A stretch of DNA of 42,858 nt from Escherichia phage Halfdan. Numbering within the stretch: the first letter of the stretch is position 1; the number at the start of each line of letters is the position of its first letter. The position numbers and the translations under genes are program-made. This document shows, one piece after another, positions 1 through 42,858 of the stretch. The stretch lies in sequence record NC_072811.1, one strand, 5' to 3'. The notes beneath the pieces are model-generated. The model did not search any database, was not told the origin of the DNA, and saw only the letters and a program-made list of their open reading frames with translations.

Positions 1-70
1 TGGCGGGGCTAGGCGGGGCGTTCGTGCCCCTAGCGTGTAGGGTAGTACCGGCTAAGGCGCTGCGACGCGC

Positions 71-721
71 TTACGGCGTCCCGCTTGGGGTAATGGTGCC
101 CTTGGCGACCACGTTTCCGGCCCCGTCAACTTTGAACACCGCTACGCCGTCGGAATTCTGAACCAGAACCGACGACCCCGAATCGGCCGTATGAGTTCGC
201 AAAATGATTCGATGGTCAATCCCCGGCGAACCAATCAATATACGAAGAAGGCCGGTCGGGTCAACAACCGACGTATACCCGCCTTGAATCAGCGCAACCG
301 GGGCCATAACGAAAGTGCGTTCGTCGGTAATCATGGCGTTAAGAATTGCCGTATCGTCGGGTTCCAACGAAATTTGGCAAATCGGAAACACGCCGAACGG
401 AATTGCCGGGGGCGTAGGGGTTGCCGCTTCCGTACCGACAACGCGATGATACGTGCGGTCGTTCAGGTCGAGATAAACCCGGTCGATTCGCGGATTCGCG
501 GAAGGCGCACCAATTCCGGTTACGTTGGTTCCCATGATAACGGAACCGTCCATAAGCAAACCGGCTTCAATCGCAATACCCATACCGACGGTCGCCATTT
601 CACGCGGGGCGAACTGGCGGCCGGTTTCCGCCAATACCGCGATACTGTTGTCGATAGCCGATTTGTAGTTAGCGGCCGTTTGGGTCGTAAAGTCCGGTTG
701 TACGAATTCAGATACAGACAT
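71..721 (-). CDS. putative tail fibre / distal tail structural protein
   Basis: 216-aa ORF; ATG at 719-721 overlaps stop of upstream gene (TAATG coupling); last gene of the tail module; no diagnostic motif recognised. Confidence 0.4.
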   Translation of the reverse strand: MSVSEFVQPDFTTQTAANYKSAIDNSIAVLAETGRQFAPREMATVGMGIAIEAGLLMDGSVIMGTNVTGIGAPSANPRIDRVYLDLNDRTYHRVVGTEAATPTPPAIPFGVFPICQISLEPDDTAILNAMITDERTFVMAPVALIQGGYTSVVDPTGLLRILIGSPGIDHRIILRTHTADSGSSVLVQNSDGVAVFKVDGAGNVVAKGTITPSGTP

Positions 722-3186
722 TATAGTTTCTCCAACGTCGAATTAAGGCCCAAGAATTGTACGCCTTGGGGGTCGGTAACGGTAGCCCGGAAACCAAGTT
801 TAATATTCGCATCGCCGGTTAACACGAATTGCCCTTGTTGGTATTCGGTGTTATCGAAATGCGCCACTTGCGCCGACGCATTCAAAGTCGGCAATACGCC
901 CGGAATGTTTGGCGAACGAAGCCAGCCAACCGAACCGGATACACGAAGGGTTGCGGGCGGTGCCTGATACGTCGCATCTTTAGACCAGTATTCGCACTGG
1001 CCGAAAGGTGCCGGAACCATCATATCGAACACTTCCCAACCAAGCGACGCCGCCAGTTGTTGCGAATCGACAACCGCTTTGTACGGCGTAACCCAAACCC
1101 CGTTAATCAAATCGCCTTCGTACTTGCTAAAACCGGTTTGCTTGACGATAGTAGCGGGCGGGCGACCGGTTGCCGCAACACTTGCCGGAACGCCGACCAT
1201 ACCCGCGTCGGATACGAACGCCGCGAAGTAAACGCCGTCTTGAATTTCGCGTTGAACGCGCAACGTCGTTTGCGGAAGCGGAATCGTCGCAACGATAACA
1301 CCTTGTTCGTAATCTTCAATCGACTTTGCCCACACAATGACCGTCGAAGCCGCCAGCGAACCCGGAAGCGGGGCCGACCAAGCAAGGTCGCCGTACAGGC
1401 TATCGACAACGTTAAAGGTCAGCGATTGGACGGCTTCCGGGTATTCAGACCCAAGGCCGACAACGACAACCGTATTCGAAGGCGTAGTCGTAGAACGCTT
1501 TTCGTAACTGTTCACGGTTCGGATATAGCCGATATACGTGTCGCCAGCGCCAAGCGGCGGCGTTGTATACGTTATCGTCGTGCGACCCGACATAAAGATA
1601 TAGTCGGAATCGACAGGCGTAAACGGATACTTGCCGTAAGCCAGTTCGTAACCAACGACGTAAATATCGGCGGATTGCGGCCAGTCAAAGCGAACGCGGG
1701 GTTTGTTGGTGCCCGGTTCGACAGCGGTAACGCCCGAAGTCGCGTACAGAACCGACAACGGCTTCGGTTGGGTAACATCTGGTACGATGATTTGACCGCC
1801 GCCGTCAATCGGCTTTAAGTCCATATCGTCGGAATAAATGTCGTCGCTGTATTCAACTAGCGTTAGTTCGATGCCGCCGGGGTCGGTATTGGTCGGCGGC
1901 GTCATTTTCCAATCGGTAATTTGAAACAGCTTCGAAATCCAACCAAGTTGGGGCAAGTTCAGCGGTACAACGTCCCAAACTTCGTAATTAAATACCGTCC
2001 ATTTGCACGGAAGGGTAATCGTCTTTTCCAGCCGCGCACGGCGTAAGAAAATGGTTGCCAGTCGTTGCGCCGTAATCGGCGAAGTCGTGAAGTTCAACAC
2101 AATATCTTTGAATTGCTGAATACCGCCGTCTTGTGCGATATATTCAGCGCCGGATACTGGCGGGAAGTCGTTAAATACCCAACCGTTCGTAGAATCAAGG
2201 AAAGTACCCTTGACGCTGTTAAACGATTGGTCGGTCGGCGTGCGCGGTTGAAGCGACGGATTATCCCGCAAGTCTTCGGCCGTAATCTGGCGCGAAACGG
2301 CGGTACGGGCCGCACCGACAAACAGGCGGTAGACGCCTTCCGTCCATACGACAGTACCGGCACAAGCCGAAAGCATTTGCGAAATTGTGTCGCCGTTCTT
2401 GGTCGAAAGTTCGACAACACCGTCGATTGTATATCGGCCGTCGCAAAGACTGGCGGCCATGCTTGCCGGGATTTGGTCGGAAATGTCGGCGGCGGCTTTA
2501 ACGGTTTCCCAATCCATTTCGGCGGAAGTTGCGCCCAAGCCGTCTACCGAAGTCATAAAGTCGGCGGTGCAAAGCGCACCGTTGTTCGTCCACTTGGTCA
2601 AGCCGTCGCGGGGGTCGTATACCGGTTTACCCTTAACGTCGAATTGCACGTTAGGGCGGCCGTTCTTCCAAGCGGTTTTGTCGTATTTCAGCTTAACGAC
2701 CGCATACGCGCAACCGGTCAAAATGCAATCGGCGGTGTATTCGCTGAAAGTCGCGTGCAACTGCGGGTCAACGGCGGTTTGCGAACCGTCGTAATACCAC
2801 CATTCATACCAGCCCGCCGCAACATCCGGCCCGGCTTCGCCGTCGAAATAGATTTGCGTAACTTCTTGGATTCGGTGCGCCGCAATTACAACGACCATCC
2901 AAAGATATTCGTAACCGTCGCCGGATACGTTGGCGTAACTAACGACGCCAGAAATCCGCGCTTTCCCATAGACCATACGGCGCGGGGCGTCGGCCTGAAA
3001 GGTAAGCGATAACGGGTTCGTCTGGTACGTCGTACCAACCGGGTTCGGTGACGATTGAACCCCGGACATATTGCGCGACATTGCCAGCGTTAAGCCGACG
3101 GCGACAATCGTACCGATAACAAGCGCGGTCGTCGTACCGACCACGGCCGCAACGGCGATTGCAATTACGGGAAGTACGGCGGGCAT
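721..3186 (-). CDS. large tail-tip / host-specificity-like protein
   Basis: about 821 aa from ATG 3184-3186 (track ORF extends to a TTG at 3201); hydrophobic N-terminus; assignment by size and synteny only. Confidence 0.45.
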   Translation of the reverse strand: MPAVLPVIAIAVAAVVGTTTALVIGTIVAVGLTLAMSRNMSGVQSSPNPVGTTYQTNPLSLTFQADAPRRMVYGKARISGVVSYANVSGDGYEYLWMVVVIAAHRIQEVTQIYFDGEAGPDVAAGWYEWWYYDGSQTAVDPQLHATFSEYTADCILTGCAYAVVKLKYDKTAWKNGRPNVQFDVKGKPVYDPRDGLTKWTNNGALCTADFMTSVDGLGATSAEMDWETVKAAADISDQIPASMAASLCDGRYTIDGVVELSTKNGDTISQMLSACAGTVVWTEGVYRLFVGAARTAVSRQITAEDLRDNPSLQPRTPTDQSFNSVKGTFLDSTNGWVFNDFPPVSGAEYIAQDGGIQQFKDIVLNFTTSPITAQRLATIFLRRARLEKTITLPCKWTVFNYEVWDVVPLNLPQLGWISKLFQITDWKMTPPTNTDPGGIELTLVEYSDDIYSDDMDLKPIDGGGQIIVPDVTQPKPLSVLYATSGVTAVEPGTNKPRVRFDWPQSADIYVVGYELAYGKYPFTPVDSDYIFMSGRTTITYTTPPLGAGDTYIGYIRTVNSYEKRSTTTPSNTVVVVGLGSEYPEAVQSLTFNVVDSLYGDLAWSAPLPGSLAASTVIVWAKSIEDYEQGVIVATIPLPQTTLRVQREIQDGVYFAAFVSDAGMVGVPASVAATGRPPATIVKQTGFSKYEGDLINGVWVTPYKAVVDSQQLAASLGWEVFDMMVPAPFGQCEYWSKDATYQAPPATLRVSGSVGWLRSPNIPGVLPTLNASAQVAHFDNTEYQQGQFVLTGDANIKLGFRATVTDPQGVQFLGLNSTLEKL

Positions 3187-3623
3187 TAGCGGAACCCCCA
3201 AACGTCGATAATGCGATGCGTTACCGGAACTTGCACAATTCCGACCGGATGCAAACAGGCAAACGCCTTATTGCGGTAGAACACACCCAAGCCGCAACGT
3301 TGGTCTACGCGACCTTTGCCGACGGATGCGCGGGGCCATTGAATGCAAACAACGTCGCCGTCTTTGGCTTCGGATAGGTCAATGATTCGACCGCCGACAG
3401 GCTTAACCAACGTTTCGAATACTTCCCGAACGACGACCGTTCCGAAGGTATCGTTAAGCATCATTGCGCAAGTTGATTCGTCCTTATAAGTCCGAATATC
3501 GCGCATAACGTCAACACCGGTTGCGATTTCGATAGCGCCAGCGGCAAAGGTGCAACAATCGAACTTGCCCCATTCGAAACGCTGTTCGGCGCATTCCGCC
3601 ATGTATTCGTGAATGTCTTTCAT
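3186..3623 (-). CDS. tail-associated protein, possible NlpC/P60-like cysteine peptidase
   Basis: 145 aa from ATG 3621-3623; FDCCTFAAG cysteine motif with downstream His; TAATG stop-start coupling on both sides. Confidence 0.3.
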   Translation of the reverse strand: MKDIHEYMAECAEQRFEWGKFDCCTFAAGAIEIATGVDVMRDIRTYKDESTCAMMLNDTFGTVVVREVFETLVKPVGGRIIDLSEAKDGDVVCIQWPRASVGKGRVDQRCGLGVFYRNKAFACLHPVGIVQVPVTHRIIDVWGFR

Positions 3624-4159
3624 TATGAACCCCAACGTACTTTTAATGTGGGCATCGAAGCGATGAACTTAAACCCTTTATCGTTCGGGTATTTCGCTTG
3701 CTGGTCTTCGTTAGTATACCGGGAATTAACCGAACGTGCCCAATTAATCAAGCGTGACGACGCGGAAGCCGCAACCGAAACAACTTGGCCTAAGTCAACG
3801 GTTAACGAATCAATTGTTCCGTTGAACCACGTAATCAAACCGGTTACAAGCTGGTTGTTTTTATCGACAAGCGCAATCGAAACCTTAATCGGTTTATTAC
3901 GCGTGTTTTCGTTAACAACGTCACCGGTCATAGTTGACGGAATATTAGTTAGGGTCAACTTTAACGCCGTAGCGGTTACACCGTTGGTCGTGGTGTAATC
4001 GCCGATTCGCCCAAGCGAACCGACGCCGTAATAAAGTTTTCCGCCGACAGTAATATTCCGGTCGGAAGTGTTCGCCAAGAACGGGCCACTTTCGAAACTG
4101 ATTTCTACAAAGTAAACCGGACGAACGACCTTTTCGTCGAACTGCGGGAAGTTACGCAT
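3623..4159 (-). CDS. tail protein, paralogue of the C-terminal domain of the 915-aa tail protein
   Basis: 178 aa; shares RPV(F/Y)FV and RYT(N/D)E.QQ...P.D(K/R)GFKFIA...K(V/L)(R/K)WG blocks with residues ~725-915 of ORF 4152..6899. Confidence 0.5.
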   Translation of the reverse strand: MRNFPQFDEKVVRPVYFVEISFESGPFLANTSDRNITVGGKLYYGVGSLGRIGDYTTTNGVTATALKLTLTNIPSTMTGDVVNENTRNKPIKVSIALVDKNNQLVTGLITWFNGTIDSLTVDLGQVVSVAASASSRLINWARSVNSRYTNEDQQAKYPNDKGFKFIASMPTLKVRWGS

Positions 4160-6899
4160 TTTGGTCGCCCCATTTTAGTTTGGTCGATTGCAAATCGGCG
4201 ATGAACTTAAATCCACGGTCGCCTGGGTGCAATAGTTGTTGGTATTCGTCGGTATAGCGGGCGGTTGAAGCCTTGTGCCAATCCGAAAGCGAAGACCGAA
4301 CGTTTAACTTAATCGTCGCGGTGTTACCGGTAAATTGAACGTTATTGTCGAGAATAGCGCCCGACCCGATAAGTCGCGGATTGCTGATTAGGATATTCGA
4401 AGGGTCAACCAAACCCAAGAACATTTTAACGCCCTTCGCCCGGATATGTTCGGTAACGTAATCGACCATATTAAGCGGAATGCCCGCAAGGCCCATTGAC
4501 CAACCAGCGTCGGAAGCGGCCAAGCCTTCCGTTACCGCTTCAATCTTGCCGAACTGGCCGGTCGCGAACCACGTTTTACCGTCATAGTCGATATTCTTGT
4601 CGGAACTGTTCATAAACGAATCGTCGCCAACTTGAACAAAGAACACCGGCCGAATAATACGGTCTTCAATTTCCGCGCCAAGTTGTCGGCGTGGCGGCAC
4701 GTATGGTTGAATCGCCGGGTCGGTTCCGTACAACGTATCGTCGTATGTAATACCGTCGCGGATAACTTGCGGGTATGCCCACACATAGATATTAGGGATT
4801 TCGTTCAAAATGGCTTCACGCGTCGCGATATTCACGTTAGGCCAAACCCAAGTTTCGCGGGCCGTGTTCACGAAGCCGACGAAGTAATGCACGACGGCCA
4901 ACGGATATTGCAAACGCACCGTCGCCGCTTCAAGGGTCAACGGCAACAAGTCAAGGTCGCCGTTAATAATCCAATCGTAATCCTCAATCTGTACGAAATC
5001 GTAATTCGGATAAATCCATTCCGATTCGGGGAAATTGATAATCGGCAACATTTCCGAAGCCGGGTTCATAATCTGCGGTGTAAAGAACAGCAGCGTACCC
5101 AACGAATCAGGATAAGCGGCCTTTACCGCATCCCGAATATAGTTGGTCGATTGGCCCAACTTCACGCCCAACCATTCCAAGTACGGGCGTTGGTCGTCGG
5201 TAATCGGCTGTTTATAGTTGGTGTAATACGGCGTCGGTACAGCGTGCCCGGTTTCGGTCGTATAAAGCCCCTTCGTGTATTCGTCGTAAATACACGGCGC
5301 ACCGTTCGTATAAGAACCGTCCCACCACCACGGTTCGCCAATCTGGAACATTAGCGTACTAATGCCGGATTCTTGAAGAAGTTTCATACCGTGTTTAATC
5401 GTCCGGGCTAGGTAATCCATCGCCGGAATAAACGTCGGAATCAGGAACGACGAAGGCGGCGACCAGCCCGAAAGCGCCGGGCTTCCGTAAGCGTCGCGTT
5501 GCTTCCATTCGTCCGGGCAATACGTGTTAAGGATTTCGTAAGACGTAGACCAAATAAACGTATAGCCGTAGGCTTGCATTTGGGTGAAGAAGTTACGGCA
5601 CCAAACTTCCGTAGGATAGTTCAGCGGTTCGGCCGCATCCTTTACCACTTGGTTAACGAATGTCGTACTTCCCCCGGTCGAATACGCCTTGAAATAGTGC
5701 GACATACCCATATACAGGTTGAAATGCCCCCGGTATCCAAGGTTGTACGTGTTATCAACTTGTCGCCACGGCGTAATATTGTATGTATCGTCGAAACCCG
5801 AAGTCATTTGCATATTATGCACGGCTTGCGGATAGAAACGACGACCGATAATGCGTCGCGCACCAGTTACCGAAATGTTCATCATTTCGAAGTTAAGCGA
5901 TTCGTTACCGATAGCCGTGTCGAGTTGAAGCGTAACGGCGTTCGCCGGGCCGCCGATAATCGCAACGTCTTTAAGCGGCCCGTTTTCGGCTTTTACATAT
6001 AGCGAAGTTCCCCGCATGTACCAGTTATTAACCTGAATCAAGAACGTTTGCAGGTTTTGAGTATAGATAGCGATAGGGTCGCCGCCGCCTTTACCGCCGT
6101 TCTTCTTACCGGTATTGACCGTTTTAACGTACTTGTCCGGTTGGACAATCGTAAATTGCAGAATGTCACCCTTCTTTAACCGCAAGTTAGGGTTAACGTT
6201 CATTACTTCCCAATAATCAAGCGTACCCGTACCCTTTACGCCGACGTATCGGGAACCGTAGTAACCAATTTCACCAATGCTTCGGATACGCGCATTCGGC
6301 CCAAGGCCATACGACCCCGGAGTAATGGCGAAGAAGAAGTTAATAATATAACGCGGGTCGATAACGTCGCCGTCGAAGTTGAACCCGGTTTTCATGTTGT
6401 CGAAATCAAGAATATAGATTTCGTAACCATCGGGAACGGTCGGCGTACCTTCGGGGAAGATATCAGAAATCGCGTAAATCAGGCCCGGCCCCGGCCCGGT
6501 AATTTCGATCGCACCGGGATTCGGAACCAGCGACTCGCCTTGTATCTTATACGGAAACATTCGGTAAACCTGATTACCGGAGTTCGACAGAACAGTTACC
6601 GTAAATTTGTACGGATAAAGCGGGTTCGCAACGAACCCAACTTTAACGCCGGAATAATCGCGGTCTTCGACGTACTGCAACAGGGGGTGCCCCATATCGT
6701 CGTGCGAAGTCCAAAGCAAGCCGACCAAATCGCGGTTAGAACGAAACTCACAATTTACGGTCAGCTTGTCGGGCGTATCGGCGATAATGGTTGCAATCGC
6801 CGACAACGGAAAGTCAAGGTGAAAATACCGGCCGTCGAAACGCGTAAGCGTCGAATTGGCGGCCGGTAGGGTTTCGCAGTATGCGCTATCGAATGCCAT
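4152..6899 (-). CDS. large tail protein (baseplate-hub-like, tail-tip complex)
   Basis: 915 aa; ATG 6897-6899 abuts stop of upstream gene; downstream of tape measure and distal tail genes; function inferred from synteny. Confidence 0.5.
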   Translation of the reverse strand: MAFDSAYCETLPAANSTLTRFDGRYFHLDFPLSAIATIIADTPDKLTVNCEFRSNRDLVGLLWTSHDDMGHPLLQYVEDRDYSGVKVGFVANPLYPYKFTVTVLSNSGNQVYRMFPYKIQGESLVPNPGAIEITGPGPGLIYAISDIFPEGTPTVPDGYEIYILDFDNMKTGFNFDGDVIDPRYIINFFFAITPGSYGLGPNARIRSIGEIGYYGSRYVGVKGTGTLDYWEVMNVNPNLRLKKGDILQFTIVQPDKYVKTVNTGKKNGGKGGGDPIAIYTQNLQTFLIQVNNWYMRGTSLYVKAENGPLKDVAIIGGPANAVTLQLDTAIGNESLNFEMMNISVTGARRIIGRRFYPQAVHNMQMTSGFDDTYNITPWRQVDNTYNLGYRGHFNLYMGMSHYFKAYSTGGSTTFVNQVVKDAAEPLNYPTEVWCRNFFTQMQAYGYTFIWSTSYEILNTYCPDEWKQRDAYGSPALSGWSPPSSFLIPTFIPAMDYLARTIKHGMKLLQESGISTLMFQIGEPWWWDGSYTNGAPCIYDEYTKGLYTTETGHAVPTPYYTNYKQPITDDQRPYLEWLGVKLGQSTNYIRDAVKAAYPDSLGTLLFFTPQIMNPASEMLPIINFPESEWIYPNYDFVQIEDYDWIINGDLDLLPLTLEAATVRLQYPLAVVHYFVGFVNTARETWVWPNVNIATREAILNEIPNIYVWAYPQVIRDGITYDDTLYGTDPAIQPYVPPRRQLGAEIEDRIIRPVFFVQVGDDSFMNSSDKNIDYDGKTWFATGQFGKIEAVTEGLAASDAGWSMGLAGIPLNMVDYVTEHIRAKGVKMFLGLVDPSNILISNPRLIGSGAILDNNVQFTGNTATIKLNVRSSLSDWHKASTARYTDEYQQLLHPGDRGFKFIADLQSTKLKWGDQNA

Positions 6900-7514
6900 T
6901 TAGCTTTGTCCGTACAATGCTTCGGTGAATTCAAGCGAAGCGGAATGCAACATTCCGTCGATACTCACTTCGCCGCCCCCGGTAAGTTGACACGATACAA
7001 CCGGCGCAATCGACGAAATCGCGGTTCCGTTTACTGGCGGGTTGCGCAATGGCGGAAGAATCGGAATGTTCGCGTTCCCGCTGGCATCCGACGAAACAGC
7101 CGCCGTAACAATATGCATTCGATACATGCCGTCGGAACACAAGTAAGAAATTTGGTCGCCGACTTCAAGAATCGCAATGCTTGGCGTCCAACCAGCGGAA
7201 GCCAGAACGGCCCCCGCTTGGTTTGCGCCGTTAACCGTCGGCGTGCCCGGTTCGGTACTGCGACGCGGGATATACGACAGGTCGTAAATGTGGGCAACTT
7301 CCGCCCCGCCCCGCAACATCGCTTTAATTGCTTTCAGTTGTCGGCCATACTTGGCGGATAGGCTGTCGTATCCGAACGTAAGTTTCCAGCGTGCGCCCGG
7401 AAGTTCGACAACCTGAATGCCGCCAGTGAAAGGCGACGCCGCGATGCCCACATTATTAAGAATGTCGGCTTTTGCCGTATCCGGCGCGAATAGCGTAGTC
7501 CGTAAATCAATCAT
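6900..7514 (-). CDS. putative distal tail protein
   Basis: 204 aa; ATG 7512-7514 directly follows tape measure stop; position typical of a Dit-like protein. Confidence 0.4.
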   Translation of the reverse strand: MIDLRTTLFAPDTAKADILNNVGIAASPFTGGIQVVELPGARWKLTFGYDSLSAKYGRQLKAIKAMLRGGAEVAHIYDLSYIPRRSTEPGTPTVNGANQAGAVLASAGWTPSIAILEVGDQISYLCSDGMYRMHIVTAAVSSDASGNANIPILPPLRNPPVNGTAISSIAPVVSCQLTGGGEVSIDGMLHSASLEFTEALYGQS

Positions 7515-10500
7515 TTAGTTTGCCGCCTGTTTAATGACTTTCGACCAAGTACCGCCCATGCGGATACTATCCATAATGTCGGCTTGCGTCTTCTGCGAAA
7601 TTGCGGTCGCCGCTTTTTCCAGCGAATCGGCGGAACTGTCGCCGGAACCGCCCTGTACGGTAATATTGTTGTCGATATCGAATGCGACCATAACAACACC
7701 GCCGCCACCATTACCGGCATTATCGCTATTTTGGTTCACTGCGGCAACCGAACCGCCGTTGTTCATCGCTTCAAGCGTTGCGCGGTGTTTGCGCGTAGCC
7801 GCCGCATTAACGACGAATTCTTGACCGTGAACCACGCCCGCAACTTCGGACGTACCGACGTCGCCGGTATAGCCACCAGTTTTAAAGCCCTTGGCCGCGA
7901 AGCCCATTACCATACCGAACAACACGGCAAGCGCCGCGATACCGGCCACGGCCGCACCGCCGAACGATGCCGCCGAAGTCACGGCCGCCGCTGGTGCCCA
8001 AGCTGCCGTAGTCGTGGCCGCCGCTGCGGTCGATTGTGCGGTCGTCGCAGTGATAGCGGTTTGCGCTAACGCTTGGTTGACGACGTATTGAATACCGACC
8101 TTGATAAGTGCGCCGATAAGTTCCGAAAGAATTTGCTTCGAAACTTGCGACAACGTATCTTGCAGGTTTTCACCGTACACGATAGCGCGGCCGATGCTGT
8201 TTGCGAATCCGTCAACGAACCCGGTAAAGAAGTTACCCCAAGCGCCCGACAGACCTTGCAACACGCCTTGATAGTTCGAAACAAGTTGGCCCATACCGGC
8301 GACAATTGCGTCGTTAAATCCGGCCGTACCCATTTGCATTTTAAGATTTGCGGCATCGACGTTCAGTTGTTGCATTTTAATGCCGTACTGTTCCGCCGAA
8401 ATTGCGCCGTTCGCCAACGCCTGATTATACGCCTGTTGTTGCGCCGTCAAGTCGGCTTGTGCGCCCTTGGTTTCGCTGTAAATCTTGTTCAGAACGTCCG
8501 ATTTCTTTTGCGCTTCGTCAAGTGCAACGGTCGTCTTACGGATGCTTTCGGCCATAGCTTCGCTAAACGGCAAGCCCGCTTGCAATGCGGCGTTTCGCGC
8601 CTGAATAACGTTTCGTTCCGCTTCCATCGCCGGGCCGACTTTCGACAGTACGTCGAATTGTTCTTGTGCCGCCTTGTTGAACGAATACAGCGGGTCGGTT
8701 GCGCTGGCGTATGCGTCTTTCGCCTTGGCGACCAATGCGTTATATTTTTCAAGGCTAATTGCGCCAGTGTCATAAAGCGCCTTGGCGACAGCCATTGCGG
8801 CGTTATATTCGCGCAAAGGTGCGGTAACTTCTTTAAGAGCCTTGTTGTAATCTTTCTGTTCTTGCGTCAACTTGGCTTTCTTCGTTTTGCCGTCGTCGCC
8901 CGAAAGCTGGTTCGTACCGGCACCGCGAAGGTTCGACTTAGCCGCTTCGGCTTCCGCTGCGCGGCGGGCTTCCGAAATCTTGCGGGCACCTTGCATAATG
9001 GCGTCGGTCATACCGCCAACGTAATCGGTTTGGAAGCCCGACACGGCGGCTTGTGCGACAGCCGAACCGGCGTCTTTCGCTTCCTGTTCGATTTGCATAC
9101 GCGGCAATTCGATTTTCGCTTTGTCAAGTGCGCCGTTCAACTTGGCGACCAGTTCCGGGGCAACACCTTCGGCAAGCGACGCAATGCCGCGAATGCCGAT
9201 TTGCCAGCTATTCACCAGCGTTTCAACAGCCGTTGCGCCAGCGTTCACGACAAGCGCAAACAGCCCTTTCATAAGGGCCGGGAAGTTGTCCCAAACGGTT
9301 TTAACGACGTTGTACGCGGAAACCCAAGCGCCGATATAACCGTTAACAGTCGCCTTAACTAGCGACAGAATGGTATCGCCAAGCGAACGGAAGTTTTCAC
9401 CCCAACCGTTAGTTTTTTCGTTAATCCAATCAATCGCCTTACCCCAAAGCGATTGGATTTCGGCACCAACGGCGCTAAACCCGTCGCCGACAATCGAAAG
9501 AACCGACTTCGCAACGTCTTGCAGGTTAACCAGACCGTCGGAAGTAACCGAAATCTTGTCGCCGAATACGGTAAGGGCTGCGATAGCGGTTGTAATGGCA
9601 ATCGCGATAAGGCCAATCGGGTTGGCCGCTAGGGCCGCCGTGAAGCCAATTACGGCGGTCGTCGCTGCGCCAAGGGCGGATAGCAGGGCTGGCCCGAACG
9701 CGACCAGCAGGGCCGCGCCTACGGCCACAAGCGCCACGGTCAACAGGTCGAGATTGTTACCAAGCCAAAGAATCGCCTTCGCCAGTGCCGACGATACGCC
9801 GGTCGCTTTATCCAGCTTACCGACGAATTGGCCGACTTGGTTGTTAAGTACGGTCATCGCTTGCCCGATTGTGGGCGTCGTTTTCGCGAAGGTATCGTCG
9901 ATTTGCTGTTGAATAAGCTGGAACGCTTTAAACAGAACTTCCGACGTAATCTTGCCTTCTGTACCGAGTTTTTTAACTTGGTCAACCGGTTTGTTAAGCG
10001 CCTTGGCTACGGCGTCCAATACGACGGGCATGTTTTCCGACACGGAACGGAATTCGTCGCCTTGCAACTTACCGGAGTTGAACGCCTGCGAAAGCTGCAA
10101 CAGGGCCGACGATGCTTCCGACGAAGTGGCACCGGATACGACCAACGCTTTGTTAATGGTTTCGGTCATTCGCAAAGTATCTTCTTGCGATTTACCCATT
10201 AACTTCAACGACCGGTCAAAGCGCGTAAATGCGGTCGCGGTTTCGTCAACCCCGGCACGCGTCTTGTTCGCAAGTTCGTACAGGCGGTCGGTAAGTTCGT
10301 TAACTTGCGCTTGCGACGACGAAACGTTTTGCAATTTGTTTTGCAAAGCGGTATAACTGTCGGCGTACTTCAACAGGGCACCGGTTGCGGCGGTAATCGC
10401 GGCAATCGAAAGCGCACGCTTTGCGAAGTCCATAAACGAATTAGTCGTTTTCTGGTTCTGTTCTTCCAACTTCTTTTGCGCCTGTTGCAGACGAATAGAA

Positions 10501-10964
10501 GCCAGTTCCGCACGCGACGCGGCGGCGGCACTGTTCGATTGTGCGGTCGAAGTCTTAGCCGTTTCGGTCGCTAACTTCGCTTCGGCGGTCGCGGTGTTAG
10601 CGGTTGCGGTAGCCAAGCGTTGTTGCGCCGTCGCCGTATTGGTCGAAGCGGTAGCCAAACGGGCTTGCGCGTTCGCGGCGTTTGCGGCCGACTGTTCAAC
10701 GCGGTTTTGCAAGATAGCGGCTTGCGCGGCCGTGGTATTGGCCGCCTGTTGCGCTTGTGCAAGTTTGGTCGAAGCCGACGCCGCTTGGTTCATTGCGGCC
10801 GAAAGCGATTGCAACCCCTTACCGTCAAGCATGGCAAGTTGTTGTTTCAGCGTTTCAACTGCGGTATGCGCGTTGCGGGCCGACGCGGCGATTCGGTCAA
10901 TCTTCGCCGGGATAGACGCCGCTACGCCGTCCGTAATTTCAATAACGATTTGTTCGTCGGCCAT
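7515..10964 (-). CDS. tail tape measure protein
   Basis: 1149 aa; Ala/Gln-rich N-terminal region with tandem peptide repeats, central hydrophobic segments, location after chaperone genes. Confidence 0.85.
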   Translation of the reverse strand: MADEQIVIEITDGVAASIPAKIDRIAASARNAHTAVETLKQQLAMLDGKGLQSLSAAMNQAASASTKLAQAQQAANTTAAQAAILQNRVEQSAANAANAQARLATASTNTATAQQRLATATANTATAEAKLATETAKTSTAQSNSAAAASRAELASIRLQQAQKKLEEQNQKTTNSFMDFAKRALSIAAITAATGALLKYADSYTALQNKLQNVSSSQAQVNELTDRLYELANKTRAGVDETATAFTRFDRSLKLMGKSQEDTLRMTETINKALVVSGATSSEASSALLQLSQAFNSGKLQGDEFRSVSENMPVVLDAVAKALNKPVDQVKKLGTEGKITSEVLFKAFQLIQQQIDDTFAKTTPTIGQAMTVLNNQVGQFVGKLDKATGVSSALAKAILWLGNNLDLLTVALVAVGAALLVAFGPALLSALGAATTAVIGFTAALAANPIGLIAIAITTAIAALTVFGDKISVTSDGLVNLQDVAKSVLSIVGDGFSAVGAEIQSLWGKAIDWINEKTNGWGENFRSLGDTILSLVKATVNGYIGAWVSAYNVVKTVWDNFPALMKGLFALVVNAGATAVETLVNSWQIGIRGIASLAEGVAPELVAKLNGALDKAKIELPRMQIEQEAKDAGSAVAQAAVSGFQTDYVGGMTDAIMQGARKISEARRAAEAEAAKSNLRGAGTNQLSGDDGKTKKAKLTQEQKDYNKALKEVTAPLREYNAAMAVAKALYDTGAISLEKYNALVAKAKDAYASATDPLYSFNKAAQEQFDVLSKVGPAMEAERNVIQARNAALQAGLPFSEAMAESIRKTTVALDEAQKKSDVLNKIYSETKGAQADLTAQQQAYNQALANGAISAEQYGIKMQQLNVDAANLKMQMGTAGFNDAIVAGMGQLVSNYQGVLQGLSGAWGNFFTGFVDGFANSIGRAIVYGENLQDTLSQVSKQILSELIGALIKVGIQYVVNQALAQTAITATTAQSTAAAATTTAAWAPAAAVTSAASFGGAAVAGIAALAVLFGMVMGFAAKGFKTGGYTGDVGTSEVAGVVHGQEFVVNAAATRKHRATLEAMNNGGSVAAVNQNSDNAGNGGGGVVMVAFDIDNNITVQGGSGDSSADSLEKAATAISQKTQADIMDSIRMGGTWSKVIKQAAN
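10570..10700 (-). repeat. in-frame tandem repeats within tape measure gene
   Basis: about 42-nt units encoding repeated (Q/E)A(R/K)LAT(A/E)(S/T).NTATA-type peptides. Confidence 0.5.
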
Positions 10965-10973
10965 GATTTCGCC

Positions 10974-11411
10974 TTATTTCAGTTTTAGTTTATACCGCTG
11001 AACAGCCTTGCGAACCTTGGCTAAACAGCGTTCTACAAATCCGGCCGATTGTTGGGCCGAATAACCGTCGTTCAATCGCTTGATATACGGTTGATTGTTC
11101 GTTATATAAATCTTTTGTCCGGGCTTCTTATTAGCCAATACGGCTTTTGCTTGCGCGATTGTTTCGGCGGCCGATGCGTTGCGCGTCGAACCCTTTTCGC
11201 CGGGATAATGCGCCTTGCCCACATTAGAAGACGGCGCGTCTAAGGTGACTTCCCAAGACGACAGTGCCTTCGACGTATCAACGGGCGTCGTATATGCCAG
11301 TTCAGCGACGGCGGTAACAGCAACAAAAACGGCCGCTTCGCTGGCGGCCGTCTCAATTTCGGCCTTTTTCTTTTCTAGCCGATTGGCTAAGTCTAAAAGA
11401 TTACCGGCCAT
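10974..11411 (-). CDS. hypothetical tail-associated protein
   Basis: 145-aa ORF, ATG 11409-11411, between chaperone and tape measure genes. Confidence 0.4.
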   Translation of the reverse strand: MAGNLLDLANRLEKKKAEIETAASEAAVFVAVTAVAELAYTTPVDTSKALSSWEVTLDAPSSNVGKAHYPGEKGSTRNASAAETIAQAKAVLANKKPGQKIYITNNQPYIKRLNDGYSAQQSAGFVERCLAKVRKAVQRYKLKLK

Positions 11412-12206
11412 GTTTAGGAACCTTTACGGGTTGTTTCGACTGTTTGGGTTGCTTTGACTCCAAACGTTTTAAGTGTTCGGTATCCATCCGTCGAATATGA
11501 AACAACAGTGATTCGGTTTGTTCTTCGTCGAATTCGAAAGCCCTTGCGTATCCGATGATTGACGACCAACTAATCGGCGTTAATCCTAACGAATGCGAAC
11601 GTTCGGAATCTAAATCGAAGAACGCTTGCAAATACAGTTGTAACCCTAATTCTAGTTCTGGTGCATTTGCTATCCGGTCGGGCATCGGTTCACCCGACCG
11701 GAACGCCTGTTGTGCTATGGTCTTTTCGTGCGGCCCTAACTCCAACAGATACAACAGAACTTCGGTTAGTTTTTTGCTTCGGCTTCCTGCGCTTCTTCCT
11801 TGAACATTGCGGCCGACTTCGCTTGGTTCTGCAAGTCGTCGTACAGTTCCGGCAAACGGCCGAACAGCGACAGCGCATTCGCACGGTTGAACGGCGCGAA
11901 GCCGGTATCTTCTTCGTTGCCGGTTACGTCGGAAAGTTGGACGTTTTCCCAACCTTTCAACACGGTATCGACGAATACGCCCATGAATACGCGTTCGGCA
12001 ACGTCGTTCGCCAGCGTACCCATTTCGATTTGACGACGGTACGGACGGGTTGCCGCTTCAAGCGCACGCGTGTAACGCGTATTCGCTTTCGACATACGGG
12101 AAATATGGAAGCCGGGAACGGAACCGTCGTCGTTCTGGCCGAATTGGATAACTACGCCTTCGACTTCTTTGGCGGTATCGGTAGCGAACTGTTTGGAAAG
12201 CGACAT
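11401..12206 (-). CDS. tail assembly chaperone G-T fusion via -1 programmed ribosomal frameshift
   Basis: track ORF 11401..11952 is in the -1 frame and open across the end of the G ORF; shift at 11769-11775 gives a ~268-aa product; the first ~60 codons of the track ORF are Arg-rich and unlikely to be translated independently. Confidence 0.5.
11766..12206 (-). CDS. tail assembly chaperone (G-like)
   Basis: 146 aa; coding strand ends GCA AAA AAC TAA; the -1 frame stays open for a further 123 codons. Confidence 0.6.
   Translation of the reverse strand: MSLSKQFATDTAKEVEGVVIQFGQNDDGSVPGFHISRMSKANTRYTRALEAATRPYRRQIEMGTLANDVAERVFMGVFVDTVLKGWENVQLSDVTGNEEDTGFAPFNRANALSLFGRLPELYDDLQNQAKSAAMFKEEAQEAEAKN
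11769..11775 (-). other. slippery heptanucleotide A_AAA_AAC (candidate -1 frameshift site)
   Basis: minus-strand sequence AAAAAAC immediately before the G stop codon. Confidence 0.5.
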
Positions 12207-12271
12207 AATTTCAAATCCTTATTTCGGAAGTTGGAGAAAAACGGGCCGGATATCGCACCGGCCCATTTAGT

Positions 12272-13801
12272 TTACTGCGGCATTGCCTTGTTTGGCAAGT
12301 ATTCGAAGAATTCAACCAACAGCGTATGGCCGAATTTCGATTCTGCGCCGTTGGTATCCAACGGAACAGTAATCGGGTTGTCTTTTTCGACGTTGATACG
12401 ACCGCCGCCAAGCGACAACAGCGGGATATCGTAAATCATGCCGCGATTGTTTGCCGCAAGAATCGCGTAGATACCAACGTCGGCGTTATTGCGTACCGCT
12501 TGGGTTGCCGCAACAGTGGTAAAGTAAGCGGTAACAGACCCGCCGACTTCGAAGTCGCCCGCCGAAGTATCGAACGCACCCAATACCCCGACCGCTTTGT
12601 TCGGCGTGATATTGTTGTTCACTTCGATAGAACCTTCGGAAATGTAGCCGAACAGCGGGGTCGGATTCGGGTTCGCCGAATTGTTGACCGACATACGGAT
12701 ACGGTAAACGTCGGACGAAGTGTTATACGCCGATTGACCAAGCGCCGAAACACGCGTACCCGCCTTGACGCCAACCGCACCGGTACGCTGTTCGTTGTCG
12801 CACGCTACAAAGGTAACGTCGGCGTTCAGCTTGTCGGCTTGCGGAATGTTCAAGGTGAATTCGTTTGCAACGGCACCGACAAGGTATTCGGATTGCATAC
12901 CGTCGGCGTCTTGGCCTAGCGTGCGTTCCAGTTGGTACGAACGGCGCTTAATCAGGTTGGCCGACTTTTCGTTACGAATGACGGTGCCGAAGTATACTTG
13001 CAGCGTGATACCGGTTCCGGCTTCGGTTACAGGCGTCCAAGTGGCGTTGTCGAGCGTAACGGTTTTGCTGTCGGTCGAAATGGCCGCAACGCGGGCGTAA
13101 CCAACGTTGTTGGCAAACGAAGTGCCAGCGCCATCGCCGCCGATGAACACCCATTGACCCGGAATCAGGCCAAAGGCGAACGAACCGGCCGTCGCGGTCA
13201 GGGTCAGCAGACCGGCCGCATAGGTCAACGCAACGTCGCCCGATGCGAATTCGTGACCGACGCGGGTAAGTGCGCCGTTCGGTGCCGCGCCTTCGTCGGA
13301 CAACGCGCCCCATACGGTAACGGCGGTTGCGATTGCGTCGCTAACCTTTTTCATGCCGTTGTTTGTGGGCACCGCGAAACCGCTTGCGACAACCAAGTCG
13401 CCAGCCGCGAAGATACCCAATCCCGAAGCGGCGGTGTACTTGATTTCGTCGCCGTCTACGCCGGTCATCGAAACTTTAGCCGCATTCAACGGCGCGGTTT
13501 GCGGTTGCTGGCGGGCATCGGCAAAGCAAAAGCCTTGCATAAGCCGGGTAATGTTGTCGGCCGTTACGTCGGTGTTGAAACCGCCCGAAGCGTCCAAGTC
13601 GGTAACGGTGCCTTTCTTCCGCTGGCGCGAAGGGTCAATCGGGGCGCGTGCCACGGTCGTAACTTCGCCGCCGAAGTCCGAATAGCTGTTCGGTTCCAGC
13701 CCGTACCAAATGGGCGTAGCCGGAAGCTGTTTCAAGCATTCTTCTTCGGCGAACGAAAGGCCCGAAATATTGCTGTCGATTTTGTTAACGTCGCAGACCA
13801 T
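12272..13801 (-). CDS. major tail protein (tube; sheath not excluded)
   Basis: 509 aa; ATG 13799-13801 with AAGGA SD; lies between connector genes and chaperones. Confidence 0.45.
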   Translation of the reverse strand: MVCDVNKIDSNISGLSFAEEECLKQLPATPIWYGLEPNSYSDFGGEVTTVARAPIDPSRQRKKGTVTDLDASGGFNTDVTADNITRLMQGFCFADARQQPQTAPLNAAKVSMTGVDGDEIKYTAASGLGIFAAGDLVVASGFAVPTNNGMKKVSDAIATAVTVWGALSDEGAAPNGALTRVGHEFASGDVALTYAAGLLTLTATAGSFAFGLIPGQWVFIGGDGAGTSFANNVGYARVAAISTDSKTVTLDNATWTPVTEAGTGITLQVYFGTVIRNEKSANLIKRRSYQLERTLGQDADGMQSEYLVGAVANEFTLNIPQADKLNADVTFVACDNEQRTGAVGVKAGTRVSALGQSAYNTSSDVYRIRMSVNNSANPNPTPLFGYISEGSIEVNNNITPNKAVGVLGAFDTSAGDFEVGGSVTAYFTTVAATQAVRNNADVGIYAILAANNRGMIYDIPLLSLGGGRINVEKDNPITVPLDTNGAESKFGHTLLVEFFEYLPNKAMPQ

Positions 13802-13812
13802 TTTAAGAGTCC

Positions 13813-14277
13813 TTATTTAATTTCGTCGTATTCGAATTCGGTTACGACGTTCAACCGATAAAACAGTTCTTCGGGCGCGATACCGTCATTAATACGCGCA
13901 CGGTAATAGAAGATACCGGCTTCGCCGCTTGGCGCGTTTCGGAACGCATCCCGAATAATCGCGGCGGCTTTGCCCCCTTTCACGCCCGAATCGCGAACGG
14001 CCTTCGGCATGTACATTTCAACGATAAGTACGCCGACGGTTTCGTATTTCTTTTGGCCCGGCGCACCTTCGCAAGTTGATAGCGTGATTTGCTGTTCTTC
14101 GACGATTTGCGACGAAACGCGAAACCAAATCTTTTCGGTATTCGGCTTGTTCGGTTCCGCCACATACGGCCAACGCGTTTCGGCTTTGTAACCGAGTAGC
14201 GCGGCGACCGGCCCGTCGATAGCCGCTTTCACACGGCCGTAAATCGAATCTTTCGCATCCGAATAGTTCGTCGTCAT
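13813..14277 (-). CDS. head-tail joining / tail-terminator-like protein
   Basis: 154-aa ORF in the connector block, translationally coupled. Confidence 0.35.
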   Translation of the reverse strand: MTTNYSDAKDSIYGRVKAAIDGPVAALLGYKAETRWPYVAEPNKPNTEKIWFRVSSQIVEEQQITLSTCEGAPGQKKYETVGVLIVEMYMPKAVRDSGVKGGKAAAIIRDAFRNAPSGEAGIFYYRARINDGIAPEELFYRLNVVTEFEYDEIK

Positions 14278-14663
14278 TCTTGAAACTCCAACGTATACAA
14301 GATAACGCCTTCACCGTTCGGCCGGATTGGGTCGATGTTTTTGATTCGGTAAACCGAACCGTCGCCCCGCGTCAACGTATCCAACGACGAAATTTCGAAC
14401 GGGACTTGTGCCATGTAACCGAGTTCGTTACCTGTCGGAACATCGCTATTCCGCATAAAGCGGATAAGCTGGCCGATGCTGGAATTAGTCGGGAAGAAAG
14501 CAACCTTAATCCCCGGCCGGTCAATTGGCGGAACGTCCGTCCCGTTCCAAGGCGTATCGTCGTCGGCTGGTTGCGACGGCGGGGCCGAATGCCAAGTTAC
14601 GGATTCGCCGTATTTGGCAATAAGCCGTTTCGCCGTGGCGATTTGTCGGTCGTATACGCCCAT
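14274..14663 (-). CDS. head-tail joining protein
   Basis: 129-aa ORF with stop-start overlaps on both sides. Confidence 0.35.
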   Translation of the reverse strand: MGVYDRQIATAKRLIAKYGESVTWHSAPPSQPADDDTPWNGTDVPPIDRPGIKVAFFPTNSSIGQLIRFMRNSDVPTGNELGYMAQVPFEISSLDTLTRGDGSVYRIKNIDPIRPNGEGVILYTLEFQE

Positions 14664-14665
14664 AA

Positions 14666-15196
14666 TTACACCCGAACCGTTTTCAACATGCCGCCGTTAG
14701 TGGCGCATTTGCCGAACAGCGGGGCTAACATCGAATCAACGGCCGAAAGCGTCGGGCGCATTCCAACCGCCAGCGGGTCGGCGTACTTGGTCGTAATCGG
14801 GCCGACAGTTTCTTCGGTTACGAAGTCGCTTGCCGTATAGTTCGGCATAAGTTCTATGCCGTTGAACTGCGCGATTACGGCTTGACACTGCGCCGCTTTG
14901 ATTTGTGCCGGTACTTCGTCGGCCGCTGCAATCAACTTACCGGAACACCCGCCGCCGTAATACGCATCGGTACGCGGCCACGAAAGGGCTTGCCCGTCGT
15001 TGGTGCGATAGCCGACGTATTCACATTCGAACGTCAACAGGTAGTCGGTTGCGTTAATCAGTTGCGCCGCGATTGCTTCGTCGTCGCCCAACGTTACACC
15101 ACGATTCGCGGCATACTGGCGGGCGTCGGCAACCGAAACGTAACTGTTGGCGTTTGCCTTACCGGTTCCGTCTTCGACAACAATTTCGATTGCCAT
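14666..15196 (-). CDS. head-tail adaptor-like protein
   Basis: 176 aa; N-terminus MAIEIVVEDGTG...ANSY resembles phage adaptor (DnaT-like domain) proteins by recollection only. Confidence 0.4.
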   Translation of the reverse strand: MAIEIVVEDGTGKANANSYVSVADARQYAANRGVTLGDDEAIAAQLINATDYLLTFECEYVGYRTNDGQALSWPRTDAYYGGGCSGKLIAAADEVPAQIKAAQCQAVIAQFNGIELMPNYTASDFVTEETVGPITTKYADPLAVGMRPTLSAVDSMLAPLFGKCATNGGMLKTVRV

Positions 15197-15207
15197 AGTC
15201 GAACCCC

Positions 15208-15669
15208 TTACGCCGACAGCGCGACGGCGGAAATCTTGCCGTCGGTAACGGTTAGCGTTACTTTGGTGCCCGTACCAGTTGCCGCGATGCCGGTAAGTTC
15301 ACCGGATACGGCTAGGGCATGGGTCGCCGGAAGGTTCGTCCATTGGGCCACGCCGTCGGCAACGTGAATCGCCGAAGCGACAAAGGCGTCGCCCGCGCTG
15401 TTCGAAACGTTCAACGCTTGGCCGTCGGTGACGATAGCGCCGTTCGCCGGAATATGCGGGTTGTCGGTCGTCGGAACGTCGGCGTATGCGTCGGGAATGT
15501 TCGCATTGTCGAAAACGTAGTCGCACGGTTCCAGACGGTCGGCCCCGTATTCAGCGTTTGCCGCGCCGTTGCGAACCAGAATATCGACGTTACCGGCGAC
15601 GATAGCCGCAATCGCGTTTCGTTCGTCGGTAGTCGGCACCGCACCGGCCGTAAAGAAAAGAACTTTCAT
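15208..15669 (-). CDS. hypothetical virion protein
   Basis: 153-aa ORF; AAGGAA SD 9 nt upstream of ATG. Confidence 0.35.
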   Translation of the reverse strand: MKVLFFTAGAVPTTDERNAIAAIVAGNVDILVRNGAANAEYGADRLEPCDYVFDNANIPDAYADVPTTDNPHIPANGAIVTDGQALNVSNSAGDAFVASAIHVADGVAQWTNLPATHALAVSGELTGIAATGTGTKVTLTVTDGKISAVALSA

Positions 15670-15730
15670 CGCATAGATTCCTTGTCAATTGCCCGATGCC
15701 CACAATAAGCCGTCGGCATCGGGCACGGCC

Positions 15731-16228
15731 TTAGTTCTGTTTCCAGCCATTAGCGGCCGGGGTGCCCTTAGCCGGGGTTGCAGGTGCGCCCGCTGCGGCG
15801 GCTGCGGCGGCCTTGGCGGGGTCTTCTTCGGTCGGGGTAGGGGTAGGCCCGCCCTTGCCGTCGTTCGCGTCACCTTGGCCCGCTGCGGCCCCTTGCTGGC
15901 CGTCCTTTTTGTCGCCGTCGCCGGTCTTGTTACCGGTTTCGGTCGATTCGCCCGGTTTCGGGGCTTTGCCGCCGACTTCCAGCAGTTTCGCACGCGCTTT
16001 CTTCACTTCGGCTTTGTACGCCTTCAAAGCGTCTTCGGCCGTCGGATGGTCTTTGTACGCTTCGGGTACGTGACCGGTAACGCCGTCGCATTCTTCTTCG
16101 ATGCGGCTAACGTGTTGCGCGTTGCGGAACTGAACCGGGACGCCCAAATCGAAAGCGTCCAGCTTTTCGGCTTCCGACGGAACAGGCCCGTCGATAAAGA
16201 AAATGATTTTCGGTTGTTTGAGATTCAT
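15731..16228 (-). CDS. hypothetical head-associated protein with Ala/Gly/Pro-rich C-terminus
   Basis: 165-aa ORF directly downstream of the capsid gene. Confidence 0.35.
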   Translation of the reverse strand: MNLKQPKIIFFIDGPVPSEAEKLDAFDLGVPVQFRNAQHVSRIEEECDGVTGHVPEAYKDHPTAEDALKAYKAEVKKARAKLLEVGGKAPKPGESTETGNKTGDGDKKDGQQGAAAGQGDANDGKGGPTPTPTEEDPAKAAAAAAAGAPATPAKGTPAANGWKQN

Positions 16229-16291
16229 TGCCGTAATTCCCGTCGGTTAGTTGCGAAAACGGGGGCCGAAGCCCCCGCCCCGTCGCGGCCC

Positions 16292-17260
16292 TTACTTGGT
16301 CTTGTACAGAACGCCCGCAAGGTCTTTGTGCGAAGTGGAATACTTATCCCAATTCGACGCCGTGAACAGCGCCGCATCGGTCGGCGATTTGCCGCCGTTC
16401 GGCTTGTCCCACGCGAAGCCCTGAATACCGACGTTGTACGACCATTCGGCTTGGTAAGTCCGTTTGATGTTTTCGTCACCGGTTGCCACGGTTTCGGCGG
16501 CGTCGAAGTCGTTGTTTTGACCGACGTAGATACCGCCCTGTACCAGACCCAGCGACATAAAGCCGGAAGCCGGGGACGGGGTAGTTACCGACCATTGCAG
16601 CGACGGCGAGTCGGTCACGACGAACAGACGGCCGAACGGGTCACGGATAACGTTAACCGTGTCGTACTTGAACAGGTTTTCGGCGTTGGTCAACGCATTG
16701 ACGTACAGTTTAGTAACCGGCGTCGAATGCATAATCCATGCACGAATGGCGTTTTGACGGTCGCCGAACAGGCCAGCGGCTTCGGTCAGGCCGACGAAAG
16801 ACGGGTCGGAAGTCGAATCGTCTTTGACGACGGCGGATTGCGCCGACAGGGCCGAAACACCGCAACCGATAGCGGTGTTCAGCATATCGGCCAGCAGGTC
16901 GCCCGCCAGTTGTTGACCGAGTGCCGCGCCAGCGACTTCGGGGTTCTGTTGAATCCAACGGAACTGGCCGGGGTCAAGGCGGATTTCGGAAGTACCGGCC
17001 GCGACCTTAACGGACGTATCGACCAGATGTTTCAGGGTCTTTTGTGCGATTGCGCCGGAACCGTAAGCGTTACGGCGGCGAACCAGACCGGAAATCTTCG
17101 CGAAGAAGGCTTCGTCGGAAAAGTCGCCTTGATGCGCGGCCGGAACCAGAACGATAACGCCGTCGGAAGCGCCGTTGAACAGTTCGATTTGCTGCGCCAG
17201 AACTTCGGTCATCGAAGAATAGGCGTATTCGGAATATACCGCGAGGTCGGAAAGTGCCAT
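16292..17260 (-). CDS. major capsid protein
   Basis: 322 aa; AAGGA SD; immediately follows scaffolding gene. Confidence 0.7.
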   Translation of the reverse strand: MALSDLAVYSEYAYSSMTEVLAQQIELFNGASDGVIVLVPAAHQGDFSDEAFFAKISGLVRRRNAYGSGAIAQKTLKHLVDTSVKVAAGTSEIRLDPGQFRWIQQNPEVAGAALGQQLAGDLLADMLNTAIGCGVSALSAQSAVVKDDSTSDPSFVGLTEAAGLFGDRQNAIRAWIMHSTPVTKLYVNALTNAENLFKYDTVNVIRDPFGRLFVVTDSPSLQWSVTTPSPASGFMSLGLVQGGIYVGQNNDFDAAETVATGDENIKRTYQAEWSYNVGIQGFAWDKPNGGKSPTDAALFTASNWDKYSTSHKDLAGVLYKTK

Positions 17261-17275
17261 GATATAGCGTCCTTA

Positions 17276-17977
17276 TTACTGGTTGTTTGCTTCCGCCTTC
17301 TGCGCCTGAATCCGGGCCGCAAGGTCGCGGGGACTCAGTTTCGACAGGTCGGCGGGTTTGTCGGAATCGTTGTTGAACTTACCGGCACCGCCGTTGACAG
17401 AAGCGCCAGTCTTAGGGGCACCGCCCCCGGACGCTTTGTTACCCCGGATAATAGCAGAAAAATCTTTGTTGGCAACAAATTCGGCGGTAAGTTGTTCGAT
17501 AGTCGTTTCGGACGGTTTGCCGTCGGCCCCAAGAACTTTGGTAGCCGGGGCGTCGCCGCTAAGGTCAGCGGTAAGCCGGGCCTTAATGTGGGGAACCAGC
17601 AACGCCGGGGCGGTACTGATTTCGGTTGCGATTTTGGTTGCGACGGAATCAACCAAAGTCGATTGGATAAACGCGTTCGCCTTCGTCAACTGGCCGTCTT
17701 TCTCGCCAAGTTGCTTTTTCAGTTCTTTATCGAACTTGGCGGCGTTGCCTTGAACTTCGCTGGTAAGCGTTGCGATTTGTTCTTCGGCGTCGCGCAACTT
17801 GCTTTCTACTTCCTTGCGCTGTTTGACTTCGTGGTCTTTAGCGCGGCGAAGTGCGCCGGTATCTTCCAGCCCGTCAACGTCAAGATGGTATTCACCATCT
17901 TTTTCGAAGTATTCGGCTTTGACGGCATCCGACAGCTTGTCGAAAACTTCTTTAGTGATTTTGAGTTTCAGCGCCAT
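17276..17977 (-). CDS. scaffolding protein
   Basis: 233 aa, charged helical composition; between head morphogenesis and capsid genes. Confidence 0.6.
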   Translation of the reverse strand: MALKLKITKEVFDKLSDAVKAEYFEKDGEYHLDVDGLEDTGALRRAKDHEVKQRKEVESKLRDAEEQIATLTSEVQGNAAKFDKELKKQLGEKDGQLTKANAFIQSTLVDSVATKIATEISTAPALLVPHIKARLTADLSGDAPATKVLGADGKPSETTIEQLTAEFVANKDFSAIIRGNKASGGGAPKTGASVNGGAGKFNNDSDKPADLSKLSPRDLAARIQAQKAEANNQ

Positions 17978-17993
17978 TTCGGTTTACCTTTCG

Positions 17994-19094
17994 TTAGCGT
18001 TTCAAAATATCCGACACTTTGTCGGCGTACTGTTCAACCGATACGGGTTTTTCGGCCCGGTATTCGGTGAAGTCTTTTGCGCGTGCCTTACCGCTGGTTA
18101 GCGCGTCGGCCGCTTCTTTCGTAAATGCGTCGCGCAAGAAACTTTCAGGTTGGCGACGCGACCAAGTATAAAACGTTTCGTCGCTTCCGTCACCATCCGT
18201 CGGGCCGTTTCCGAAAATCGGCGTAATGCGCGAACGGCACCGAATATGCGCCGGGGGAAGTGGCCCCCTTCCGAAGACGTAAACACGTTGGTTACGCCCC
18301 CGGCAAATTTCGGTCGTCGCATTGTCGATTATCGAATCCCAACGATACCGCCCCGCAAAGGCCGACGACACGGCGGCCCCGACGCTTTGGGCGATATGCT
18401 GAATAACGGTCGCGGTTACTGCGGTGTTTTGGCTGTAAATGCGGTCGAGTGCGCCACGGTTGCCGGTAATCGCGGCGATGGTCTGGTTAACCGTCCATTG
18501 ATTAGCCCAACCTTGGCGAATCAGGTTTTCGACTGCGGCTTGTGCCGACTTGCTGAACCCGGCGATAAACGCGCCAAGCAACAGGCCGTTAGCCGGAATC
18601 GGGTTGTTCGCGATGGTAGACCACAACCGCGAATCGCCGTCTTCCGACCGTGCAAGCGACGCCCAACCGAACAGCGGCACGAACAACGATTCATCTTTCG
18701 ACTGTTGCAACAGGTCGTCGGCTTCGGCTTCCGTTACGTCGTCGCTATCCGAAACCAACGCGCCGTAAATACGAAGCGATACGCGCTTATCGGTTCGCAT
18801 GAATGCGTAAAGTTGGTCTAACAGGTCTTGCGTGTACTTGTTGTAAATCTTCGATTGTGATTTACGAAGCGTCACGATAAACCGGTTAAGTTCCGCCTTG
18901 GTCATTCCGTCAAGCGTACTATATTGCAAGCGGCTTAACAGTTGGCGGAATTCGTCCGACAGTTCTTGAACCACTTTGCGAAACGTGTTCGCTTCCGACA
19001 ACTTTACGCCTTCGACGTAGATTTGTTGGCGCGTGATTACGTCGAACAAACGTTTCGCGTTTGGCGGGTTCCGATTCAATAATACGCGTGCCAT
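17994..19094 (-). CDS. head morphogenesis / minor head protein
   Basis: 366-aa ORF immediately after portal gene; call by position. Confidence 0.5.
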   Translation of the reverse strand: MARVLLNRNPPNAKRLFDVITRQQIYVEGVKLSEANTFRKVVQELSDEFRQLLSRLQYSTLDGMTKAELNRFIVTLRKSQSKIYNKYTQDLLDQLYAFMRTDKRVSLRIYGALVSDSDDVTEAEADDLLQQSKDESLFVPLFGWASLARSEDGDSRLWSTIANNPIPANGLLLGAFIAGFSKSAQAAVENLIRQGWANQWTVNQTIAAITGNRGALDRIYSQNTAVTATVIQHIAQSVGAAVSSAFAGRYRWDSIIDNATTEICRGRNQRVYVFGRGPLPPAHIRCRSRITPIFGNGPTDGDGSDETFYTWSRRQPESFLRDAFTKEAADALTSGKARAKDFTEYRAEKPVSVEQYADKVSDILKR

Positions 19095-19096
19095 GA

Positions 19097-20644
19097 TTAA
19101 CCCCCGTTGCCCACATTAGACGGCTGCGGATTGCTGGCGGCCGGGTCTTCACCCATAGCCTTTGCAGTGGCCGCGATTTGGTCGGCTTGTTCTTGGTCGA
19201 TTTTCTTTTTCGCTTCGGCATCGTCTTCGGTAGCGACGCCACCTTTACGAAGTACGGCCCGCATTTCGGCGAAGGTAAGTGCGCCGCCTTGCCATTCCTT
19301 GATAGTTTCGGCGCGGTCTGCGGCCGAAAGTTTCATCAAGTCGAAGTCGGTGTTAAGTTGATATACGATTTTGGATTCGTCCAAACCCATATAGAACGCG
19401 CACCAGCCGAAGGCCCATTCGAACGCGGCCGATACGTTCTTCGCAGTTGCGGCCAAGAACGACGATTCGGCGGCTTCGTCTTGTTGCGCTTCGGTTGCGG
19501 TACGTTGTACCGACTTTTGTTCGACCAGCTTTGCGCCCAATGCGACCATTTGGTTTTCTTTGTGGCCCATTGCTTCGAACGGCATGGTATTCGGCTGCAT
19601 TTGCAGCAAGCCGCCTTGCGCATTCGGCGGAAGTGCGACGCCGCCCCACGAACCCAACTTGATTTGGCCGCCAAGAACGTTTTTCATCCATTCTTCGGTA
19701 AGACCGCTGAACCAGTAAGTCGGCTGGCCCATGACGTAACACGCTTCTTCGTAATCGGCCGAATTGCGGTAATGCGCTAAGTTCAGTTCGCAAAGGTCAA
19801 TGAACGGCGGGTTATCGACCGACGTATCGTTGTTTTCCGAACCGACGAACATAAACGGGATTTCTTGGATGTTCGAACCGTCCGGGCCGGTTGGATAAAA
19901 CGGGCCTTCTTTCAGTTCGAACGATTTGTTCTTCGGGATGTTATCGCCGTTCCAAACCGTCGGCGACTTTTCCCGGTAGATTTCGACTTTGTATTTCGTT
20001 TCGCCGACAACGTTACCGTTTTCGTCGGCTTCGTATTCCAGCGACATAACGCGGAATTGGCAACCGTGTTTGATTTCGAAGCCGTCGTCGTAGAACGGCC
20101 AAGATTCGGCGATTACGACCAGCGACAGCAGGGTTTTAGCGCCAACCTGAATTGTACGCCAGTTGACAACGGTATTCGGGTCGCAAACGGTAATCGTCGG
20201 GCGAAGGTGCCCGGCGTCTAGTTCTTTCTTGGTTGCGCCTTCTTCGCCGGTATTCGGATAATCGACGTAAATACCGCCACGCGCATAACCAAGTGCGTAA
20301 TTCAACAGGCGTTTAGCTTGTTGTGCGGCCGATACGCCGGTTCCGGTTGCGTCGATTTCGACGATATCCAGCGCGTCGGGAATTTCCGACACGGGGTCGC
20401 GGGCGAACACTTGGCCCGACAGACCGGCCAGCGTTCGGCGTGCGACGTTGTAGAACACGGCGCGGCCTTTATAGCCCTTGTAACGGGCGATGTTTTCCGG
20501 CGACTTATCGGCTTCGTTCGGCATCGGCAAATAGACAACACCGGCCGCCTTTACTTTGTCCGAACCGGACAAACAATCCCGAATCTTTTTGTACAGCGGC
20601 ATTACTGCGGCAAGTTCCGGGCGAATAAACGATACGTTTGGCAT
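19097..20644 (-). CDS. portal protein
   Basis: 515-aa ORF immediately downstream of large terminase. Confidence 0.65.
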   Translation of the reverse strand: MPNVSFIRPELAAVMPLYKKIRDCLSGSDKVKAAGVVYLPMPNEADKSPENIARYKGYKGRAVFYNVARRTLAGLSGQVFARDPVSEIPDALDIVEIDATGTGVSAAQQAKRLLNYALGYARGGIYVDYPNTGEEGATKKELDAGHLRPTITVCDPNTVVNWRTIQVGAKTLLSLVVIAESWPFYDDGFEIKHGCQFRVMSLEYEADENGNVVGETKYKVEIYREKSPTVWNGDNIPKNKSFELKEGPFYPTGPDGSNIQEIPFMFVGSENNDTSVDNPPFIDLCELNLAHYRNSADYEEACYVMGQPTYWFSGLTEEWMKNVLGGQIKLGSWGGVALPPNAQGGLLQMQPNTMPFEAMGHKENQMVALGAKLVEQKSVQRTATEAQQDEAAESSFLAATAKNVSAAFEWAFGWCAFYMGLDESKIVYQLNTDFDLMKLSAADRAETIKEWQGGALTFAEMRAVLRKGGVATEDDAEAKKKIDQEQADQIAATAKAMGEDPAASNPQPSNVGNGG

Positions 20645-20656
20645 TTGAAGCCCCTT

Positions 20657-22276
20657 TTATGATGGTCGAACAAGTTTAATTGCGGTTGCGGCCCGGTTGT
20701 TGCCAGCAAGGACGCGGTAACGTACTTCGTCGTAAACGTGGTCTTCGGAATCCGTATCCACGTCGTCGAGTATTTTAGAGTCGCGGGGCAATGTGGGCAA
20801 TATCGAAATAGCGGCCCGGCAACAGTCCATAATATACAACCCTTTGTGTTCACCGGTCGAAGTTGCTTCTAACCGTTCGCGCACAAGTTCAAGGCCGATT
20901 TTACGACTACCCGGCGATTTATCCGATTCAGTCCAGCGGATACCGACCGACGACATTTTCTTTTCGATGGTTTCCGTTTCATCGTCCGTAACGTTTCGAA
21001 TCTGGTTATCCGCTGGCCCCGGCCACGGTTGCGACTGAATCCAGCCGTTAGTCATTAATGCGATTTCAATATCGCGGATACCTTCCGCCACTTTACGCGA
21101 CGACATTTTAAGACCCTTGTTCGTTCCGATTTCCTTTGTACCGTACCATTCGAATATGCGAACAAGCGAACCAGCGGGCGGGCAAAACTTCTTCGTCGTT
21201 CCGTCGGGAAATACGATAGTCGCTTCTTCGCCGTTAGCTTCGGCCCACCAGCCAACCGAAAACGGATGCGACGAACCCCAGTCGAAAGACCGGTCGATTC
21301 GCCAACTTTTCGGAACAACGAACCGGGGAACGATAACGGTTTGTTTATTCCAAACGTCGTCGAGTGCGCCGCCTGCGACGATATCCCAATCGCCAAGCAA
21401 CCACGCTTTACGGCGGTTTTCGTCTTTTTCGCTATTCAGTTCGGCAACGTATTCGGGAGAAAGATAAATGTTTTCGACATACGAACCGAAGATAGCGACT
21501 TGCGTTTTCGTAACGGTAATTTCTTTCTTGGTCTTCGGGTCGAATACTTCGACGCTGTTTTCGACCATAGTTCCGTAAGGTGCCGGGTCGATAAACCGAC
21601 GCTTAACCCAATTATGGCCCGCGCCGTATGGGTTGCAAGTGCTGAACACTTCCAACGGAATCGGCGGGATTTCGTAAACCGGGCCTTCTTCAACGAAGAT
21701 AATTTCGCCTGTCGCTTCGTAATGGTCGCCGTCAATACACGGTGAATCTTTTTCAGGCGTAAACGAACTACGGTTCGTTGACATCATCATATTGTAAAGT
21801 TCGCCGGTTGGATATTTCGTTAATTCGTTCCAACCGATAAACGGGAATTCTTGGCCGTGATAGTTCCAATAATCGTCGGGATTCTTTGCGACGCGAAACA
21901 ACAGTTCTTCGCCGGTCGGCCAAACCCATTTAAGCGACGAAGCCGATTCAAGAAACTTTGCGCCGTCTTTGAATGCGTAAAACCAACGTTTCGACTTGTT
22001 GATTAAGTCGTCAAGGTTCTTATATTCGCGGTCGAATATGACGCCACGCCAGAACACGCCATAGCCCAAACCGACGCGACGACGAAATCGCATTAGCTGG
22101 GTATCGGTCTTTCCGGGGCCGCGTGCGCCAGTGTATAGGGTATGATGTGCCCGCGTATCTAACGCCAGTTCTTGCGACGTATCCGGTATCGGTTGCCAAA
22201 TTACGTTGGCGTTTTCCGGCGTCCAAATGATGCGTTCGGGCGAATCCGGGTTAGTGTTTGGTAGTATTAGCGACAT
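20657..22276 (-). CDS. terL: terminase large subunit
   Basis: 539 aa; Walker-A-like GARGPGKT near N-terminus; C-terminal nuclease-sized domain. Confidence 0.85.
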   Translation of the reverse strand: MSLILPNTNPDSPERIIWTPENANVIWQPIPDTSQELALDTRAHHTLYTGARGPGKTDTQLMRFRRRVGLGYGVFWRGVIFDREYKNLDDLINKSKRWFYAFKDGAKFLESASSLKWVWPTGEELLFRVAKNPDDYWNYHGQEFPFIGWNELTKYPTGELYNMMMSTNRSSFTPEKDSPCIDGDHYEATGEIIFVEEGPVYEIPPIPLEVFSTCNPYGAGHNWVKRRFIDPAPYGTMVENSVEVFDPKTKKEITVTKTQVAIFGSYVENIYLSPEYVAELNSEKDENRRKAWLLGDWDIVAGGALDDVWNKQTVIVPRFVVPKSWRIDRSFDWGSSHPFSVGWWAEANGEEATIVFPDGTTKKFCPPAGSLVRIFEWYGTKEIGTNKGLKMSSRKVAEGIRDIEIALMTNGWIQSQPWPGPADNQIRNVTDDETETIEKKMSSVGIRWTESDKSPGSRKIGLELVRERLEATSTGEHKGLYIMDCCRAAISILPTLPRDSKILDDVDTDSEDHVYDEVRYRVLAGNNRAATAIKLVRPS

Positions 22277-22721
22277 ATCGACCGTTCACCAATTCGCGCT
22301 GTTGCTTTGCGACCTTCTGCGCCCATTCGTCGTTAGTGCCGTGGTCTTTAACGACCATGACACGCGGGGCCGCGTCAACGTTGATATTCGTTGTCGTATT
22401 CGCTTTGGGGTCGTAGATACCGGCAACCGCGCCGTACTTTTCAGCGGCGGCGATTCGGTCTTTAGGGTCGATTTTTTCGTTATTCGCCAAATCCCAATAG
22501 AAGCGGGCAAGGTCGAATTTCGACGCAATGGCTTGAACGTTCTTCGCGTCCGACCGAAGCCGGTTCATTTCTGCGATAACGTCTTCGTCGTTCGCCCAAT
22601 TGGTCGCATACCATAGGGCTTGGCCCGTGTTGTCCGGGCATAGCAGGCAAGCGGCCTTGAACGGGTCGCGTTCCTGTAAAAGAAAAGCCGCATAAGCGGC
22701 CTTCGATTTCGTGTCTTCCAT
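22251..22721 (-). CDS. putative terminase small subunit
   Basis: 156 aa from ATG 22719-22721 (TAAGG SD); 3' end overlaps terL start; call by position. Confidence 0.4.
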   Translation of the reverse strand: MEDTKSKAAYAAFLLQERDPFKAACLLCPDNTGQALWYATNWANDEDVIAEMNRLRSDAKNVQAIASKFDLARFYWDLANNEKIDPKDRIAAAEKYGAVAGIYDPKANTTTNINVDAAPRVMVVKDHGTNDEWAQKVAKQQRELVNGRYVANTTKH

Positions 22722-22782
22722 ATCGGGCGGCCTTACTGTTAATCGAACTTGGTTCAATCATAATACAGCCGCCCGATATAGT

Positions 22783-23019
22783 CTATTTCTTTGACTTCCG
22801 GGGGTCGCCGCAATTCTTTACGAACGTTTCGTTATGCGATAAGATTTGCCGCGCCGTTCCATCCGTGATTACGTCGTCTTTCGACACGTAAATCGGCTGA
22901 ACCCATTTGCAAGCGGTATCAACCGTTACGACTTTCGGCGATTCAATCCCGCGACCATTCGTCGCGCAACTTGTTAGCAGCATCGCCGGGATTAAGACGG
23001 TTAATATCCGCTTGAACAT
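22783..23019 (-). CDS. o-spanin (outer-membrane lipoprotein)
   Basis: 78 aa; signal peptide with lipobox LLTSC; embedded out of frame in the 3' end of the i-spanin gene. Confidence 0.6.
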   Translation of the reverse strand: MFKRILTVLIPAMLLTSCATNGRGIESPKVVTVDTACKWVQPIYVSKDDVITDGTARQILSHNETFVKNCGDPRKSKK

Positions 23020-23227
23020 CGTTAGCCCCTTTAACTGATTCAGTTACTTGTTCGACCGTCGCTTTCGCTTCGGCTACCGCTTCGGCGGCTTTGTCTTCGG
23101 CGTGTTTCGTTTCCGCTTCCGACTTACCGGCTTTCTTACCGCCAAAGTACAGACCAAGCGCACCAGCAATCGCGCCAATGATGCCCACAATCCAAGGCCC
23201 GAAGTCGCCTAACAGTGCTGTAATCAT
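22943..23227 (-). CDS. i-spanin
   Basis: 94 aa; N-terminal TM helix then charged helical region; directly downstream of endolysin. Confidence 0.55.
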   Translation of the reverse strand: MITALLGDFGPWIVGIIGAIAGALGLYFGGKKAGKSEAETKHAEDKAAEAVAEAKATVEQVTESVKGANDVQADINRLNPGDAANKLRDEWSRD

Positions 23228-23238
23228 TTCGGCCGCCT

Positions 23239-23793
23239 TTACTTGAAAACGCGCTGTTGCCAGCCGTTCGAAAAGTCTTCTTGCGATTGGTCACGTTCCG
23301 ACAGTTCCATAAGGAACACCGACCGTTGCGCCTTAACCATTTCGGCCAGATACGCAAGCCCGGCACCCCCGCGCTTCGCTGCGAAGCCGTCAAGTGCGCC
23401 GAAGGTAATACGGCCTAAGCCGCCGTCGGGGTCGATATCGGGATAGTCCTTGCCTTGTCGATTCAGGGTATTCAACGCCCGTTGCATTGCGCGAACGGCG
23501 CGGCTTGGCCCGCTATTAACGCCCCAATCGAACAGCACTTCGGCCAGTACCGGCGACCGGTCGTTAATCTGGTCGAACTTCGGGGCCAACCAAAAGCGTT
23601 CGCGGTAGATTGCGAAGGCTTGGTCGTAAGTCATATCGCGGATATCGCCAGTATAACCGAACGCCTTTGCGGTCGTTGCGGTAATGCCCCACTTGGTAGG
23701 GCCGCCCTTGTCGTTCGGTAAGTTGGTGTATTTGTCCCAACCTTCCGCCCGCATTACGGCATCAATTCGGGTTTTTAGTTCCGTCGGTTGCAT
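23239..23793 (-). CDS. endolysin (GH108 lysozyme-like domain plus peptidoglycan-binding domain)
   Basis: 184 aa; AEGW...NDKGGPTKWGIT and DWGVNSG...DPDGGLGRITFGAL motifs; strong AAAGGAG SD. Confidence 0.8.
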   Translation of the reverse strand: MQPTELKTRIDAVMRAEGWDKYTNLPNDKGGPTKWGITATTAKAFGYTGDIRDMTYDQAFAIYRERFWLAPKFDQINDRSPVLAEVLFDWGVNSGPSRAVRAMQRALNTLNRQGKDYPDIDPDGGLGRITFGALDGFAAKRGGAGLAYLAEMVKAQRSVFLMELSERDQSQEDFSNGWQQRVFK

Positions 23794-24103
23794 TGTCGGT
23801 TACTCCTTTCGGTTCCGGCCGCTGTTGCTTAATCAACCGGGCCACCAGCGACAGCACGAACACGCCGACGCCGATAAGTGGAACGTACTGTTCGGGAATA
23901 GCGGCCTTCAAATCCGACGGTAACAGGTTCCACGCATACAACGCCGCATCGGGAAATGCGACAAGTACGCCAGTTAATGCCGTTCCGATGATTCCAAGCC
24001 GTACCGACCAGAACCGCCAGAACAAACGCCAATCGTCGATAAGTTCGACCTTAACGCGGTTTATCATTGCTCCAACCCTTCCGTAAAAGTTCGTCATTTG
24101 CAT
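23762..24103 (-). CDS. holin (two TM segments, possible dual start)
   Basis: 113 aa with in-frame ATGs at 24103, 24097 and 24067; two hydrophobic helices; overlaps endolysin start. Confidence 0.6.
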   Translation of the reverse strand: MQMTNFYGRVGAMINRVKVELIDDWRLFWRFWSVRLGIIGTALTGVLVAFPDAALYAWNLLPSDLKAAIPEQYVPLIGVGVFVLSLVARLIKQQRPEPKGVTDNATDGTKNPN

Positions 24104-24494
24104 TAATCGCCTTCAACTGGTATTCAAGCGCCAGAATCCGACGGTCGGCCGCGTTATCGGCCGCTTGCAAATTCTGAATCGTGGAATACGAAAAACCAAC
24201 AAGGCCGGTACAGGCTAACAGTACCGCCCCGGTAATCTTCCAAATGGTCGAATGCGATTGTAATTTCTGGCCGTGAACCGTCGTAACGTCACCTTGCGCC
24301 GAAAGGGCTTTAAATAACCGGTCGGTCTTTGCGTCCAACACTGCGATATCTTTCTGAATCACGGCGAATTGCTGAATAGCGGTATTTTGTGCGATAACCA
24401 TTCCGCGCAATTCTTGGTAATCGTCAAGTACACGACCGATTCGTTCGTATAAAACCGCCAATTCTGGCGACGTAACGTTGTCGTTTTCGGCCAT
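24051..24494 (-). CDS. membrane protein with coiled-coil regions
   Basis: 147 aa from ATG 24492-24494 (GGAAAGGTGG SD); central TM segment ITGAVLLACTGLVGF; immediately upstream of holin. Confidence 0.4.
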   Translation of the reverse strand: MAENDNVTSPELAVLYERIGRVLDDYQELRGMVIAQNTAIQQFAVIQKDIAVLDAKTDRLFKALSAQGDVTTVHGQKLQSHSTIWKITGAVLLACTGLVGFSYSTIQNLQAADNAADRRILALEYQLKAINANDELLRKGWSNDKPR

Positions 24495-24576
24495 GTTTCG
24501 CCACCTTTCCAAGTCGTATTATCCGAAATTAAACGCATTCAATGTCGGATAGCATAACGCAAGATTGACGGACACG

Positions 24577-24610
24577 CAAAGAAAAGCCCCCGGACGCGAT
24601 GCCGGGGGCT
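24577..24610 (-). terminator. rho-independent terminator after gene 24655..25257
   Basis: 9-bp GC-rich stem (24585-24593 / 24602-24610), 8-nt loop, followed on the minus strand by UUUCUUUG; a second hairpin lies at 24614-24631. Confidence 0.65.
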
Positions 24611-24654
24611 TTAATGGGGCCGTCATTGGCCCCGGTTGCTACGGGGTTGCGGCG

Positions 24655-25257
24655 TTACAGGGTACGCCACACGCCCGCGCCCTTGACGCCGGGGAAGCCC
24701 CACGGTGCGCCGTCTTCGACGGTGCGAACGGCGAATTCGCGAATCTGGCGGGTAGCCGGAACGACGTTGCCTTTCGCCGGGGATTTCTTCGGCGCGGGGA
24801 TTTCTTCGGCGTAACGTTCGTTGGCGCTGGTGACAGTGGAAGCCAGCGACTTCGCCGGGTTCGGCTTGGCTTCGGTCGCGGCCACGAAGAACGATTGCCC
24901 TTTTTCCAGCTTGTCGAACGGGTAAGTTTCGGTCGAACGGCCGCCACGGGAAGCGCCCGGCATGGCAACGTCGGCGACAATTGCGAAGTTCGATGCGACG
25001 GCCGGTGCGGCGGAAGCGCCTTCGGTGCCGGTGTTCTGGTTGGTGTTCTGTTCGTTCATAGCTGCGATGCCCTTTTCGGTTGCACGGGTAGCGAAGTCGC
25101 CCCCTTCGTTGGTGATGGTTTCGTTCTGTTCGACCAGACCTTCGGCGACCAGAACTTTCGCGGCCTTGGCGGAAGCGAAGGCGTAACCGGCGTCGCCGGT
25201 AGTTGCGGTAACGATGGCGGCCAGCAGTTCCGAAGCCGCTTTGTTCAGTTTAGCCAT
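24655..25257 (-). CDS. hypothetical protein, independently transcribed
   Basis: 200 aa from ATG 25255-25257 with AAGGAG SD; own TTGACG-N17-TAGAAT promoter and downstream hairpin terminator. Confidence 0.55.
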   Translation of the reverse strand: MAKLNKAASELLAAIVTATTGDAGYAFASAKAAKVLVAEGLVEQNETITNEGGDFATRATEKGIAAMNEQNTNQNTGTEGASAAPAVASNFAIVADVAMPGASRGGRSTETYPFDKLEKGQSFFVAATEAKPNPAKSLASTVTSANERYAEEIPAPKKSPAKGNVVPATRQIREFAVRTVEDGAPWGFPGVKGAGVWRTL

Positions 25258-25325
25258 TTTGAAAACTCCTTGCAAGTAAGTTCTTCGTTTGTCCCCGACG
25301 AACCATTCGGCGGGGTACGTGTTGA

Positions 25326-25354
25326 ATTCTAGGGTAACTTAGCCGACGCGTCAA
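25326..25354 (-). promoter_or_regulatory. sigma70-like promoter for gene 24655..25257
   Basis: minus-strand TTGACG (25349-25354), 17-nt spacer, TAGAAT (25326-25331); same -35 hexamer and spacing as the two rightward promoters. Confidence 0.5.
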
Positions 25355-25357
25355 CAA

Positions 25358-25555
25358 CTATTTTCCGTTGTATTCGCCATTTTTGCAGTATTCGGCGTAA
25401 GTACCGTTGTAATCCGGCCACAACCCCGAATGCACGTTAGCGCAATATGCTTCGGCTTCCCGCTTGGCTTCTTCGTAATCGCTGTTACCGGCGACGCCTG
25501 CGAGTATAACCAAGGCGGCAATTCCGATGCAATAGGCTAAATGTTTCTGGGTCAT
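25358..25555 (-). CDS. small membrane or secreted protein
   Basis: 65 aa from ATG 25553-25555 (AAAGGAG SD 8 nt upstream); N-terminal hydrophobic segment; track ORF begins 3 codons earlier at GTG. Confidence 0.45.
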   Translation of the reverse strand: MTQKHLAYCIGIAALVILAGVAGNSDYEEAKREAEAYCANVHSGLWPDYNGTYAEYCKNGEYNGK

Positions 25556-25568
25556 TGTGGGCACTCCT

Positions 25569-25949
25569 TTATTTAAGGCCGGTTCGAAGTATCGTCGTTG
25601 CGACGTTGTTAAGTCCGTCCGTCGCGCACTGTTGCGCCAGCATGGCCGCGTTTTGCATTGATACCAGCGTCTTACGCAAATCCGATTCTTCCGGCTGGCC
25701 TAGCGCGTCCAACATATCCAACAGCTTTTGTAACCAAACCGTTTGGTCGTTCAACGCGCCGAACATGACACGCGAAGCGGCCAACAGGTTGTAGTAACCC
25801 GGTGCGACCGCGCATTCGGCGATTACCGGGTTAGGACTTGCGACCCCGTTTTCGATTGCCATTACGAACGCTTGCCCGGTTGGGCTTGCTTCGCTGGCAA
25901 TCATTACGAAATCTGTTGCGAGTATTTCAGCTTTCGTTTTCATTGTCAA
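25569..25949 (-). CDS. hypothetical protein
   Basis: 126-aa ORF. Confidence 0.4.
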   Translation of the reverse strand: MTMKTKAEILATDFVMIASEASPTGQAFVMAIENGVASPNPVIAECAVAPGYYNLLAASRVMFGALNDQTVWLQKLLDMLDALGQPEESDLRKTLVSMQNAAMLAQQCATDGLNNVATTILRTGLK

Positions 25950-26139
25950 CCCCTGTACCGGTAATTGTTTCGGTCTTGGTTACGACCGCCCGCAACGCCG
26001 GGTATTCGGTGCGGCCGATAGGCGTTACGTCTATCGTTTCATATTCGACATTGTATCCGCCTTCGGCGATTTCGGCAACCATTTCGTTAACGGCGTTGAT
26101 ACGGCGGTTAAGTTCGGCAACCTTTGCGTTAATGTTCAT
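25927..26139 (-). CDS. hypothetical protein
   Basis: 70-aa ORF; stop-start overlap with dCMP deaminase gene. Confidence 0.35.
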   Translation of the reverse strand: MNINAKVAELNRRINAVNEMVAEIAEGGYNVEYETIDVTPIGRTEYPALRAVVTKTETITGTGVDNENES

Positions 26140-26597
26140 TCTTCGCCCCTTGTTACGATAAGTTTAACGCCCGCTTCTTTGAACATCGAAACGGCAATAT
26201 CTAAGTGTTCGTCGTATGCAAGCCGGTTGCCCACATATTCAGCGACGACGCGTTTAACGCCGCTTTGAATGATGGCCCCGGCGCAAACCGGGCACGGCGT
26301 CAACGGCGTTACGAACAGCGTACAACCGACAAGCGATTCGCGGCTGTTTAGTATAGCGTTCAATTCGGCGTGTACGGTGCGCGGGTACTTCTGCGCCCGG
26401 TCGTTCAACCGGGATTCAGTATCGGCCACGCCACGCGGAAAGCCGTTGTAACCGAACGATACCGGGCTGTTATCCGGCCGTGCAATGAACGCACCAACCT
26501 TCGTCGAAGGGTCTTTCGATTTGGTGCGAACAGTGCGGGCCAACGACAGGTAGAACCGTTCCCATTCGGTAAGGTCTTCGTACCGACGTTCAATCAT
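26136..26597 (-). CDS. dCMP deaminase (cytidine/deoxycytidylate deaminase family)
   Basis: 153 aa; zinc-binding HAE and PCxxC motifs (VHAELNAI, TPCPVCAGAI). Confidence 0.8.
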   Translation of the reverse strand: MIERRYEDLTEWERFYLSLARTVRTKSKDPSTKVGAFIARPDNSPVSFGYNGFPRGVADTESRLNDRAQKYPRTVHAELNAILNSRESLVGCTLFVTPLTPCPVCAGAIIQSGVKRVVAEYVGNRLAYDEHLDIAVSMFKEAGVKLIVTRGEE

Positions 26598-27001
26598 CGT
26601 TTCGACTCCTTTTCGTTGTCCAGATACAACAACGCTTCGTGTCGGTCAATCTTGCCGGTCGCGTCGCAGAAGTCGCAGTCGAACCAGTCGCCGGGGCTAA
26701 TTTCGACGCCCTGTACGCCTTTGCATTTCGGGCACGTTACGGCTTCGGCTTCGTGTGAGTAATCCGGCCCGTAAAAGTTCTTGATTACGTCGTCAGGGTT
26801 GCCGCCTGCGGCCATGTAACCGCGTGCGTATTGTGCGGCATCCGTAACCGGCATGTAACCGTCGCAGATTGCGCAAGTTACCTTTTGGCCTAACTGATAC
26901 GGCGGCGGGCCAACGTCGAACAGATGGCGCGGGCACGCGTCCAGCTTGCGGCGGTTTTCCTTGATAGCGGCGAACAGTGCGGCCGATTCTTGCTTGTTCA
27001 T
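26594..27001 (-). CDS. cysteine-rich zinc-ribbon protein
   Basis: 135 aa; three CxxC(x)G motifs (CAICDG, CPKCKG, CDFCDATG). Confidence 0.45.
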   Translation of the reverse strand: MNKQESAALFAAIKENRRKLDACPRHLFDVGPPPYQLGQKVTCAICDGYMPVTDAAQYARGYMAAGGNPDDVIKNFYGPDYSHEAEAVTCPKCKGVQGVEISPGDWFDCDFCDATGKIDRHEALLYLDNEKESKR

Positions 27002-27225
27002 TTCGTCAACTCCTTAATAAGATGCGGCGTATAAGGCGACAGCTTGGACGCCCGAAATATACCCTTGCACCAACATTCGCCGTTCGCTTCAATTCCGACG
27101 TAATAGCTTTCGCCATAGTCGGCCGACAGCTTCGCGGCGATTTCTTGCGGCGTCCATTTCAAAGCCAAAAGGGCCGTAGCTTTCGCCTTGGCCCTTATGA
27201 GTTCGCATCGCAAACAGTTAATCAT
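26998..27225 (-). CDS. hypothetical protein
   Basis: 75 aa from ATG 27223-27225; upstream part of the track ORF is an Arg-rich out-of-frame overlap. Confidence 0.35.
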   Translation of the reverse strand: MINCLRCELIRAKAKATALLALKWTPQEIAAKLSADYGESYYVGIEANGECWCKGIFRASKLSPYTPHLIKELTK

Positions 27226-27520
27226 AATCGTAAAAGTCCGGTTCGTAATCCGGTTCGCGTAACGATTCGTTGTATCCGAATTCGCCCGGCCCGGCCTGTT
27301 CCAGTTTATCCGCGATGACCGCCAGCCCTTTCGGCAAGTTGTCGTAATCGACTTCTTCGCCGTCAATGGTAAACACGCCTTCCGATGCTTCGGATTCTTC
27401 CGGGTAGCAGTTTTCCGGCGCACCCCAAAGACGGGCGGGAGTGACCGACAGAACGTAAGTGCATTCAAGAATGCGGCCGTCGGTCATTTCGAAAGAAGTG
27501 GTTACGTCGTATGCTGGCAT
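27218..27520 (-). CDS. highly acidic small protein (candidate DNA mimic)
   Basis: 101 aa from ATG 27518-27520; about 24 Asp/Glu against 5 Lys/Arg. Confidence 0.45.
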   Translation of the reverse strand: MPAYDVTTSFEMTDGRILECTYVLSVTPARLWGAPENCYPEESEASEGVFTIDGEEVDYDNLPKGLAVIADKLEQAGPGEFGYNESLREPDYEPDFYDYD

Positions 27521-27539
27521 GATTGCGGTTCCTGTTTCG

Positions 27540-27707
27540 TTATCCGATGAACAGATTATACGCCGACGCAACGACGAATGCAACACCCCCAAAGCCGATA
27601 ACCATTGCGATAACGGTTTCGACAATCGACGGGCCTTTGCGGTTGCGCGGCGGCACTGAAAAGGTGCGCAAGTTCTGGTCGGCGATGCGTTCGGCGTGAA
27701 TGTTCAT
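27540..27707 (-). CDS. small membrane protein
   Basis: 55-aa ORF below the track cutoff, translated by hand (MNIHAERIADQNLRTFSVPPRNRKGPSIVETVIAMVIGFGGVAFVVASAYNLFIG); C-terminal TM helix. Confidence 0.3.
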   Translation of the reverse strand: MNIHAERIADQNLRTFSVPPRNRKGPSIVETVIAMVIGFGGVAFVVASAYNLFIG

Positions 27708-27716
27708 TTTGAACCC

Positions 27717-27923
27717 CTATGCTTGGTTGTAGTTCCGATAAAAGTAATAACCCTTATCGTCGTTGCCGAACGTCCAACCGTAAATGGAATGGGTGCGTTC
27801 GTCCAACTGTTCCGATTTTAAACCGGCCGCTTTCAGGTTGTCAAGGGCTTGTTTCAGCGTTTTAGCCGATTCAAGATGCGACCCGTTTTTCGCGATGCGG
27901 TCGTTATGCCGTTGTACCGTCAT
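27717..27923 (-). CDS. hypothetical protein
   Basis: 68-aa ORF. Confidence 0.35.
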   Translation of the reverse strand: MTVQRHNDRIAKNGSHLESAKTLKQALDNLKAAGLKSEQLDERTHSIYGWTFGNDDKGYYFYRNYNQA

Positions 27924-28519
27924 TGTTCCAACCCCAAATAGGTTACGATTGCGGCCCGCGCTTCAAGCCAGCCGTTGCAGCGAACAGCGGCGTAACCATC
28001 GGCCCGAAGTTCGGCAATGCGTTTCGCCTGTTCTTCCGACAGCGAACCGCCCTTAACCTTTTTCATTTCGATATACAGACCGCACAACATTTCGTGTTTC
28101 GGTTCGCTATCGCCGAAAAGGCGTTGCATGTAACCCATTGCGACAACAGGTTTCGGCAAGCATACGTCGGGAACGCCAACGCGCACGCCTTCGCCTTTCA
28201 GCATAGCGGCCGTTCGTGCGTCACGCTTACCGCCGTTCGGGATTGCGTACATTTTCGACAGGTCGGGCGCAATGCCGATATTAGCCATTGCGGCGGCCCA
28301 ACAGAACAACGCGGCTTGTTCGCCGTGTTCCGACTTCTGTATGCACAAGTCACGGGGAAGCGGGTTCGAACCAATCCATTCGCCTTGGAAGACGGCGGCC
28401 CGCGTGTGGCGTTCGTCGTTGGTTACGTCTTGCCAATCGGCATCGGCTTTCAATTCGGCCACGGTTGCGGCCAGATATACGCCAACCGATGCGTCGTACA
28501 GAAGATGCGTGCGTTTCAT
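27920..28519 (-). CDS. VRR-NUC domain nuclease
   Basis: 199 aa from ATG 28517-28519 (TAAGGGG SD); PD-(D/E)xK signature GVPDV...EMKKVKGGSLSEEQ. Confidence 0.6.
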   Translation of the reverse strand: MKRTHLLYDASVGVYLAATVAELKADADWQDVTNDERHTRAAVFQGEWIGSNPLPRDLCIQKSEHGEQAALFCWAAAMANIGIAPDLSKMYAIPNGGKRDARTAAMLKGEGVRVGVPDVCLPKPVVAMGYMQRLFGDSEPKHEMLCGLYIEMKKVKGGSLSEEQAKRIAELRADGYAAVRCNGWLEARAAIVTYLGLEQ

Positions 28520-28529
28520 GCGGTGCCCC

Positions 28530-28721
28530 TTACGGTAGATTGTGGCGGTCGCGGCAAGGTGCGCAAGCGCCATTGACAAGGCGGCCCGACCATTCGCCGC
28601 ACAAGTCGCATTCGCCGGGAACCCCGGCCGGTATTGCCTTCGCTTTCGCGGTAATCGCTGCGATTGCGTCGGCGGTTTCGATTTCGGTTCTTGCGTCGGT
28701 CATATCCACTTCGTCGGCCAT
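28530..28721 (-). CDS. small C4 zinc-ribbon protein
   Basis: 63 aa; CDLCGEW...CAPC; spacing between Cys pairs shorter than classical TraR/DksA fingers. Confidence 0.45.
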   Translation of the reverse strand: MADEVDMTDARTEIETADAIAAITAKAKAIPAGVPGECDLCGEWSGRLVNGACAPCRDRHNLP

Positions 28722-28754
28722 GTTACCCCCATTGGTTAGCCAATACAGAATAGC

Positions 28755-28778
28755 AGAAAGCCGGGAACTTGTCCCGGC
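28755..28778 (-). terminator. weak candidate terminator after gene 28792..29274
   Basis: 7-bp stem GCCGGGA/TCCCGGC with 5-nt loop, followed on the minus strand by CUUUCUG. Confidence 0.3.
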
Positions 28779-28791
28779 CTTCGTGTTGCGG

Positions 28792-29274
28792 TTAGTGTTT
28801 CGTCGGCTTACGGCCCGTCAACGCTTCGAACAAGTCGGATTCGCTGTCGATATGTACGACCTTTGCGCCTTTCATCATTTCGCGCAATTCGGCGGGCATA
28901 GCGGCCCATACTTCGGGCGGCAATCCGGGGTTGCCTTCGGGTTCGGCGTCGTTGCGACGCTTCAAGCCGATAAGCGCCCCGATAAGGTCGAACAGGGCTT
29001 CGGCTTCGTCTTTGCCCGAATGCGCGGCCATTTCGGCGTTACGATGTTCGGTCGCTTCCACGCTATCCGACAGGCAAGCCGAAGCAATGACAGCGGTATC
29101 AAGGAAAACGCGCTTGTCGATACCGGGGCCAGTTTCGGCGTATTGCTTGCCAAGTTCGGTTACGTTGTGAAGAATGCGGGCCATCAATTCGACGCGCTGC
29201 ATAACGAAGCCGATAGCTTCGGGGTCGCGCACTTCGATAGCCAGTTTGTTACGGATTTCGCAAACGATACACAT
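28792..29274 (-). CDS. hypothetical protein
   Basis: 160-aa ORF; strong AAGGAG SD. Confidence 0.5.
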   Translation of the reverse strand: MCIVCEIRNKLAIEVRDPEAIGFVMQRVELMARILHNVTELGKQYAETGPGIDKRVFLDTAVIASACLSDSVEATEHRNAEMAAHSGKDEAEALFDLIGALIGLKRRNDAEPEGNPGLPPEVWAAMPAELREMMKGAKVVHIDSESDLFEALTGRKPTKH

Positions 29275-29354
29275 AGTTAAAACTCCTTGGGTTCGGGCCG
29301 GGGAACATCCCCGACCACGATTAGATTATGCGACAACTAAACCGATAACGCAAG

Positions 29355-29534
29355 CTATGCGACGAAAATAATTGCGCAAAGCATGTACCAAATTGCGTCG
29401 GCGTTGCGACCAGCCTTGCGGGCTTTGATTGCCTTGGTTACGAACACCATACCGACGACGAAGCCGATAACACGGCAAAGCGACAGGGCAAGCGCCAGCG
29501 TTGCGGCGTCGAAGTGGGGCGGGATAATTGGCAT
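29355..29534 (-). CDS. small membrane protein
   Basis: 59-aa ORF below the track cutoff, translated by hand (MPIIPPHFDAATLALALSLCRVIGFVVGMVFVTKAIKARKAGRNADAIWYMLCAIIFVA); ATG overlaps upstream stop (TAATG). Confidence 0.35.
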   Translation of the reverse strand: MPIIPPHFDAATLALALSLCRVIGFVVGMVFVTKAIKARKAGRNADAIWYMLCAIIFVA

Positions 29535-29785
29535 TAGCGGGTCGCCTTTATATAGCGGTTGAAGGTGCGTTCGGCGATACCGAACAACGTAAGGTGTACC
29601 AGTTCGCCGCCCGCGTTCGTGCTGTCGCGGCGATAGACGATAAGCGTATCGTTTTCGACTTCGTGACGCATTCTAAGGACTTCGTAAGCGCCCTTGCACT
29701 GGTGACGCTTCCAACCCTGTTTTTCGCACCATGCGGCGAAGTGTTCCAGCTTGCCGACTGCAAGCCTGTTGCGCGAACGTGACAT
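29534..29785 (-). CDS. hypothetical protein
   Basis: 83-aa ORF; AAAGGAGAA SD. Confidence 0.45.
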   Translation of the reverse strand: MSRSRNRLAVGKLEHFAAWCEKQGWKRHQCKGAYEVLRMRHEVENDTLIVYRRDSTNAGGELVHLTLFGIAERTFNRYIKATR

Positions 29786-29788
29786 TTC

Positions 29789-30019
29789 CTATTCTCCTTT
29801 CATTTCGTCAACCGCTACCAAGTTCCAGTTAGAACCGGCAAACGGCCGACTTGCGTTAAGCCGACGCACGAAATCATGCGCGGCCGTCCAATCCCGATGG
29901 CACTTCGAATATTTGCGCCAACGGGGCCGAAACGGTGATACGCGCCAGAATCCGGCACGCAATACGATATGCGGTTTCCGGTCTACTGGTGCGACGATGC
30001 TTTGATTACTGAAAGCCAT
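29789..30019 (-). CDS. hypothetical protein
   Basis: 76-aa ORF; TAAGGGGG SD; preceded by a motif-carrying stem-loop. Confidence 0.4.
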   Translation of the reverse strand: MAFSNQSIVAPVDRKPHIVLRAGFWRVSPFRPRWRKYSKCHRDWTAAHDFVRRLNASRPFAGSNWNLVAVDEMKGE

Positions 30020-30040
30020 AGCGGCCCCCTTATGCCCACA

Positions 30041-30241
30041 TTAGGCCGCGTTAAGTTTGGCGACAGCGGCGTCGATAGCGGCTTGCGTGTCGTCGGTCTT
30101 GATGATGCGGCACTTTTCGTCGGAATACGAATCGTCGCGTTCCTGTTCGACGCATTCGCGGTCGTAGTCGCCAAACTGAACCGACCAAACGCCGTCGGTC
30201 TTGGTCAACAAGCTGAAATACTGTTTCGCTTTCTTCGCCAT
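30041..30241 (-). CDS. hypothetical protein
   Basis: 66 aa from ATG 30239-30241 with GAAGGAG SD; track ORF extends to an ATG at 30322 that lacks an SD. Confidence 0.4.
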   Translation of the reverse strand: MAKKAKQYFSLLTKTDGVWSVQFGDYDRECVEQERDDSYSDEKCRIIKTDDTQAAIDAAVAKLNAA

Positions 30242-30362
30242 TTCGATAACTCCTTCGCTGTATCCGGTGACTGTTGCGACAGTATCGCCGCATTCCGTCG
30301 GACTGTCAACCGGATTTTTCATCGGATAGCAAACCGGTTCGTCGTTTGCCCCTTGGCCCCAG

Positions 30363-30603
30363 CCTTATACGAATTTAAGGGTTCCGATTAGCCCTAAGTC
30401 CTTGTATTTATTGAAGATATAAAAAGTATAAAGAGTATAAGGATAGTACCTATTTTAGTGAATGTACGGAATCCGATAACCAATCCGACGGTTTGGGGGA
30501 TAGAAGGGGAAGTGAAGGTTTATCGCCTTATAACCCTTATACCCTTATAACATCAATGAAATCAGGGGGTTAGGGCTTATACGCGGCCTTAGCCCCCTTA
30601 TAC
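30363..30603. repeat. iteron cluster with AT-rich core (candidate replication origin)
   Basis: at least 7 copies of CC(C)TTATA(A/C) in both orientations, three in tandem at 30526-30550; AT-rich stretch 30400-30470; noncoding gap between primase stop (30624) and next gene. Confidence 0.5.
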
Positions 30604-30623
30604 TGATTCGTCGGATAGGTTAG

Positions 30624-32930
30624 CTAGAAGCCGAACGCCCGTGGTGCCGAAATCATGTACGCAACGCCACGGAATCCGAACTTATCAATCAATTGACCTT
30701 TACCCAATTCCGCAATGTCGCCACGGTCGCAAAGCGTCTTCAAGGTGCGTCGGATAACGTCGGATGCCGTGATTCGTTCGCCTTTGAAAGCGGATAGGTT
30801 AGCCAATTTACGTTGAAGGTACGGATACGGAATAATGCGTTCGCCGTGCATCATTGCCGACCCGCCATACGACGCCACTTCCGACCAAGGCCGAACGACG
30901 TATTCGCGAATAACGCGTACCATTTCGTTAAGCTGTTTGGTTTCGTTGCTGTTCTGGCCGACTTCGCCGCTATTGAACCGACCTAACAGGTTGTTCGAAT
31001 CCGCTTCAACGATACGCAAGGCCCAAGCGGCGGCGCTGGCATCAATGGTCGGGTTATAGGGGTCACAACCGACGGCAACCAGCCCGGCTAGTTTCATGGC
31101 CTTAATGTGGGCACGGTTCCAAAGGTGGCGCGTGACTTCGCGGGATGCGTTGTTAATTCGCTTGTCGCATTCTTCGTTGAAAGCGTCGAACAGTTCTTTC
31201 GCTTCCGGCGATACGCGGATATGCACCGCTTTATGCGAGTTGTTCAGCATCAACGCTTGCGCGCACAATTGCGCCATACGTTCGACCAGTTCATTCGACG
31301 GCATTACGAACGCGTGGCCTTCGTTCATAGACGGCCGCTTTCCTCGGTATTCGATGATGGTAAAGCGCGGCAACAAACCTTCGCTAATCATCATTTCATC
31401 AAGGAATTCGTAAAAGCGTTCGGGCGTTGATTCGCCTAGCATCGTGTAAGACGGTGCCAGAACCGAAGCCGTATTCTTTTCTTTATCCGAATAGATGGTC
31501 GGACGCAAAACCGAACCTTCGCCGGACTTGTTGAACAGGTCAAGCAACAGGCGGCGCAAGCCGACAAGGTGCGTCGGTGCGCGGGGGTCGGTCATTTGCT
31601 GCAATGCGATACCGATTTCGCCGACGATGCTTACAAAGCTGGTCGGGCCTTTCGACATATATTTAACCAACGCTTGCGCCGATGCGATTTCAGCCGGGCC
31701 GATGAATTCGTTAGCCGCTGGCACGGTGCGTTGCACTTGGCCCATTAGCTTTTCAATGCCCTTTGCGATTGCTTCTTTACCGGTGCCGGTTGGGGCCAAC
31801 AACATAACGTATTGGTTCAATCCGGTATTCGACACGTTGTACGCACGCCCACATATACCAGCCATCAAGCCAATAGCGGCCGTAAGCGCGATTTCCGGTA
31901 CAGGCCGGGGCGCTTGCTGGTAAATGAATTGCGCGATTTCGCCCATAAGGCCGGGCGGCACGGTGTACGGCGTATCGCCTTGGGGTTCGGGGATATATTC
32001 GGCTGTCGGCACGCTGGCGGCTTCCTGTTGCACGGCGACGCGGCTTTGTTGCAATGCTTCGTTAAGCCGGTTCATAAGTGCGGCGGTATCGACTGGCGGC
32101 AACATGCGGTCGAAAGACTTGTTAATCATGTAGTCGATATAACCGACGCCACGAATCGACGTTTGTTTGTCGCGTGCGCCCAACGGCGACGCTTTGAACA
32201 TCCGGGTAAGCTGTTCGCGGTTTTGGGTATAAAACGCCAAAATGTTGATATACGCTAAGTCGGCTTCGGATTGCGACGGATACAGGCCGACCCAATCGCC
32301 GTTATGCAACGACATAAACTTCGCGCCGTTTTCCGCATTGCGTGCGATTTCGATAACTTCGTCGTCCGACTTGGTTTGCGGTTCGTTGCCGTCGTAATAT
32401 GTCTTTTCTTCTTTACCGCCCAACAGGGTATAAAGTTCGTTGACCATATCGTTACGGTCTTCGATAGCAGGGTTCGAACCGTTAAGGAAATTGCCCGTCA
32501 TGGTCATAAAGCGACCGGACGAATACAGTTCGATACGGTTACGCTTGCGACCGGCTGGCAACGCACCTTTTACGATGATATGCACGCCCTTACCGCTTGG
32601 CGAAAGTTCGGTATACGACCCTAGCCGTTGGTAAATCGTGATTTGGTCGGCGTACAATTTCGGGTCGCCGTCCGTATCGTCAAGGTCGATAAAGCAATAC
32701 GGGTCGTTTTGCGTTAACACGAAGCCCAAGCCGTTAAACCATCCGTCTTGGCACGCTTGCGCGGCTTGCTCAAACGTTCCGAATGTTGACGGTTCGTTGA
32801 CATTCGCCCGCGTTTGGAAATTATGCGGCGAATACGGTACTTTGGTCGGCTTATCGGCTTGCGTGTCTTCGTAACGCCAAACTACCCAATGCGGCGTATT
32901 CCGCAATTCTTCGGGTATGTTCTGGTACAT
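30624..32930 (-). CDS. DNA primase (prim-pol-type N-terminal domain) with C-terminal NTPase-like region
   Basis: 768 aa; PHWVVWRYE, FIDLDD, SPSGKGVHI, ELYSSGRFMTMTG motifs; P-loop-like APTGTGKE. Confidence 0.7.
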   Translation of the reverse strand: MYQNIPEELRNTPHWVVWRYEDTQADKPTKVPYSPHNFQTRANVNEPSTFGTFEQAAQACQDGWFNGLGFVLTQNDPYCFIDLDDTDGDPKLYADQITIYQRLGSYTELSPSGKGVHIIVKGALPAGRKRNRIELYSSGRFMTMTGNFLNGSNPAIEDRNDMVNELYTLLGGKEEKTYYDGNEPQTKSDDEVIEIARNAENGAKFMSLHNGDWVGLYPSQSEADLAYINILAFYTQNREQLTRMFKASPLGARDKQTSIRGVGYIDYMINKSFDRMLPPVDTAALMNRLNEALQQSRVAVQQEAASVPTAEYIPEPQGDTPYTVPPGLMGEIAQFIYQQAPRPVPEIALTAAIGLMAGICGRAYNVSNTGLNQYVMLLAPTGTGKEAIAKGIEKLMGQVQRTVPAANEFIGPAEIASAQALVKYMSKGPTSFVSIVGEIGIALQQMTDPRAPTHLVGLRRLLLDLFNKSGEGSVLRPTIYSDKEKNTASVLAPSYTMLGESTPERFYEFLDEMMISEGLLPRFTIIEYRGKRPSMNEGHAFVMPSNELVERMAQLCAQALMLNNSHKAVHIRVSPEAKELFDAFNEECDKRINNASREVTRHLWNRAHIKAMKLAGLVAVGCDPYNPTIDASAAAWALRIVEADSNNLLGRFNSGEVGQNSNETKQLNEMVRVIREYVVRPWSEVASYGGSAMMHGERIIPYPYLQRKLANLSAFKGERITASDVIRRTLKTLCDRGDIAELGKGQLIDKFGFRGVAYMISAPRAFGF

Positions 32931-33133
32931 TACTTAACCTTTGCTTTCAGATATGCGTAAAGGGTTTCGACGAAGACGACGCCGGGGTTATCCGACTGGC
33001 CTACCGCGAACGCACGAATCCAAGCGACCGACAGGCCGGTTTCGTCAGCAATGGTCTTGTATTCAAGGTTACGGGGGCGATTCAACAGAAGTTGCCGGGT
33101 TTCATCCCGCCAACCGGTGACAAGCTGGGTCAT
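32930..33133 (-). CDS. small helix-turn-helix DNA-binding protein
   Basis: 67 aa from ATG 33131-33133 (TAAGGA 9 nt upstream) or 70 aa from ATG 33140-33142; YKTIADETGLSVAWIRAF HTH-like segment; first gene of the leftward unit. Confidence 0.5.
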   Translation of the reverse strand: MTQLVTGWRDETRQLLLNRPRNLEYKTIADETGLSVAWIRAFAVGQSDNPGVVFVETLYAYLKAKVK

Positions 33134-33173
33134 TGTGGGCATTCCTTACGGTTGCGCGTGGTCATTGGCCGAA

Positions 33174-33202
33174 ATGATACGGCGAAAATCATGTAACGTA
33201 AA
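33174..33202 (-). promoter_or_regulatory. candidate leftward promoter for the HTH-primase unit
   Basis: minus-strand TTTACG, 17-nt spacer, TATCAT; back to back with the rightward promoter. Confidence 0.35.
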
Positions 33203-33214
33203 GCGAAAATTCTA

Positions 33215-33243
33215 TTGACGCCCGCAAGCCCCGGCGCTACTAT
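33215..33243 (+). promoter_or_regulatory. sigma70-like promoter for the rightward early unit
   Basis: TTGACG (33215-33220), 17-nt spacer, TACTAT (33238-33243); GGAG SD before mazG-like ATG at 33294. Confidence 0.5.
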
Positions 33244-33293
33244 ATGGGCACGGTTGGGAACCCCCGGCCGCAACCCTAACCGGAGTCGTCCCA

Positions 33294-33917
33294 ATGACCC
33301 AACCCAAACCCTTCAACTATCAAGCGGAAGCCGTGCAAACCCTGTCGGCTTCGTTCTTTGGCGAATTCGTAAGCCGCGCCGAATTGCTTGGCGCACTGCA
33401 AGCGTTCAGCATCGCCGCCGCCCGGCTTGACGAAATCAAGAAACGCCTGTTCTACGGCCGCAACGTCGAAGCGATGCCGATGTTCGTTCCCGAAGAATCC
33501 ATCGAATCCAGCGAAATGCCTTGGACTTCGGCCGAAGAAACCATCGCGCACGCAATCATCGGCGTCGGCACCGAAGCGGGCGAACTGGCCGACGGTCTTA
33601 TCGCCGCACTGATTAACAAGTTCGGCGGCCAGCCTACCGGCTTCGACCTTGTGAACCTTGGCGAAGAAGGCGGCGACGTTCTTTGGTATCTGGCCGCACT
33701 GGCCCAAGGAACCGAAATCAGCATCGACGGTATGATGCGGGCGAACATCGCCAAACTTCGCAAACGCTACCCGAACAAGTTTACCGCATACGACGCGAAT
33801 AACCGCGACCTTGGCGGCGAACGCGACATTCTGGAATTGATGCAACCGAACTTGCCGGGTATCACTTCGCCGGATGCCGAATTGAAACATCGCATCGAAA
33901 GCGAAAAAGACGCTTGA
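33294..33917 (+). CDS. MazG-like nucleoside triphosphate pyrophosphohydrolase
   Basis: 207 aa; TEAGELAD and GEEGGDVLWYLAAL motifs. Confidence 0.7.
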   Translation: MTQPKPFNYQAEAVQTLSASFFGEFVSRAELLGALQAFSIAAARLDEIKKRLFYGRNVEAMPMFVPEESIESSEMPWTSAEETIAHAIIGVGTEAGELADGLIAALINKFGGQPTGFDLVNLGEEGGDVLWYLAALAQGTEISIDGMMRANIAKLRKRYPNKFTAYDANNRDLGGERDILELMQPNLPGITSPDAELKHRIESEKDA

Positions 33918-33942
33918 CGCGCCGGTTCGATTGACGTATATT
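33914..33942 (+). promoter_or_regulatory. sigma70-like promoter upstream of gene 33995..34462
   Basis: TTGACG (33914-33919), 17-nt spacer, TATATT (33937-33942); overlaps the mazG-like stop codon; followed by leader hairpin 33953-33971. Confidence 0.5.
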
Positions 33943-33994
33943 TCTATTCAACGGGCCGAATTGGTCGGCCCGGTTTAACGAAAGGGTAATCGAA

Positions 33995-34462
33995 ATGACC
34001 GACAACAACGCGCAAGCATGGGGCCAGCCGACCGAAGCCACCAAAACCAACGACCAGCTTATCGGCGAATGGGAAGCGGCGGCGAAACAACTGGCGCACT
34101 TCAAAGCGATTGAAGCGGCGGCCCGTAAGGCGATGGTTGACCGCATGTTCCCGAACAACGCCGGTCTTTCCGGCACCAAAAACGCCGACTTGGCTAACGG
34201 TTACAAGCTGAAAGCCGTGTTCAAGCTGAATTACAGCTTGAACAACAAAGACGATGCCGTCGATAAGGCGCTGTCGAAAATCGAAAAGGCTGGCCCCGAA
34301 GGTCAGTTCATCGCGAACCGTCTGGTCAAATGGAAGCCGGAACTTTCGGTTTCCGAATACAACGAACTTGAACCGAAGTTCAAGAAAATTATTGACGAAG
34401 TGTTGAAGATTTCGGACGGTACGCCGTCGGTTGAAATCGTCGCACCGAAAGAAAAACGTTAA
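33995..34462 (+). CDS. hypothetical early protein
   Basis: 155-aa ORF; AAAGGG SD; precedes Sak4-like gene. Confidence 0.45.
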   Translation: MTDNNAQAWGQPTEATKTNDQLIGEWEAAAKQLAHFKAIEAAARKAMVDRMFPNNAGLSGTKNADLANGYKLKAVFKLNYSLNNKDDAVDKALSKIEKAGPEGQFIANRLVKWKPELSVSEYNELEPKFKKIIDEVLKISDGTPSVEIVAPKEKR

Positions 34463-34514
34463 TCAACGACGCCCGGTTGCCCACATTAGGCCGCCGGGCT
34501 TTTCAGGTGAAACT

Positions 34515-35195
34515 ATGCAAACACGCGACTTACGACCGGCCGGGGATTTCGCCCGGCAATACGGCGTCAAGATGTTGGCCTATGGGCCGCCCGGTTCGGG
34601 TAAGACGCCGCTTATCAACACCGCACCGCGCCCGGTATTGCTGATTACCGAACCGGGTATGTTGTCGATGCGCGGTTCGACGGTTCCCGCATGGGAAGCG
34701 CCAACGGTTGAACGAATCGACGAATTCTTCGATTGGCTGTTTCGGTCGAATGAATCCAAAGGTTTCGATACCGTCGGCGTCGATTCAGTGTCGCAACTGG
34801 CCGAAATCGTGGTGAAAGCCGAATTGAAACGCAACCGCGACGGTCGGAAGGCTTACGGCGAAATGGCCCGAAAGGTACTAGACCACCTTACCGGCCTGTA
34901 CTACATGCAACAGAAACACACGTATCTAATCGCAAAACAAGCGATGGCGGAAGAAGAAGGTACGCAAGTTAAGAAACCGTATTTCCCCGGTCAAGAATTG
35001 GGGATTCAGGTTCCGCACTTGTACGACCTAATCGGGCATGTTGCAAAGACGACGGTTCCCGGTGTACAATCGCAAGTGTTGGCGATTCGCACCGCACCAA
35101 CCTTCGGAATCAACGCACCACGCGACCGAAGCGGTCGGCTTAACGAACTGGAACAACCAGATTTAACGGCACTGTTCAAAAAGGCAATGTCGTAA
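34515..35195 (+). CDS. Sak4-like RecA-fold ATPase (recombination / single-strand annealing)
   Basis: 226 aa from ATG 34515 (track ORF starts upstream at a non-ATG codon); Walker A AYGPPGSGKT and Walker-B-like VGVDSVSQL. Confidence 0.7.
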   Translation: MQTRDLRPAGDFARQYGVKMLAYGPPGSGKTPLINTAPRPVLLITEPGMLSMRGSTVPAWEAPTVERIDEFFDWLFRSNESKGFDTVGVDSVSQLAEIVVKAELKRNRDGRKAYGEMARKVLDHLTGLYYMQQKHTYLIAKQAMAEEEGTQVKKPYFPGQELGIQVPHLYDLIGHVAKTTVPGVQSQVLAIRTAPTFGINAPRDRSGRLNELEQPDLTALFKKAMS

Positions 35196-35251
35196 ATAAC
35201 CGAATTCGACACGGTTTGATTGTCGGAACTTTTCGAAAAGGTAGAAACAAA

Positions 35252-36061
35252 ATGGCTCAATTGATGCAAGCGTTCGACGCACGTAACGTAGACCCGACCC
35301 AAGGCGTCGGCGGTTTGCCAATCGGCAAGCATCCGGTTATCGCTATCAAGTCGGAAGTAAAGCCGACCAAGGATAACGATTCCGGTTATCTGCAATTCGA
35401 CTTGCAGGTTATCGACGGCCCGAACAAAGGTGCGGTCGGCGCTTACCGCCTGAACCTGTACCATACCAACCCGCAAACCGTCGAAATCGCGCACAAACAG
35501 TTGTCGGCTTTGTGCCACGTTACCGGCGTGTTCCAAGTGCAAGATTCGCAACAGTTGCACAACATCCCGTTTATGGTCGAAGTCGGGTTGCAGAAAGAAC
35601 CGAACCCGAACAAGTACACCGACGTAAAACGCGTGTTCGATATCAACGGTAACGAACCCGGCCACGCCAACGGCAACGGTCAAGCCGCGCAGAACAACGG
35701 CGGCCAAGCCGGTAACAACGGCGGTTCGTGGGGCAACCAGCAACAGAACGGCGGCCAGAACCAGCAGCAAAACAACGGCGGCAATAACGCCGGTTGGGGC
35801 GGTCAATCGCAAGTCGCGAACAACGTTCCGATGCCGGATAACAACGGCGGTAACAACCAGAACCAAGGCCAGAACAACGGCGGCGGTAATCCGGGTTGGG
35901 GCCAGAACAACGGCAACAACGGCCAGCAGGGCAACCAGCAGGGCGGCGGCTGGCAAGGCAACCAGCAGGGCAACCAAGGCCAGCAGCAAGGCAACGGCGG
36001 CGGCTGGAACCAGAACCAAGGCAACGGCGGCGGCCAACCGGCTTGGGGCCAACCGCGCTAA
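35252..36061 (+). CDS. putative ssDNA-binding partner of Sak4 with G/N/Q/W-rich C-terminal tail
   Basis: 269 aa from ATG 35252; globular N-terminal ~140 aa then ~130-aa low-complexity tail with periodic GW; functional call by context. Confidence 0.4.
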   Translation: MAQLMQAFDARNVDPTQGVGGLPIGKHPVIAIKSEVKPTKDNDSGYLQFDLQVIDGPNKGAVGAYRLNLYHTNPQTVEIAHKQLSALCHVTGVFQVQDSQQLHNIPFMVEVGLQKEPNPNKYTDVKRVFDINGNEPGHANGNGQAAQNNGGQAGNNGGSWGNQQQNGGQNQQQNNGGNNAGWGGQSQVANNVPMPDNNGGNNQNQGQNNGGGNPGWGQNNGNNGQQGNQQGGGWQGNQQGNQGQQQGNGGGWNQNQGNGGGQPAWGQPR

Positions 36062-36076
36062 GTCGCAATCAACGGT

Positions 36077-36104
36077 AAGGGGCTTCGGCCCCTTATCGTC
36101 TTTA
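36077..36104 (+). terminator. candidate terminator after gene 35252..36061
   Basis: stem AAGGGGC/GCCCCTT with TTCG tetraloop, then ATCGTCTTT. Confidence 0.45.
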
Positions 36105-36121
36105 CAGGGGAATAATGCCGT

Positions 36122-42858: not shown

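What the first reader, a model, noticed from the sequence alone, without database searches (positions are those of the whole stretch)
26136..28721. Accessory cluster combining dCMP deaminase, VRR-NUC nuclease and several zinc-ribbon proteins
dCMP deaminase appears here without a neighbouring thymidylate synthase and, together with the MazG-like enzyme at 33294, indicates that the phage alters dNTP pools. The VRR-NUC nuclease and at least two Cys-rich small proteins (26594..27001, 28530..28721) are tightly coupled to hypothetical genes. The combination could serve nucleotide-pool remodelling or a DNA modification or processing pathway, but I cannot assign one.
Basis: inference. Interest (0 to 1): 0.4.

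Follow-up and report, generated by a model that had tools for sequence, protein, structure and literature searches.

The report
Ordinary phage accessory genes, not a pathway
This stretch of the coliphage Halfdan genome is a normal run of small early or middle genes: a dCMP deaminase, a Holliday-junction-type nuclease, a TraR-like zinc finger, a two-zinc-finger protein and four tiny unknown genes. These genes come and go independently in related phages, and nothing points to modified DNA.

Summary
Eight real, tightly packed minus-strand genes lie at 26136-28721, including a bona fide dCMP deaminase, a VRR-NUC nuclease and two proteins with conserved zinc ligands. The window is the published genome of Escherichia phage Halfdan.

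The interpretation as a joint nucleotide-remodelling or DNA-modification pathway is not supported.
- No thymidylate-synthase homologue, dNMP kinase or transferase exists among the ORFs of 150 aa or more.
- A published metavirome survey found that a deaminase without a nearby thymidylate synthase is the norm for phages with canonical DNA (260 of 277 contigs).
- Across 6 isolates and about 15 metagenomic relatives, VRR-NUC is always present. The deaminase, the TraR-like gene, the zinc protein and MazG are gained or lost independently within one fixed gene order.

The best reading is four separate accessory functions:
- dUMP supply to the host ThyA.
- Resolution of branched DNA.
- Reprogramming of host RNA polymerase.
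- An unknown protein-binding zinc protein.

One new detail emerged. The DnaJ-like zinc finger of the 135-aa protein just upstream of the deaminase is fused to the deaminase in at least 12 metagenomic protein clusters. This hints at a partnership. However, six lineages keep the zinc protein without any deaminase. Overall interest is low.

The parts
28760..28778 (-). GC-rich hairpin (GCCGGGA-caag-TTCCCGGC followed by TTTCTGCTATTCTG) in the 70-nt gap upstream of the 63-aa gene. It is a possible leaky terminator or transcript boundary.
   Evidence: Phage Loki has an annotated rho-independent terminator at the equivalent place, upstream of ORF41 and VRR-NUC. Its function here is inferred.
28530..28721 (-). 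63-aa TraR/DksA-like zinc-finger protein, a truncated form. It has D3 and D6 near the N-terminus and C38xxC41-x11-C53xxC56, but no C-terminal helix.
   Evidence: PHROG 54 'DksA-like zinc-finger protein' at E 4.7e-8. D3, D6 and the four Cys are invariant in 5 homologues. There is no Pfam hit. TraR (PDB 5w1s) reaches only E 0.35 with the profile.
27920..28519 (-). 199-aa VRR-NUC nuclease of the PD-(D/E)xK type, probably a dimeric Holliday-junction or branched-DNA resolvase. About 50 N-terminal residues are extra compared with shorter relatives.
   Evidence: E64, D118, E151 and K153 are invariant in 54 sequences. The closest solved structure is psNUC (4qbl), an experimentally shown junction resolvase (PMC4103454).
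27717..27923 (-). 68-aa basic protein of unknown function. It overlaps the VRR-NUC stop codon by 4 nt.
   Evidence: Homologues follow VRR-NUC in Pavpe01, Loki, IMEAB3 and L010.
27540..27707 (-). 55-aa protein with a hydrophobic C-terminal segment (residues about 29-55), probably membrane-anchored.
   Evidence: The sequence shows this directly. Homologues occur in Pavpe01 and L010. No family match was found.
27218..27520 (-). 100-aa strongly acidic protein (pI 4.05, 24 Asp+Glu against 5 Lys+Arg) of unknown function.
   Evidence: PHROG 14000 at E 1.9e-42. pI. Present in Ab26 at 67% identity, absent from Pavpe01, Loki and phiAxp-1.
26998..27225 (-). 75-aa protein of unknown function. Only the N-terminal CxxC is conserved, so it is not a conserved Cys4 zinc ribbon.
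   Evidence: PHROG 8564 at E 3.6e-22. Alignment.
26594..27001 (-). 135-aa two-domain zinc protein. The N-domain (residues 1-76) has a C23-x2-H26...C43-x2-C46 site. The C-domain (residues 88-120) is a DnaJ/Anti-TRAP-like finger, C90xxC93xG...C109xxC112xxxG. Its stop codon overlaps the deaminase start (ATGA).
   Evidence: PHROG 9844 at E 4.7e-32. Conservation. AF2 pLDDT 85. Only sub-threshold matches to Anti-TRAP and DnaJ. The C-domain is 64% identical (E 3e-16) to the N-terminal finger of fused zinc-finger-deaminase proteins.
26136..26597 (-). 153-aa dCMP deaminase with G49-Y-N-G-F-P, H76-A-E78 and P101-C-P-V-C105.
   Evidence: It is 93% identical in protein to the L010 homologue although third codon positions are only 69.5% identical, which indicates strong purifying selection.
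33294..33917 (+). 207-aa MazG-like NTP pyrophosphohydrolase.
   Evidence: Pfam PF03819 at 27.2 bits against a cut-off of 22. PHROG 229 at E 3.8e-42. The same slot holds a trimeric dUTPase in Pavpe01.

Best explanation
The region is the central part of one leftward (minus-strand) early or middle transcription unit of phage Halfdan. This unit runs from the primase gene to the lysis cassette. The region holds separate accessory functions rather than one pathway.

1. **dCMP deaminase.** It converts dCMP to dUMP. Host ThyA then turns dUMP into dTMP, raising the dTTP supply for replication of ordinary, unmodified DNA. E. coli has no dCMP deaminase of its own. The catalytic machinery is shown; the flux and its benefit are inferred.
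2. **VRR-NUC protein.** It is a psNUC-like dimeric junction-resolving nuclease. It clears branched replication and recombination intermediates before packaging. Those intermediates would be made by the phage's Cas4-like exonuclease, Sak4-like annealase and SSB, encoded on the other arm. The fold and catalytic residues are shown; the substrate is inferred from psNUC.
3. **63-aa protein.** It is a shortened TraR-like factor. It probably inserts its N-terminal D3/D6 helix into the secondary channel of host RNA polymerase and shifts host transcription, as lambda Orf73 does. This is inferred from the motifs.
4. **135-aa zinc protein.** It is a protein-binding adaptor with an unknown target. Its DnaJ-like finger may contact the deaminase.
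5. **Four small ORFs** remain unassigned.

The tight spacing reflects ordinary phage operon compaction and translational coupling.
For: **Identity of the genome.** Protein P0001 is 100% identical to 'P7I17_gp32 [Escherichia phage Halfdan]' on a 42,858-bp contig. The window is 98.5% identical to phage Shy.

**Families.**
- Deaminase.
- VRR-NUC. psNUC binds and symmetrically cleaves four-way junctions (PMC4103454).
- TraR-like. D3/D6 and a C4 finger are the functional hallmarks of TraR and lambda Orf73 (PMC9239242).

**No modification enzymes.** The annotated Shy genome and Pfam scans of every unassigned ORF of 150 aa or more show no thymidylate-synthase homologue, kinase or transferase.

**Independent presence or absence.**
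- VRR-NUC is present in all relatives that cover that position.
- The deaminase is present in Shy, phiAxp-1, Ab26, L010-L016, L018, L019, L021 and L025. It is absent from Pavpe01, Loki, IMEAB3, L017 and L022-L024.
- The TraR-like gene is absent from Pavpe01, Loki, IMEAB3 and phiAxp-1. Apart from Shy and the Halfdan variant, its best database matches are in unrelated 41-62-kb Pseudomonas phages.
- MazG is replaced by a dUTPase in Pavpe01.

**Other support.**
- A deaminase without a thymidylate synthase is the usual state for canonical-DNA phages.
- dCMP-deaminase homologues occur in 2,677 phage records.
- Halfdan was sequenced from a Nextera XT library with no reported difficulty. This is weak evidence for canonical DNA.
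Against: - No experiment exists on Halfdan DNA composition or on any of these proteins.
- The order TraR-like, VRR-NUC, zinc protein, deaminase is conserved over about 50% protein divergence where the genes are present. Some functional linkage therefore cannot be excluded.
- The zinc-finger-deaminase fusions argue that at least two of the genes are not fully independent.
- Four ORFs and the zinc protein have no assigned function.
- The TraR-like assignment fails Pfam and lacks the C-terminal helix.
Confidence: 0.7

Rival explanations
1. **Coordinated dNTP-pool remodelling.** The MazG-like enzyme would hydrolyse dCTP (or dUTP) to the monophosphate, and the deaminase would convert dCMP to dUMP. 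Together they would form a minimal T4-like dCTPase/Cd shunt that drains dCTP towards dTTP.
For: - Both enzymes are present.
- MazG/PRA-PH domains are among the five domains most often found next to phage dCMP deaminases.
- In Pavpe01 the MazG slot is filled by a dUTPase, which suggests the slot holds a pyrimidine dNTP pyrophosphatase.
- L010, L011 and L019 carry both genes.
Against: - The two genes lie on opposite strands, about 6.7 kb apart, in different transcription units.
- Loki and IMEAB3 have MazG without a deaminase, and Pavpe01 has neither. There is therefore no co-inheritance.
- The MazG substrate is unknown, and no solved relative was found.
- Genome G+C is 53.7%, so there is no special demand for T.
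Confidence: 0.2
2. **Zinc protein as deaminase partner.** The 135-aa zinc protein would be a dedicated partner (adaptor, regulator or assembly factor) of the dCMP deaminase. It would bind the deaminase through its DnaJ-like finger and tether it to another protein through its N-domain.
For: - The two genes overlap by ATGA.
- The same adjacency is seen in L010-L016, L021 and L025.
- The finger is fused in frame to the deaminase N-terminus in L018 and L019 and in 12 protein clusters of 62-100% identity from JGI, ENA and Logan.
- The Halfdan finger is 64% identical to the fused finger (E 3e-16).
- The nearest structural and sequence resemblances, Anti-TRAP and BSD2, are protein-binding fingers.
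Against: - Pavpe01, L022, L023 and L024 keep the finger motif intact with no deaminase. Loki and IMEAB3 keep the protein too.
- phiAxp-1 and cultured septimatreviruses have the deaminase without the finger.
- Fusion could be a by-product of adjacency. Other deaminases carry unrelated N-terminal extensions, such as P0100, P0104 and P0076.
- No complex model could be computed.
Confidence: 0.2
3. **DNA base modification or hypermodification pathway.** The deaminase would supply a precursor that the small ORFs elaborate.
For: Only the presence of a deaminase together with several genes of unknown function. dCMP-deaminase domains are enriched in cytosine-modified metavirome contigs.
Against: - There is no thymidylate-synthase-like hydroxymethylase or methylase, dNMP kinase, glycosyl- or amino-transferase, DpdA or similar gene anywhere in the genome.
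- The unknown ORFs are 55-135 aa, too small for such enzymes.
- 94% of deaminase-carrying canonical contigs lack a thymidylate synthase, whereas 70% of modified contigs have one.
- A close relative lacking the deaminase keeps the same DNA polymerase, primase and nuclease set.
Confidence: 0.03

Closest known systems
Stand-alone phage and cellular dCMP deaminases (Pfam PF00383; human DCTD 2w4l, 7fh4, cyanophage S-TIM5 4p9c, T4 Cd 1vq2)
   Same: Full-length similarity, the HAE and PCxxC zinc site, and the GYNG-x-P motif. As in most canonical-DNA phages, it occurs without a phage thymidylate synthase.
   Different: Allosteric regulation was not assessed. In relatives the enzyme can carry an N-terminal DnaJ-like zinc finger. 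I found no description of this in the literature searched.
psNUC (PDB 4qbl), the stand-alone VRR-NUC Holliday-junction resolvase of Psychrobacter (Pennell et al. 2014, PMC4103454)
   Same: Family profile E 5e-22. TM-score 0.74-0.78 normalised to psNUC. Same catalytic E, D and ExK residues. It includes the insertion between beta1 and beta2.
   Different: About 50-60 extra N-terminal residues fold as a small beta/alpha unit. They are absent from the 141-aa versions in L011, L013 and Ab26.
TraR of the F plasmid and lambda Orf73 (RNA polymerase secondary-channel regulators; PMC9239242)
   Same: A small acidic protein with Asp at positions 3 and 6 and a C4 zinc site. It is encoded by a mobile element among early genes.
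   Different: Position 8 is T/V rather than A. The Cys pairs are 11 residues apart rather than 17. No C-terminal helix. No Pfam PF01258 match. The PDB profile match to TraR reaches only E 0.35.
DnaJ-type zinc-finger proteins (DnaJ central domain, B. subtilis Anti-TRAP 2zp9, plant BSD2 8ilb)
   Same: A CxxCxG...CxxCxxxG hairpin pair. The weak Pfam, PHROG and Foldseek resemblances all point to this class.
   Different: All matches are below threshold. The protein has an extra N-terminal CHCC domain that exists alone in septimatreviruses.
T4 dCTPase (gp56) / dCMP deaminase (Cd) / thymidylate synthase (Td) / dCMP hydroxymethylase (gp42) network
   Same: A phage-encoded dCMP deaminase together with a nucleotide pyrophosphatase.
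   Different: There is no Td, gp42, dNMP kinase or glucosyltransferase. The pyrophosphatase belongs to a different family, has an unknown substrate and is not co-inherited with the deaminase.

Membership tests
dCMP deaminase (PF00383, ComEB/DCTD type) | Pfam model above the gathering score over the whole domain | tested here: met
   70.4 bits against a cut-off of 25, residues 11-119. PHROG 174 at E 1.1e-44.
dCMP deaminase (PF00383, ComEB/DCTD type) | Catalytic zinc site H-A-E ... P-C-x-x-C | tested here: met
   H76-A-E78 and P101-C102-P-V-C105 align to the same motifs of 2w4l and 7fh4.
dCMP deaminase (PF00383, ComEB/DCTD type) | Full-length similarity to enzymes solved as dCMP deaminases, including the GYNG-x-P nucleotide-binding motif | tested here: met
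   2w4l at E 1.3e-22 (residues 4-144) and 7fh4 at E 6.2e-21. GYNGFPRG aligns with GYNGMPNG.
dCMP deaminase (PF00383, ComEB/DCTD type) | Activity on dCMP rather than 5-methyl-dCMP, dCTP or polynucleotides | not testable with these tools
   Preference for 5mC is polyphyletic within this family and cannot be read from the sequence.
Anti-phage dCTP deaminase (NCBIfam NF041025 / PADLOC dCTPase) | Score above the curated cut-off, with the kinase-like N-terminal region | tested here: not met
   55.6 bits against a cut-off of 400. Only the zinc-binding core (residues 66-118) matches.
VRR-NUC (PF08774) junction-resolving nucleases | Sequence-family membership | tested here: met
   Pfam 24.4 against 23.8, only marginally above. 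A profile of 54 homologues hits psNUC (4qbl) at E 5e-22.
VRR-NUC (PF08774) junction-resolving nucleases | PD-(D/E)xK catalytic residues: Glu on helix 1, Asp, and Glu-x-Lys | tested here: met
   E64, D118, E151 and K153 are invariant in 54 sequences.
VRR-NUC (PF08774) junction-resolving nucleases | The VRR-NUC fold | tested here: met
   AF2 pLDDT 94.3 and pTM 0.89. Foldseek against 4qbl gives probability 1.00 and TM 0.74-0.78 normalised to the target.
VRR-NUC (PF08774) junction-resolving nucleases | Homodimer that cleaves four-way junctions symmetrically | not testable with these tools
   Shown for psNUC, stNUC and saNUC (PMC4103454). Inferred here.
TraR/DksA family (PF01258) | N-terminal DxxDxA motif with Asp at positions 3 and 6 | tested here: inconclusive
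   D3 and D6 are invariant in 5 homologues, but position 8 is T/V rather than A. Motif definition from PMC9239242.
TraR/DksA family (PF01258) | C4 zinc finger CxxC-17-CxxC | tested here: inconclusive
   The four Cys are invariant, but the spacing is 11 residues in Halfdan and 22 in the Ab26 homologue.
TraR/DksA family (PF01258) | C-terminal helix that contacts the beta-lobe Si1 insertion | tested here: not met
   Only 7 residues follow the last Cys.
TraR/DksA family (PF01258) | Significant sequence match to the family | tested here: inconclusive
   PHROG 54 at E 4.7e-8. No Pfam hit at E<=0.1. TraR (5w1s) reaches E 0.35 with a 5-sequence profile, aligned N-terminus to N-terminus.
DnaJ-type zinc finger (PF00684) / Anti-TRAP (PF15777) | Model above the gathering score; repeated CxxCxGxG | tested here: not met
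   15.0 bits against 32.7, and 16.8 against 32. The motifs are CxxCxGxxG and CxxCxxxG. Foldseek against Anti-TRAP (2zp9) gives E 0.39. This is a resemblance only.
Phage DNA hypermodification pathways (T4 hmC, Xp12 5mC, 5hmdU-derived) | Thymidylate-synthase-family pyrimidine hydroxymethylase or methylase | tested here: not met
   None is found among the ORFs of 150 aa or more or in the annotated near-identical genome.
Phage DNA hypermodification pathways (T4 hmC, Xp12 5mC, 5hmdU-derived) | dNMP kinase and group-transfer enzymes | tested here: not met
   None is annotated or detected.
Phage DNA hypermodification pathways (T4 hmC, Xp12 5mC, 5hmdU-derived) | Non-canonical base in virion DNA | not testable with these tools
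   Requires LC-MS. The only indirect evidence is an uneventful Nextera XT library.

The most novel reading that the evidence does not exclude
The 135-aa zinc protein may be a dedicated partner of the phage dCMP deaminase. Its DnaJ-like finger, which is fused to the deaminase in at least 12 metagenomic protein clusters, would dock on the enzyme. Its N-terminal CHCC domain would bind a second target, for example the replisome or a host nucleotide enzyme. Together they would form a minimal tethered dNTP-supply complex in a small siphovirus.
Probability: 0.2. Interest if true: 0.45.

Novelty: new member of a known kind. Interest (0 to 1): 0.2.

Why it matters
The value here is mainly negative. A dCMP deaminase without a thymidylate synthase, sitting beside a nuclease and zinc fingers, should not be read as a sign of modified DNA.

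This region is a variable accessory arm on a conserved backbone shared by Halfdan-, Loki- and Septimatrevirus-like phages.

The recurrent fusion of a small DnaJ-like zinc finger to dCMP deaminases is a cheap, testable lead on how small phages might regulate or localise a nucleotide enzyme. The 63-aa protein would be the shortest TraR-like factor if it proves active. Neither point changes current understanding.

Tried and rejected
1. **The 75-aa ORF as a third zinc ribbon.** Rejected, because its second Cys pair is missing in L010 and Ab26.
2. **Relaxed constraint on the zinc finger after loss of the deaminase.** Loki and IMEAB3 suggested this. It was rejected because Pavpe01, L022, L023 and L024 keep the motif without a deaminase.
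3. **Recent horizontal transfer of the deaminase between Halfdan and L010.** The protein is 93% identical against 55-77% for its neighbours. Rejected, because third codon positions are only 69.5% identical, similar to the flanking DNA, so the cause is purifying selection.
4. **PDB search with the 63-aa protein alone.** It gave only spurious aldolase hits.
5. **PADLOC scan.** It matched only the deaminase core to a defence dCTP deaminase.
6. **Foldseek of the zinc-protein model.** Against PDB there was nothing significant. Against BFVD there were only uncharacterised relatives.
8. **Literature.** There is nothing on Halfdan or Shy beyond the isolation paper and the taxonomy proposal. There is nothing on zinc-finger-deaminase fusions.
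9. **MazG-like enzyme.** It has no solved relative by sequence.

Full report
**What the window is.** The window is the complete genome of Escherichia phage Halfdan.
- The 135-aa protein is 100% identical to 'P7I17_gp32 [Escherichia phage Halfdan]' on a 42,858-bp contig.
- The isolation paper lists Halfdan (MH362766) at 42,858 bp and 53.7% G+C.
- The region is 98.5% identical to phage Shy and 97.4% identical to a 'Halfdan_Juelich_variant'.
- The annotated Shy genome shows the usual layout: a structural arm, a replication arm, and a third arm that runs from the primase through about 20 small genes to the lysis cassette. The replication arm holds the polymerase, clamp, helicase, Cas4-like exonuclease, SSB, Sak4-like annealase and MazG.
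- The finding lies in the middle of that third arm.

**Checking the observation.** All the genes lie on the minus strand. In order of transcription they are:
- a 63-aa zinc finger (28721-28530)
- VRR-NUC (28519-27920)
- ORFs of 68, 55, 100 and 75 aa
- a 135-aa Cys-rich protein (27001-26594)
- a dCMP deaminase (26597-26136)

From VRR-NUC through to the gene after the deaminase, five of seven junctions overlap by 4-8 nt and the other two are gaps of 9 and 19 nt. The 63-aa gene and VRR-NUC are separated by 10 nt. A 70-nt gap with a GC-rich hairpin precedes the 63-aa gene.

**The deaminase.**
- Pfam PF00383 scores 70.4 bits against a cut-off of 25.
- Human DCTD (2w4l) matches at E 1.3e-22 over nearly the full length. 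The GYNG-x-P, HAE and PCxxC motifs align.
- It is not the anti-phage dCTP deaminase: 55.6 bits against a cut-off of 400, with only the core matching.
- Against a metagenomic relative (L010) the protein is 93% identical, while neighbouring proteins are 55-77% identical. Third codon positions are only 69.5% identical. The enzyme is therefore under strong purifying selection and was not recently transferred.

**VRR-NUC.**
- The single-sequence evidence is marginal: Pfam 24.4 against 23.8, and 4qbl at E 0.006.
- A profile of 54 homologues hits psNUC (4qbl) at E 5e-22.
- E64, D118, E151 and K153 are invariant.
- The AF2 model (pLDDT 94) superposes on 4qbl with probability 1.0 and TM 0.74-0.78.
- psNUC binds four-way junctions with subnanomolar affinity and cuts them symmetrically (PMC4103454).
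- The phage encodes an exonuclease, annealase and SSB recombination set. A junction resolvase is therefore the natural reading.

**The zinc proteins.**
- *The 63-aa protein.* It matches PHROG 54, 'DksA-like' (E 4.7e-8). Asp3, Asp6 and four Cys are invariant. Asp3/Asp6 and a C4 finger are the functional hallmarks of TraR and lambda Orf73 (PMC9239242). However, the Cys spacing is 11 rather than 17, Ala8 is replaced, there is no C-terminal helix, Pfam finds nothing, and TraR reaches only E 0.35. I call it TraR-like, with membership unproven.
- *The 135-aa protein.* It has two conserved sites: C23/H26/C43/C46, and C90/C93/C109/C112. It folds confidently (pLDDT 85). It has only sub-threshold resemblance to DnaJ, Anti-TRAP and BSD2 fingers, and its viral relatives are uncharacterised.
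- *The 75-aa ORF.* It is not a conserved Cys4 protein.

**Is it a pathway?** Three lines of evidence say no.

1. There is no further enzyme. No thymidylate-synthase homologue, kinase or transferase exists among the ORFs of 150 aa or more. The unknown ORFs are 55-135 aa.

2. The absence of a thymidylate synthase is not unusual. In a metavirome association study, 70% of dCMP deaminases on cytosine-modified contigs had a thymidylate-synthase homologue within 3 kb. Only 6.1% (17 of 277) did so on canonical contigs (10.1101/2024.12.05.627091).

3. The genes are inherited independently. tblastn was run against whole genomes of Shy, Pavpe01, Loki, IMEAB3, phiAxp-1 and Ab26, and against 15 metagenomic loci.

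| Gene | Present | Absent or replaced |
|---|---|---|
| VRR-NUC | all relatives that cover the position | none |
| dCMP deaminase | Shy, phiAxp-1, Ab26, L010-L016, L018, L019, L021, L025 | Pavpe01, Loki, IMEAB3, L017, L022-L024 |
| TraR-like gene | Shy, Ab26, L010, L011, L013, L014, L016-L019 | Pavpe01, Loki, IMEAB3, phiAxp-1 |
| MazG | all other whole genomes, plus L010, L011, L018 and L019 | replaced by a trimeric dUTPase in Pavpe01 |

Apart from Shy and the Halfdan variant, the best database matches of the TraR-like gene are in unrelated 41-62-kb Pseudomonas phages. Where the genes are present they keep one order, but so does the rest of the genome. This is a conserved backbone with optional cassettes.

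**A new detail.**
- In two IMG/VR contigs (L018, L019) the DnaJ-like finger is fused in frame to the N-terminus of the deaminase.
- Twelve protein clusters of 189-198 aa, 62-100% identical and drawn from JGI, ENA and Logan, share this architecture.
- The Halfdan finger is 64% identical to the fused finger (E 3e-16).
- Together with the ATGA overlap and the recurrent adjacency, this is a Rosetta-stone hint that the finger works with the deaminase.

Against this:
- Six lineages keep the zinc protein with no deaminase, four of them with an intact motif.
- Cultured septimatreviruses and phiAxp-1 have the deaminase without the finger.
- Other deaminases carry unrelated N-terminal extensions.

I give the partnership a probability of about 0.2.

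**Most likely working.**
- The deaminase makes dUMP for the host ThyA. This is my knowledge of E. coli pyrimidine metabolism, since E. coli normally derives dUMP through Dcd and Dut.
- VRR-NUC resolves branched DNA before packaging.
- The 63-aa protein probably modulates host RNA polymerase.
- The zinc protein binds an unknown protein.
- The acidic 100-aa protein and the membrane-anchored 55-aa protein are unassigned.
- The catalytic and fold-level assignments are shown here. Substrates and physiological roles are inferred.

**Verdict.** Interest is low (0.2). The zinc-finger-deaminase fusion is the only lead worth a small follow-up.

Noticed in passing
window 33294-33917 (+) compared with L005 31579-32091 (-): The slot between the DUF7173 gene and the primase arm holds a MazG-like pyrophosphatase in Halfdan, Loki, IMEAB3, phiAxp-1 and Ab26. 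In the close relative Pavpe01 it holds a trimeric dUTPase (Pfam PF00692, E 5.6e-24). This looks like a non-orthologous swap and hints that the MazG enzyme handles a pyrimidine dNTP.
   Followed up: partly
L018 6977-7567 and L019 6977-7567; proteins P0064-P0071, P0073-P0075, P0080: These are single ORFs in which a DnaJ-like CxxC...CxxC finger is fused to the N-terminus of a Septimatrevirus-type dCMP deaminase. P0076 has a different, longer Cys-rich extension. P0100 and P0104 have hydrophobic N-terminal extensions instead.
   Followed up: partly
L010 8396-8857 compared with window 26136-26597: The deaminase is 93% identical in protein while flanking proteins are 55-77% identical. Codon positions 1, 2 and 3 are 91%, 97% and 69.5% identical. 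This indicates unusually strong purifying selection on the enzyme.
   Followed up: yes
window 24655-25275 (-): A 206-aa DUF7303 protein (Pfam E 1.2e-57) lies just upstream of the lysis cassette. It is conserved in every relative examined, including Loki, Ab26 and phiAxp-1. Its function is unknown.
   Followed up: no
window 27218-27520 (-): A 100-aa protein with pI 4.05 (24 acidic against 5 basic residues), PHROG 14000. It is shared with Ab26 at 67% identity but absent from the closer relative Pavpe01. An acidic early protein of this kind could be a DNA mimic or anti-defence factor. This was not tested.
   Followed up: no
window 36122-36637 (+): A further zinc-finger protein sits in the replication arm: DUF3268 'zinc-finger-containing domain', Pfam E 9.8e-35. 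It partly overlaps the start of the Cas4-like exonuclease gene.
   Followed up: no
GenBank PP954860.1 (hit H2): A 97.4%-identical 'Halfdan_Juelich_variant' is recorded with host Pseudomonas taiwanensis, whereas Halfdan and Shy were isolated on E. coli K-12. The nearest other relatives infect Pseudomonas, Acinetobacter and Achromobacter. This is either an unusually broad host range or a labelling issue.
   Followed up: no
window 27920-28579 (-): The mechanical ORF list gives a 219-aa TTG-initiated ORF that would overlap the 63-aa gene by 50 nt. The ATG at 28519, preceded by AAGGGG, matches the annotated start in Shy and the homologue lengths (197-203 aa).
   Followed up: yes
L011 3466-3822: A metagenomic relative carries a 118-aa gene with a peptide-chain-release-factor domain (PF00472 RF-1) in the accessory arm between the primase and VRR-NUC.
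   Followed up: no

What the first reader, a model, noticed from the sequence alone, without database searches (positions are those of the whole stretch)
27218..27520. Strongly acidic 101-aa protein in the accessory region: candidate DNA mimic / anti-restriction factor
The protein from ATG 27520 carries about 24 Asp/Glu against 5 Lys/Arg, with an especially acidic C-terminus (EPDYEPDFYDYD). Small, very acidic early phage proteins are often DNA mimics that inhibit restriction enzymes or other DNA-binding defence proteins (Ocr and ArdA are the known paradigms). It sits among small zinc-ribbon and membrane proteins typical of a counter-defence island.
Basis: inference. Interest (0 to 1): 0.55.

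Follow-up and report, generated by a model that had tools for sequence, protein, structure and literature searches.

The report
Conserved acidic phage protein, function unproven
This is a real, strongly acidic 100-residue protein of coliphage Halfdan that nearly every phage of its lineage keeps at the same genome position, which makes it a good but untested candidate for a decoy that blocks a DNA-binding protein; it is unrelated to the known anti-restriction proteins Ocr and ArdA.

Summary
The ORF is real. It runs 27520..27218 on the minus strand and encodes 100 aa, not 101. It has 24 D/E against 5 K/R and a net charge of -19.5, 4.7 SD from the other 54 proteins of the phage. The window is Escherichia phage Halfdan, where the gene is gp34, annotated as hypothetical.

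It is not a fast-evolving accessory gene. It is 67% identical in Kakheti25, about the level of the capsid protein. Eight of nine whole genomes carry one such protein just downstream of the VRR-NUC nuclease gene. Three of those eight carry a different acidic family with the same kind of tail. Pavpe01, the closest relative, lacks both.

The best reading is a polyanionic decoy for a conserved DNA-metabolism protein (about 0.4). Anti-restriction specifically is about 0.12.

The parts
27218..27520 (-). CDS of the acidic protein (Halfdan gp34): 100 aa plus stop
   Evidence: Identical protein P0001, named 'hypothetical protein P7I17_gp34 [Escherichia phage Halfdan]'. PHROG 14000, E 1.9e-42.
27530..27533 (-). 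Shine-Dalgarno-like AGGA, 9 nt before the ATG
   Evidence: Read directly from the sequence.
27368..27469 (-). Residues 18-51: second strand, loop and third strand carrying the P[AG]xxxGxPExCYPxE motif shared with YuA gp49 (PF20788, PDB 3PES)
   Evidence: hhalign 95% probability, E 3.3e-8. PDB profile hit, E 8e-4. Reciprocal PHROG hits.
27338..27400 (-). Residues 41-61 (EESEASEGVFTIDGEEVDYDN): the main acidic cluster of the folded core, holding conserved acidic columns E42, E44, E47, D53 and E56
   Evidence: Column statistics on the 82-sequence alignment. AF2 places it on strands 3 to 5.
27221..27256 (-). Residues 89-100 (EPDYEPDFYDYD): flexible acidic/aromatic C-terminal tail
   Evidence: pLDDT falls to about 60 here. 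Family-wide the tail is 33% D/E and 19% F/W/Y. The same tail type occurs in the second family that occupies the slot.
27218..27225 (-). ATGATTAA overlap: the stop of the acidic gene overlaps the start of the downstream 75-aa Cys-rich gene (26998-27225), which suggests translational coupling
27815..27844 (-). Best sigma-70-like site in the 13 kb scanned (TTGACA-18-TAAAAT, 11 of 12), about 300 nt upstream inside the 68-aa gene; a possible promoter for the 55-aa gene, the acidic gene and the genes after it
   Evidence: Kept as TTGACG-18-TACAAT in Pavpe01 although the surrounding coding sequence has diverged. This is a consensus match only, not shown to be functional.

Best explanation
gp34 is a non-structural, folded, polyanionic decoy protein. 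A small alpha/beta core (a long beta-hairpin, a conserved loop, three short strands and one helix) displays a conserved set of carboxylates. A flexible C-terminal tail alternates acidic and aromatic residues. The proposal is that the acidic surface and tail occupy the nucleic-acid-binding site of a conserved DNA-metabolism protein during replication and recombination, and so block or redirect it. The target could be a host protein such as RecBCD or another nuclease, a type I restriction enzyme, or a nucleoid or SSB-associated factor. A phage protein is less likely. Shown here: the gene, its family, selection for negative charge and for the tail, its fixed genomic slot, replacement of that slot by an analogous protein, loss in one relative, and the absence of any relationship to known mimic families. 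Inferred: that it acts by mimicry or competition, and what it targets.
For: The acidity is an outlier at z = -4.7. It is conserved in all 88 family members, with a median net charge of -14. Twelve columns are conserved D/E, and D/E is enriched twofold at variable positions while K/R stays at a normal level. The fold is predicted with confidence (pLDDT 83) and has no enzyme-like relative. No catalytic family matches. One small acidic protein with an acidic/aromatic tail sits 1-3 genes after the VRR-NUC/Vsr-like nuclease gene in 8 of 9 whole genomes, whose hosts are gamma-, beta- and alpha-proteobacteria. QH3 and Kakheti25 are both Septimatrevirus but carry different families in that slot. The flanks are conserved and the cassettes differ, so a function is being maintained rather than a sequence. 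The tail peptide EPDYEPDYDY is identical in family 1 (Kakheti25 gp51) and family 2 (P0095). The gene is absent from Pavpe01 as a clean gene-sized indel, so it is not needed for basic lytic growth. In the Kakheti25 record the homolog gp51 has no note of detection in virions. The distant relative YuA gp49 lies four genes after a genuine Pfam 'Antirestrict' protein. Known DNA-mimic anti-defence proteins are small, acidic and broad-spectrum (EVADES preprint; gp5.9 against RecBCD, abstract of PMC9836394).
Against: There is no experimental datum on any member of the family. I could not compute the charge geometry on the model. I had no structure jobs left for oligomers or complexes. The fold resembles no known mimic. 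The sequence is conserved at capsid level, which is unusual for arms-race genes and would fit a housekeeping role in replication equally well. The genome already avoids restriction sites to an extreme degree, EcoKI included, and that avoidance is the same in the relative that lacks the gene.
Confidence: 0.4

Rival explanations
1. Ocr-like anti-restriction factor, the first reader's specific claim: a double-stranded-DNA mimic that sequesters type I restriction-modification enzymes, and perhaps BREX.
For: Charge density is comparable to Ocr (Ocr figures are from my memory). The lineage has a cross-order host range, from DLP1/DLP2 to Halfdan isolated on both E. coli and Pseudomonas taiwanensis. 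The distant relative YuA gp49 shares an operon with an ArdB/KlcA-type gene.
Against: No Pfam match to Ocr, ArdA or Antirestrict. The predicted fold is beta-rich and has no solved relative. No plasmid homologs were found, and ArdA/ArdB-type genes are, to my knowledge, common on plasmids. The gene sits mid-operon about 5.6 kb from the divergent regulatory region, not at a leading end. Halfdan has 0 EcoKI sites where 6-8 are expected, which hints that type I pressure is met by site avoidance; this is weak evidence, because Pfeifenkraut also has 0.
Confidence: 0.12
2. Replication or recombination accessory protein. The acidic/aromatic tail would be a docking peptide for a phage replisome or recombination protein (polymerase, clamp, helicase, the DUF669 SSB or Sak4), in the way the acidic tails of T7 gp2.5 and gp4 and of bacterial SSB work (from my knowledge of those systems).
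For: The gene lies inside the replication, recombination and nucleotide-metabolism gene string. It is conserved at capsid level. The phage's own SSB has a non-acidic Gly/Gln/Asn-rich tail. The lineage does place docking peptides on small proteins: the 76-aa protein at 39160-39390 ends in DFDIPF, and that ending is conserved. The tail is retained across two different core folds.
Against: Pavpe01 shares the replication proteins at 67-92% identity yet has no such protein. The tail does not end in the hydrophobic residue typical of SSB-type tips, since Halfdan ends in Y-D. Most of the negative charge sits on the folded core, not the tail.
Confidence: 0.22
3. Immunity-type inhibitor or regulator of the phage's own VRR-NUC nuclease, or of the adjacent small Cys-rich protein, comparable to acidic nuclease inhibitors such as barstar or the colicin immunity proteins (from my knowledge).
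For: It lies 1-3 genes downstream of the nuclease gene in every genome that has it. In Halfdan its stop overlaps the start of the 75-aa gene.
Against: Pavpe01 keeps the nuclease (76% identity) and the 75-aa protein (66% identity) without it. Gene order within the cluster is shuffled between genomes.
Confidence: 0.08
4. Inhibitor of host uracil-DNA glycosylase (Ugi or p56-like), tied to the phage's nucleotide-pool strategy.
For: Known UDG inhibitors are small acidic DNA mimics (from my knowledge). Among the 55 Halfdan genes, only MazG shares the slot protein's presence pattern across the nine genomes. Pavpe01, the one genome without the slot protein, has a gene annotated as a dUTPase in place of MazG and no dCMP deaminase.
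Against: The correlation rests on a single loss event. No sequence or fold similarity to Ugi, SAUGI or p56 appeared in the PDB searches. Pfeifenkraut, Loki and Eidolon have the acidic protein but no detectable homolog of the Halfdan dCMP deaminase.
Confidence: 0.06

Closest known systems
YuA gp49 (Pfam PF20788 YuA_Gp49; PHROG 6858; PDB 3PES), function unknown
   Same: A small non-structural siphovirus protein encoded late in the early/replication gene string. It shares the segment P[AG]xxxGxPExCYPxE with its flanking strands (hhalign 95%, E 3e-8 over 34 columns; PDB profile search E 8e-4; reciprocal PHROG hits).
KL1 gp49 / QH3 XCB08950 / Eidolon gp47 family ('family 2', uncharacterized)
   Same: It occupies the same slot after the nuclease gene. 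The proteins are similar in size (84-97 aa) and acidic (median net charge -9.5 over 63 homologs). They carry the same tail type, down to the identical peptide EPDYEPDYDY.
   Different: No direct profile-profile similarity to gp34's family (hhalign 0.4%, E 0.15). The only link is indirect, through the C-terminal half of YuA gp49 (50%, E 1.7e-4).
Ocr (T7 gp0.3) and ArdA: double-stranded-DNA mimics that inhibit type I restriction enzymes
   Same: Small, non-enzymatic, very acidic, phage-encoded, and dispensable on permissive hosts.
   Different: No sequence match. The predicted topology is beta-rich, whereas Ocr is all-helical (the Ocr fold is from my memory), and neither fold search returned them among the listed matches. 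The genome position differs. No plasmid homologs were found.
T7 gp5.9 and lambda Gam: RecBCD inhibitors encoded beside phage recombination genes
   Same: A small acidic protein encoded within a phage recombination module (here Cas4-like exonuclease, Sak4, SSB and VRR-NUC). The target would be conserved across hosts, which would explain lineage-wide retention. PMC9836394 describes gp5.9 as targeting RecBCD (abstract).
   Different: No sequence or fold similarity was detected. Sphingomonas, the alphaproteobacterial host of Eidolon, would be expected to use AddAB rather than RecBCD (my knowledge, not checked here). The activity is untested.
Acidic C-terminal tails of bacterial SSB (…DDDIPF) and of T7 gp2.5 and gp4
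   Same: A flexible tail rich in Asp/Glu with aromatic residues near the C-terminus. In those systems the tail competes with single-stranded DNA or docks partner proteins (from my knowledge).
   Different: The motif here is [DE]P[DE]Y repeats, not DIPF. Only 52% of family members end in an aromatic residue or an aromatic followed by one acidic residue. A true DFDIPF tip is found on a different Halfdan protein, at 39160-39390.

Membership tests
PHROG 14000 (unknown function) | Full-length match to the family profile | tested here: met
   E 1.9e-42, residues 1-98 against profile positions 1-100 of 101.
Ocr (T7 gp0.3) | Sequence membership in the Pfam Ocr family | tested here: not met
   No Pfam family matched at E <= 10. 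Ocr is not among the families hit by any of the 82 members, and no Ocr chain appears in the PDB profile searches.
Ocr (T7 gp0.3) | All-helical dimer shaped like bent B-form DNA | tested here: not met
Ocr (T7 gp0.3) | Inhibits type I restriction-modification enzymes | not testable with these tools
   Requires plating or biochemical assays.
ArdA and ArdB/KlcA anti-restriction proteins | Pfam ArdA or Antirestrict (PF03230) domain | tested here: not met
   No hit for gp34 or its family. As a positive control for the search, YuA gp45 hits PF03230 at E 1.6e-27.
ArdA and ArdB/KlcA anti-restriction proteins | Occurrence on plasmids and conjugative elements | tested here: not met
   tblastn against 72,556 plasmids found no match.
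YuA_Gp49 (PF20788; PDB 3PES) | Match to the Pfam model above its gathering score (27 bits) | tested here: not met
   No hit for gp34. One of 82 members matches at E 0.028. YuA gp49 itself scores 126 bits.
YuA_Gp49 (PF20788; PDB 3PES) | Remote homology by profile comparison | tested here: inconclusive
   95% probability and E 3.3e-8, but over only 34 columns. 3PES is absent from the listed structural matches.
DNA-mimic proteins (a functional class with no common fold) | High density of surface negative charge that is conserved among homologs | tested here: met
   Net charge -19.5 over 100 aa. All 88 homologs are acidic and 12 columns are conserved D/E. Surface exposure is inferred from the pattern of alternating residues in the strands; it was not computed.
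DNA-mimic proteins (a functional class with no common fold) | Carboxylate spacing that matches a phosphate backbone, and binding in the DNA site of a target protein | not testable with these tools
   Model coordinates cannot be reached from the scripting tool.
SSB-type acidic C-terminal docking tails | An acidic stretch ending in a conserved hydrophobic or aromatic C-terminal residue (DIPF-like tip) | tested here: inconclusive
   The tail is 33% D/E and 19% F/W/Y. 52% of members end in an aromatic residue or an aromatic followed by one acidic residue. Halfdan ends in YD. There is no DIPF.
Ugi / p56 / SAUGI uracil-DNA-glycosylase inhibitors | Sequence or fold similarity to a solved inhibitor | tested here: not met

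The most novel reading that the evidence does not exclude
The slot after the nuclease gene encodes a new class of tail-based mimic. On this reading, two core folds with no detectable direct similarity present the same short acidic/aromatic C-terminal peptide ([DE]P[DE]Y repeats). That peptide imitates single-stranded DNA or an SSB-like tail and plugs a hub protein conserved from alpha- to gamma-proteobacteria, such as RecBCD/AddAB or the SSB interactome. Together with the separate DFDIPF-tailed Zn-ribbon protein, this would mean the phage lineage rewires host DNA metabolism through C-terminal peptide mimicry.
Probability: 0.15. Interest if true: 0.7.

Novelty: new variant of a known kind. Interest (0 to 1): 0.45.

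Why it matters
This lineage includes Septimatrevirus phages used against Pseudomonas aeruginosa and Stenotrophomonas, and it is noted for host ranges that cross genera and even orders. A small protein that almost every member retains, or replaces with an analog carrying the same tail, probably acts on something conserved across those hosts. Finding the target would assign a function to PHROG 14000 and probably to the structurally solved but unexplained YuA gp49 family. It could also add a new fold, and a tail-based mode of action, to the short list of nucleic-acid-mimic proteins. If the function turns out to be an ordinary replication accessory role, the result is still useful, because it would show that extreme acidity alone does not identify an anti-defence gene.

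Tried and rejected
1. SUMO-like similarity. The profile hit to tandem SUMO2 (E 5.7e-4) is the sum of two weak domains (each with i-Evalue 3-5). It also needs a helix where the model has a loop, so I treated it as spurious.

2. Weak hits to taurine dioxygenase and AtsK (E 0.1-0.9) were treated as chance.

3. Genomic context of distant metagenomic homologs. The contigs were 0.7-2 kb and told me nothing.

4. IMG/VR scans. The 82-sequence alignment was too diverse to derive search patterns. The 10-sequence alignment returned only 9 close relatives.

BFVD returned only uncharacterized homologs, including one in Acinetobacter phage IMEAB3.

6. Literature searches on Halfdan, Lokivirus, Septimatrevirus, YuA gp49, Kakheti25, PaMx42, Ab26 and DLP1 found no functional data for any homolog.

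7. Restriction-site avoidance as a test of anti-restriction. Avoidance is extreme, but it is equally strong in Pavpe01, which lacks the gene. The EcoKI count of zero also occurs in a Xanthomonas phage, so this does not discriminate.

8. Recombination as the source of the shared tail. Kakheti25 and QH3 have conserved flanks but unrelated tail-coding DNA. The 14-17 nt identity between KL1 and Kakheti25 can be explained by the same peptide combined with codon bias.

9. Direct homology between the two slot families is not detectable.

10. An upstream start at TTG 27625 was rejected because it overlaps the upstream gene and is not conserved.

Full report
**What the window is.** The 42,858-bp window is essentially the genome of Escherichia phage Halfdan. 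It is 98% identical to the Halfdan Juelich variant (PP954860, isolated on Pseudomonas taiwanensis) and to phage Shy (OR996328, from E. coli K-12). The target ORF translates to a protein identical to 'hypothetical protein P7I17_gp34 [Escherichia phage Halfdan]'.

- The ATG at 27520 and the TAA at 27220-27218 on the minus strand give 100 residues.
- The composition is 10 Asp, 14 Glu, 2 Lys and 3 Arg. Net charge is -19.5 and pI is about 4.05. The C-terminus is EPDYEPDFYDYD.
- Against the other 54 proteins of the phage, charge per residue is an outlier at z = -4.7. P(>=24 D/E in 100 residues) is 3.5e-4.
- The start is sound. AGGA lies 9 nt upstream, the ten closest homologs all begin M-[PGA]-A-Y at the same position, and the only longer in-frame start (TTG 27625) runs through the upstream gene.
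- The neighbours are as described: a 55-aa protein with a hydrophobic segment, a Cys-rich 75-aa protein whose ATG overlaps the stop (ATGATTAA), a 135-aa CxxC protein, a DksA-like zinc finger and a VRR-NUC nuclease.

**The family.**
- There is no Pfam or NCBIfam match. PHROG 14000, of unknown function, matches end to end at E 2e-42.
- An exhaustive profile search of 1.84 billion representative proteins found 78 members at 50% identity. All are 62-118 aa (all but one at least 75 aa) and none is fused to another domain.
- Every one of the 88 sequences collected is acidic: median net charge -14.4, least acidic -3.2. Most have an acidic/aromatic C-terminus.
- On an 82-sequence alignment, 12 columns are at least 60% D/E: positions 11, 14, 36, 42, 44, 47, 53, 56, 71, 80, 93 and 95. 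Only two columns are conserved basic, R16 and K64.
- In the 38 most variable columns D/E still averages 21%, against 11.5% for the proteome, while K/R is at a normal level. Negative charge is therefore selected both at fixed positions and overall.
- The hydrophobic core positions are conserved too: F10, L18, Y22, I52, V57, L62, L66, I69, A70 and L73. This is a folded protein, not merely a low-complexity acidic peptide.

**Structure.** With the 82-sequence alignment, AlphaFold2 gives a mean pLDDT of 82.8. The model has a long beta-hairpin (3-11 and 17-27), a conserved loop (28-41), three short strands (42-45, 49-52, 55-57), a helix (66-75), a strand (84-88) and a lower-confidence tail.
- Foldseek against the PDB, run on the earlier 10-sequence model (pLDDT 73), found nothing below E 0.19.
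- BFVD returned only uncharacterized phage homologs.
- No known DNA mimic appears among the listed matches.

**The one link to something known.** The family profile hits PDB 3PES ('gp49') at E 8e-4. I showed that 3PES is Pseudomonas phage YuA gp49 by translating the gene, and that it is the founding member of Pfam PF20788 and PHROG 6858.
- hhalign gives 95% probability and E 3e-8, but only over residues 18-51, the motif P[AG]xxxGxPExCYPxE with its flanking strands.
- The function of YuA gp49 is unknown.
- It lies four genes downstream of YuA gp45, which is a genuine Pfam 'Antirestrict' protein at E 1.6e-27. That is weak guilt by association.

**Distribution and conservation contradict the 'accessory island' premise.**
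- tblastn finds the protein in 78 phage records: Halfdan, Shy, Septimatrevirus phages of Pseudomonas and Stenotrophomonas, and phages of Xanthomonas, Variovorax and Pseudoxanthomonas.
- At the DNA level the ORF is the only part of the 751-bp region that still aligns, at about 70% identity, with 71 of those records.
- In a local proteome comparison, gp34 is 67% identical to its Kakheti25 homolog. That is about the same as the major capsid protein (66%) and above the tail tube (62%), helicase (60%), terminase (59%) and primase (57%).
- Yet it is missing from Pavpe01, the closest relative outside the Halfdan group, whose core proteins are 70-84% identical. The flanking genes there abut with 4 nt between them, a clean gene-sized indel.

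**A conserved slot with two occupants.** I scanned nine whole or partial genomes with family HMMs and inspected the slot directly. Eight of nine carry exactly one small acidic protein with an acidic/aromatic tail, 1-3 genes after the VRR-NUC/Vsr-like nuclease gene.

| Slot occupant | Genomes |
|---|---|
| Family 1 (gp34 type) | Halfdan, Kakheti25, Pfeifenkraut, Langgrundblatt2, Loki ORF44 (E 5e-6) |
| Family 2 | KL1 gp49, QH3, Eidolon gp47 |
| Neither | Pavpe01 |

- Family 2 has 63 database homologs with a median net charge of -9.5.
- It shows no direct profile similarity to family 1 (E 0.15). It does resemble the C-terminal half of YuA gp49 (50%, E 1.7e-4). YuA gp49 may therefore bridge the two families, but this is not established.
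- The tails are of one type: Halfdan EPDYEPDFYDYD, Kakheti25 NEPDYEPDYDYY, KL1 NNEPDYDYDEPY, Eidolon HDDYYDDY and family-2 P0095 RDEPDYEPDYDY.
- In both families the last 12 residues are enriched in both D/E (33-36%) and F/W/Y (19-21%) relative to the body of the protein.
- QH3 and Kakheti25 are both Septimatrevirus. Their downstream flanks are conserved but the cassettes are different, and the tail-coding DNA is unrelated. So the tail was not carried over by flanking recombination. Either the peptide is selected or it is ancient.

**Expression context.** The gene lies in the long leftward string that runs from the primase through small genes, the nuclease and dCMP deaminase to the lysis and structural genes. 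The best sigma-70-like match in the 13 kb scanned (TTGACA-18-TAAAAT) lies about 300 nt upstream, inside the 68-aa gene. It is preserved as TTGACG-18-TACAAT in Pavpe01. This is a consensus match only. In the Kakheti25 record, virion proteins are flagged as found by mass spectrometry, and gp51 is not flagged.

**How it most likely works.** The following are shown: a folded, non-enzymatic, non-structural protein; position-specific and global selection for negative charge; a conserved acidic/aromatic tail; a function-preserving slot across phages of alpha-, beta- and gamma-proteobacteria; and dispensability in one lineage.

From these I infer a decoy that occupies the nucleic-acid-binding surface of a conserved DNA-metabolism protein (confidence about 0.4).

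The target is open. RecBCD-type nucleases are attractive because the phage encodes its own recombination set (Cas4-like exonuclease, Sak4, SSB, VRR-NUC), as lambda pairs Red with Gam (from my knowledge). Type I restriction enzymes remain possible (about 0.12).

The main rival is a replisome or recombination accessory that docks through its tail (about 0.22). Capsid-level conservation and the non-acidic tail of the phage SSB favour it. Pavpe01, which shares the replication proteins at 67-92% identity but lacks the gene, counts against it.

A role as inhibitor of the phage's own nuclease is weakened by the same genome. A link to uracil metabolism is suggested only by MazG sharing the same presence pattern and by the dUTPase annotated in Pavpe01, which amounts to a single evolutionary event.

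**Restriction-site avoidance.** The genome avoids palindromes to an extreme degree. GATC occurs once against about 137-165 expected, CCWGG once against 37, CCGCGG never against 42, and 37 of the 64 six-base palindromes are absent. EcoKI sites number 0 against 6-8 expected. Avoidance is just as strong in Pavpe01, which lacks the gene. The EcoKI zero recurs in a Xanthomonas phage. This shows that restriction pressure shaped the lineage, but it neither supports nor excludes an anti-restriction role for gp34.

**Verdict.** As a kind of thing it is a new variant of a known kind, a small acidic phage protein with a fold that has no solved relative and a tail motif shared between two families. Interest is moderate. 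It is a well-defined candidate with a clear experimental path, but no function has been demonstrated.

Noticed in passing
whole window (1-42858): The genome avoids restriction sites and palindromes to an extreme degree. GATC occurs once (about 137-165 expected), CCWGG once (37 expected), CCGCGG 0 (42), GCCGGC 0 (30), CGATCG once (27), CCCGGG 0 (18) and GTCGAC 0 (17). 37 of the 64 six-base palindromes are absent, and EcoKI sites number 0 against 6-8 expected. GAAN6RTCG, by contrast, is over-represented (63 against 21). Relatives show similar avoidance, but the set of avoided sites differs: Pfeifenkraut does not avoid GATC.
   Followed up: partly
window 39160-39390 (+): A 76-aa Cys-rich (Zn-ribbon-like) protein encoded between the helicase and clamp genes ends in ...HDFDIPF. 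This closely resembles the C-terminal tip of bacterial SSB (…DDDIPF, from memory). The DIPF ending is kept in Pavpe01 (...MHDFDIPF) and Pfeifenkraut (...YENDIPF). It may be a mimic or adaptor for proteins that bind the SSB tail. No Pfam search was run on it; NCBIfam gave no match.
   Followed up: partly
window 35252-36061 (+): The phage's own single-strand DNA-binding protein (DUF669, PHROG 6015) ends in a Gly/Gln/Asn-rich, non-acidic tail (...GGGQPAWGQPR) rather than the acidic tail usual for SSBs.
   Followed up: no
window 33294-33917 (+) and 39401-39703 (+): Across nine genomes, MazG is the only Halfdan gene with the same presence pattern as the acidic slot protein: present everywhere except Pavpe01, which has a gene annotated as a dUTPase instead. 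The 100-aa protein at 39401-39703 (PHROG 11184, unknown function) is also missing from Pavpe01 and is 70% identical in Kakheti25. This rests on a single loss event, so it is only a lead.
   Followed up: partly
window 27815-27844 (-): A near-consensus sigma-70-like promoter (TTGACA-18-TAAAAT) lies inside the coding sequence of the 68-aa gene. It is conserved as TTGACG-18-TACAAT in Pavpe01 even though the coding sequence around it has diverged.
   Followed up: partly
L004 (Langgrundblatt2, ON189043) 3501-3818 (+); NC_024381 (phage Ab26) ORF46: Two probable annotation errors in public records. In Langgrundblatt2 the acidic gene (family HMM E 1e-40) is not annotated, and a 258-aa ORF on the opposite strand is annotated over it. 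The RefSeq copy of Ab26 labels the homolog 'endolysin', while the GenBank copy says 'hypothetical protein'.
   Followed up: no
window 26998-27225 (-) and relatives: The 75-aa Cys-rich protein (PHROG 8564) has an LALxGW...IAxxL stretch that looks like a helix-turn-helix. In Halfdan its start overlaps the stop of the acidic gene. In Kakheti25, KL1 and QH3 its homolog instead sits directly after the nuclease gene, upstream of the acidic gene. The cluster is conserved in content but shuffled in order.
   Followed up: no
record metadata (PP954860, OR996328): Phages that are 98% identical were isolated on E. coli K-12 (Shy) and on Pseudomonas taiwanensis (the Juelich variant of Halfdan). The record files Halfdan under Lokivirus, which is otherwise an Acinetobacter phage genus. 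This suggests an unusually broad, cross-order host range, as reported for DLP1 and DLP2.
   Followed up: no

What the first reader, a model, noticed from the sequence alone, without database searches (positions are those of the whole stretch)
30020..30051. The 17-mer TGCCCACATTAGGCCGC is displayed in the loop of short GC-rich stem-loops at two intergenic sites
At 30021-30049 a 6-bp stem (GCGGCC/GGCCGC) encloses a 17-nt loop carrying ATGCCCACATTA. At 34471-34499 a 6-bp stem (GCCCGG/CCGGGC) encloses a 17-nt loop carrying TTGCCCACATTAGG and is followed by TTTT. A third copy at 15691-15724 has a 10-bp inverted repeat (GCCCGATGCC/GGCATCGGGC) around the motif between two structural genes. Repeated stem-loop presentation suggests a structured DNA or RNA element (intercistronic processing or attenuation site, or a hairpin-recognising protein site) rather than a linear operator.
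Basis: seen in the sequence. Interest (0 to 1): 0.5.

Follow-up and report, generated by a model that had tools for sequence, protein, structure and literature searches.

The report
Evenly spaced phage 8-mer, likely priming sites
The repeated 17-mer is the visible tip of a sharply defined DNA word (TGTGGGCA) that this phage and a large clade of relatives carry about 20 times, evenly spaced along each strand; it is most likely where the phage's own primase-helicase starts DNA synthesis, and the hairpins are separate structures that merely house a few copies.

Summary
The window is the whole genome of Escherichia phage Halfdan. Only two fold better than shuffles (z -4.5 and -4.8). The focal one at 30021-30049 does not (z -0.57).

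The 17-mer is a lineage-specific extension of a shorter core, (t)AW-TGTGGGCA. The 8-mer occurs 20 times against about 0.4 expected: 12 on the '-' strand and 8 on '+'. Most copies lie inside genes, as often antisense as sense, so the motif is not a promoter or an RNA element.

The same 8-mer is enriched in Pavpe01, phage 73, Samson, RcTitan, Loki and most of 80 metagenomic relatives (33-56% GC). Each strand carries its own evenly spaced series: Halfdan '-' gaps are 2.6-4.5 kb, P<5e-6, and four other genomes also show even spacing.

About 10% of copies sit in strong hairpins, against 5% of background. In RcTitan-like phages the copy at the same locus sits in a ribosome-site spacer instead, so motif and hairpin are separable.

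The phage primase is an NrS-1-type prim-pol, a kind shown to read 5'-GTGG-3' and start at the base just 5' of it. That fits T|GTGG.

My best reading is priming or loading sites for the prim-pol-helicase (confidence about 0.4). Nick sites and a Chi-like marker remain open. I found no prior description.

The parts
30033..30040 (-). Core TGTGGGCA copy (full form GCGGCC-TAATGTGGGCA).
30021..30049 (-). The 3' arm overlaps the Shine-Dalgarno AAGGGGG of the next gene. It is not more stable than shuffles.
   Evidence: z -0.57 on the transcribed strand; DNA MFE -8.0 against background -6.4 +/- 2.6
34478..34485 (-). Core copy inside the replication module, antisense to the local '+' genes, in the loop of the hairpin.
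34471..34503 (+). Strong stem-loop GCCCGG...CCGGGC followed by TTTT, between the DUF7173 gene (33995-34462) and the Sak4 gene (34516-35195). Terminator-like. The hairpin is conserved with stem covariation in relatives.
   Evidence: (z -4.5), (DUF7173)
15697..15704 (-). Core copy (TTATTGTGGGCA). Its GGGCA half forms part of the 3' arm.
15691..15724 (-). Strong 10-11 bp stem-loop between gene 15731-16228 and gene 15208-15669, with no T-run. Samson carries a motif copy inside an annotated terminator at the corresponding position.
   Evidence: z -4.8; Samson terminator 8725-8760 contains a copy at 8741
19108..19115 (-). Core copy (GTC-TAATGTGGGCA) in the last codons of the portal gene, 13 nt upstream of the ATG of the head-morphogenesis gene.
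11216..11223 (-). Core copy inside the tail-completion gene (sense).
7445..7452 (-). Core copy inside the distal-tail-protein gene (sense). The position is conserved as far as Loki.
4776..4783 (-). Core copy inside a tail gene (sense).
1327..1334 (-). Core copy inside the tail-fibre gene (sense).
23182..23189 (-). Core copy inside the spanin gene (sense).
26228..26235 (-). Core copy inside the dCMP deaminase gene (sense).
38368..38375 (-). Core copy inside the helicase gene (antisense).
40952..40959 (-). Core copy inside the DNA polymerase gene (antisense).
3647..3654 (+). Core copy, antisense inside a tail gene. It is kept in Pavpe01 although the flanks have diverged.
7289..7296 (+). Core copy, antisense in the distal-tail gene, 163 nt from the '-' copy. 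The pair is conserved in Loki.
13364..13371 (+). Core copy, antisense in the major tail gene.
20792..20799 (+). Core copy, antisense in the large terminase gene.
25556..25563 (+). Core copy that exactly fills the Shine-Dalgarno-to-ATG spacer of a '-' strand gene (AAGGAG-TGCCCACA-ATG).
31106..31113 (+). Core copy, antisense in the primase gene.
33134..33141 (+). Core copy that fills the Shine-Dalgarno-to-ATG spacer of the small HTH-protein gene (AAGGAA-TGCCCACA-ATG).
42133..42140 (+). Core copy inside the DNA polymerase gene (sense).
30624..32930 (-). Gene for the 768-aa prim-pol-helicase, the proposed reader of the motif. It has an AEP prim-pol plus NrS-1-type helix-bundle domain (aa 4-274) and DUF3987 (aa 484-642).
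   Evidence: PF22763 30.1 bits, PF13148 51.7 bits; NrS-1 primase chains 6a9w, 6k9a, 7rr3 at E about 1e-27; 7ola at 1e-28

Best explanation
Its core is 5'-TGTGGGCA-3', usually preceded by (t)A-W. In Halfdan it often has the fuller form GCCGnC-TAATGTGGGCA.

Shown:
- The genome carries 20 copies.
- Each DNA strand carries its own evenly spaced series, about every 3.6 kb on the strand that is sense for the structural genes and about every 5.4 kb on the other.
- The layout ignores gene boundaries and transcription direction.
- The same word and layout recur across a large clade of siphoviruses that infect unrelated hosts, so the protein that reads it is phage-encoded.

Inferred:
- Its helix-bundle domain would bind GTGG(GCA) on single-stranded template. 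Synthesis would start opposite the invariant T just 5' of GTGG and copy the A/T-rich flank, giving a primer 5'-A-W-T...
- The copies would then be hard-wired start or loading points for discontinuous-strand synthesis. Selection would cap the longest gap, and redundant close copies would decay, which yields even spacing.

The hairpins are a separate layer:
- Genes are tightly packed, so a copy needed at a given place is fitted into whatever non-coding sequence is there. That can be the loop or arm of a terminator-like stem-loop (34471-34503, 15691-15724), a ribosome-site spacer (25556, 33134), or the last codons of a gene (19108).
- The focal hairpin at 30021-30049 is not significant.
For: Enrichment and specificity
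- TGTGGGCA has 20 copies against 0.43 expected. Single-base variants are nearly absent.

Spread across the clade
- Pavpe01 has 18 copies, phage 73 has 19, RcTitan 17, Samson 14 against 0.8 expected, and Loki 13 plus variants.
- It is the top or near-top 8-mer in most of 80 IMG/VR loci spanning 33-56% GC.
- The flanking logo t-A-W is the same on both strands.

Even spacing
- Halfdan '-' strand: CV 0.167, P<5e-6. Pavpe01 '+': P<5e-6. RcTitan '+': P=5e-6. Loki '+': 3.5e-5, and '-': 2e-4. Phage 73: 0.003 and 0.015.
- Shuffling strand labels over the same positions gives P = 1.3e-4, 2e-5, 2e-4, 0.016 and 0.002. Each strand is therefore its own series.

Independence from transcription
- In the window, 10 copies are sense and 10 antisense (one search read against the ORFs).
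- In conserved genes of relatives, 123 are sense and 143 antisense.

The proposed reader
- The primase is an AEP prim-pol with an NrS-1-type helix-bundle domain.
- Published biochemistry of the homologue (PMC8718748, read): 5'-GTGG-3' and 5'-GTGA-3' are its best recognition sites, GTG is essential, and an 8-nt site (TTTGGTTA) is also read. Synthesis starts at the first template base 5' of the site. The pRN1 helix-bundle domain reads GTG.
- NrS-1's own genome carries a GTG-centred 9-10-mer (AAGTGTAAC, 11 copies against 0.19 expected) next to its prim-pol gene.
- Baskent_P4_1, a divergent relative with 38.5% identity in the primase N-terminal region, has the variant TGTGGHCA instead.

Hairpins separable from the motif
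-.
Against: - No binding or priming experiment exists for this enzyme. The link to the primase rests on homology and on the fit of T|GTGG.
- The replication module is inherited as a block: SF2 helicase, Cas4/RecB-like exonuclease, SSB, Sak4, MazG and the small HTH protein. NrS-1 shares several of these genes. Phyletic patterns therefore cannot single out the primase.
- Two other phages with homologous prim-pols, Listeria PSA and Staphylococcus phiSP15-1, show no comparable 8-mer.
- In NrS-1 the cognate word is clustered like an origin, not dispersed.
- If GTG alone sufficed, as it does in vitro for NrS-1, an 8-11 nt word would not be needed.
- The spacing of 3.6-5.4 kb is long for Okazaki fragments.
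- At one locus the motif-in-loop arrangement is conserved with covariation. A role for hairpin presentation at that site is not excluded.
- The variant patterns used for phage 73, RcTitan and Loki (TGTGGGCW, TGTGGG[CGT]A) were chosen after looking at the data.
Confidence: 0.4

Rival explanations
1. A Chi-like, phage-specific 'self' or regulatory signal. The 8-mer would be read directionally on one strand by the phage's own helicase plus Cas4/RecB-family exonuclease. These would process DNA ends for Sak4/SSB-dependent recombination and replication. The signal would attenuate degradation or switch the enzyme to recombination on phage DNA, while host DNA that lacks the word is destroyed.
For: - The signal is an 8-nt, G/T-rich word containing GTGG, like E. 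coli Chi (GCTGGTGG; from general knowledge).
- Each strand carries its own even series, as expected for a signal read by a translocating enzyme that can enter from either end of a circularly permuted genome (Loki is headful-packaged and permuted, PMC5313236).
- An SF2 helicase and a Cas4-domain exonuclease are encoded side by side and conserved in the clade.
- The same clade shows extreme avoidance of other short words (GAG/CTC). That would fit a phage nuclease with short specificity.
Against: - No phage-encoded helicase-nuclease with its own Chi has been shown for this family.
- The conserved A/T-rich 5' flank and the invariant T fit primer initiation better than Chi.
- A host Chi is excluded, because the word is identical in phages of E. 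coli, Pseudomonas, Acinetobacter, Rhodobacter, Xanthomonas and Sphingomonas.
Confidence: 0.15
2. Recognition sites of a site-specific nickase. The packaged DNA would carry localised single-strand interruptions at each copy, as in T5, phiKMV-like and LUZ24/tf-like phages.
For: - The class of signal is similar: a sharply defined 8-11-mer, 12-19 copies on the main strand of a genome of about 43 kb, with positions conserved among relatives. For comparison, tf has 14 copies of TACT/RTGMC and Rembedalsseter has 13 of WACTRTGAC (PMC3517423; PMC11780129).
- The words even resemble each other: TACT|GTGAC against TAAT GTGGGCA.
- VRR-NUC and other nucleases are encoded.
Against: - In every nicked family the motif lies on one strand only, and its density is uneven. 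Here both strands carry it (12:8 in the window; 328:212 in relatives) and the spacing is even.
- Loki has two copies on opposite strands about 18 bp apart (9535 and 9552). Paired nicks there would behave like cohesive ends, yet heating and cooling and ligation tests excluded such ends (PMC5313236).
- The study that saw nick-associated read pile-ups in LUZ24-like Ab22 reported none for PA73-like Ab26 (PMC4482731). This is an argument from silence.
- The LUZ24 primase is unrelated to Halfdan's, being Toprim plus DnaB.
Confidence: 0.12
3. A binding site for a double-strand DNA-binding protein, used for regulation or genome organisation. Candidates are the small HTH protein encoded next to the primase, the DUF3268 zinc-finger protein, or a packaging or condensation factor.
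For: - The motif is conserved across the clade and independent of host.
- A small HTH gene (32930-33133) is conserved beside the primase gene.
- The combined set of sites is also more even than random (Halfdan P=3e-4).
Against: - The word is asymmetric with no dyad.
- Evenness is much stronger per strand than for the combined set, and it is lost when strand labels are shuffled.
- Opposite-strand copies lie as close as 163 bp, or overlap in Loki. For an orientation-blind binder these would be redundant.
Confidence: 0.1
4. One reading: a structured RNA or ssDNA element (a processing or attenuation site, or a target for a hairpin-recognising protein) in which the stem-loop presents the motif. A variant reading is a phage-specific promoter, with TAWTGT as a -10-like hexamer and GGGCA as discriminator.
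For: - Two strong hairpins.
- The hairpin at the Sak4/DUF7173 junction is conserved with compensatory stem changes and the motif in the loop.
- Three sense-strand intergenic copies lie 13-27 nt upstream of start codons.
- TAATGT keeps the A at -11 and the T at -7 of a sigma-70 -10 element (read directly from the sequence).
Against: - Most copies are inside genes, half are antisense, and hairpins are not a general feature.
- The focal hairpin is at chance level.
- The register of the motif within the stem-loops differs between sites.
- RcTitan-like genomes uncouple hairpin and motif.
- No RNA polymerase gene is annotated in close relatives (I did not search for one).
- Sigma-70-like promoters in the divergent region do not use the motif.
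- Rfam gives no match.
- The T-run after the hairpin is not conserved.
Confidence: 0.05

Closest known systems
Template recognition sites of AEP prim-pols with a helix-bundle domain (phage NrS-1 polymerase: 5'-GTGG/GTGA-3' and 5'-TTTGGTTA-3'; pRN1 ORF904: 5'-GTG-3')
   Same: - Halfdan encodes a clear homologue: E about 1e-27 to NrS-1 primase chains, and a Pfam hit to the NrS-1 helix-bundle domain.
- The motif contains GTGG. An invariant T lies at the position where the NrS-1 enzyme starts.
- The word is read per strand.
   Different: - Here the conserved word is 8-11 nt and very sharp.
- It is present about 20 times per genome and evenly spaced on each strand.
- I found no such genome-wide layout described for any prim-pol.
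- NrS-1's own enriched GTG word is clustered at one locus.
- Recognition by the Halfdan enzyme is untested.
Localised nick motifs of T5, phiKMV-like and LUZ24/tf-like phages (TACT/RTGMC, WACTRTGAC)
   Same: - A short, sharply specified word.
- A dozen or more copies in a genome of about 45 kb.
- Positions conserved among relatives, and function unknown.
- A similar sequence flavour (TA-n-T-GTG).
   Different: - Those motifs lie on one strand only and are unevenly distributed. Here the word is on both strands and evenly spaced.
- The primases are unrelated.
- No nick has been reported in this clade.
Chi sites (RecBCD/AddAB) and other polar 8-mers (FtsK KOPS)
   Same: - An 8-nt, G-rich, strand-specific, over-represented word at one per a few kb.
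   Different: - Chi is specific to the host enzyme. This word is the same in phages of very different hosts, so any reader must be phage-encoded.
- Even spacing is not a hallmark of Chi.
DNA uptake sequences (Neisseria DUS, Haemophilus USS) embedded in terminators
   Same: - A DNA-level word that is needed genome-wide and is often lodged in intergenic stem-loops.
- It sometimes occurs as inverted pairs that form the stem. The Loki terminator at 9527-9563 is such a pair.
   Different: - This is an analogy of placement only. The biology differs, and there is no uptake machinery in a phage.
Iteron-type origins bound by primase-helicases (phage P4 alpha; the putative NrS-1 cluster found here)
   Same: - A specific 8-10 nt word linked to a primase-helicase (P4 alpha is from general knowledge, not checked here; the putative NrS-1 cluster is).
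   Different: - Iterons are clustered at one or two loci. The Halfdan word is dispersed, with a minimum same-strand gap of 2.0 kb.

Membership tests
Prim-pol (AEP + helix-bundle domain) recognition/initiation site | The genome encodes an AEP prim-pol with a helix-bundle domain | tested here: met
   PF22763, 30.1 bits against a cut-off of 27.9; 6a9w, 6k9a, 7rr3 at E about 1e-27 over aa 10-274
Prim-pol (AEP + helix-bundle domain) recognition/initiation site | The site contains the GTG/GTGG triplet or tetrad read by the domain, with a templating base for a purine start immediately 5' | tested here: met
   All 20 copies read T-GTGG-GCA, and no NGTGGGCA other than T occurs. The rule comes from PMC8718748.
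Prim-pol (AEP + helix-bundle domain) recognition/initiation site | The enzyme binds the site and starts primers there | not testable with these tools
   Needs biochemistry or mapping of nascent-strand 5' ends.
Prim-pol (AEP + helix-bundle domain) recognition/initiation site | The motif occurs wherever the enzyme family occurs | tested here: inconclusive
   Present in most relatives at 42-56% identity. A variant occurs in Baskent_P4_1. Absent in PSA and phiSP15-1. NrS-1 has a clustered GTG word of its own.
Localised nick motif (T5 / phiKMV / LUZ24-tf type) | All copies lie on one DNA strand | tested here: not met
   12 '-' and 8 '+' in the window; 328 against 212 in relatives. Compare.
Localised nick motif (T5 / phiKMV / LUZ24-tf type) | A sharply specified word whose positions are conserved among relatives | tested here: met
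Localised nick motif (T5 / phiKMV / LUZ24-tf type) | Physical, ligatable nicks in virion DNA at the sites | not testable with these tools
   Only indirect hints against.
Rho-independent terminator | A GC-rich stem, a short loop and a following U-run on the transcribed strand | tested here: inconclusive
   34471-34503 has the stem and TTTT, but the loop is 17 nt, or 7 nt with an inner 3-bp stem. The simple scan with loops of 3-8 nt does not call it. The T-run is not conserved in relatives. 15691-15724 has no U-run. 30021-30049 is at chance level.
Promoter (sigma-70 type or phage-specific) | Oriented with, and upstream of, the transcription units it serves | tested here: not met
   10 sense and 10 antisense in the window, most of them intragenic. 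123 against 143 in relatives. No RNA polymerase gene is annotated in close relatives.
Host Chi site | A word specific to the host's RecBCD/AddAB | tested here: not met
   The same 8-mer occurs in phages of E. coli, Pseudomonas, Xanthomonas, Rhodobacter and Acinetobacter.
Iteron origin | Several copies clustered within a few hundred bp | tested here: not met
   The minimum same-strand gap is 2,028 bp, and the closest opposite-strand pair is 163 bp apart.
Known RNA family (Rfam 15) | A match at the gathering score | tested here: not met
   0 matches in the whole window

The most novel reading that the evidence does not exclude
This clade of phages would write its lagging-strand map into its genome. 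An 8-11 nt word read by the prim-pol-helicase would be the obligatory start or loading signal. Okazaki-type fragments would then begin at about 20 fixed, evenly spaced positions, 12 on one strand and 8 on the other. The word is kept by selection even inside genes, in ribosome-site spacers and in terminator loops.
Probability: 0.35. Interest if true: 0.8.

Novelty: new variant of a known kind. Interest (0 to 1): 0.68.

Why it matters
If the word is the prim-pol's start signal, it would be the first case I know of in which a replicative primase's long recognition sequence is laid out genome-wide at regular intervals. That would make several things directly testable in an easily grown E. coli phage:
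- what sets fragment length on the discontinuous strand;
- how helix-bundle domains read DNA;
- how such sites co-evolve with the enzyme, given the variants TGTGGGCA, TGTGGHCA and possibly TAGGGGCTA.

If the copies turn out instead to be nick sites or a phage-encoded Chi-like marker, that would also be new for this widespread group, which includes Septimatrevirus, Lokivirus, Titanvirus and many metagenomic relatives, among them phages studied for therapeutic use.

There is a practical lesson as well. Conserved motif-in-loop hairpins can arise because a DNA-level word is lodged in the only non-coding space available. They should not be read as RNA elements by default.

Tried and rejected
- **Promoter reading** (-10-like TAWTGT plus GGGCA). 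Rejected because half the copies are antisense or intragenic. Sigma-70-like promoters in the divergent region 33174-33243 do not use the word.
- **Known RNA family.** Rfam returns nothing.
- **General hairpin association.** Absent in the window and weak across 540 copies.
- **Terminator scan.** The tool's definition (loop of 3-8 nt) does not call the large-loop hairpins, and the overall terminator count is at chance level.
- **A shared primase to explain the resemblance to the LUZ24/tf nick motif.** Rejected, because the LUZ24 primase is Toprim plus DnaB and unrelated.
- **DnaA box.** Considered because TGTGG matches the reverse of TTATCCACA. Rejected on sequence, since the GCC replaces the essential TAT. 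This comparison is my own.
- **GTGG depletion as support for the primase reading.** It is real in phage 73 and RcTitan (obs/exp 0.05-0.09). However, it tracks the separate GAG/CTC avoidance (rho 0.81) and is absent in several motif-rich loci, so I do not count it as support.
- **Phyletic separation of the primase from the other replication genes.** Not possible, because the module is inherited together and NrS-1 shares several of its genes.
- **Literature.** Searches for the word itself, for Lokivirus/Septimatrevirus, and for primase-site layouts found no description.
- **Technical note.** In three turns with two parallel fetches, four loci (L003, L006, L008, L009) were missing from the script folder when I first needed them, so some genomes were analysed with the DNA search instead.
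Full report
**Identity of the window**

The window is the complete genome of Escherichia phage Halfdan, listed in the original paper as MH362766 with 42,858 bp, the length of the window. The closest records are Halfdan_Juelich_variant and phage Shy, at about 98% identity over the 8 kb compared. Pseudomonas phage Pavpe01 is about 76% identical over part of that stretch. More distant relatives are the Septimatrevirus (phage 73), Lokivirus and Titanvirus groups. The window's '-' strand carries the early, lysis and structural genes and the primase gene (71-33142). The '+' strand carries the other replication genes (33294-42835).

**Checking the observation**

- The 17-mer TGCCCACATTAGGCCGC is present exactly at 30033-30049 and 34478-34494.
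- With up to 3 mismatches there are five matches against 0.08 expected.
- The three inverted repeats are at the stated coordinates.
- Folding separates them. The focal hairpin at 30021-30049 is no better than shuffles on the transcribed strand: z -0.57, with 43 of 200 shuffles as good. The hairpins at 34471-34499 and 15691-15724 are strong: z -4.5 and -4.8, with 0 of 200.
- The motif is not held in one register. In the first hairpin its GGCCGC end is the 3' arm. In the third its GGGCA half is paired.

**What the repeated unit really is**

- Written on the '-' strand, the copies share TAWTGTGGGCA. The window holds 11 copies with at most 1 mismatch, on both strands.
- K-mer statistics then show that the core is the 8-mer TGTGGGCA. 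It has 20 copies against 0.43 expected under an order-2 Markov model.
- Single-base variants are almost absent. Only T occurs before GTGGGCA and only G at position 6.
- Fourteen copies lie within genes and one more in the last codons of the portal gene. Ten are sense and ten antisense to local transcription.
- Two '+' copies exactly fill the Shine-Dalgarno-to-ATG spacer of '-' strand genes, reading AAGGAG-TGCCCACA-ATG.

**Distribution along the genome**

- The twelve '-' strand copies are 2,584-4,481 bp apart around the circular map (CV 0.167). In 1e5-2e5 random placements none is as even.
- The eight '+' copies are also more even than chance (P=0.007).
- Shuffling the strand labels over the same 20 positions destroys the per-strand evenness (P=1.3e-4).
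- Each strand therefore carries its own series. That points to a strand-specific (single-strand or directional) function rather than an orientation-blind duplex binding site.

**Relatives**

- The same 8-mer is enriched in Pavpe01 (18 copies), phage 73 (19), RcTitan (17, plus 8 TGTGGGCT), Samson (14 against 0.8 expected) and Loki. Loki has 44% GC, 13 copies plus TGTGGG[GT]A variants, and AATGTGGG 20 times against 0.66 expected.
- It is the top or near-top 8-mer in most of 80 metagenomic loci that encode a primase 42-56% identical in its N-terminal region, across 33-56% GC.
- Even per-strand spacing is seen again in Pavpe01, RcTitan, Loki (both strands) and phage 73. The variant patterns used for the last three were chosen after inspecting the data.
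- Positions are largely conserved between Halfdan and Pavpe01. This holds even where the flanks have diverged, for example window 3647 against Pavpe01 28682. Some positions are conserved as far as Loki.
- A logo from 491 distinct contexts shows only t-A-W upstream and weak A-depletion at -9 to -5, the same on both strands.
- In conserved genes of relatives, 123 copies are sense and 143 antisense.
- Because hosts range from E. coli to Rhodobacter and Acinetobacter, whatever reads the word must be phage-encoded.

**Hairpins**

- At the 20 window copies the mean DNA folding energy equals background (-6.57 against -6.36 kcal/mol).
- Over 540 copies there is a small excess of strong hairpins: 9.8% against 5.4% at -10 kcal/mol or better, MWU P=7e-4.
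- The excess comes from particular intergenic loci. At the Sak4/DUF7173 junction, 18 of 20 distinct relatives carry a copy on the same strand.
- In Halfdan, phage 73, Pavpe01, Samson and several metagenomic phages that copy sits in the loop of a GC stem whose sequence differs from phage to phage. That is compensatory variation.
- In RcTitan-like genomes the copy sits in the Sak4 Shine-Dalgarno-to-ATG spacer, while nearby hairpins lack it.
- Samson's annotated terminators at 8725-8760 and 32240-32272 each contain a copy. One Loki terminator is an inverted pair of copies.
- My reading is that the word is required at roughly that position and is lodged in whatever non-coding space exists. This resembles the way DNA uptake sequences sit in terminators.
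- A real role for loop presentation at the Sak4 junction cannot be excluded.

**Who reads it**

- The 768-aa 'primase' is an archaeo-eukaryotic prim-pol with an NrS-1-type helix-bundle domain and a DUF3987 domain, which I take to be the helicase part from the annotations of relatives.
- Residues 10-274 match NrS-1 primase structures at E about 1e-27.
- For the NrS-1 enzyme, published work shows that 5'-GTGG-3' and 5'-GTGA-3' are the best recognition sites and that GTG is essential. An 8-nt site is also read, and synthesis starts at the first template base 5' of the site. The pRN1 helix-bundle domain reads GTG (PMC8718748).
- The Halfdan word, TAAT|GTGG|GCA, fits this anatomy. The invariant T would template an initiating A, and the A/T-rich flank would be copied into the primer.
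- NrS-1's own genome has a GTG-centred word (AAGTGTAAC, 11 copies against 0.19 expected). It is clustered in 300 bp next to the prim-pol gene, like an iteron origin.
- Baskent_P4_1 has a similar replication-gene layout but a divergent primase and deazaguanine genes. It lacks TGTGGGCA and is enriched for TGTGGHCA instead.
- Two other phages with homologous prim-pols, PSA and phiSP15-1, show nothing comparable.
- The replication module is inherited as a block, so comparative genomics cannot separate the primase from the SF2 helicase, the Cas4-like exonuclease or the small HTH protein.

**Rivals**

1. *Nick sites.* The nick motifs of tf/LUZ24-like phages look similar (TACT/GTGAC) and are similar in number. 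But they lie on one strand only and are unevenly placed, and the LUZ24 primase is unrelated. Loki's closely opposed copies would mimic cohesive ends, which were excluded experimentally. No read pile-ups were reported for the PA73-like phage Ab26 in the study that found them in a LUZ24-like phage.
2. *A Chi-like marker* read by the phage's own helicase and exonuclease. This fits the per-strand series and is not excluded.
3. *A duplex-binding regulator.* This fits poorly with the strand-label result.
4. *Promoter or RNA-element readings.* Both fail on orientation.

**Verdict**

- The underlying feature is a clade-wide, evenly spaced, strand-specific DNA word. I did not find it described in the searches I could run.
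- I favour priming or loading sites of the prim-pol-helicase, with confidence about 0.4.

Noticed in passing
window, whole genome; also L002, L004, L007 and about 20 of the IMG/VR loci: The trinucleotide GAG/CTC is almost absent on both strands, whatever the transcription direction. The window has 65 GAG+CTC on the '+' strand against about 1,425 expected from base composition (obs/exp 0.05). The ratio is 0.10 in Pavpe01, 0.02 in phage 73, 0.01 in RcTitan and 0.36 in Loki, and is normal in Baskent_P4_1, PSA and LUZ24. The survivors are mostly Shine-Dalgarno sites (AAGGAGT) or in a GAGT/ACTC context. The cause is unknown. One possibility is avoidance of a nuclease with a 3-4 nt specificity, perhaps the phage's own.
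   Followed up: partly
window and L004, L007: GTGG/CCAC outside the motif is depleted. The obs/exp ratio is 0.29 in Halfdan, 0.09 in phage 73 and 0.05 in RcTitan, against 1.1-1.2 in unrelated phages. The depletion tracks the GAG/CTC avoidance across loci (rho 0.81) rather than motif density, so its meaning is unclear.
   Followed up: partly
window whole genome; L005 (Loki): Classic avoidance of palindromes. Halfdan has a single GATC and phage 73 has none. Loki has no CCGG, CGCG or GGCC at all.
   Followed up: no
L093 (Nitratiruptor phage NrS-1) 17070-17369: Eleven exact copies of AAGTGTAAC, in both orientations, lie within 300 bp immediately 3' of the prim-pol gene (0.19 expected genome-wide). 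This looks like an iteron-type origin whose repeat contains the GTG that the enzyme is known to read. The published 8-nt site TTTGGTTA occurs only once in the genome.
   Followed up: partly
L010 (Pseudomonas phage Baskent_P4_1), genome-wide: A relative with deazaguanine-synthesis genes and 63% GC carries TGTGGHCA in place of TGTGGGCA: T 13, C 13, A 8, G 1. TGTGGTCA occurs 13 times against 1.3 expected. The '+' strand series is weakly even (P=0.03).
   Followed up: partly
L053, L063, L064, L088 (IMG/VR loci, 34-39% GC): These relatives lack TGTGGGCA. Their top 8-mers are TAGCCCCT, AGCCCCTA and CTACCCCT (about TAGGGGCTA). This may be another variant of the word sharing GGGC.
   Followed up: no
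window 25556-25563 and 33134-33141: In two copies the reverse complement of the motif forms the entire spacer between a Shine-Dalgarno sequence and the ATG of a '-' strand gene (AAGGAG/AAGGAA-TGCCCACA-ATG). The ATG at 33133 is therefore probably the true start of the small HTH gene, rather than the upstream start at 33142 listed mechanically.
   Followed up: partly
L005 (Loki) 9527-9563: The annotated rho-independent terminator after the major tail gene is made of two inverted copies of the motif (TTGCCCACATT...AATGTGGGCAA), which form its stem.
   Followed up: yes
window 15689-18070 (+): A 793-aa ORF runs antisense across the scaffold and major-capsid genes. The Juelich-variant record annotates a 2,025-nt 'hypothetical protein' on that wrong strand (2588-4612). 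It also marks portal and large terminase only as misc_features. The long antisense frame is probably a by-product of the skewed oligonucleotide usage.
   Followed up: no
window 30027-30032 against L001 33487-33493: Halfdan and its Juelich variant differ by a one-base deletion in the loop and Shine-Dalgarno region of the focal hairpin (TAAGGGGG against TAGGGGG). This shows that the loop is not under tight constraint.
   Followed up: no
window 33174-33243: Back-to-back sigma-70-like promoters lie in the divergent region between the two gene blocks: TTGACG-17-TACTAT on '+' and TTTACG-17-TATCAT on '-'. They are plausible early promoters and do not involve the motif.
   Followed up: no
window 26594-27001 (-): This is a small cysteine-rich protein with a weak Anti-TRAP/DnaJ-type zinc-motif hit. 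Loki gp45, a DnaJ-type cysteine-rich protein, was reported to resemble lambda antiterminator Q by HHsearch (PMC5313236). I take the window ORF to be its counterpart from position and motif only, and did not compare the two. It could be relevant to late transcription, but I did not examine it.
   Followed up: no

What the first reader, a model, noticed from the sequence alone, without database searches (positions are those of the whole stretch)
30363..30603. Iteron-rich, AT-rich noncoding region beside the primase gene: candidate replication origin
The roughly 380-bp gap between the primase stop (30624) and the next gene (ATG 30241) holds at least seven CC(C)TTATA(A/C) repeats in both orientations, including a tandem triple at 30526-30550, plus an AT-rich segment at 30400-30470. 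This is the classic iteron plus DNA-unwinding-element layout of primase- or initiator-dependent origins.
Basis: partly seen in the sequence, partly recalled or inferred. Interest (0 to 1): 0.55.

Follow-up and report, generated by a model that had tools for sequence, protein, structure and literature searches.

The report
Probable phage DNA-packaging start site
The repeat-rich, AT-rich gap after the primase gene of coliphage Halfdan is real and conserved across related phages, but evidence from relatives marks it as the place where DNA packaging starts (a pac site) at the head of the early genes, and a replication-origin role is still untested.

Summary
The window is Escherichia phage Halfdan (42,858 bp). 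Six of the eight CCTTATA copies in the window lie within 30363-30602 (0 of 5000 local shuffles reach 6). The window's lowest-GC 60-bp stretch is 30402-30461.

The gap is a conserved element of about 340 bp, homologous in Pavpe01, Septimatrevirus, KL1, Langgrundblatt, RcTitan and Acinetobacter lokivirus D0. It always sits just upstream of the sigma70-type promoter of the early operon. Its distance from the primase gene varies from 0 to 3.6 kb.

Three relatives from three laboratories (Pavpe01, GEC_K2, Langgrundblatt2) were typed "Headful (pac)" by PhageTerm. Their GenBank records start inside this element, 0-10 nt after a conserved C-run and 5' of the AT core. The equivalent position in the window is about 30485-30494.

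Halfdan TerS has a predicted SF6/SPP1 G1P-like DNA-binding domain. I therefore read the gap as a pac region with repeats flanking the cut, fused to an early promoter.

The origin reading stays open. The primase-helicase resembles SaPI5 PriRep5 and is predicted to end in a winged helix. GC skew is uninformative. Nothing was tested in Halfdan itself.

The parts
30624..32930 (-). Primase-polymerase/helicase gene (768 aa) that borders the element
30526..30603 (+). Left repeat cluster: five direct C(C/G)TTATA(A/C) copies starting at 30526, 30535, 30543, 30575 and 30596. On the gene strand they read (G/T)TATAAGG.
   Evidence: Copies at matching positions in Pavpe01, Kakheti25, PA73, Kopi, Kaya and DoCa1. 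In the pac reading this is the side left outside the first packaged genome, like SPP1 pacL.
30561..30601 (.). Imperfect inverted repeat GGGGGTTAGGGC / GCCTTAGCCCCC built around two repeat copies
   Evidence: I8. As RNA of the primase strand it folds no better than shuffles (z -1.0), so it is a weak terminator at best. It is more stable on the + strand (z -3.3).
30480..30512 (-). C-run motif (gene strand CTTCCCCTTCTATCCCCCAAACC) and the predicted pac cleavage zone, about 30485-30494
   Evidence: Homologous by alignment A1 to the points where PhageTerm-typed pac phages' records begin: Pavpe01 CCCCTAACCCCCTCGAATGC|GTCGG; GEC_K2 and P8749 CCCTGAAACCC|CGGCCC; Langgrundblatt1 and 2 CCCCTAACACCCCCTGTTAACCTG|CTAATT. 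The position in Halfdan is inferred, not measured.
30400..30461 (.). AT-rich core (21.7% GC) holding three 9-bp-period inverted, degenerate repeat copies (30418-30444)
   Evidence: It is also the lowest-GC spot in KL1 and RcTitan, inside their homologous elements. It is the most conserved block of alignment A1.
30365..30440 (-). 76-nt conserved core: AT core, CAAGGACTTAG block (30394-30404) and the right-hand repeat copy
   Evidence: It is the only stretch of the queried 411-bp gap that blastn matches to Septimatrevirus-like phages (77-79% identity). Invariant columns in A1.
30363..30371 (+). Right-hand repeat copy CCTTATACG
   Evidence: The corresponding CGTATAA(G/C)G copy is conserved in eight of the nine aligned phages.
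30281..30309 (-). Sigma70-type promoter TTGACA-17-GATACT of the early operon
   Evidence: 10 of 12 consensus matches. A TTGACA promoter lies at the same place in Pavpe01, Kakheti25, KL1, Langgrundblatt2, RcTitan and D0.
30041..30241 (-). First early gene (66 aa; AGGAG at 30250-30254, ATG at 30241)
   Evidence: Its product is homologous to the C-terminal part of the first early protein of D0.
22251..22757 (-). Small terminase (TerS) gene, the candidate reader of the repeats, about 7.7 kb downstream of the element
32930..33142 (-). Small helix-turn-helix (HTH) protein gene upstream of the primase; candidate binder of the second repeat family, not of CCTTATA
   Evidence: Weak HTH-domain hit. It is non-homologous to the Kakheti25 counterpart (13% identity) although the GTATAA repeats are shared.

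Best explanation
The gap is a composite control element conserved across the Lokivirus, Septimatrevirus, Kilunavirus and Titanvirus group. Its central part is most likely the pac site, where terminase makes the first cut of a headful packaging series.

Proposed mechanism, by analogy with SPP1 and inferred rather than shown:
1. TerS oligomers bind the (G/T)TATAAGG repeats. Five direct copies lie on the primase side, and inverted degenerate copies plus one direct copy lie in and beyond the AT-rich core.
2. The AT-rich core helps the DNA bend or wrap.
3. TerL cuts between the two repeat sets, just after the C-run, at about window 30485-30494.
4. Packaging then runs through the AT core into the early genes, the lysis genes and the structural genes.

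The right end of the element is the sigma70-type promoter of the early operon, so packaging signal and early transcription control overlap, as pac overlaps promoters in SPP1.

Shown: the repeat cluster, its conservation, the homologous record starts of pac-typed relatives, and the TerS fold prediction. Inferred: that Halfdan cuts there, and that TerS reads the repeats.
For: 1. Three independent studies typed relatives as 'Headful (pac)' with PhageTerm: Pavpe01 (PMC11256456 Table 2), GEC_K2 (PMC11302309 supplement) and Langgrundblatt1/2 (PMC9316219 Table 1). PhageTerm outputs the genome reorganised to the terminus it found (PMC5557969).
2. Those GenBank records start inside the homologous element, 0-10 nt after the conserved C-run, all in the same orientation (alignment A1). 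P8749 starts at the same base as GEC_K2.
3. Loki, the type lokivirus, is circularly permuted with no fixed or cohesive ends by BAL-31, ligation and heat tests (PMC5313236).
4. The predicted Halfdan TerS N-terminal domain matches the SF6/SPP1 G1P DNA-binding domain. SPP1 gp1 binds pacL and pacR flanking the pacC cut, and that pac overlaps promoters (PMC6316719).
5. TerS is mosaic. Its DNA-binding part groups Halfdan with Kakheti25 (57% identity against 28% with D0), and Kakheti25 shares the GTATAA flanking repeats. Its core groups Halfdan with D0 (49% against 21%), whose flanks carry TTCGG repeats instead.
6. The element tracks the head of the early operon, not the primase gene.
Against: - No read-level data exist for Halfdan, Shy or the Juelich variant. 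Their records start elsewhere, by convention.
- Whether each relative's record start is the PhageTerm terminus is my inference from the papers' methods.
- Pfeifenkraut was also typed pac, yet its record starts in the SSB gene.
- P8749 may simply have been co-linearised with GEC_K2.
- Loki showed no submolar pac fragment.
- In the well-studied cases I recall (P22, Sf6, SPP1, P1; my own knowledge, except SPP1) pac lies in or next to terS. Here terS is about 7.7 kb away.
- The TerS model is only moderately confident (pLDDT 67.5; N-terminal domain about 77-89).
- The primase winged helix correlates with repeat type as well as TerS does.
- A site-specific nick could also give a one-sided PhageTerm peak.
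Confidence: 0.5

Rival explanations
1. Replication origin of the SaPI Pri-Rep or P4 type. The primase-helicase binds the CCTTATA repeats as iterons through its C-terminal winged helix, melts the AT-rich core, loads itself and primes synthesis. This could hold together with the pac function, as a dual ori-pac element.
For: - Repeats in both orientations around the lowest-GC tract of the genome.
- The flanking gene encodes a primase-polymerase/helicase whose N-terminus matches SaPI5 PriRep5 7OLA and whose C-terminus is a predicted winged helix.
- SaPI origins are 6-12 penta- or hexanucleotide iterons immediately after rep, split by a central AT-rich region and read by the Rep winged helix (PMC9371898).
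- The cumulative G-C minimum falls inside the element in Halfdan, GEC_K2 and Langgrundblatt2 when the genomes are rotated to the break.
- AT-rich, repeat-bearing gaps also lie near homologous primase operons in WildeMaa and JG054.
Against: - There is no functional evidence.
- The skew minimum is within noise (primase G-C = -11 over 2307 nt; genome-wide |skew| at most 0.03 in Halfdan).
- Adjacency to the primase gene is not conserved (0 to 3.6 kb, and on the opposite side in D0).
- The repeats are not arranged as two opposed sets hugging the AT tract. The five direct copies lie 65-140 bp from it, and only one full copy lies beyond it.
- The physical DNA ends mapped in relatives need a packaging explanation in any case.
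Confidence: 0.3
2. Purely transcriptional control region: the end of the primase transcript, the early promoter, and operator sites for a phage regulator. The CCTTATA copies would be operator or -10-like elements with no role in replication or packaging.
For: - A strong sigma70-type promoter, conserved in all relatives, lies at 30281-30309.
- In Kakheti25, GTATAA copies abut the -35 and overlap the spacer of that promoter.
- A second repeat family, RTCGGAY, brackets the -35 in Halfdan.
- A small HTH protein is encoded upstream of the primase.
Against: - In Halfdan the nearest CCTTATA copy is 54 bp upstream of the -35, and most copies lie 220-300 bp away.
- The repeat is absent from the window's other intergenic regions; its only two copies outside the gap lie inside long ORFs.
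- The HTH protein is non-homologous between Halfdan and Kakheti25 while the repeat is shared.
- No conserved -35 accompanies the -10-like hexamers of the AT core.
- This reading does not explain the DNA ends mapped in relatives.
Confidence: 0.12
3. The record starts in relatives are assembly or library artefacts of an AT-rich, structure-prone region, and the repeats have no specific function.
For: - Record starts can be arbitrary. Pfeifenkraut starts in a low-complexity SSB gene although typed pac.
Against: - Starts from three laboratories using two platforms (Illumina iSeq for Pavpe01, DNBSEQ for GEC_K2), each explicitly using PhageTerm, fall within about 10 nt of one homologous position, 45-60 bp outside the AT core.
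- The repeats and the 76-nt core are conserved across phages of Escherichia, Pseudomonas, Xanthomonas, Burkholderia and Rhodobacter hosts.
Confidence: 0.05

Closest known systems
pac site of Bacillus phage SPP1 (pacL-pacC-pacR, read by TerS gp1/G1P)
   Same: - Headful packaging.
- TerS-binding regions on both sides of the cut.
- The packaging signal overlaps promoters (PMC6316719).
- The predicted N-terminal domain of Halfdan TerS matches the SF6 G1P DNA-binding domain.
   Different: - SPP1 pac overlaps the start of the terS gene, whereas here terS is about 7.7 kb downstream.
- The repeat sequence is unrelated.
- TerS binding and cleavage have not been shown for Halfdan.
pac site of phage P1 (hexamer repeats flanking the cleavage region)
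   Same: Short repeats (TGATCA/G in P1, by my own recollection) clustered on both sides of a central cleavage zone. P1 is the pac reference phage validated in the PhageTerm paper.
   Different: Different terminase proteins and motif. P1 repeats are Dam sites and P1 pac lies within a terminase gene (own knowledge, not tested here).
SaPI replication origins read by Rep/PriRep winged-helix helicases
   Same: - Six to twelve 5-6-nt repeats immediately after the initiator gene, with a central AT-rich tract (PMC9371898).
- The Halfdan primase N-terminus is homologous to PriRep5.
- Its C-terminus is a predicted winged helix.
   Different: - The helicase and C-terminal parts show no sequence match to 7OLA.
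- The repeats are not split evenly around the AT tract.
- Adjacency to the gene is not conserved in relatives.
- The element coincides with packaged DNA ends.
Satellite phage P4 ori/crr iterons bound by the alpha primase-helicase C-terminal domain
   Same: A primase-helicase fusion with a C-terminal DNA-binding domain, and octamer iterons with one repeat region next to the alpha gene (own knowledge, used as a lead only).
   Different: No sequence or structural comparison with P4 alpha was obtained here. P4 packages from cos, not pac.

Membership tests
Headful-packaging pac site | A preferred DNA end in virion DNA at the site, seen in one direction only | tested here: inconclusive
   Met indirectly in relatives. 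PhageTerm 'Headful (pac)' was reported for Pavpe01, GEC_K2 and Langgrundblatt1/2, and their records start at the homologous spot in one orientation. No read data for Halfdan itself. Pfeifenkraut does not fit.
Headful-packaging pac site | Circularly permuted, terminally redundant virion DNA | not testable with these tools
   Shown experimentally for Loki and inferred by PhageTerm for GEC_K2, UF_RH1 and UF_RH5. Not known for Halfdan.
Headful-packaging pac site | A small terminase with a DNA-binding domain able to read the site | tested here: met
Headful-packaging pac site | TerS binds the repeats and TerL cuts between them | not testable with these tools
   Needs gel-shift or footprinting and in vivo cleavage assays. 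Only covariation of the TerS N-terminal domain with repeat type is available.
Headful-packaging pac site | Location in or next to the terS gene (usual, not defining) | tested here: not met
   terS is at 22251-22757 and the element at 30363-30603, about 7.7 kb apart.
Iteron-type origin of a primase-helicase initiator (SaPI/P4-like) | Multiple short repeats far above chance | tested here: met
Iteron-type origin of a primase-helicase initiator (SaPI/P4-like) | An AT-rich unwinding tract flanked on each side by at least two opposed iterons | tested here: inconclusive
   The AT tract is present. Five direct copies lie on one side at 65-140 bp, three inverted degenerate copies lie inside the tract, and one direct copy lies beyond it.
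Iteron-type origin of a primase-helicase initiator (SaPI/P4-like) | An initiator helicase with a C-terminal winged-helix DNA-binding domain | tested here: met
Iteron-type origin of a primase-helicase initiator (SaPI/P4-like) | The origin lies immediately after the initiator gene | tested here: not met
   True in Halfdan and Pavpe01 only. The distance is 0.9-3.6 kb in Langgrundblatt2, KL1, Kakheti25 and RcTitan, and the element is upstream of the operon in D0.
Iteron-type origin of a primase-helicase initiator (SaPI/P4-like) | Supports replication, and the initiator binds the repeats | not testable with these tools
   Needs plasmid-maintenance, marker-frequency and binding assays.
Iteron-type origin of a primase-helicase initiator (SaPI/P4-like) | A strand-composition switch at the site | tested here: inconclusive
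   The cumulative G-C minimum falls in the element in 3 of 5 rotated genomes, but the difference from the transcription strand switch is within noise.
Sigma70 promoter/operator region | A -35/-10 pair correctly placed before the downstream gene and conserved | tested here: met
   TTGACA-17-GATACT at 30309-30281, with a conserved TTGACA in relatives. This covers only the right end of the gap, not the repeats.

The most novel reading that the evidence does not exclude
The element serves as both origin and pac site. The SaPI-like primase-helicase would use the CCTTATA repeats and AT core to start replication, and terminase would start headful packaging at the same conserved ~340-bp locus. Replication initiation, packaging initiation and early transcription would then share one control region across at least six phage genera infecting alpha-, beta- and gamma-proteobacteria.
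Probability: 0.15. Interest if true: 0.6.

Novelty: new member of a known kind. Interest (0 to 1): 0.38.

Why it matters
If this is the pac site, it gives the packaging signal for a widespread group of virulent siphoviruses: Lokivirus, Septimatrevirus, Kilunavirus, Titanvirus and the 'Shirevirus' genus proposed in PMC9316219. Several of these are used or proposed for therapy against Pseudomonas, Acinetobacter, Stenotrophomonas and Xanthomonas.

Knowing the pac sequence matters for judging generalised-transduction risk, for genome engineering and for placing genome starts correctly.

The location is unusual. It lies far from terS, at the head of the early operon, beside a self-loading-type primase-helicase. 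That makes this a convenient system for testing whether packaging and replication signals are shared. The papers I could search describe neither a pac sequence nor an origin for this group.

Tried and rejected
- Structured RNA or tRNA in the gap: rejected. No Rfam family and no tRNA. The gene-strand hairpin after the primase folds no better than shuffles.
- Small protein-coding gene in the AT core (29-aa CDS of Halfdan_Juelich): rejected, because the frame is not conserved in Pavpe01.
- GC-skew mapping of an origin: tried on five rotated genomes and by gene blocks and found uninformative. My interim idea that the primase has an intrinsic negative skew failed, because D0 gives +0.016.
- The small HTH protein as binder of the CCTTATA repeats: rejected. 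It is non-homologous between Halfdan and Kakheti25 although the repeat is shared.
- A sigma70 promoter inside the AT core (TTCACT-17-TATACT): no conserved -35 in relatives.
- k-mer density scans for repeat clusters picked out only the low-complexity region of the SSB gene.
- Polymorphisms among Halfdan, Shy and the Juelich variant: eight sites, none in a repeat, the AT core or the promoter hexamers. This is not significant (expected probability about 0.2).
- Cohesive or fixed ends: rejected. No exact terminal repeat in the GEC_K2, PS9N, Pavpe01 or Kakheti25 records, and Loki experiments exclude cos and fixed ends.
- Literature searches for a described ori or pac in Lokivirus or Septimatrevirus found nothing.
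- The PNAS paper on the SaPI replicon was not available.

Full report
**Identity of the window.** The window is Escherichia phage Halfdan (MH362766, 42,858 bp; PMC7552041). It is 99.3% identical over the tested 3 kb to phage Shy and 98.8% to Halfdan_Juelich_variant, both filed under Lokivirus. Minus-strand genes run from about 33142 down to 1: a small HTH protein, a 768-aa primase-helicase (30624-32930), the gap, small early genes, lysis genes, terminase and structural genes. Plus-strand replication genes run from 33294 to about 42768.

**Observation.**
- CCTTATA occurs 8 times in the window, and 6 copies lie in 30363-30602.
- There is also a GCTTATAC variant at 30575 and two degenerate inverted copies in a 9-bp tandem array at 30418-30440.
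- None of 5000 dinucleotide-preserving shuffles of the 382-bp gap reached 6 copies (mean 0.19, maximum 4).
- 30402-30461 is the lowest-GC 60-bp stretch of the window, at 21.7%.
- No tRNA and no Rfam family is present.
- The short CDS annotated here in one relative is not conserved.

**Anatomy, read on the gene (minus) strand from the primase stop.**
1. An imperfect inverted repeat built from two repeat copies (30601-30561). It is a poor terminator, with z -1.0.
2. Five direct (G/T)TATAAGG copies (30603-30526).
3. A C-run, CTTCCCCTTCTATCCCCCAAACC (30512-30490).
4. Two RTCGGAY copies (30489-30471).
5. The AT core with three inverted, degenerate copies (30461-30400).
6. A CAAGGACTTAG block (30404-30394).
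7. One more direct copy (30371-30363).
8. A sigma70-type promoter, TTGACA-17-GATACT (30309-30281).
9. AGGAG and the ATG at 30241.

**Comparative evidence.**
- The same element occurs in Pseudomonas phage Pavpe01, whose primase is 82% identical.
- It also occurs in Kakheti25, PA73, Kopi, Kaya, DoCa1, Yazdi-M and DLP_1, and in KL1 and RcTitan, Langgrundblatt1/2 and Acinetobacter lokivirus D0.
- Alignment A1 shows that the AT core, the CAAGGACTTAG block and the right-hand copy are the best conserved parts.
- A 76-nt core (window 30365-30440) is the only stretch of the queried 411-bp gap that blastn matches to Septimatrevirus-like phages.
- The element always sits directly upstream of a TTGACA promoter heading the early operon.
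- Its distance from the primase gene varies: 0 in Halfdan and Pavpe01, about 0.9 kb in Langgrundblatt2, 1.1-1.2 kb in KL1 and Kakheti25, and 3.6 kb in RcTitan. In D0 the HTH-primase module is inverted, so the element lies on its upstream side.
- 'Beside the primase' is therefore a Halfdan/Pavpe01 accident of gene content, not a property of the element.

**Physical ends.**
- Pavpe01 was typed 'Headful (pac)' with PhageTerm (PMC11256456). Its record begins inside the element...CCCCTAACCCCCTCGAATGC|GTCGGATACG.
[quoted passage not shown] It begins at ...CCCTGAAACCC|CGGCCCAATG, and P8749 begins at the same base.
- Langgrundblatt1 and 2 were typed 'Headful (pac)' (PMC9316219). They begin at ...CCCCTAACACCCCCTGTTAACCTG|CTAATTAGC.
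- All these records run from the break into the AT core and the early genes.
- PhageTerm calls pac from a significant one-strand peak with tau above 0.1, and it outputs the genome reorganised to that terminus (PMC5557969).
- Three laboratories, two stated sequencing platforms and three genera therefore place a preferred end within about 10 nt of one homologous position.
- Loki itself is circularly permuted, with no cohesive or fixed ends (PMC5313236).
- By alignment, the Halfdan equivalent is about 30485-30494.
- Caveats: that each record start equals the PhageTerm terminus is my inference. Pfeifenkraut, also typed pac, starts in its SSB gene. [quoted passage not shown] Halfdan, Shy and the Juelich variant have conventional or arbitrary starts.

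**Which protein reads the repeats?**
- The small HTH protein is unlikely, because it is non-homologous between Halfdan and Kakheti25 (13% identity) although both share the GTATAA repeats.
- TerS is also mosaic. Residues 1-58 are 57% identical to Kakheti25 and 28% to D0. Residues 59-105 are 21% and 49% identical respectively.
- The repeat type follows the N-terminal domain. D0 flanks its AT core with TTCGG-type repeats.
- The primase C-terminus is a predicted winged helix, and its identity also falls off toward D0. Covariation therefore cannot separate the two candidates.

**Origin reading.**
- It is plausible by analogy. The primase N-terminus matches SaPI5 PriRep5 (7OLA, E 9.5e-29).
- SaPI origins are iterons immediately after rep, split by an AT-rich tract and read by the Rep winged helix (PMC9371898).
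- Nothing here tests it. GC skew is weak and follows transcription.
- The cumulative minimum technically falls inside the element in three rotated genomes. The 2.3-kb primase gene between the element and the strand switch has G-C = -11, which is within noise.

**Conclusion.**
- The best-supported reading (confidence 0.5) is a pac region of the SPP1 kind: binding repeats on both sides of the cut, overlapping a promoter (PMC6316719). It is unusually far from terS (7.7 kb) and fused to the early promoter.
- An origin of the SaPI/P4 kind remains a live rival (0.3) and could coexist with pac (about 0.15 for a dual element).
- A purely transcriptional role (0.12) and artefact (0.05) are less likely.
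Its interpretation is only partly supported.

Noticed in passing
window 30297-30303, 30321-30327, 30610-30616 (+); 30471-30477, 30483-30489 (-); 30383: A second repeat family, RTCGGAY, occurs in the same gap: 6 TCGGA/TCCGA copies against 1.2 expected. Three copies bracket the -35 of the early promoter and two lie next to the predicted cut. Relatives carry other lineage-specific motifs at the same two places (TTGATWAAW in PA73, Kopi and KL1; TTAACNGTTAA in Langgrundblatt2). These may be operators of the variable small HTH protein.
   Followed up: partly
window 22251-22757 (TerS gene): TerS is mosaic. Its N-terminal DNA-binding part is closest to Septimatrevirus (57% identity to Kakheti25, 28% to D0). 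Its core is closest to Acinetobacter lokivirus D0 (49% against 21%). This suggests domain swapping that keeps the DNA-binding domain matched to the packaging signal.
   Followed up: partly
window 30624-33142 versus L008 (D0) 15158-17974: The HTH-primase module is inverted in Halfdan, Pavpe01 and Septimatrevirus relative to Acinetobacter lokiviruses. In the latter it is co-oriented with the other replication genes and the element is a divergent promoter region.
   Followed up: partly
window 30041-30322; L005 5448-5537: Two likely annotation errors in relatives. Shy CDS0037 (282 bp) starts at the ATG at 30322, inside the sigma70-type promoter, whereas the start supported by a ribosome-binding site is 30241. 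The 29-aa TTG-start CDS of Halfdan_Juelich lies in the AT core and is not conserved in Pavpe01.
   Followed up: yes
window 30545-30626: The inverted repeat after the primase stop folds much better as plus-strand RNA (-29.2 kcal/mol, z -3.3; a fully paired stem of 13 pairs, two of them G-U) than as the primase-strand RNA (z -1.0). Pavpe01 shows no such strand preference. The meaning is unknown.
   Followed up: partly
window 35906-35995: Tandem 9-, 12- and 21-bp repeats lie in the low-complexity region of the SSB gene. The homologous region is where the Pfeifenkraut record is broken.
   Followed up: no
L021 (WildeMaa) 2269-2842; L022 (JG054) 2580-2978: Queuovirinae phages with a 33%-identical primase also have long AT-rich intergenic regions with their own repeats near the primase operon (TATAGTG about 8 times in WildeMaa; ATTAACAC 3 times in JG054).
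   Followed up: no
OQ055246.1 (vB_XooS_NR08) 64097-64349: A 98.8-kb Xanthomonas phage record contains the Septimatrevirus-type element. At twice the usual genome size it may be a concatenated or chimeric assembly.
   Followed up: no
L020 (Pfeifenkraut) 1-635: Pfeifenkraut was typed 'Headful (pac)', yet its record starts inside the SSB gene and not in the element (37011-37366). Either its record was not reorganised or its PhageTerm peak differs.
   Followed up: partly

What the first reader, a model, noticed from the sequence alone, without database searches (positions are those of the whole stretch)
35650..36061. Sak4-partner protein ends in a ~130-aa Gly/Asn/Gln-rich tail with periodic GW dipeptides
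The C-terminal third of ORF 35252..36061 is almost entirely G, N and Q with Trp at regular intervals (SWG, AGWGG, PGWGQ, GGGWQG, GGGWNQ, PAWGQP). Canonical SSB tails are acidic, so this composition is unusual and is more like prion-like or condensate-forming domains or aromatic-anchored interaction motifs. The underlying DNA is repetitive (CAACGGCGGC-type units) and may vary in length between isolates.
Basis: seen in the sequence. Interest (0 to 1): 0.45.

Follow-up and report, generated by a model that had tools for sequence, protein, structure and literature searches.

The report
Tryptophan-tipped disordered tail of phage SSB

Summary
ORF 35252..36061 encodes a 269-aa DUF669/OB-fold SSB next to a Sak4 gene. 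Residues 138-269 are 80% G/N/Q, predicted disordered, and carry six Trp 13-34 residues apart, ending PAWGQPR.

It is not a neutral repeat. In 147 diverse relatives (44-69% identical in the N-domain), 144 have a Trp within 6 residues of the C-terminus. That Trp is the only invariant column of a 121-sequence alignment. Trp-Trp gaps under 8 residues are 0.5% against 28% in shuffles. Acidic residues are nearly absent. Spacer composition and length drift freely, but the tip does not.

Firmicute-phage DUF669 proteins instead end in the canonical acidic ...DDDLPF (33 of 34). The family therefore uses two different tip types.

Best reading: the tail works like the disordered linker plus tip of a bacterial SSB, rebuilt with a Trp-anchored docking tip for phage partners and Trp "stickers" for multivalent self-association. 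The partner is unknown; an AlphaFold test against Sak4 was inconclusive.

The DNA is only cryptically repetitive. Three near-identical isolates show no length change, but the sister clade is highly length-polymorphic. Two related genomes carry frameshifted tails.

Verdict: new variant of a known kind, moderate interest.

The parts
35252..36061 (+). SSB gene (269 codons plus stop); DUF669 / PHROG 6015 'single strand DNA binding protein'
   Evidence: 100% protein identity in phages Halfdan_Juelich and Shy
35252..35662 (+). N-terminal OB-fold domain (residues 1-137), ending in the conserved GNEPG anchor
   Evidence: Pfam DUF669 residues 8-127, E 5.7e-13. AlphaFold2 pLDDT >95 with strand-strand-strand-helix-strand-strand order. 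Best Foldseek match is PrgE of pCF10 (8S4S, E 4e-6), followed by bacterial SSB OB domains.
35663..36058 (+). Disordered C-terminal tail (residues 138-269): 80% G/N/Q, one Asp, one Arg, six Trp
   Evidence: pLDDT <50 for residues 162-253
35729..35731 (+). Trp160 codon (SWG); this position is Phe (GGFG / GNFGG) in many relatives
35795..35797 (+). Trp182 codon (NNAGWGG); the surrounding block is identical in Pavpe01
35810..35836 (+). Mid-tail hydrophobic island QVANNVPMP (residues 187-195), a possible second short motif
   Evidence: Conserved in Pavpe01, L004 (GVANNVQMP), P0126/P0138 (VASNVQMP), P0157 and L056/L062.
35897..35899 (+). Trp216 codon (NPGWGQ)
35951..35953 (+). Trp234 codon (GGGWQG)
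36005..36007 (+). Trp252 codon (GGGWNQ), the penultimate module, 13 residues before the tip Trp. Thirteen is the commonest last-gap value in the family.
36038..36058 (+). C-terminal tip PAWGQPR (residues 263-269), containing Trp265 (codon 36044-36046). Family consensus is (P/A)(P/A/S)W(G/A)(Q/K)(R/K)-COOH.
   Evidence: Trp265 is the only invariant column of the 121-sequence alignment A1. 144 of 147 diverse tails have a Trp within 6 residues of the end. The tip is kept in every spacer class.
34515..35195 (+). Sak4-like annealase gene (AAA_24), the conserved upstream neighbour and candidate partner
   Evidence: adjacent in 78 of 80 IMG/VR loci
36555..37526 (+). Cas4-domain exonuclease, a conserved downstream member of the module (true start probably 36642)
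   Evidence: PHROG 1990, E 9e-99, aligned from residue 31; present in 69 of 80 loci
37527..39170 (+). SF2 helicase, a conserved downstream member of the module

Best explanation
The ORF is the phage's own replication/recombination SSB: a DUF669 OB-fold domain followed by a 132-residue intrinsically disordered tail.

The tail plays the role that the disordered linker plus C-terminal tip plays in bacterial SSB, but with different chemistry. There are two elements.

1. The extreme C-terminus (PAWGQPR; family consensus P-P/A-W-G-Q-R/K) is a short docking peptide. Its Trp inserts into a pocket on one or more partner proteins of the phage's own DNA machinery. Sak4 is the precedent-based first candidate; the Cas4-type exonuclease, helicase, primase and polymerase are the others. 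Because the tip is not acidic, it should not plug into the host's SSB-tip interactome.

2. The internal Trp (or Phe), one per roughly 19 residues in a flexible uncharged G/N/Q (elsewhere Q/A/P) spacer, act as evenly spaced 'stickers'. They give weak multivalent SSB-SSB or SSB-partner contacts (cooperativity or condensation on ssDNA), as shown for aromatic residues of the E. coli SSB linker.

Shown: fold, disorder, composition, spacing, conservation, the contrast with the acidic-tip clade, and synteny.
Inferred: docking, the identity of the partner, and condensation.
For: Identity as an SSB:
- DUF669, E 5.7e-13; PHROG 6015 over the full length, E 2.8e-76.
- A confident OB-fold model, structurally closest to the ssDNA-binding protein PrgE and to SSB OB domains.

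Selection on the tail:
- 11 differences among three isolates are all synonymous, 5 of them in the tail, with no indels.
- Trp265 is the only invariant column in 121 sequences.
- 144 of 147 diverse tails end with a Trp within 6 residues of the terminus.
- The tip survives in G/N-, Q/A/P-, A/P- and even K/E-rich tails, and in distant genera: Seuratvirus, Nonagvirus, Nipunavirus, Loughboroughvirus, and Moraxella, Vibrio, Rhizobium and Acinetobacter phages.

Patterning:
- Trp gaps have median 18, and 0.5% are below 8 against 28% in shuffles.
- Aromatic count scales with tail length (r=0.76) and is 3.6-fold under-dispersed relative to binomial expectation.
- Trp is 4.0% of tail residues against 0.3% of N-domain residues.

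Tip logic:
- In HK620 the last six residues of the Sak4-partner SSB (NDYPPF) are needed to load Sak4 (PMC5928155).
- Firmicute-phage DUF669 proteins end ...DDDLPF in 33 of 34 cases. The same family therefore carries a tip at this position, and this clade has replaced it.
- P-aromatic is common to IPF, PPF, LPF and PPW.

Sticker logic: the E. coli SSB linker is G/Q/P-rich with W136 and F148, and changing aromatic or positive linker residues alters condensation (PMC12143593).

Context:
- The module Sak4-SSB-Cas4 exonuclease-helicase is syntenic in 80 loci.
- The phage encodes its own polymerase, processivity factor, primase and helicase.
Against: - No partner was identified. AlphaFold2 on a Sak4-linker-tail fusion with a paired 39-sequence alignment left the tip at pLDDT about 56. 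That is no better than in the SSB alone (59), so there is no support for docking on Sak4.
- Two relatives have frameshifted tails: Pavpe01, through a perfect 55-bp tandem duplication, and IMG/VR locus L026. If these are real and the phages are fit, the tail is dispensable in the laboratory.
- Tail length differs in 88% of pairs whose N-domains are at least 97% identical, by up to 53 aa. The number of internal modules is therefore loosely constrained.
- Constant aromatic density could partly arise from duplication of Trp-containing modules rather than from selection.
- No binding or phase-separation data exist.
Confidence: 0.6

Rival explanations
1. The tail is only a prion-like or condensate-forming low-complexity domain. 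It drives SSB phase separation or aggregation through G/N/Q and Trp contacts, and there is no specific docking tip.
For: - 44 Q+N in the best 80-residue window.
- Evenly spaced aromatics.
- The E. coli SSB linker drives condensation and depends on its aromatic residues.
- The tail is predicted disordered.
Against: - Q/N-richness is not conserved: pooled tails are Q 23%, A 18%, P 17%, N 7%.
- Short K/E-rich tails with only 1-2 Trp still keep the terminal PPW(x)K.
- The terminal motif has its own signature (P-P-W) distinct from internal sites (G-G/A-W) and a fixed distance to the C-terminus. A pure sticker model does not predict this.
Confidence: 0.12
2. The tip is a transcription-activation motif like that of phage N4 SSB. 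It contacts the host RNA polymerase beta-prime C-terminus and so couples late gene expression to replication.
For: - N4SSB sits next to a Sak4 gene and ends non-acidically in ...KSLFGKK. This is the same aromatic-G-x-basic ending as PPWGKK / PWGQR in this family.
- N4SSB C-terminal residues are essential for activating E. coli sigma70-RNAP through beta-prime, while ssDNA binding is dispensable (PMC4496689).
- DUF669 was linked to N4SSB by HHsearch at 98% (PMC4889955).
- The Halfdan-type genome has no annotated RNA polymerase, so it must use the host enzyme.
Against: - Homology to N4SSB was not reproduced here (hhalign probability 5.5%; no Pfam hit for N4SSB).
- The resemblance covers 3-4 residues.
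- Nothing is known about late promoters of these phages.
- N4SSB has no periodic Trp tail.
Confidence: 0.1
3. The Trp residues act within the SSB itself. The tail folds back on the OB-fold ssDNA cleft, with Trp standing in for stacked bases, as the C-terminal Phe of T7 gp2.5 does. This would auto-inhibit or tune ssDNA binding, or add weak ssDNA contacts.
For: - Slightly raised pLDDT of the last 9 residues (59 against about 40 for the rest of the tail) in the monomer model.
- Hutinet et al. proposed that the HK620 SSB tip is hidden until ssDNA binds.
- Own knowledge: the C-terminal Phe of T7 gp2.5 occupies its DNA-binding cleft.
Against: - The same pLDDT bump appears when the tip is fused to Sak4 without the OB domain, so it reflects local motif conservation, not docking.
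- The tail lacks the acidic residues that mimic phosphate backbone in gp2.5 and E. coli SSB.
Confidence: 0.08
4. The tail is a neutral, slippage-prone low-complexity expansion with no function. Trp are carried along by duplication of modules.
For: - Extreme length polymorphism among near-identical N-domains.
- A 55-bp tandem duplication in Pavpe01 and a frameshift in L026.
- (QN)n runs in Pavpe01 and L051.
- Biased codon composition.
Against: - An invariant terminal Trp across N-domains only 44-69% identical and across all spacer compositions. Trp has a single codon and decays quickly without selection.
- Close Trp pairs are avoided.
- Only synonymous changes between isolates.
- Tails are present in essentially every complete member of this proteobacterial-phage clade that was sampled.
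Confidence: 0.05

Closest known systems
E. coli SSB C-terminal region (intrinsically disordered linker plus acidic tip DFDDDIPF)
   Same: An OB-fold domain followed by a G/Q/P/N-rich disordered linker with sparse, spaced aromatics. The E. coli linker contains GGWGQP, one copy of the motif repeated here. A conserved C-terminal peptide has a Pro-aromatic core. The linker's aromatic residues matter for condensation.
   Different: This protein has no acidic residues and no terminal Phe-COOH. The anchor is a Trp 2-5 residues from the end, followed by G-Q-(P)-R/K. It has six Trp rather than two aromatics. The OB domain is DUF669-type, not bacterial SSB-type.
Phage HK620 SSB (HkaK), the characterised Sak4 partner (Hutinet et al. 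2018, PMC5928155)
   Same: It is encoded directly after a Sak4 gene. It is a bona fide SSB whose last six residues are needed to load Sak4 and stimulate annealing. Its tip has a Pro-Pro-aromatic core (NDYPPF).
   Different: The HK620 tip is acidic and ends in Phe, its tail is short, and it has no Trp periodicity. No sequence similarity was detectable here (BLASTP E 0.29; hhalign probability 0.45%; no Pfam hit). HK620 also lacks the Cas4 exonuclease/helicase module.
Firmicute-phage DUF669 proteins (for example Lactobacillus phage Lc-Nu ORF30)
   Same: Same Pfam family (E 3e-11) and the same position after Sak4.
   Different: The tail is short (about 40 aa) and ends in the canonical Gram-positive SSB tip ...DISDD(D)LPF in 33 of 34 homologues, with no tail Trp pattern.
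Phage N4 SSB (gp45)
   Same: It is next to a Sak4 gene and has a non-acidic G/A/S/K-rich tail ending aromatic-G-K-K (SLFGKK, against PPWGKK/PWGQR). Its C-terminus has a proven protein-contact function.
   Different: It has no periodic Trp. The relationship was not confirmed with the tools here. Its known partner is host RNAP beta-prime.
Aromatic 'sticker-and-spacer' low-complexity domains (FUS, hnRNPA1 type) and the PrP octarepeat PHGGGWGQ (own knowledge)
   Same: Uniformly spaced aromatic residues in uncharged G/Q/N/S-type spacers. The local motif GGGW(G/N)Q is literally like the PrP repeat.
   Different: The aromatic here is Trp rather than Tyr/Phe, at lower density (about 1 per 19-22 residues). 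There is no His and so no copper site. The resemblance is compositional; no homology is implied or tested.
PrgE of plasmid pCF10 (PDB 8S4S/8S4T)
   Same: It is the best structural match of the N-domain model (Foldseek E 4e-6), and is an atypical OB-fold ssDNA binder.
   Different: 12-14% sequence identity, a different genetic context (conjugative plasmid), and no comparable tail.

Membership tests
Pfam DUF669 (PF05037) | HMM match above the gathering score | tested here: met
   49.6 bits against a cut-off of 21, residues 8-127, E 5.7e-13
OB-fold single-stranded-DNA-binding proteins | Five-stranded barrel with a helix between strands 3 and 4 | tested here: met
   AlphaFold2 model: E25-38, E45-53, E62-70, H74-91, E107-113, E123-129, with pLDDT >95. 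Foldseek hits are PrgE (E 4e-6), then SSB OB domains at E about 1e-2.
OB-fold single-stranded-DNA-binding proteins | Binds ssDNA | not testable with these tools
   Inferred from family annotation (PHROG 6015) and from HK620 and N4 SSB biochemistry in the literature.
Sak4-SSB recombination pair (HK620 type) | The SSB gene lies immediately next to a Sak4/AAA_24 gene | tested here: met
   Sak4 at 34515..35195, directly upstream; adjacency in 78 of 80 related loci
Sak4-SSB recombination pair (HK620 type) | Acidic C-terminal hexapeptide ending in Phe (NDYPPF) that recruits Sak4 | tested here: not met
   The tip is PAWGQPR with no acidic residue. The AlphaFold2 Sak4-tail fusion gave tip pLDDT 56.
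Sak4-SSB recombination pair (HK620 type) | Detectable sequence homology to HK620 SSB | tested here: inconclusive
   BLASTP E 0.29; hhalign probability 0.45%; HK620 SSB itself gives no Pfam hit. The literature reports a remote relationship.
Bacterial-type SSB C-terminal region | Disordered G/Q/P/N-rich linker after the OB domain | tested here: met
   80% G/N/Q; pLDDT <50
Bacterial-type SSB C-terminal region | Acidic tip D-D-D-(I/L)-P-F-COOH | tested here: not met
   There is one Asp in 132 residues, and it is not near the end. The protein ends QPAWGQPR. The Firmicute DUF669 clade does meet this feature.
Q/N-rich prion-like domains | At least 30 Q+N in an 80-residue window | tested here: met
   44 of 80, starting at residue 169
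Q/N-rich prion-like domains | The Q/N-rich character is conserved in orthologues, implying function through Q/N | tested here: not met
   Pooled relatives have N 6.7%, A 18% and P 17%. 35 of 147 tails are A/P-rich and 6 are charged.
Q/N-rich prion-like domains | Self-propagating aggregation | not testable with these tools
Aromatic sticker-and-spacer condensate domains | Uniformly spaced aromatic residues in flexible uncharged spacers | tested here: met
   Gaps have median 18, with 0.5% below 8 against 28% in shuffles. Aromatic density is 1 per about 19 aa and is under-dispersed 3.6-fold.
Aromatic sticker-and-spacer condensate domains | Phase separation that depends on the aromatics | not testable with these tools
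   Shown only for the E. coli SSB linker in the literature.
Coding tandem repeat / microsatellite array | Head-to-tail DNA copies detectable as an array | tested here: not met
   Tandem Repeats Finder finds only three short weak arrays (periods 9, 12 and 21; scores 36-63). At the protein level the modules of about 19 aa are degenerate.
N4SSB-type transcription-activating SSB | Homology to N4 gp45 | tested here: inconclusive
   hhalign probability 5.5% over 24 columns. The literature reports DUF669-N4SSB at HHsearch 98%.
N4SSB-type transcription-activating SSB | The C-terminus contacts host RNAP beta-prime | not testable with these tools
   Only a resemblance of endings is available (SLFGKK against PWGQR/PPWGKK).

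The most novel reading that the evidence does not exclude
The aromatic-Gly-x-Lys/Arg C-terminus (PWGQR, PPWGKK, and N4's LFGKK) may be a second, non-acidic 'SSB tip code' used by a large group of proteobacterial phages (at least about 2,000 sequence clusters). It would be orthogonal to the host's acidic SSB tip. Through it, the phage SSB would recruit a private set of partners, possibly including host RNA polymerase beta-prime as in N4. The periodic Trp would build phage-specific replication/recombination condensates that exclude host SSB clients.
Probability: 0.12. Interest if true: 0.8.

Novelty: new variant of a known kind. Interest (0 to 1): 0.55.

Why it matters
The acidic C-terminal tip is treated as the near-universal handle by which SSBs organise replication, repair and recombination proteins. 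Published surveys state that DUF669 phage SSBs have acidic tails.

Here, a very large proteobacterial-phage branch of that family has dropped the acidic tip. The query's N-domain finds 1,990 50%-identity clusters at E<=1e-10, and about 360 of 50,697 deposited phage genomes hold a member. This branch has an invariant Trp tip and a Trp-periodic uncharged tail, while the Firmicute-phage branch keeps ...DDDLPF.

This gives three things:
- A natural experiment on how SSB hubs are rewired.
- A candidate orthogonal recruitment peptide for recombineering tools based on Sak4/SSB pairs.
- A clean natural series (2-7 Trp, 30-156 aa, several spacer chemistries) for testing sticker-and-spacer rules in bacterial or phage condensates.

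It also explains recurrent misannotation of these genes, caused by their low-complexity tails.

Tried and rejected
1. Sequence search of solved structures with the full protein found nothing at E<=10.

2. The search for related loci with the 121-sequence alignment failed because no stretch was conserved enough. It worked with a 21-sequence alignment.

3. AlphaFold2 of Sak4 + (G4S)4 + the last 45 tail residues, with a paired alignment, tested whether the tip docks on Sak4. Tip pLDDT was 56, the same as in the SSB alone. The result is inconclusive. The tool returns no coordinates or PAE, so contacts could not be inspected.

4. Profile-to-sequence comparisons to the HK620 SSB and N4SSB were not significant, and Pfam finds nothing in either. 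The N4/HK620 relationship therefore rests on the literature.

5. The true tandem-repeat reading was rejected.

6. Eukaryotic GW/WG 'Argonaute-hook' motifs and Listeria GW cell-wall modules were considered from memory only. I rejected them because there is no Argonaute or cell-wall context, and because the conserved unit here is P-W at a C-terminus of a DNA-metabolism protein.

7. The PrP octarepeat resemblance (PHGGGWGQ) is compositional only.

8. The long antisense and alternative-frame ORFs inside the tail (for example 35006..36052 on the minus strand, 348 aa) were rejected as by-products of GGC/AAC/CAG codon bias.

9. Literature searches for a description of a Trp-type SSB tail found none. 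The library is incomplete, so this is absence of evidence only.
Full report
**What the window is**

The window is a complete Halfdan-type siphovirus genome (genus Lokivirus). Bases 34400-37600 are 99.3% identical to Escherichia phage Halfdan_Juelich_variant and 98.9% to phage Shy.

The finding lies in a conserved gene order: MazG, DUF7173, Sak4 (AAA_24), SSB, DUF3268 zinc-finger protein, Cas4-domain exonuclease, SF2 helicase. The genome also encodes its own DNA polymerase, processivity factor and primase, but no RNA polymerase.

**Checking the observation**

ORF 35252..36061 encodes 269 aa. Residues 8-127 match Pfam DUF669 (E 5.7e-13). The whole protein, tail included, matches PHROG 6015 'single strand DNA binding protein' (E 2.8e-76, residues 2-268 on profile positions 1-272 of 273).

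After a conserved GNEPG anchor, residues 138-269 are G41, N34, Q31, A7, W6, P5, with a single Asp and a single Arg, the last residue. The protein ends PAWGQPR.

In this one sequence the even spacing is only mildly non-random (P about 0.03).

The DNA is compositionally biased: GGC 34 of 43 Gly codons, AAC 34 of 36 Asn codons, and 64% GC against 53% in the N-domain. It is not a real tandem array. Tandem Repeats Finder reports three weak short arrays. CAACGGCGGC occurs five times.

**Structure**

An AlphaFold2 model built on 121 sequences gives a confident OB fold for residues about 20-135: pLDDT >95, with three strands, a helix, then two strands. The tail is disordered (pLDDT <50 for residues 162-253), rising slightly to 59 over the last nine residues.

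The closest solved structure is the plasmid ssDNA-binding protein PrgE (8S4S, Foldseek E 4e-6), followed by bacterial and mitochondrial SSB OB domains. A sequence search of the PDB found nothing.

**Is the tail under selection?**

Close range. The three Halfdan-type isolates differ at 11 positions in this gene. All are synonymous, five lie in the tail, and there are no indels.

Long range. An exhaustive HMMER search with the N-domain alone found 4,596 50%-identity clusters at E<=1e-3 and 1,990 at E<=1e-10. Of the 150 best (44-69% identical in the N-domain), 147 have tails of at least 30 aa. For these 147 (unless noted):
- 144 have a Trp within six residues of the C-terminus. The tip consensus is (P/A)(P/A/S)-W-(G/A)-(Q/K/A/R)-(R/K/P)-COOH.
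- Pooled composition is Q 23%, A 18%, P 17%, G 16%, N 7%, W 4%, and D+E about 1%.
- 116 have a Lys or Arg in the last four residues.
- Trp-Trp gaps have median 18 and a 5-95% range of 11-35. Only 0.5% are below 8, against 28% in shuffled tails.
- In a 121-sequence alignment, the tip Trp (W265) is the only invariant column, more conserved than anything in the OB fold.
- Aromatic count scales with tail length (r=0.76), at one per about 19 residues, with variance 3.6-fold below binomial expectation.
- Trp is 4.0% of tails and 0.3% of N-domains.
- The gap between the last two Trp is most often 13, as in Halfdan.
- The tip is retained whatever the spacer chemistry: 16 of 16 G/N-rich, 35 of 35 A/P-rich, 88 of 90 mixed, and 5 of 6 short K/E-rich tails that carry only one or two Trp.
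- Internal sites prefer G-(G/A)-W-(G/Q)-(Q/G), while the tip prefers P-P/A-W-G. The tip is therefore its own motif, not just the last sticker.

More distant DUF669 proteins also end in ...PPWQQ...APWQQG...APSWAQQ...EPAPWEE...TPPWAQPQQ...TPPWATA or ...NKPWVRG. These come from Seuratvirus CAjan, Nonagvirus JenP2, Nipunavirus TIVP-H6, Loughboroughvirus S144, and Moraxella, Vibrio, Rhizobium and Acinetobacter phages, at 28-43% identity.

**Length variation and frameshifts**

Among Pseudomonas-phage relatives, 88% of pairs with N-domains at least 97% identical differ in tail length, by up to 53 aa. One example is 47 aa against 99 aa on a 100% identical N-domain. In all of these the tip is unchanged.

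Two genomes have broken tails:
- Pavpe01 (92% identical in the N-domain) carries a perfect 55-bp tandem duplication that shifts the frame. The old frame remains open and conserved through NNAGWGGGSQVANNVPMP to APAWGQPR-stop.
- IMG/VR locus L026 is shifted near its end, with ...GGWQQQPQGGAPAGGAAPWGAR-stop intact in another frame.

These are very recent mutations or assembly errors. They need checking. Against the family-wide conservation, they do not make the tail neutral.

**Comparison with what is known**

Hutinet et al. showed that the HK620 Sak4-partner SSB is a true SSB. Its last six residues, NDYPPF, are needed to bring Sak4 onto SSB-coated ssDNA and to stimulate annealing and recombineering (PMC5928155).

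I confirmed the acidic type inside Pfam DUF669. Lactobacillus phage Lc-Nu ORF30, again directly after Sak4, matches DUF669 at E 3e-11 and ends ...DISDDLPF. Of 34 Firmicute-phage homologues, 33 end in LPF preceded by acidic residues, with short tails and no Trp pattern.

The family therefore has a tip in both branches, but the proteobacterial branch uses a different, non-acidic one. A Pro-aromatic core (IPF, LPF, PPF, PPW) is the common thread.

The linker itself is not exotic. The E. coli SSB linker is G/Q/P-rich and contains GGWGQP. Changing its aromatic or positive residues alters condensation without affecting DNA or partner binding (PMC12143593).

N4 SSB, also encoded after a Sak4 gene, ends in a non-acidic ...KSLFGKK. 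Its C-terminal residues are essential for activating host RNA polymerase through beta-prime (PMC4496689). That ending resembles the PPWGKK/PWGQR endings seen here. I could not confirm homology, however (hhalign 5.5%; no Pfam hit for N4SSB or HK620 SSB).

**Mechanism**

The best-supported reading has two parts.

1. A Trp-anchored C-terminal docking peptide replaces the acidic tip. It addresses phage-encoded partners rather than the host's SSB-tip clients.
2. Evenly spaced aromatic stickers in an uncharged flexible spacer give multivalent weak association (cooperativity or condensation). Their number is free to drift.

Conservation, patterning, disorder, fold and synteny are shown. Docking, partner identity and condensation are inferred.

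I tried to test Sak4 as the partner by predicting a Sak4-linker-tail fusion with a paired alignment of 39 phage pairs. Sak4 folded confidently, but the tip stayed at pLDDT 56. That is neither support nor refutation, because only pLDDT is returned.

Anecdotally, the acidic-tip examples (HK620, Lc-Nu) are temperate phages that rely on the host replisome. The Trp-tip examples examined carry their own replication genes. This fits a 'private network' idea but is based on few cases.

**Rivals**

- A pure prion-like or condensate domain is contradicted by the composition-independent, position-fixed tip.
- An N4SSB-like activator of host RNA polymerase is possible but rests on a 3-4 residue resemblance.
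- Intramolecular fold-back on the OB cleft has no support beyond a pLDDT bump that persists without the OB domain.
- Neutral expansion is contradicted by the invariant single-codon Trp.

**Novelty and score**

I found no description of this tail type in the searchable literature, and the published generalisation says the opposite. It is a new variant of a known kind: an SSB with a linker and tip, in which the tip chemistry is changed and the aromatics are periodic. It is not a new kind of system.

Interest is moderate (0.55). It would surprise SSB specialists and is immediately testable, but the function is inferred and the gene is already annotated as an SSB.

Noticed in passing
L003 about 3765-3874 (Pseudomonas phage Pavpe01, PP179316.1): A perfect 55-bp tandem duplication inside the SSB tail shifts the reading frame. 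The deposited protein (179 aa) ends in an Arg-rich out-of-frame stretch. The original frame is still intact to APAWGQPR-stop. This is either an assembly artefact or a very recent slippage event between GGCGGCAAC microhomologies.
   Followed up: partly
L026 about 6001-6800 (IMGVR_UViG_2706795131_000001): A second relative has a frameshift near the end of the tail. The conserved ending ...GGWQQQPQGGAPAGGAAPWGAR-stop is readable in another frame.
   Followed up: partly
window 36555..36642: The Cas4-domain exonuclease ORF as listed (and as annotated in relatives) overlaps the DUF3268 gene by 83 nt. The PHROG alignment starts only at residue 31, and there is an ATG (Met30) at 36642, 4 nt after the DUF3268 stop. 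The true start is probably 36642.
   Followed up: partly
window 35252 vs 35264: GenBank relatives annotate the SSB start at the second ATG (35264, MQAFDA...). Homologues across the family begin MAQL(M/L)QxFDA, which supports 35252.
   Followed up: partly
window 35810..35836: There is a hydrophobic island, QVANNVPMP, in the middle of the otherwise G/N/Q tail. It is conserved in Pavpe01, L004 (GVANNVQMP), P0126/P0138 (VASNVQMP), P0157 (TATNVQMP) and L056/L062 (NTANNVPVP / NTASNVPPP). It may be a second short linear motif restricted to a sub-clade.
   Followed up: partly
window 35006..36052 (- strand) and 35643..36068 (-), 35896..36078 (+): Long open frames (348, 141 and 60 aa) run through the tail on the opposite strand and in other frames. 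They translate to A/L/V- or R/P-rich nonsense and are a by-product of the GGC/AAC/CAG codon bias, not genes.
   Followed up: partly
window 36078..36103: A GC-rich hairpin, AGGGGC-TTCG-GCCCCTT, followed by ATCGTCTTTA lies 17 nt after the SSB stop codon. It is terminator-like but has a weak T tract. The number of such sites in the region is not above chance (10 against 6.6 +/- 2.6).
   Followed up: partly
L094 8322..9119 (phage N4 gp45): N4 SSB is encoded directly after a Sak4-like gene. It ends in a basic, non-acidic tail ...GASAAKSLFGKK. This is the same aromatic-Gly-x-basic ending as PPWGKK in some members of the family studied here.
   Followed up: partly
one search hit table (H34, H36, H43): Homologues of this SSB are deposited as 'multimodular transpeptidase-transglycosylase' (Vibrio phages) and 'dihydrolipoamide acyltransferase component' (Pseudomonas phage Quinobequin-P09). 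These are almost certainly annotation transfers driven by the low-complexity tail.
   Followed up: no
L092 1501..2517 (Pseudomonas phage TIVP-H6 SSB): This 338-aa homologue has a non-low-complexity insert of about 40 aa (RGGLDSVVAATYVKKVIGVETELIHFCYGSRAEGPEVIAV) in the middle of its Trp-periodic tail, with PWQQ modules on both sides.
   Followed up: no
L001 / PP954860.1 record header: A phage 99.3% identical to this E. coli phage genome was isolated on Pseudomonas taiwanensis from soil. This suggests either a cross-genus host range or a labelling issue.
   Followed up: no
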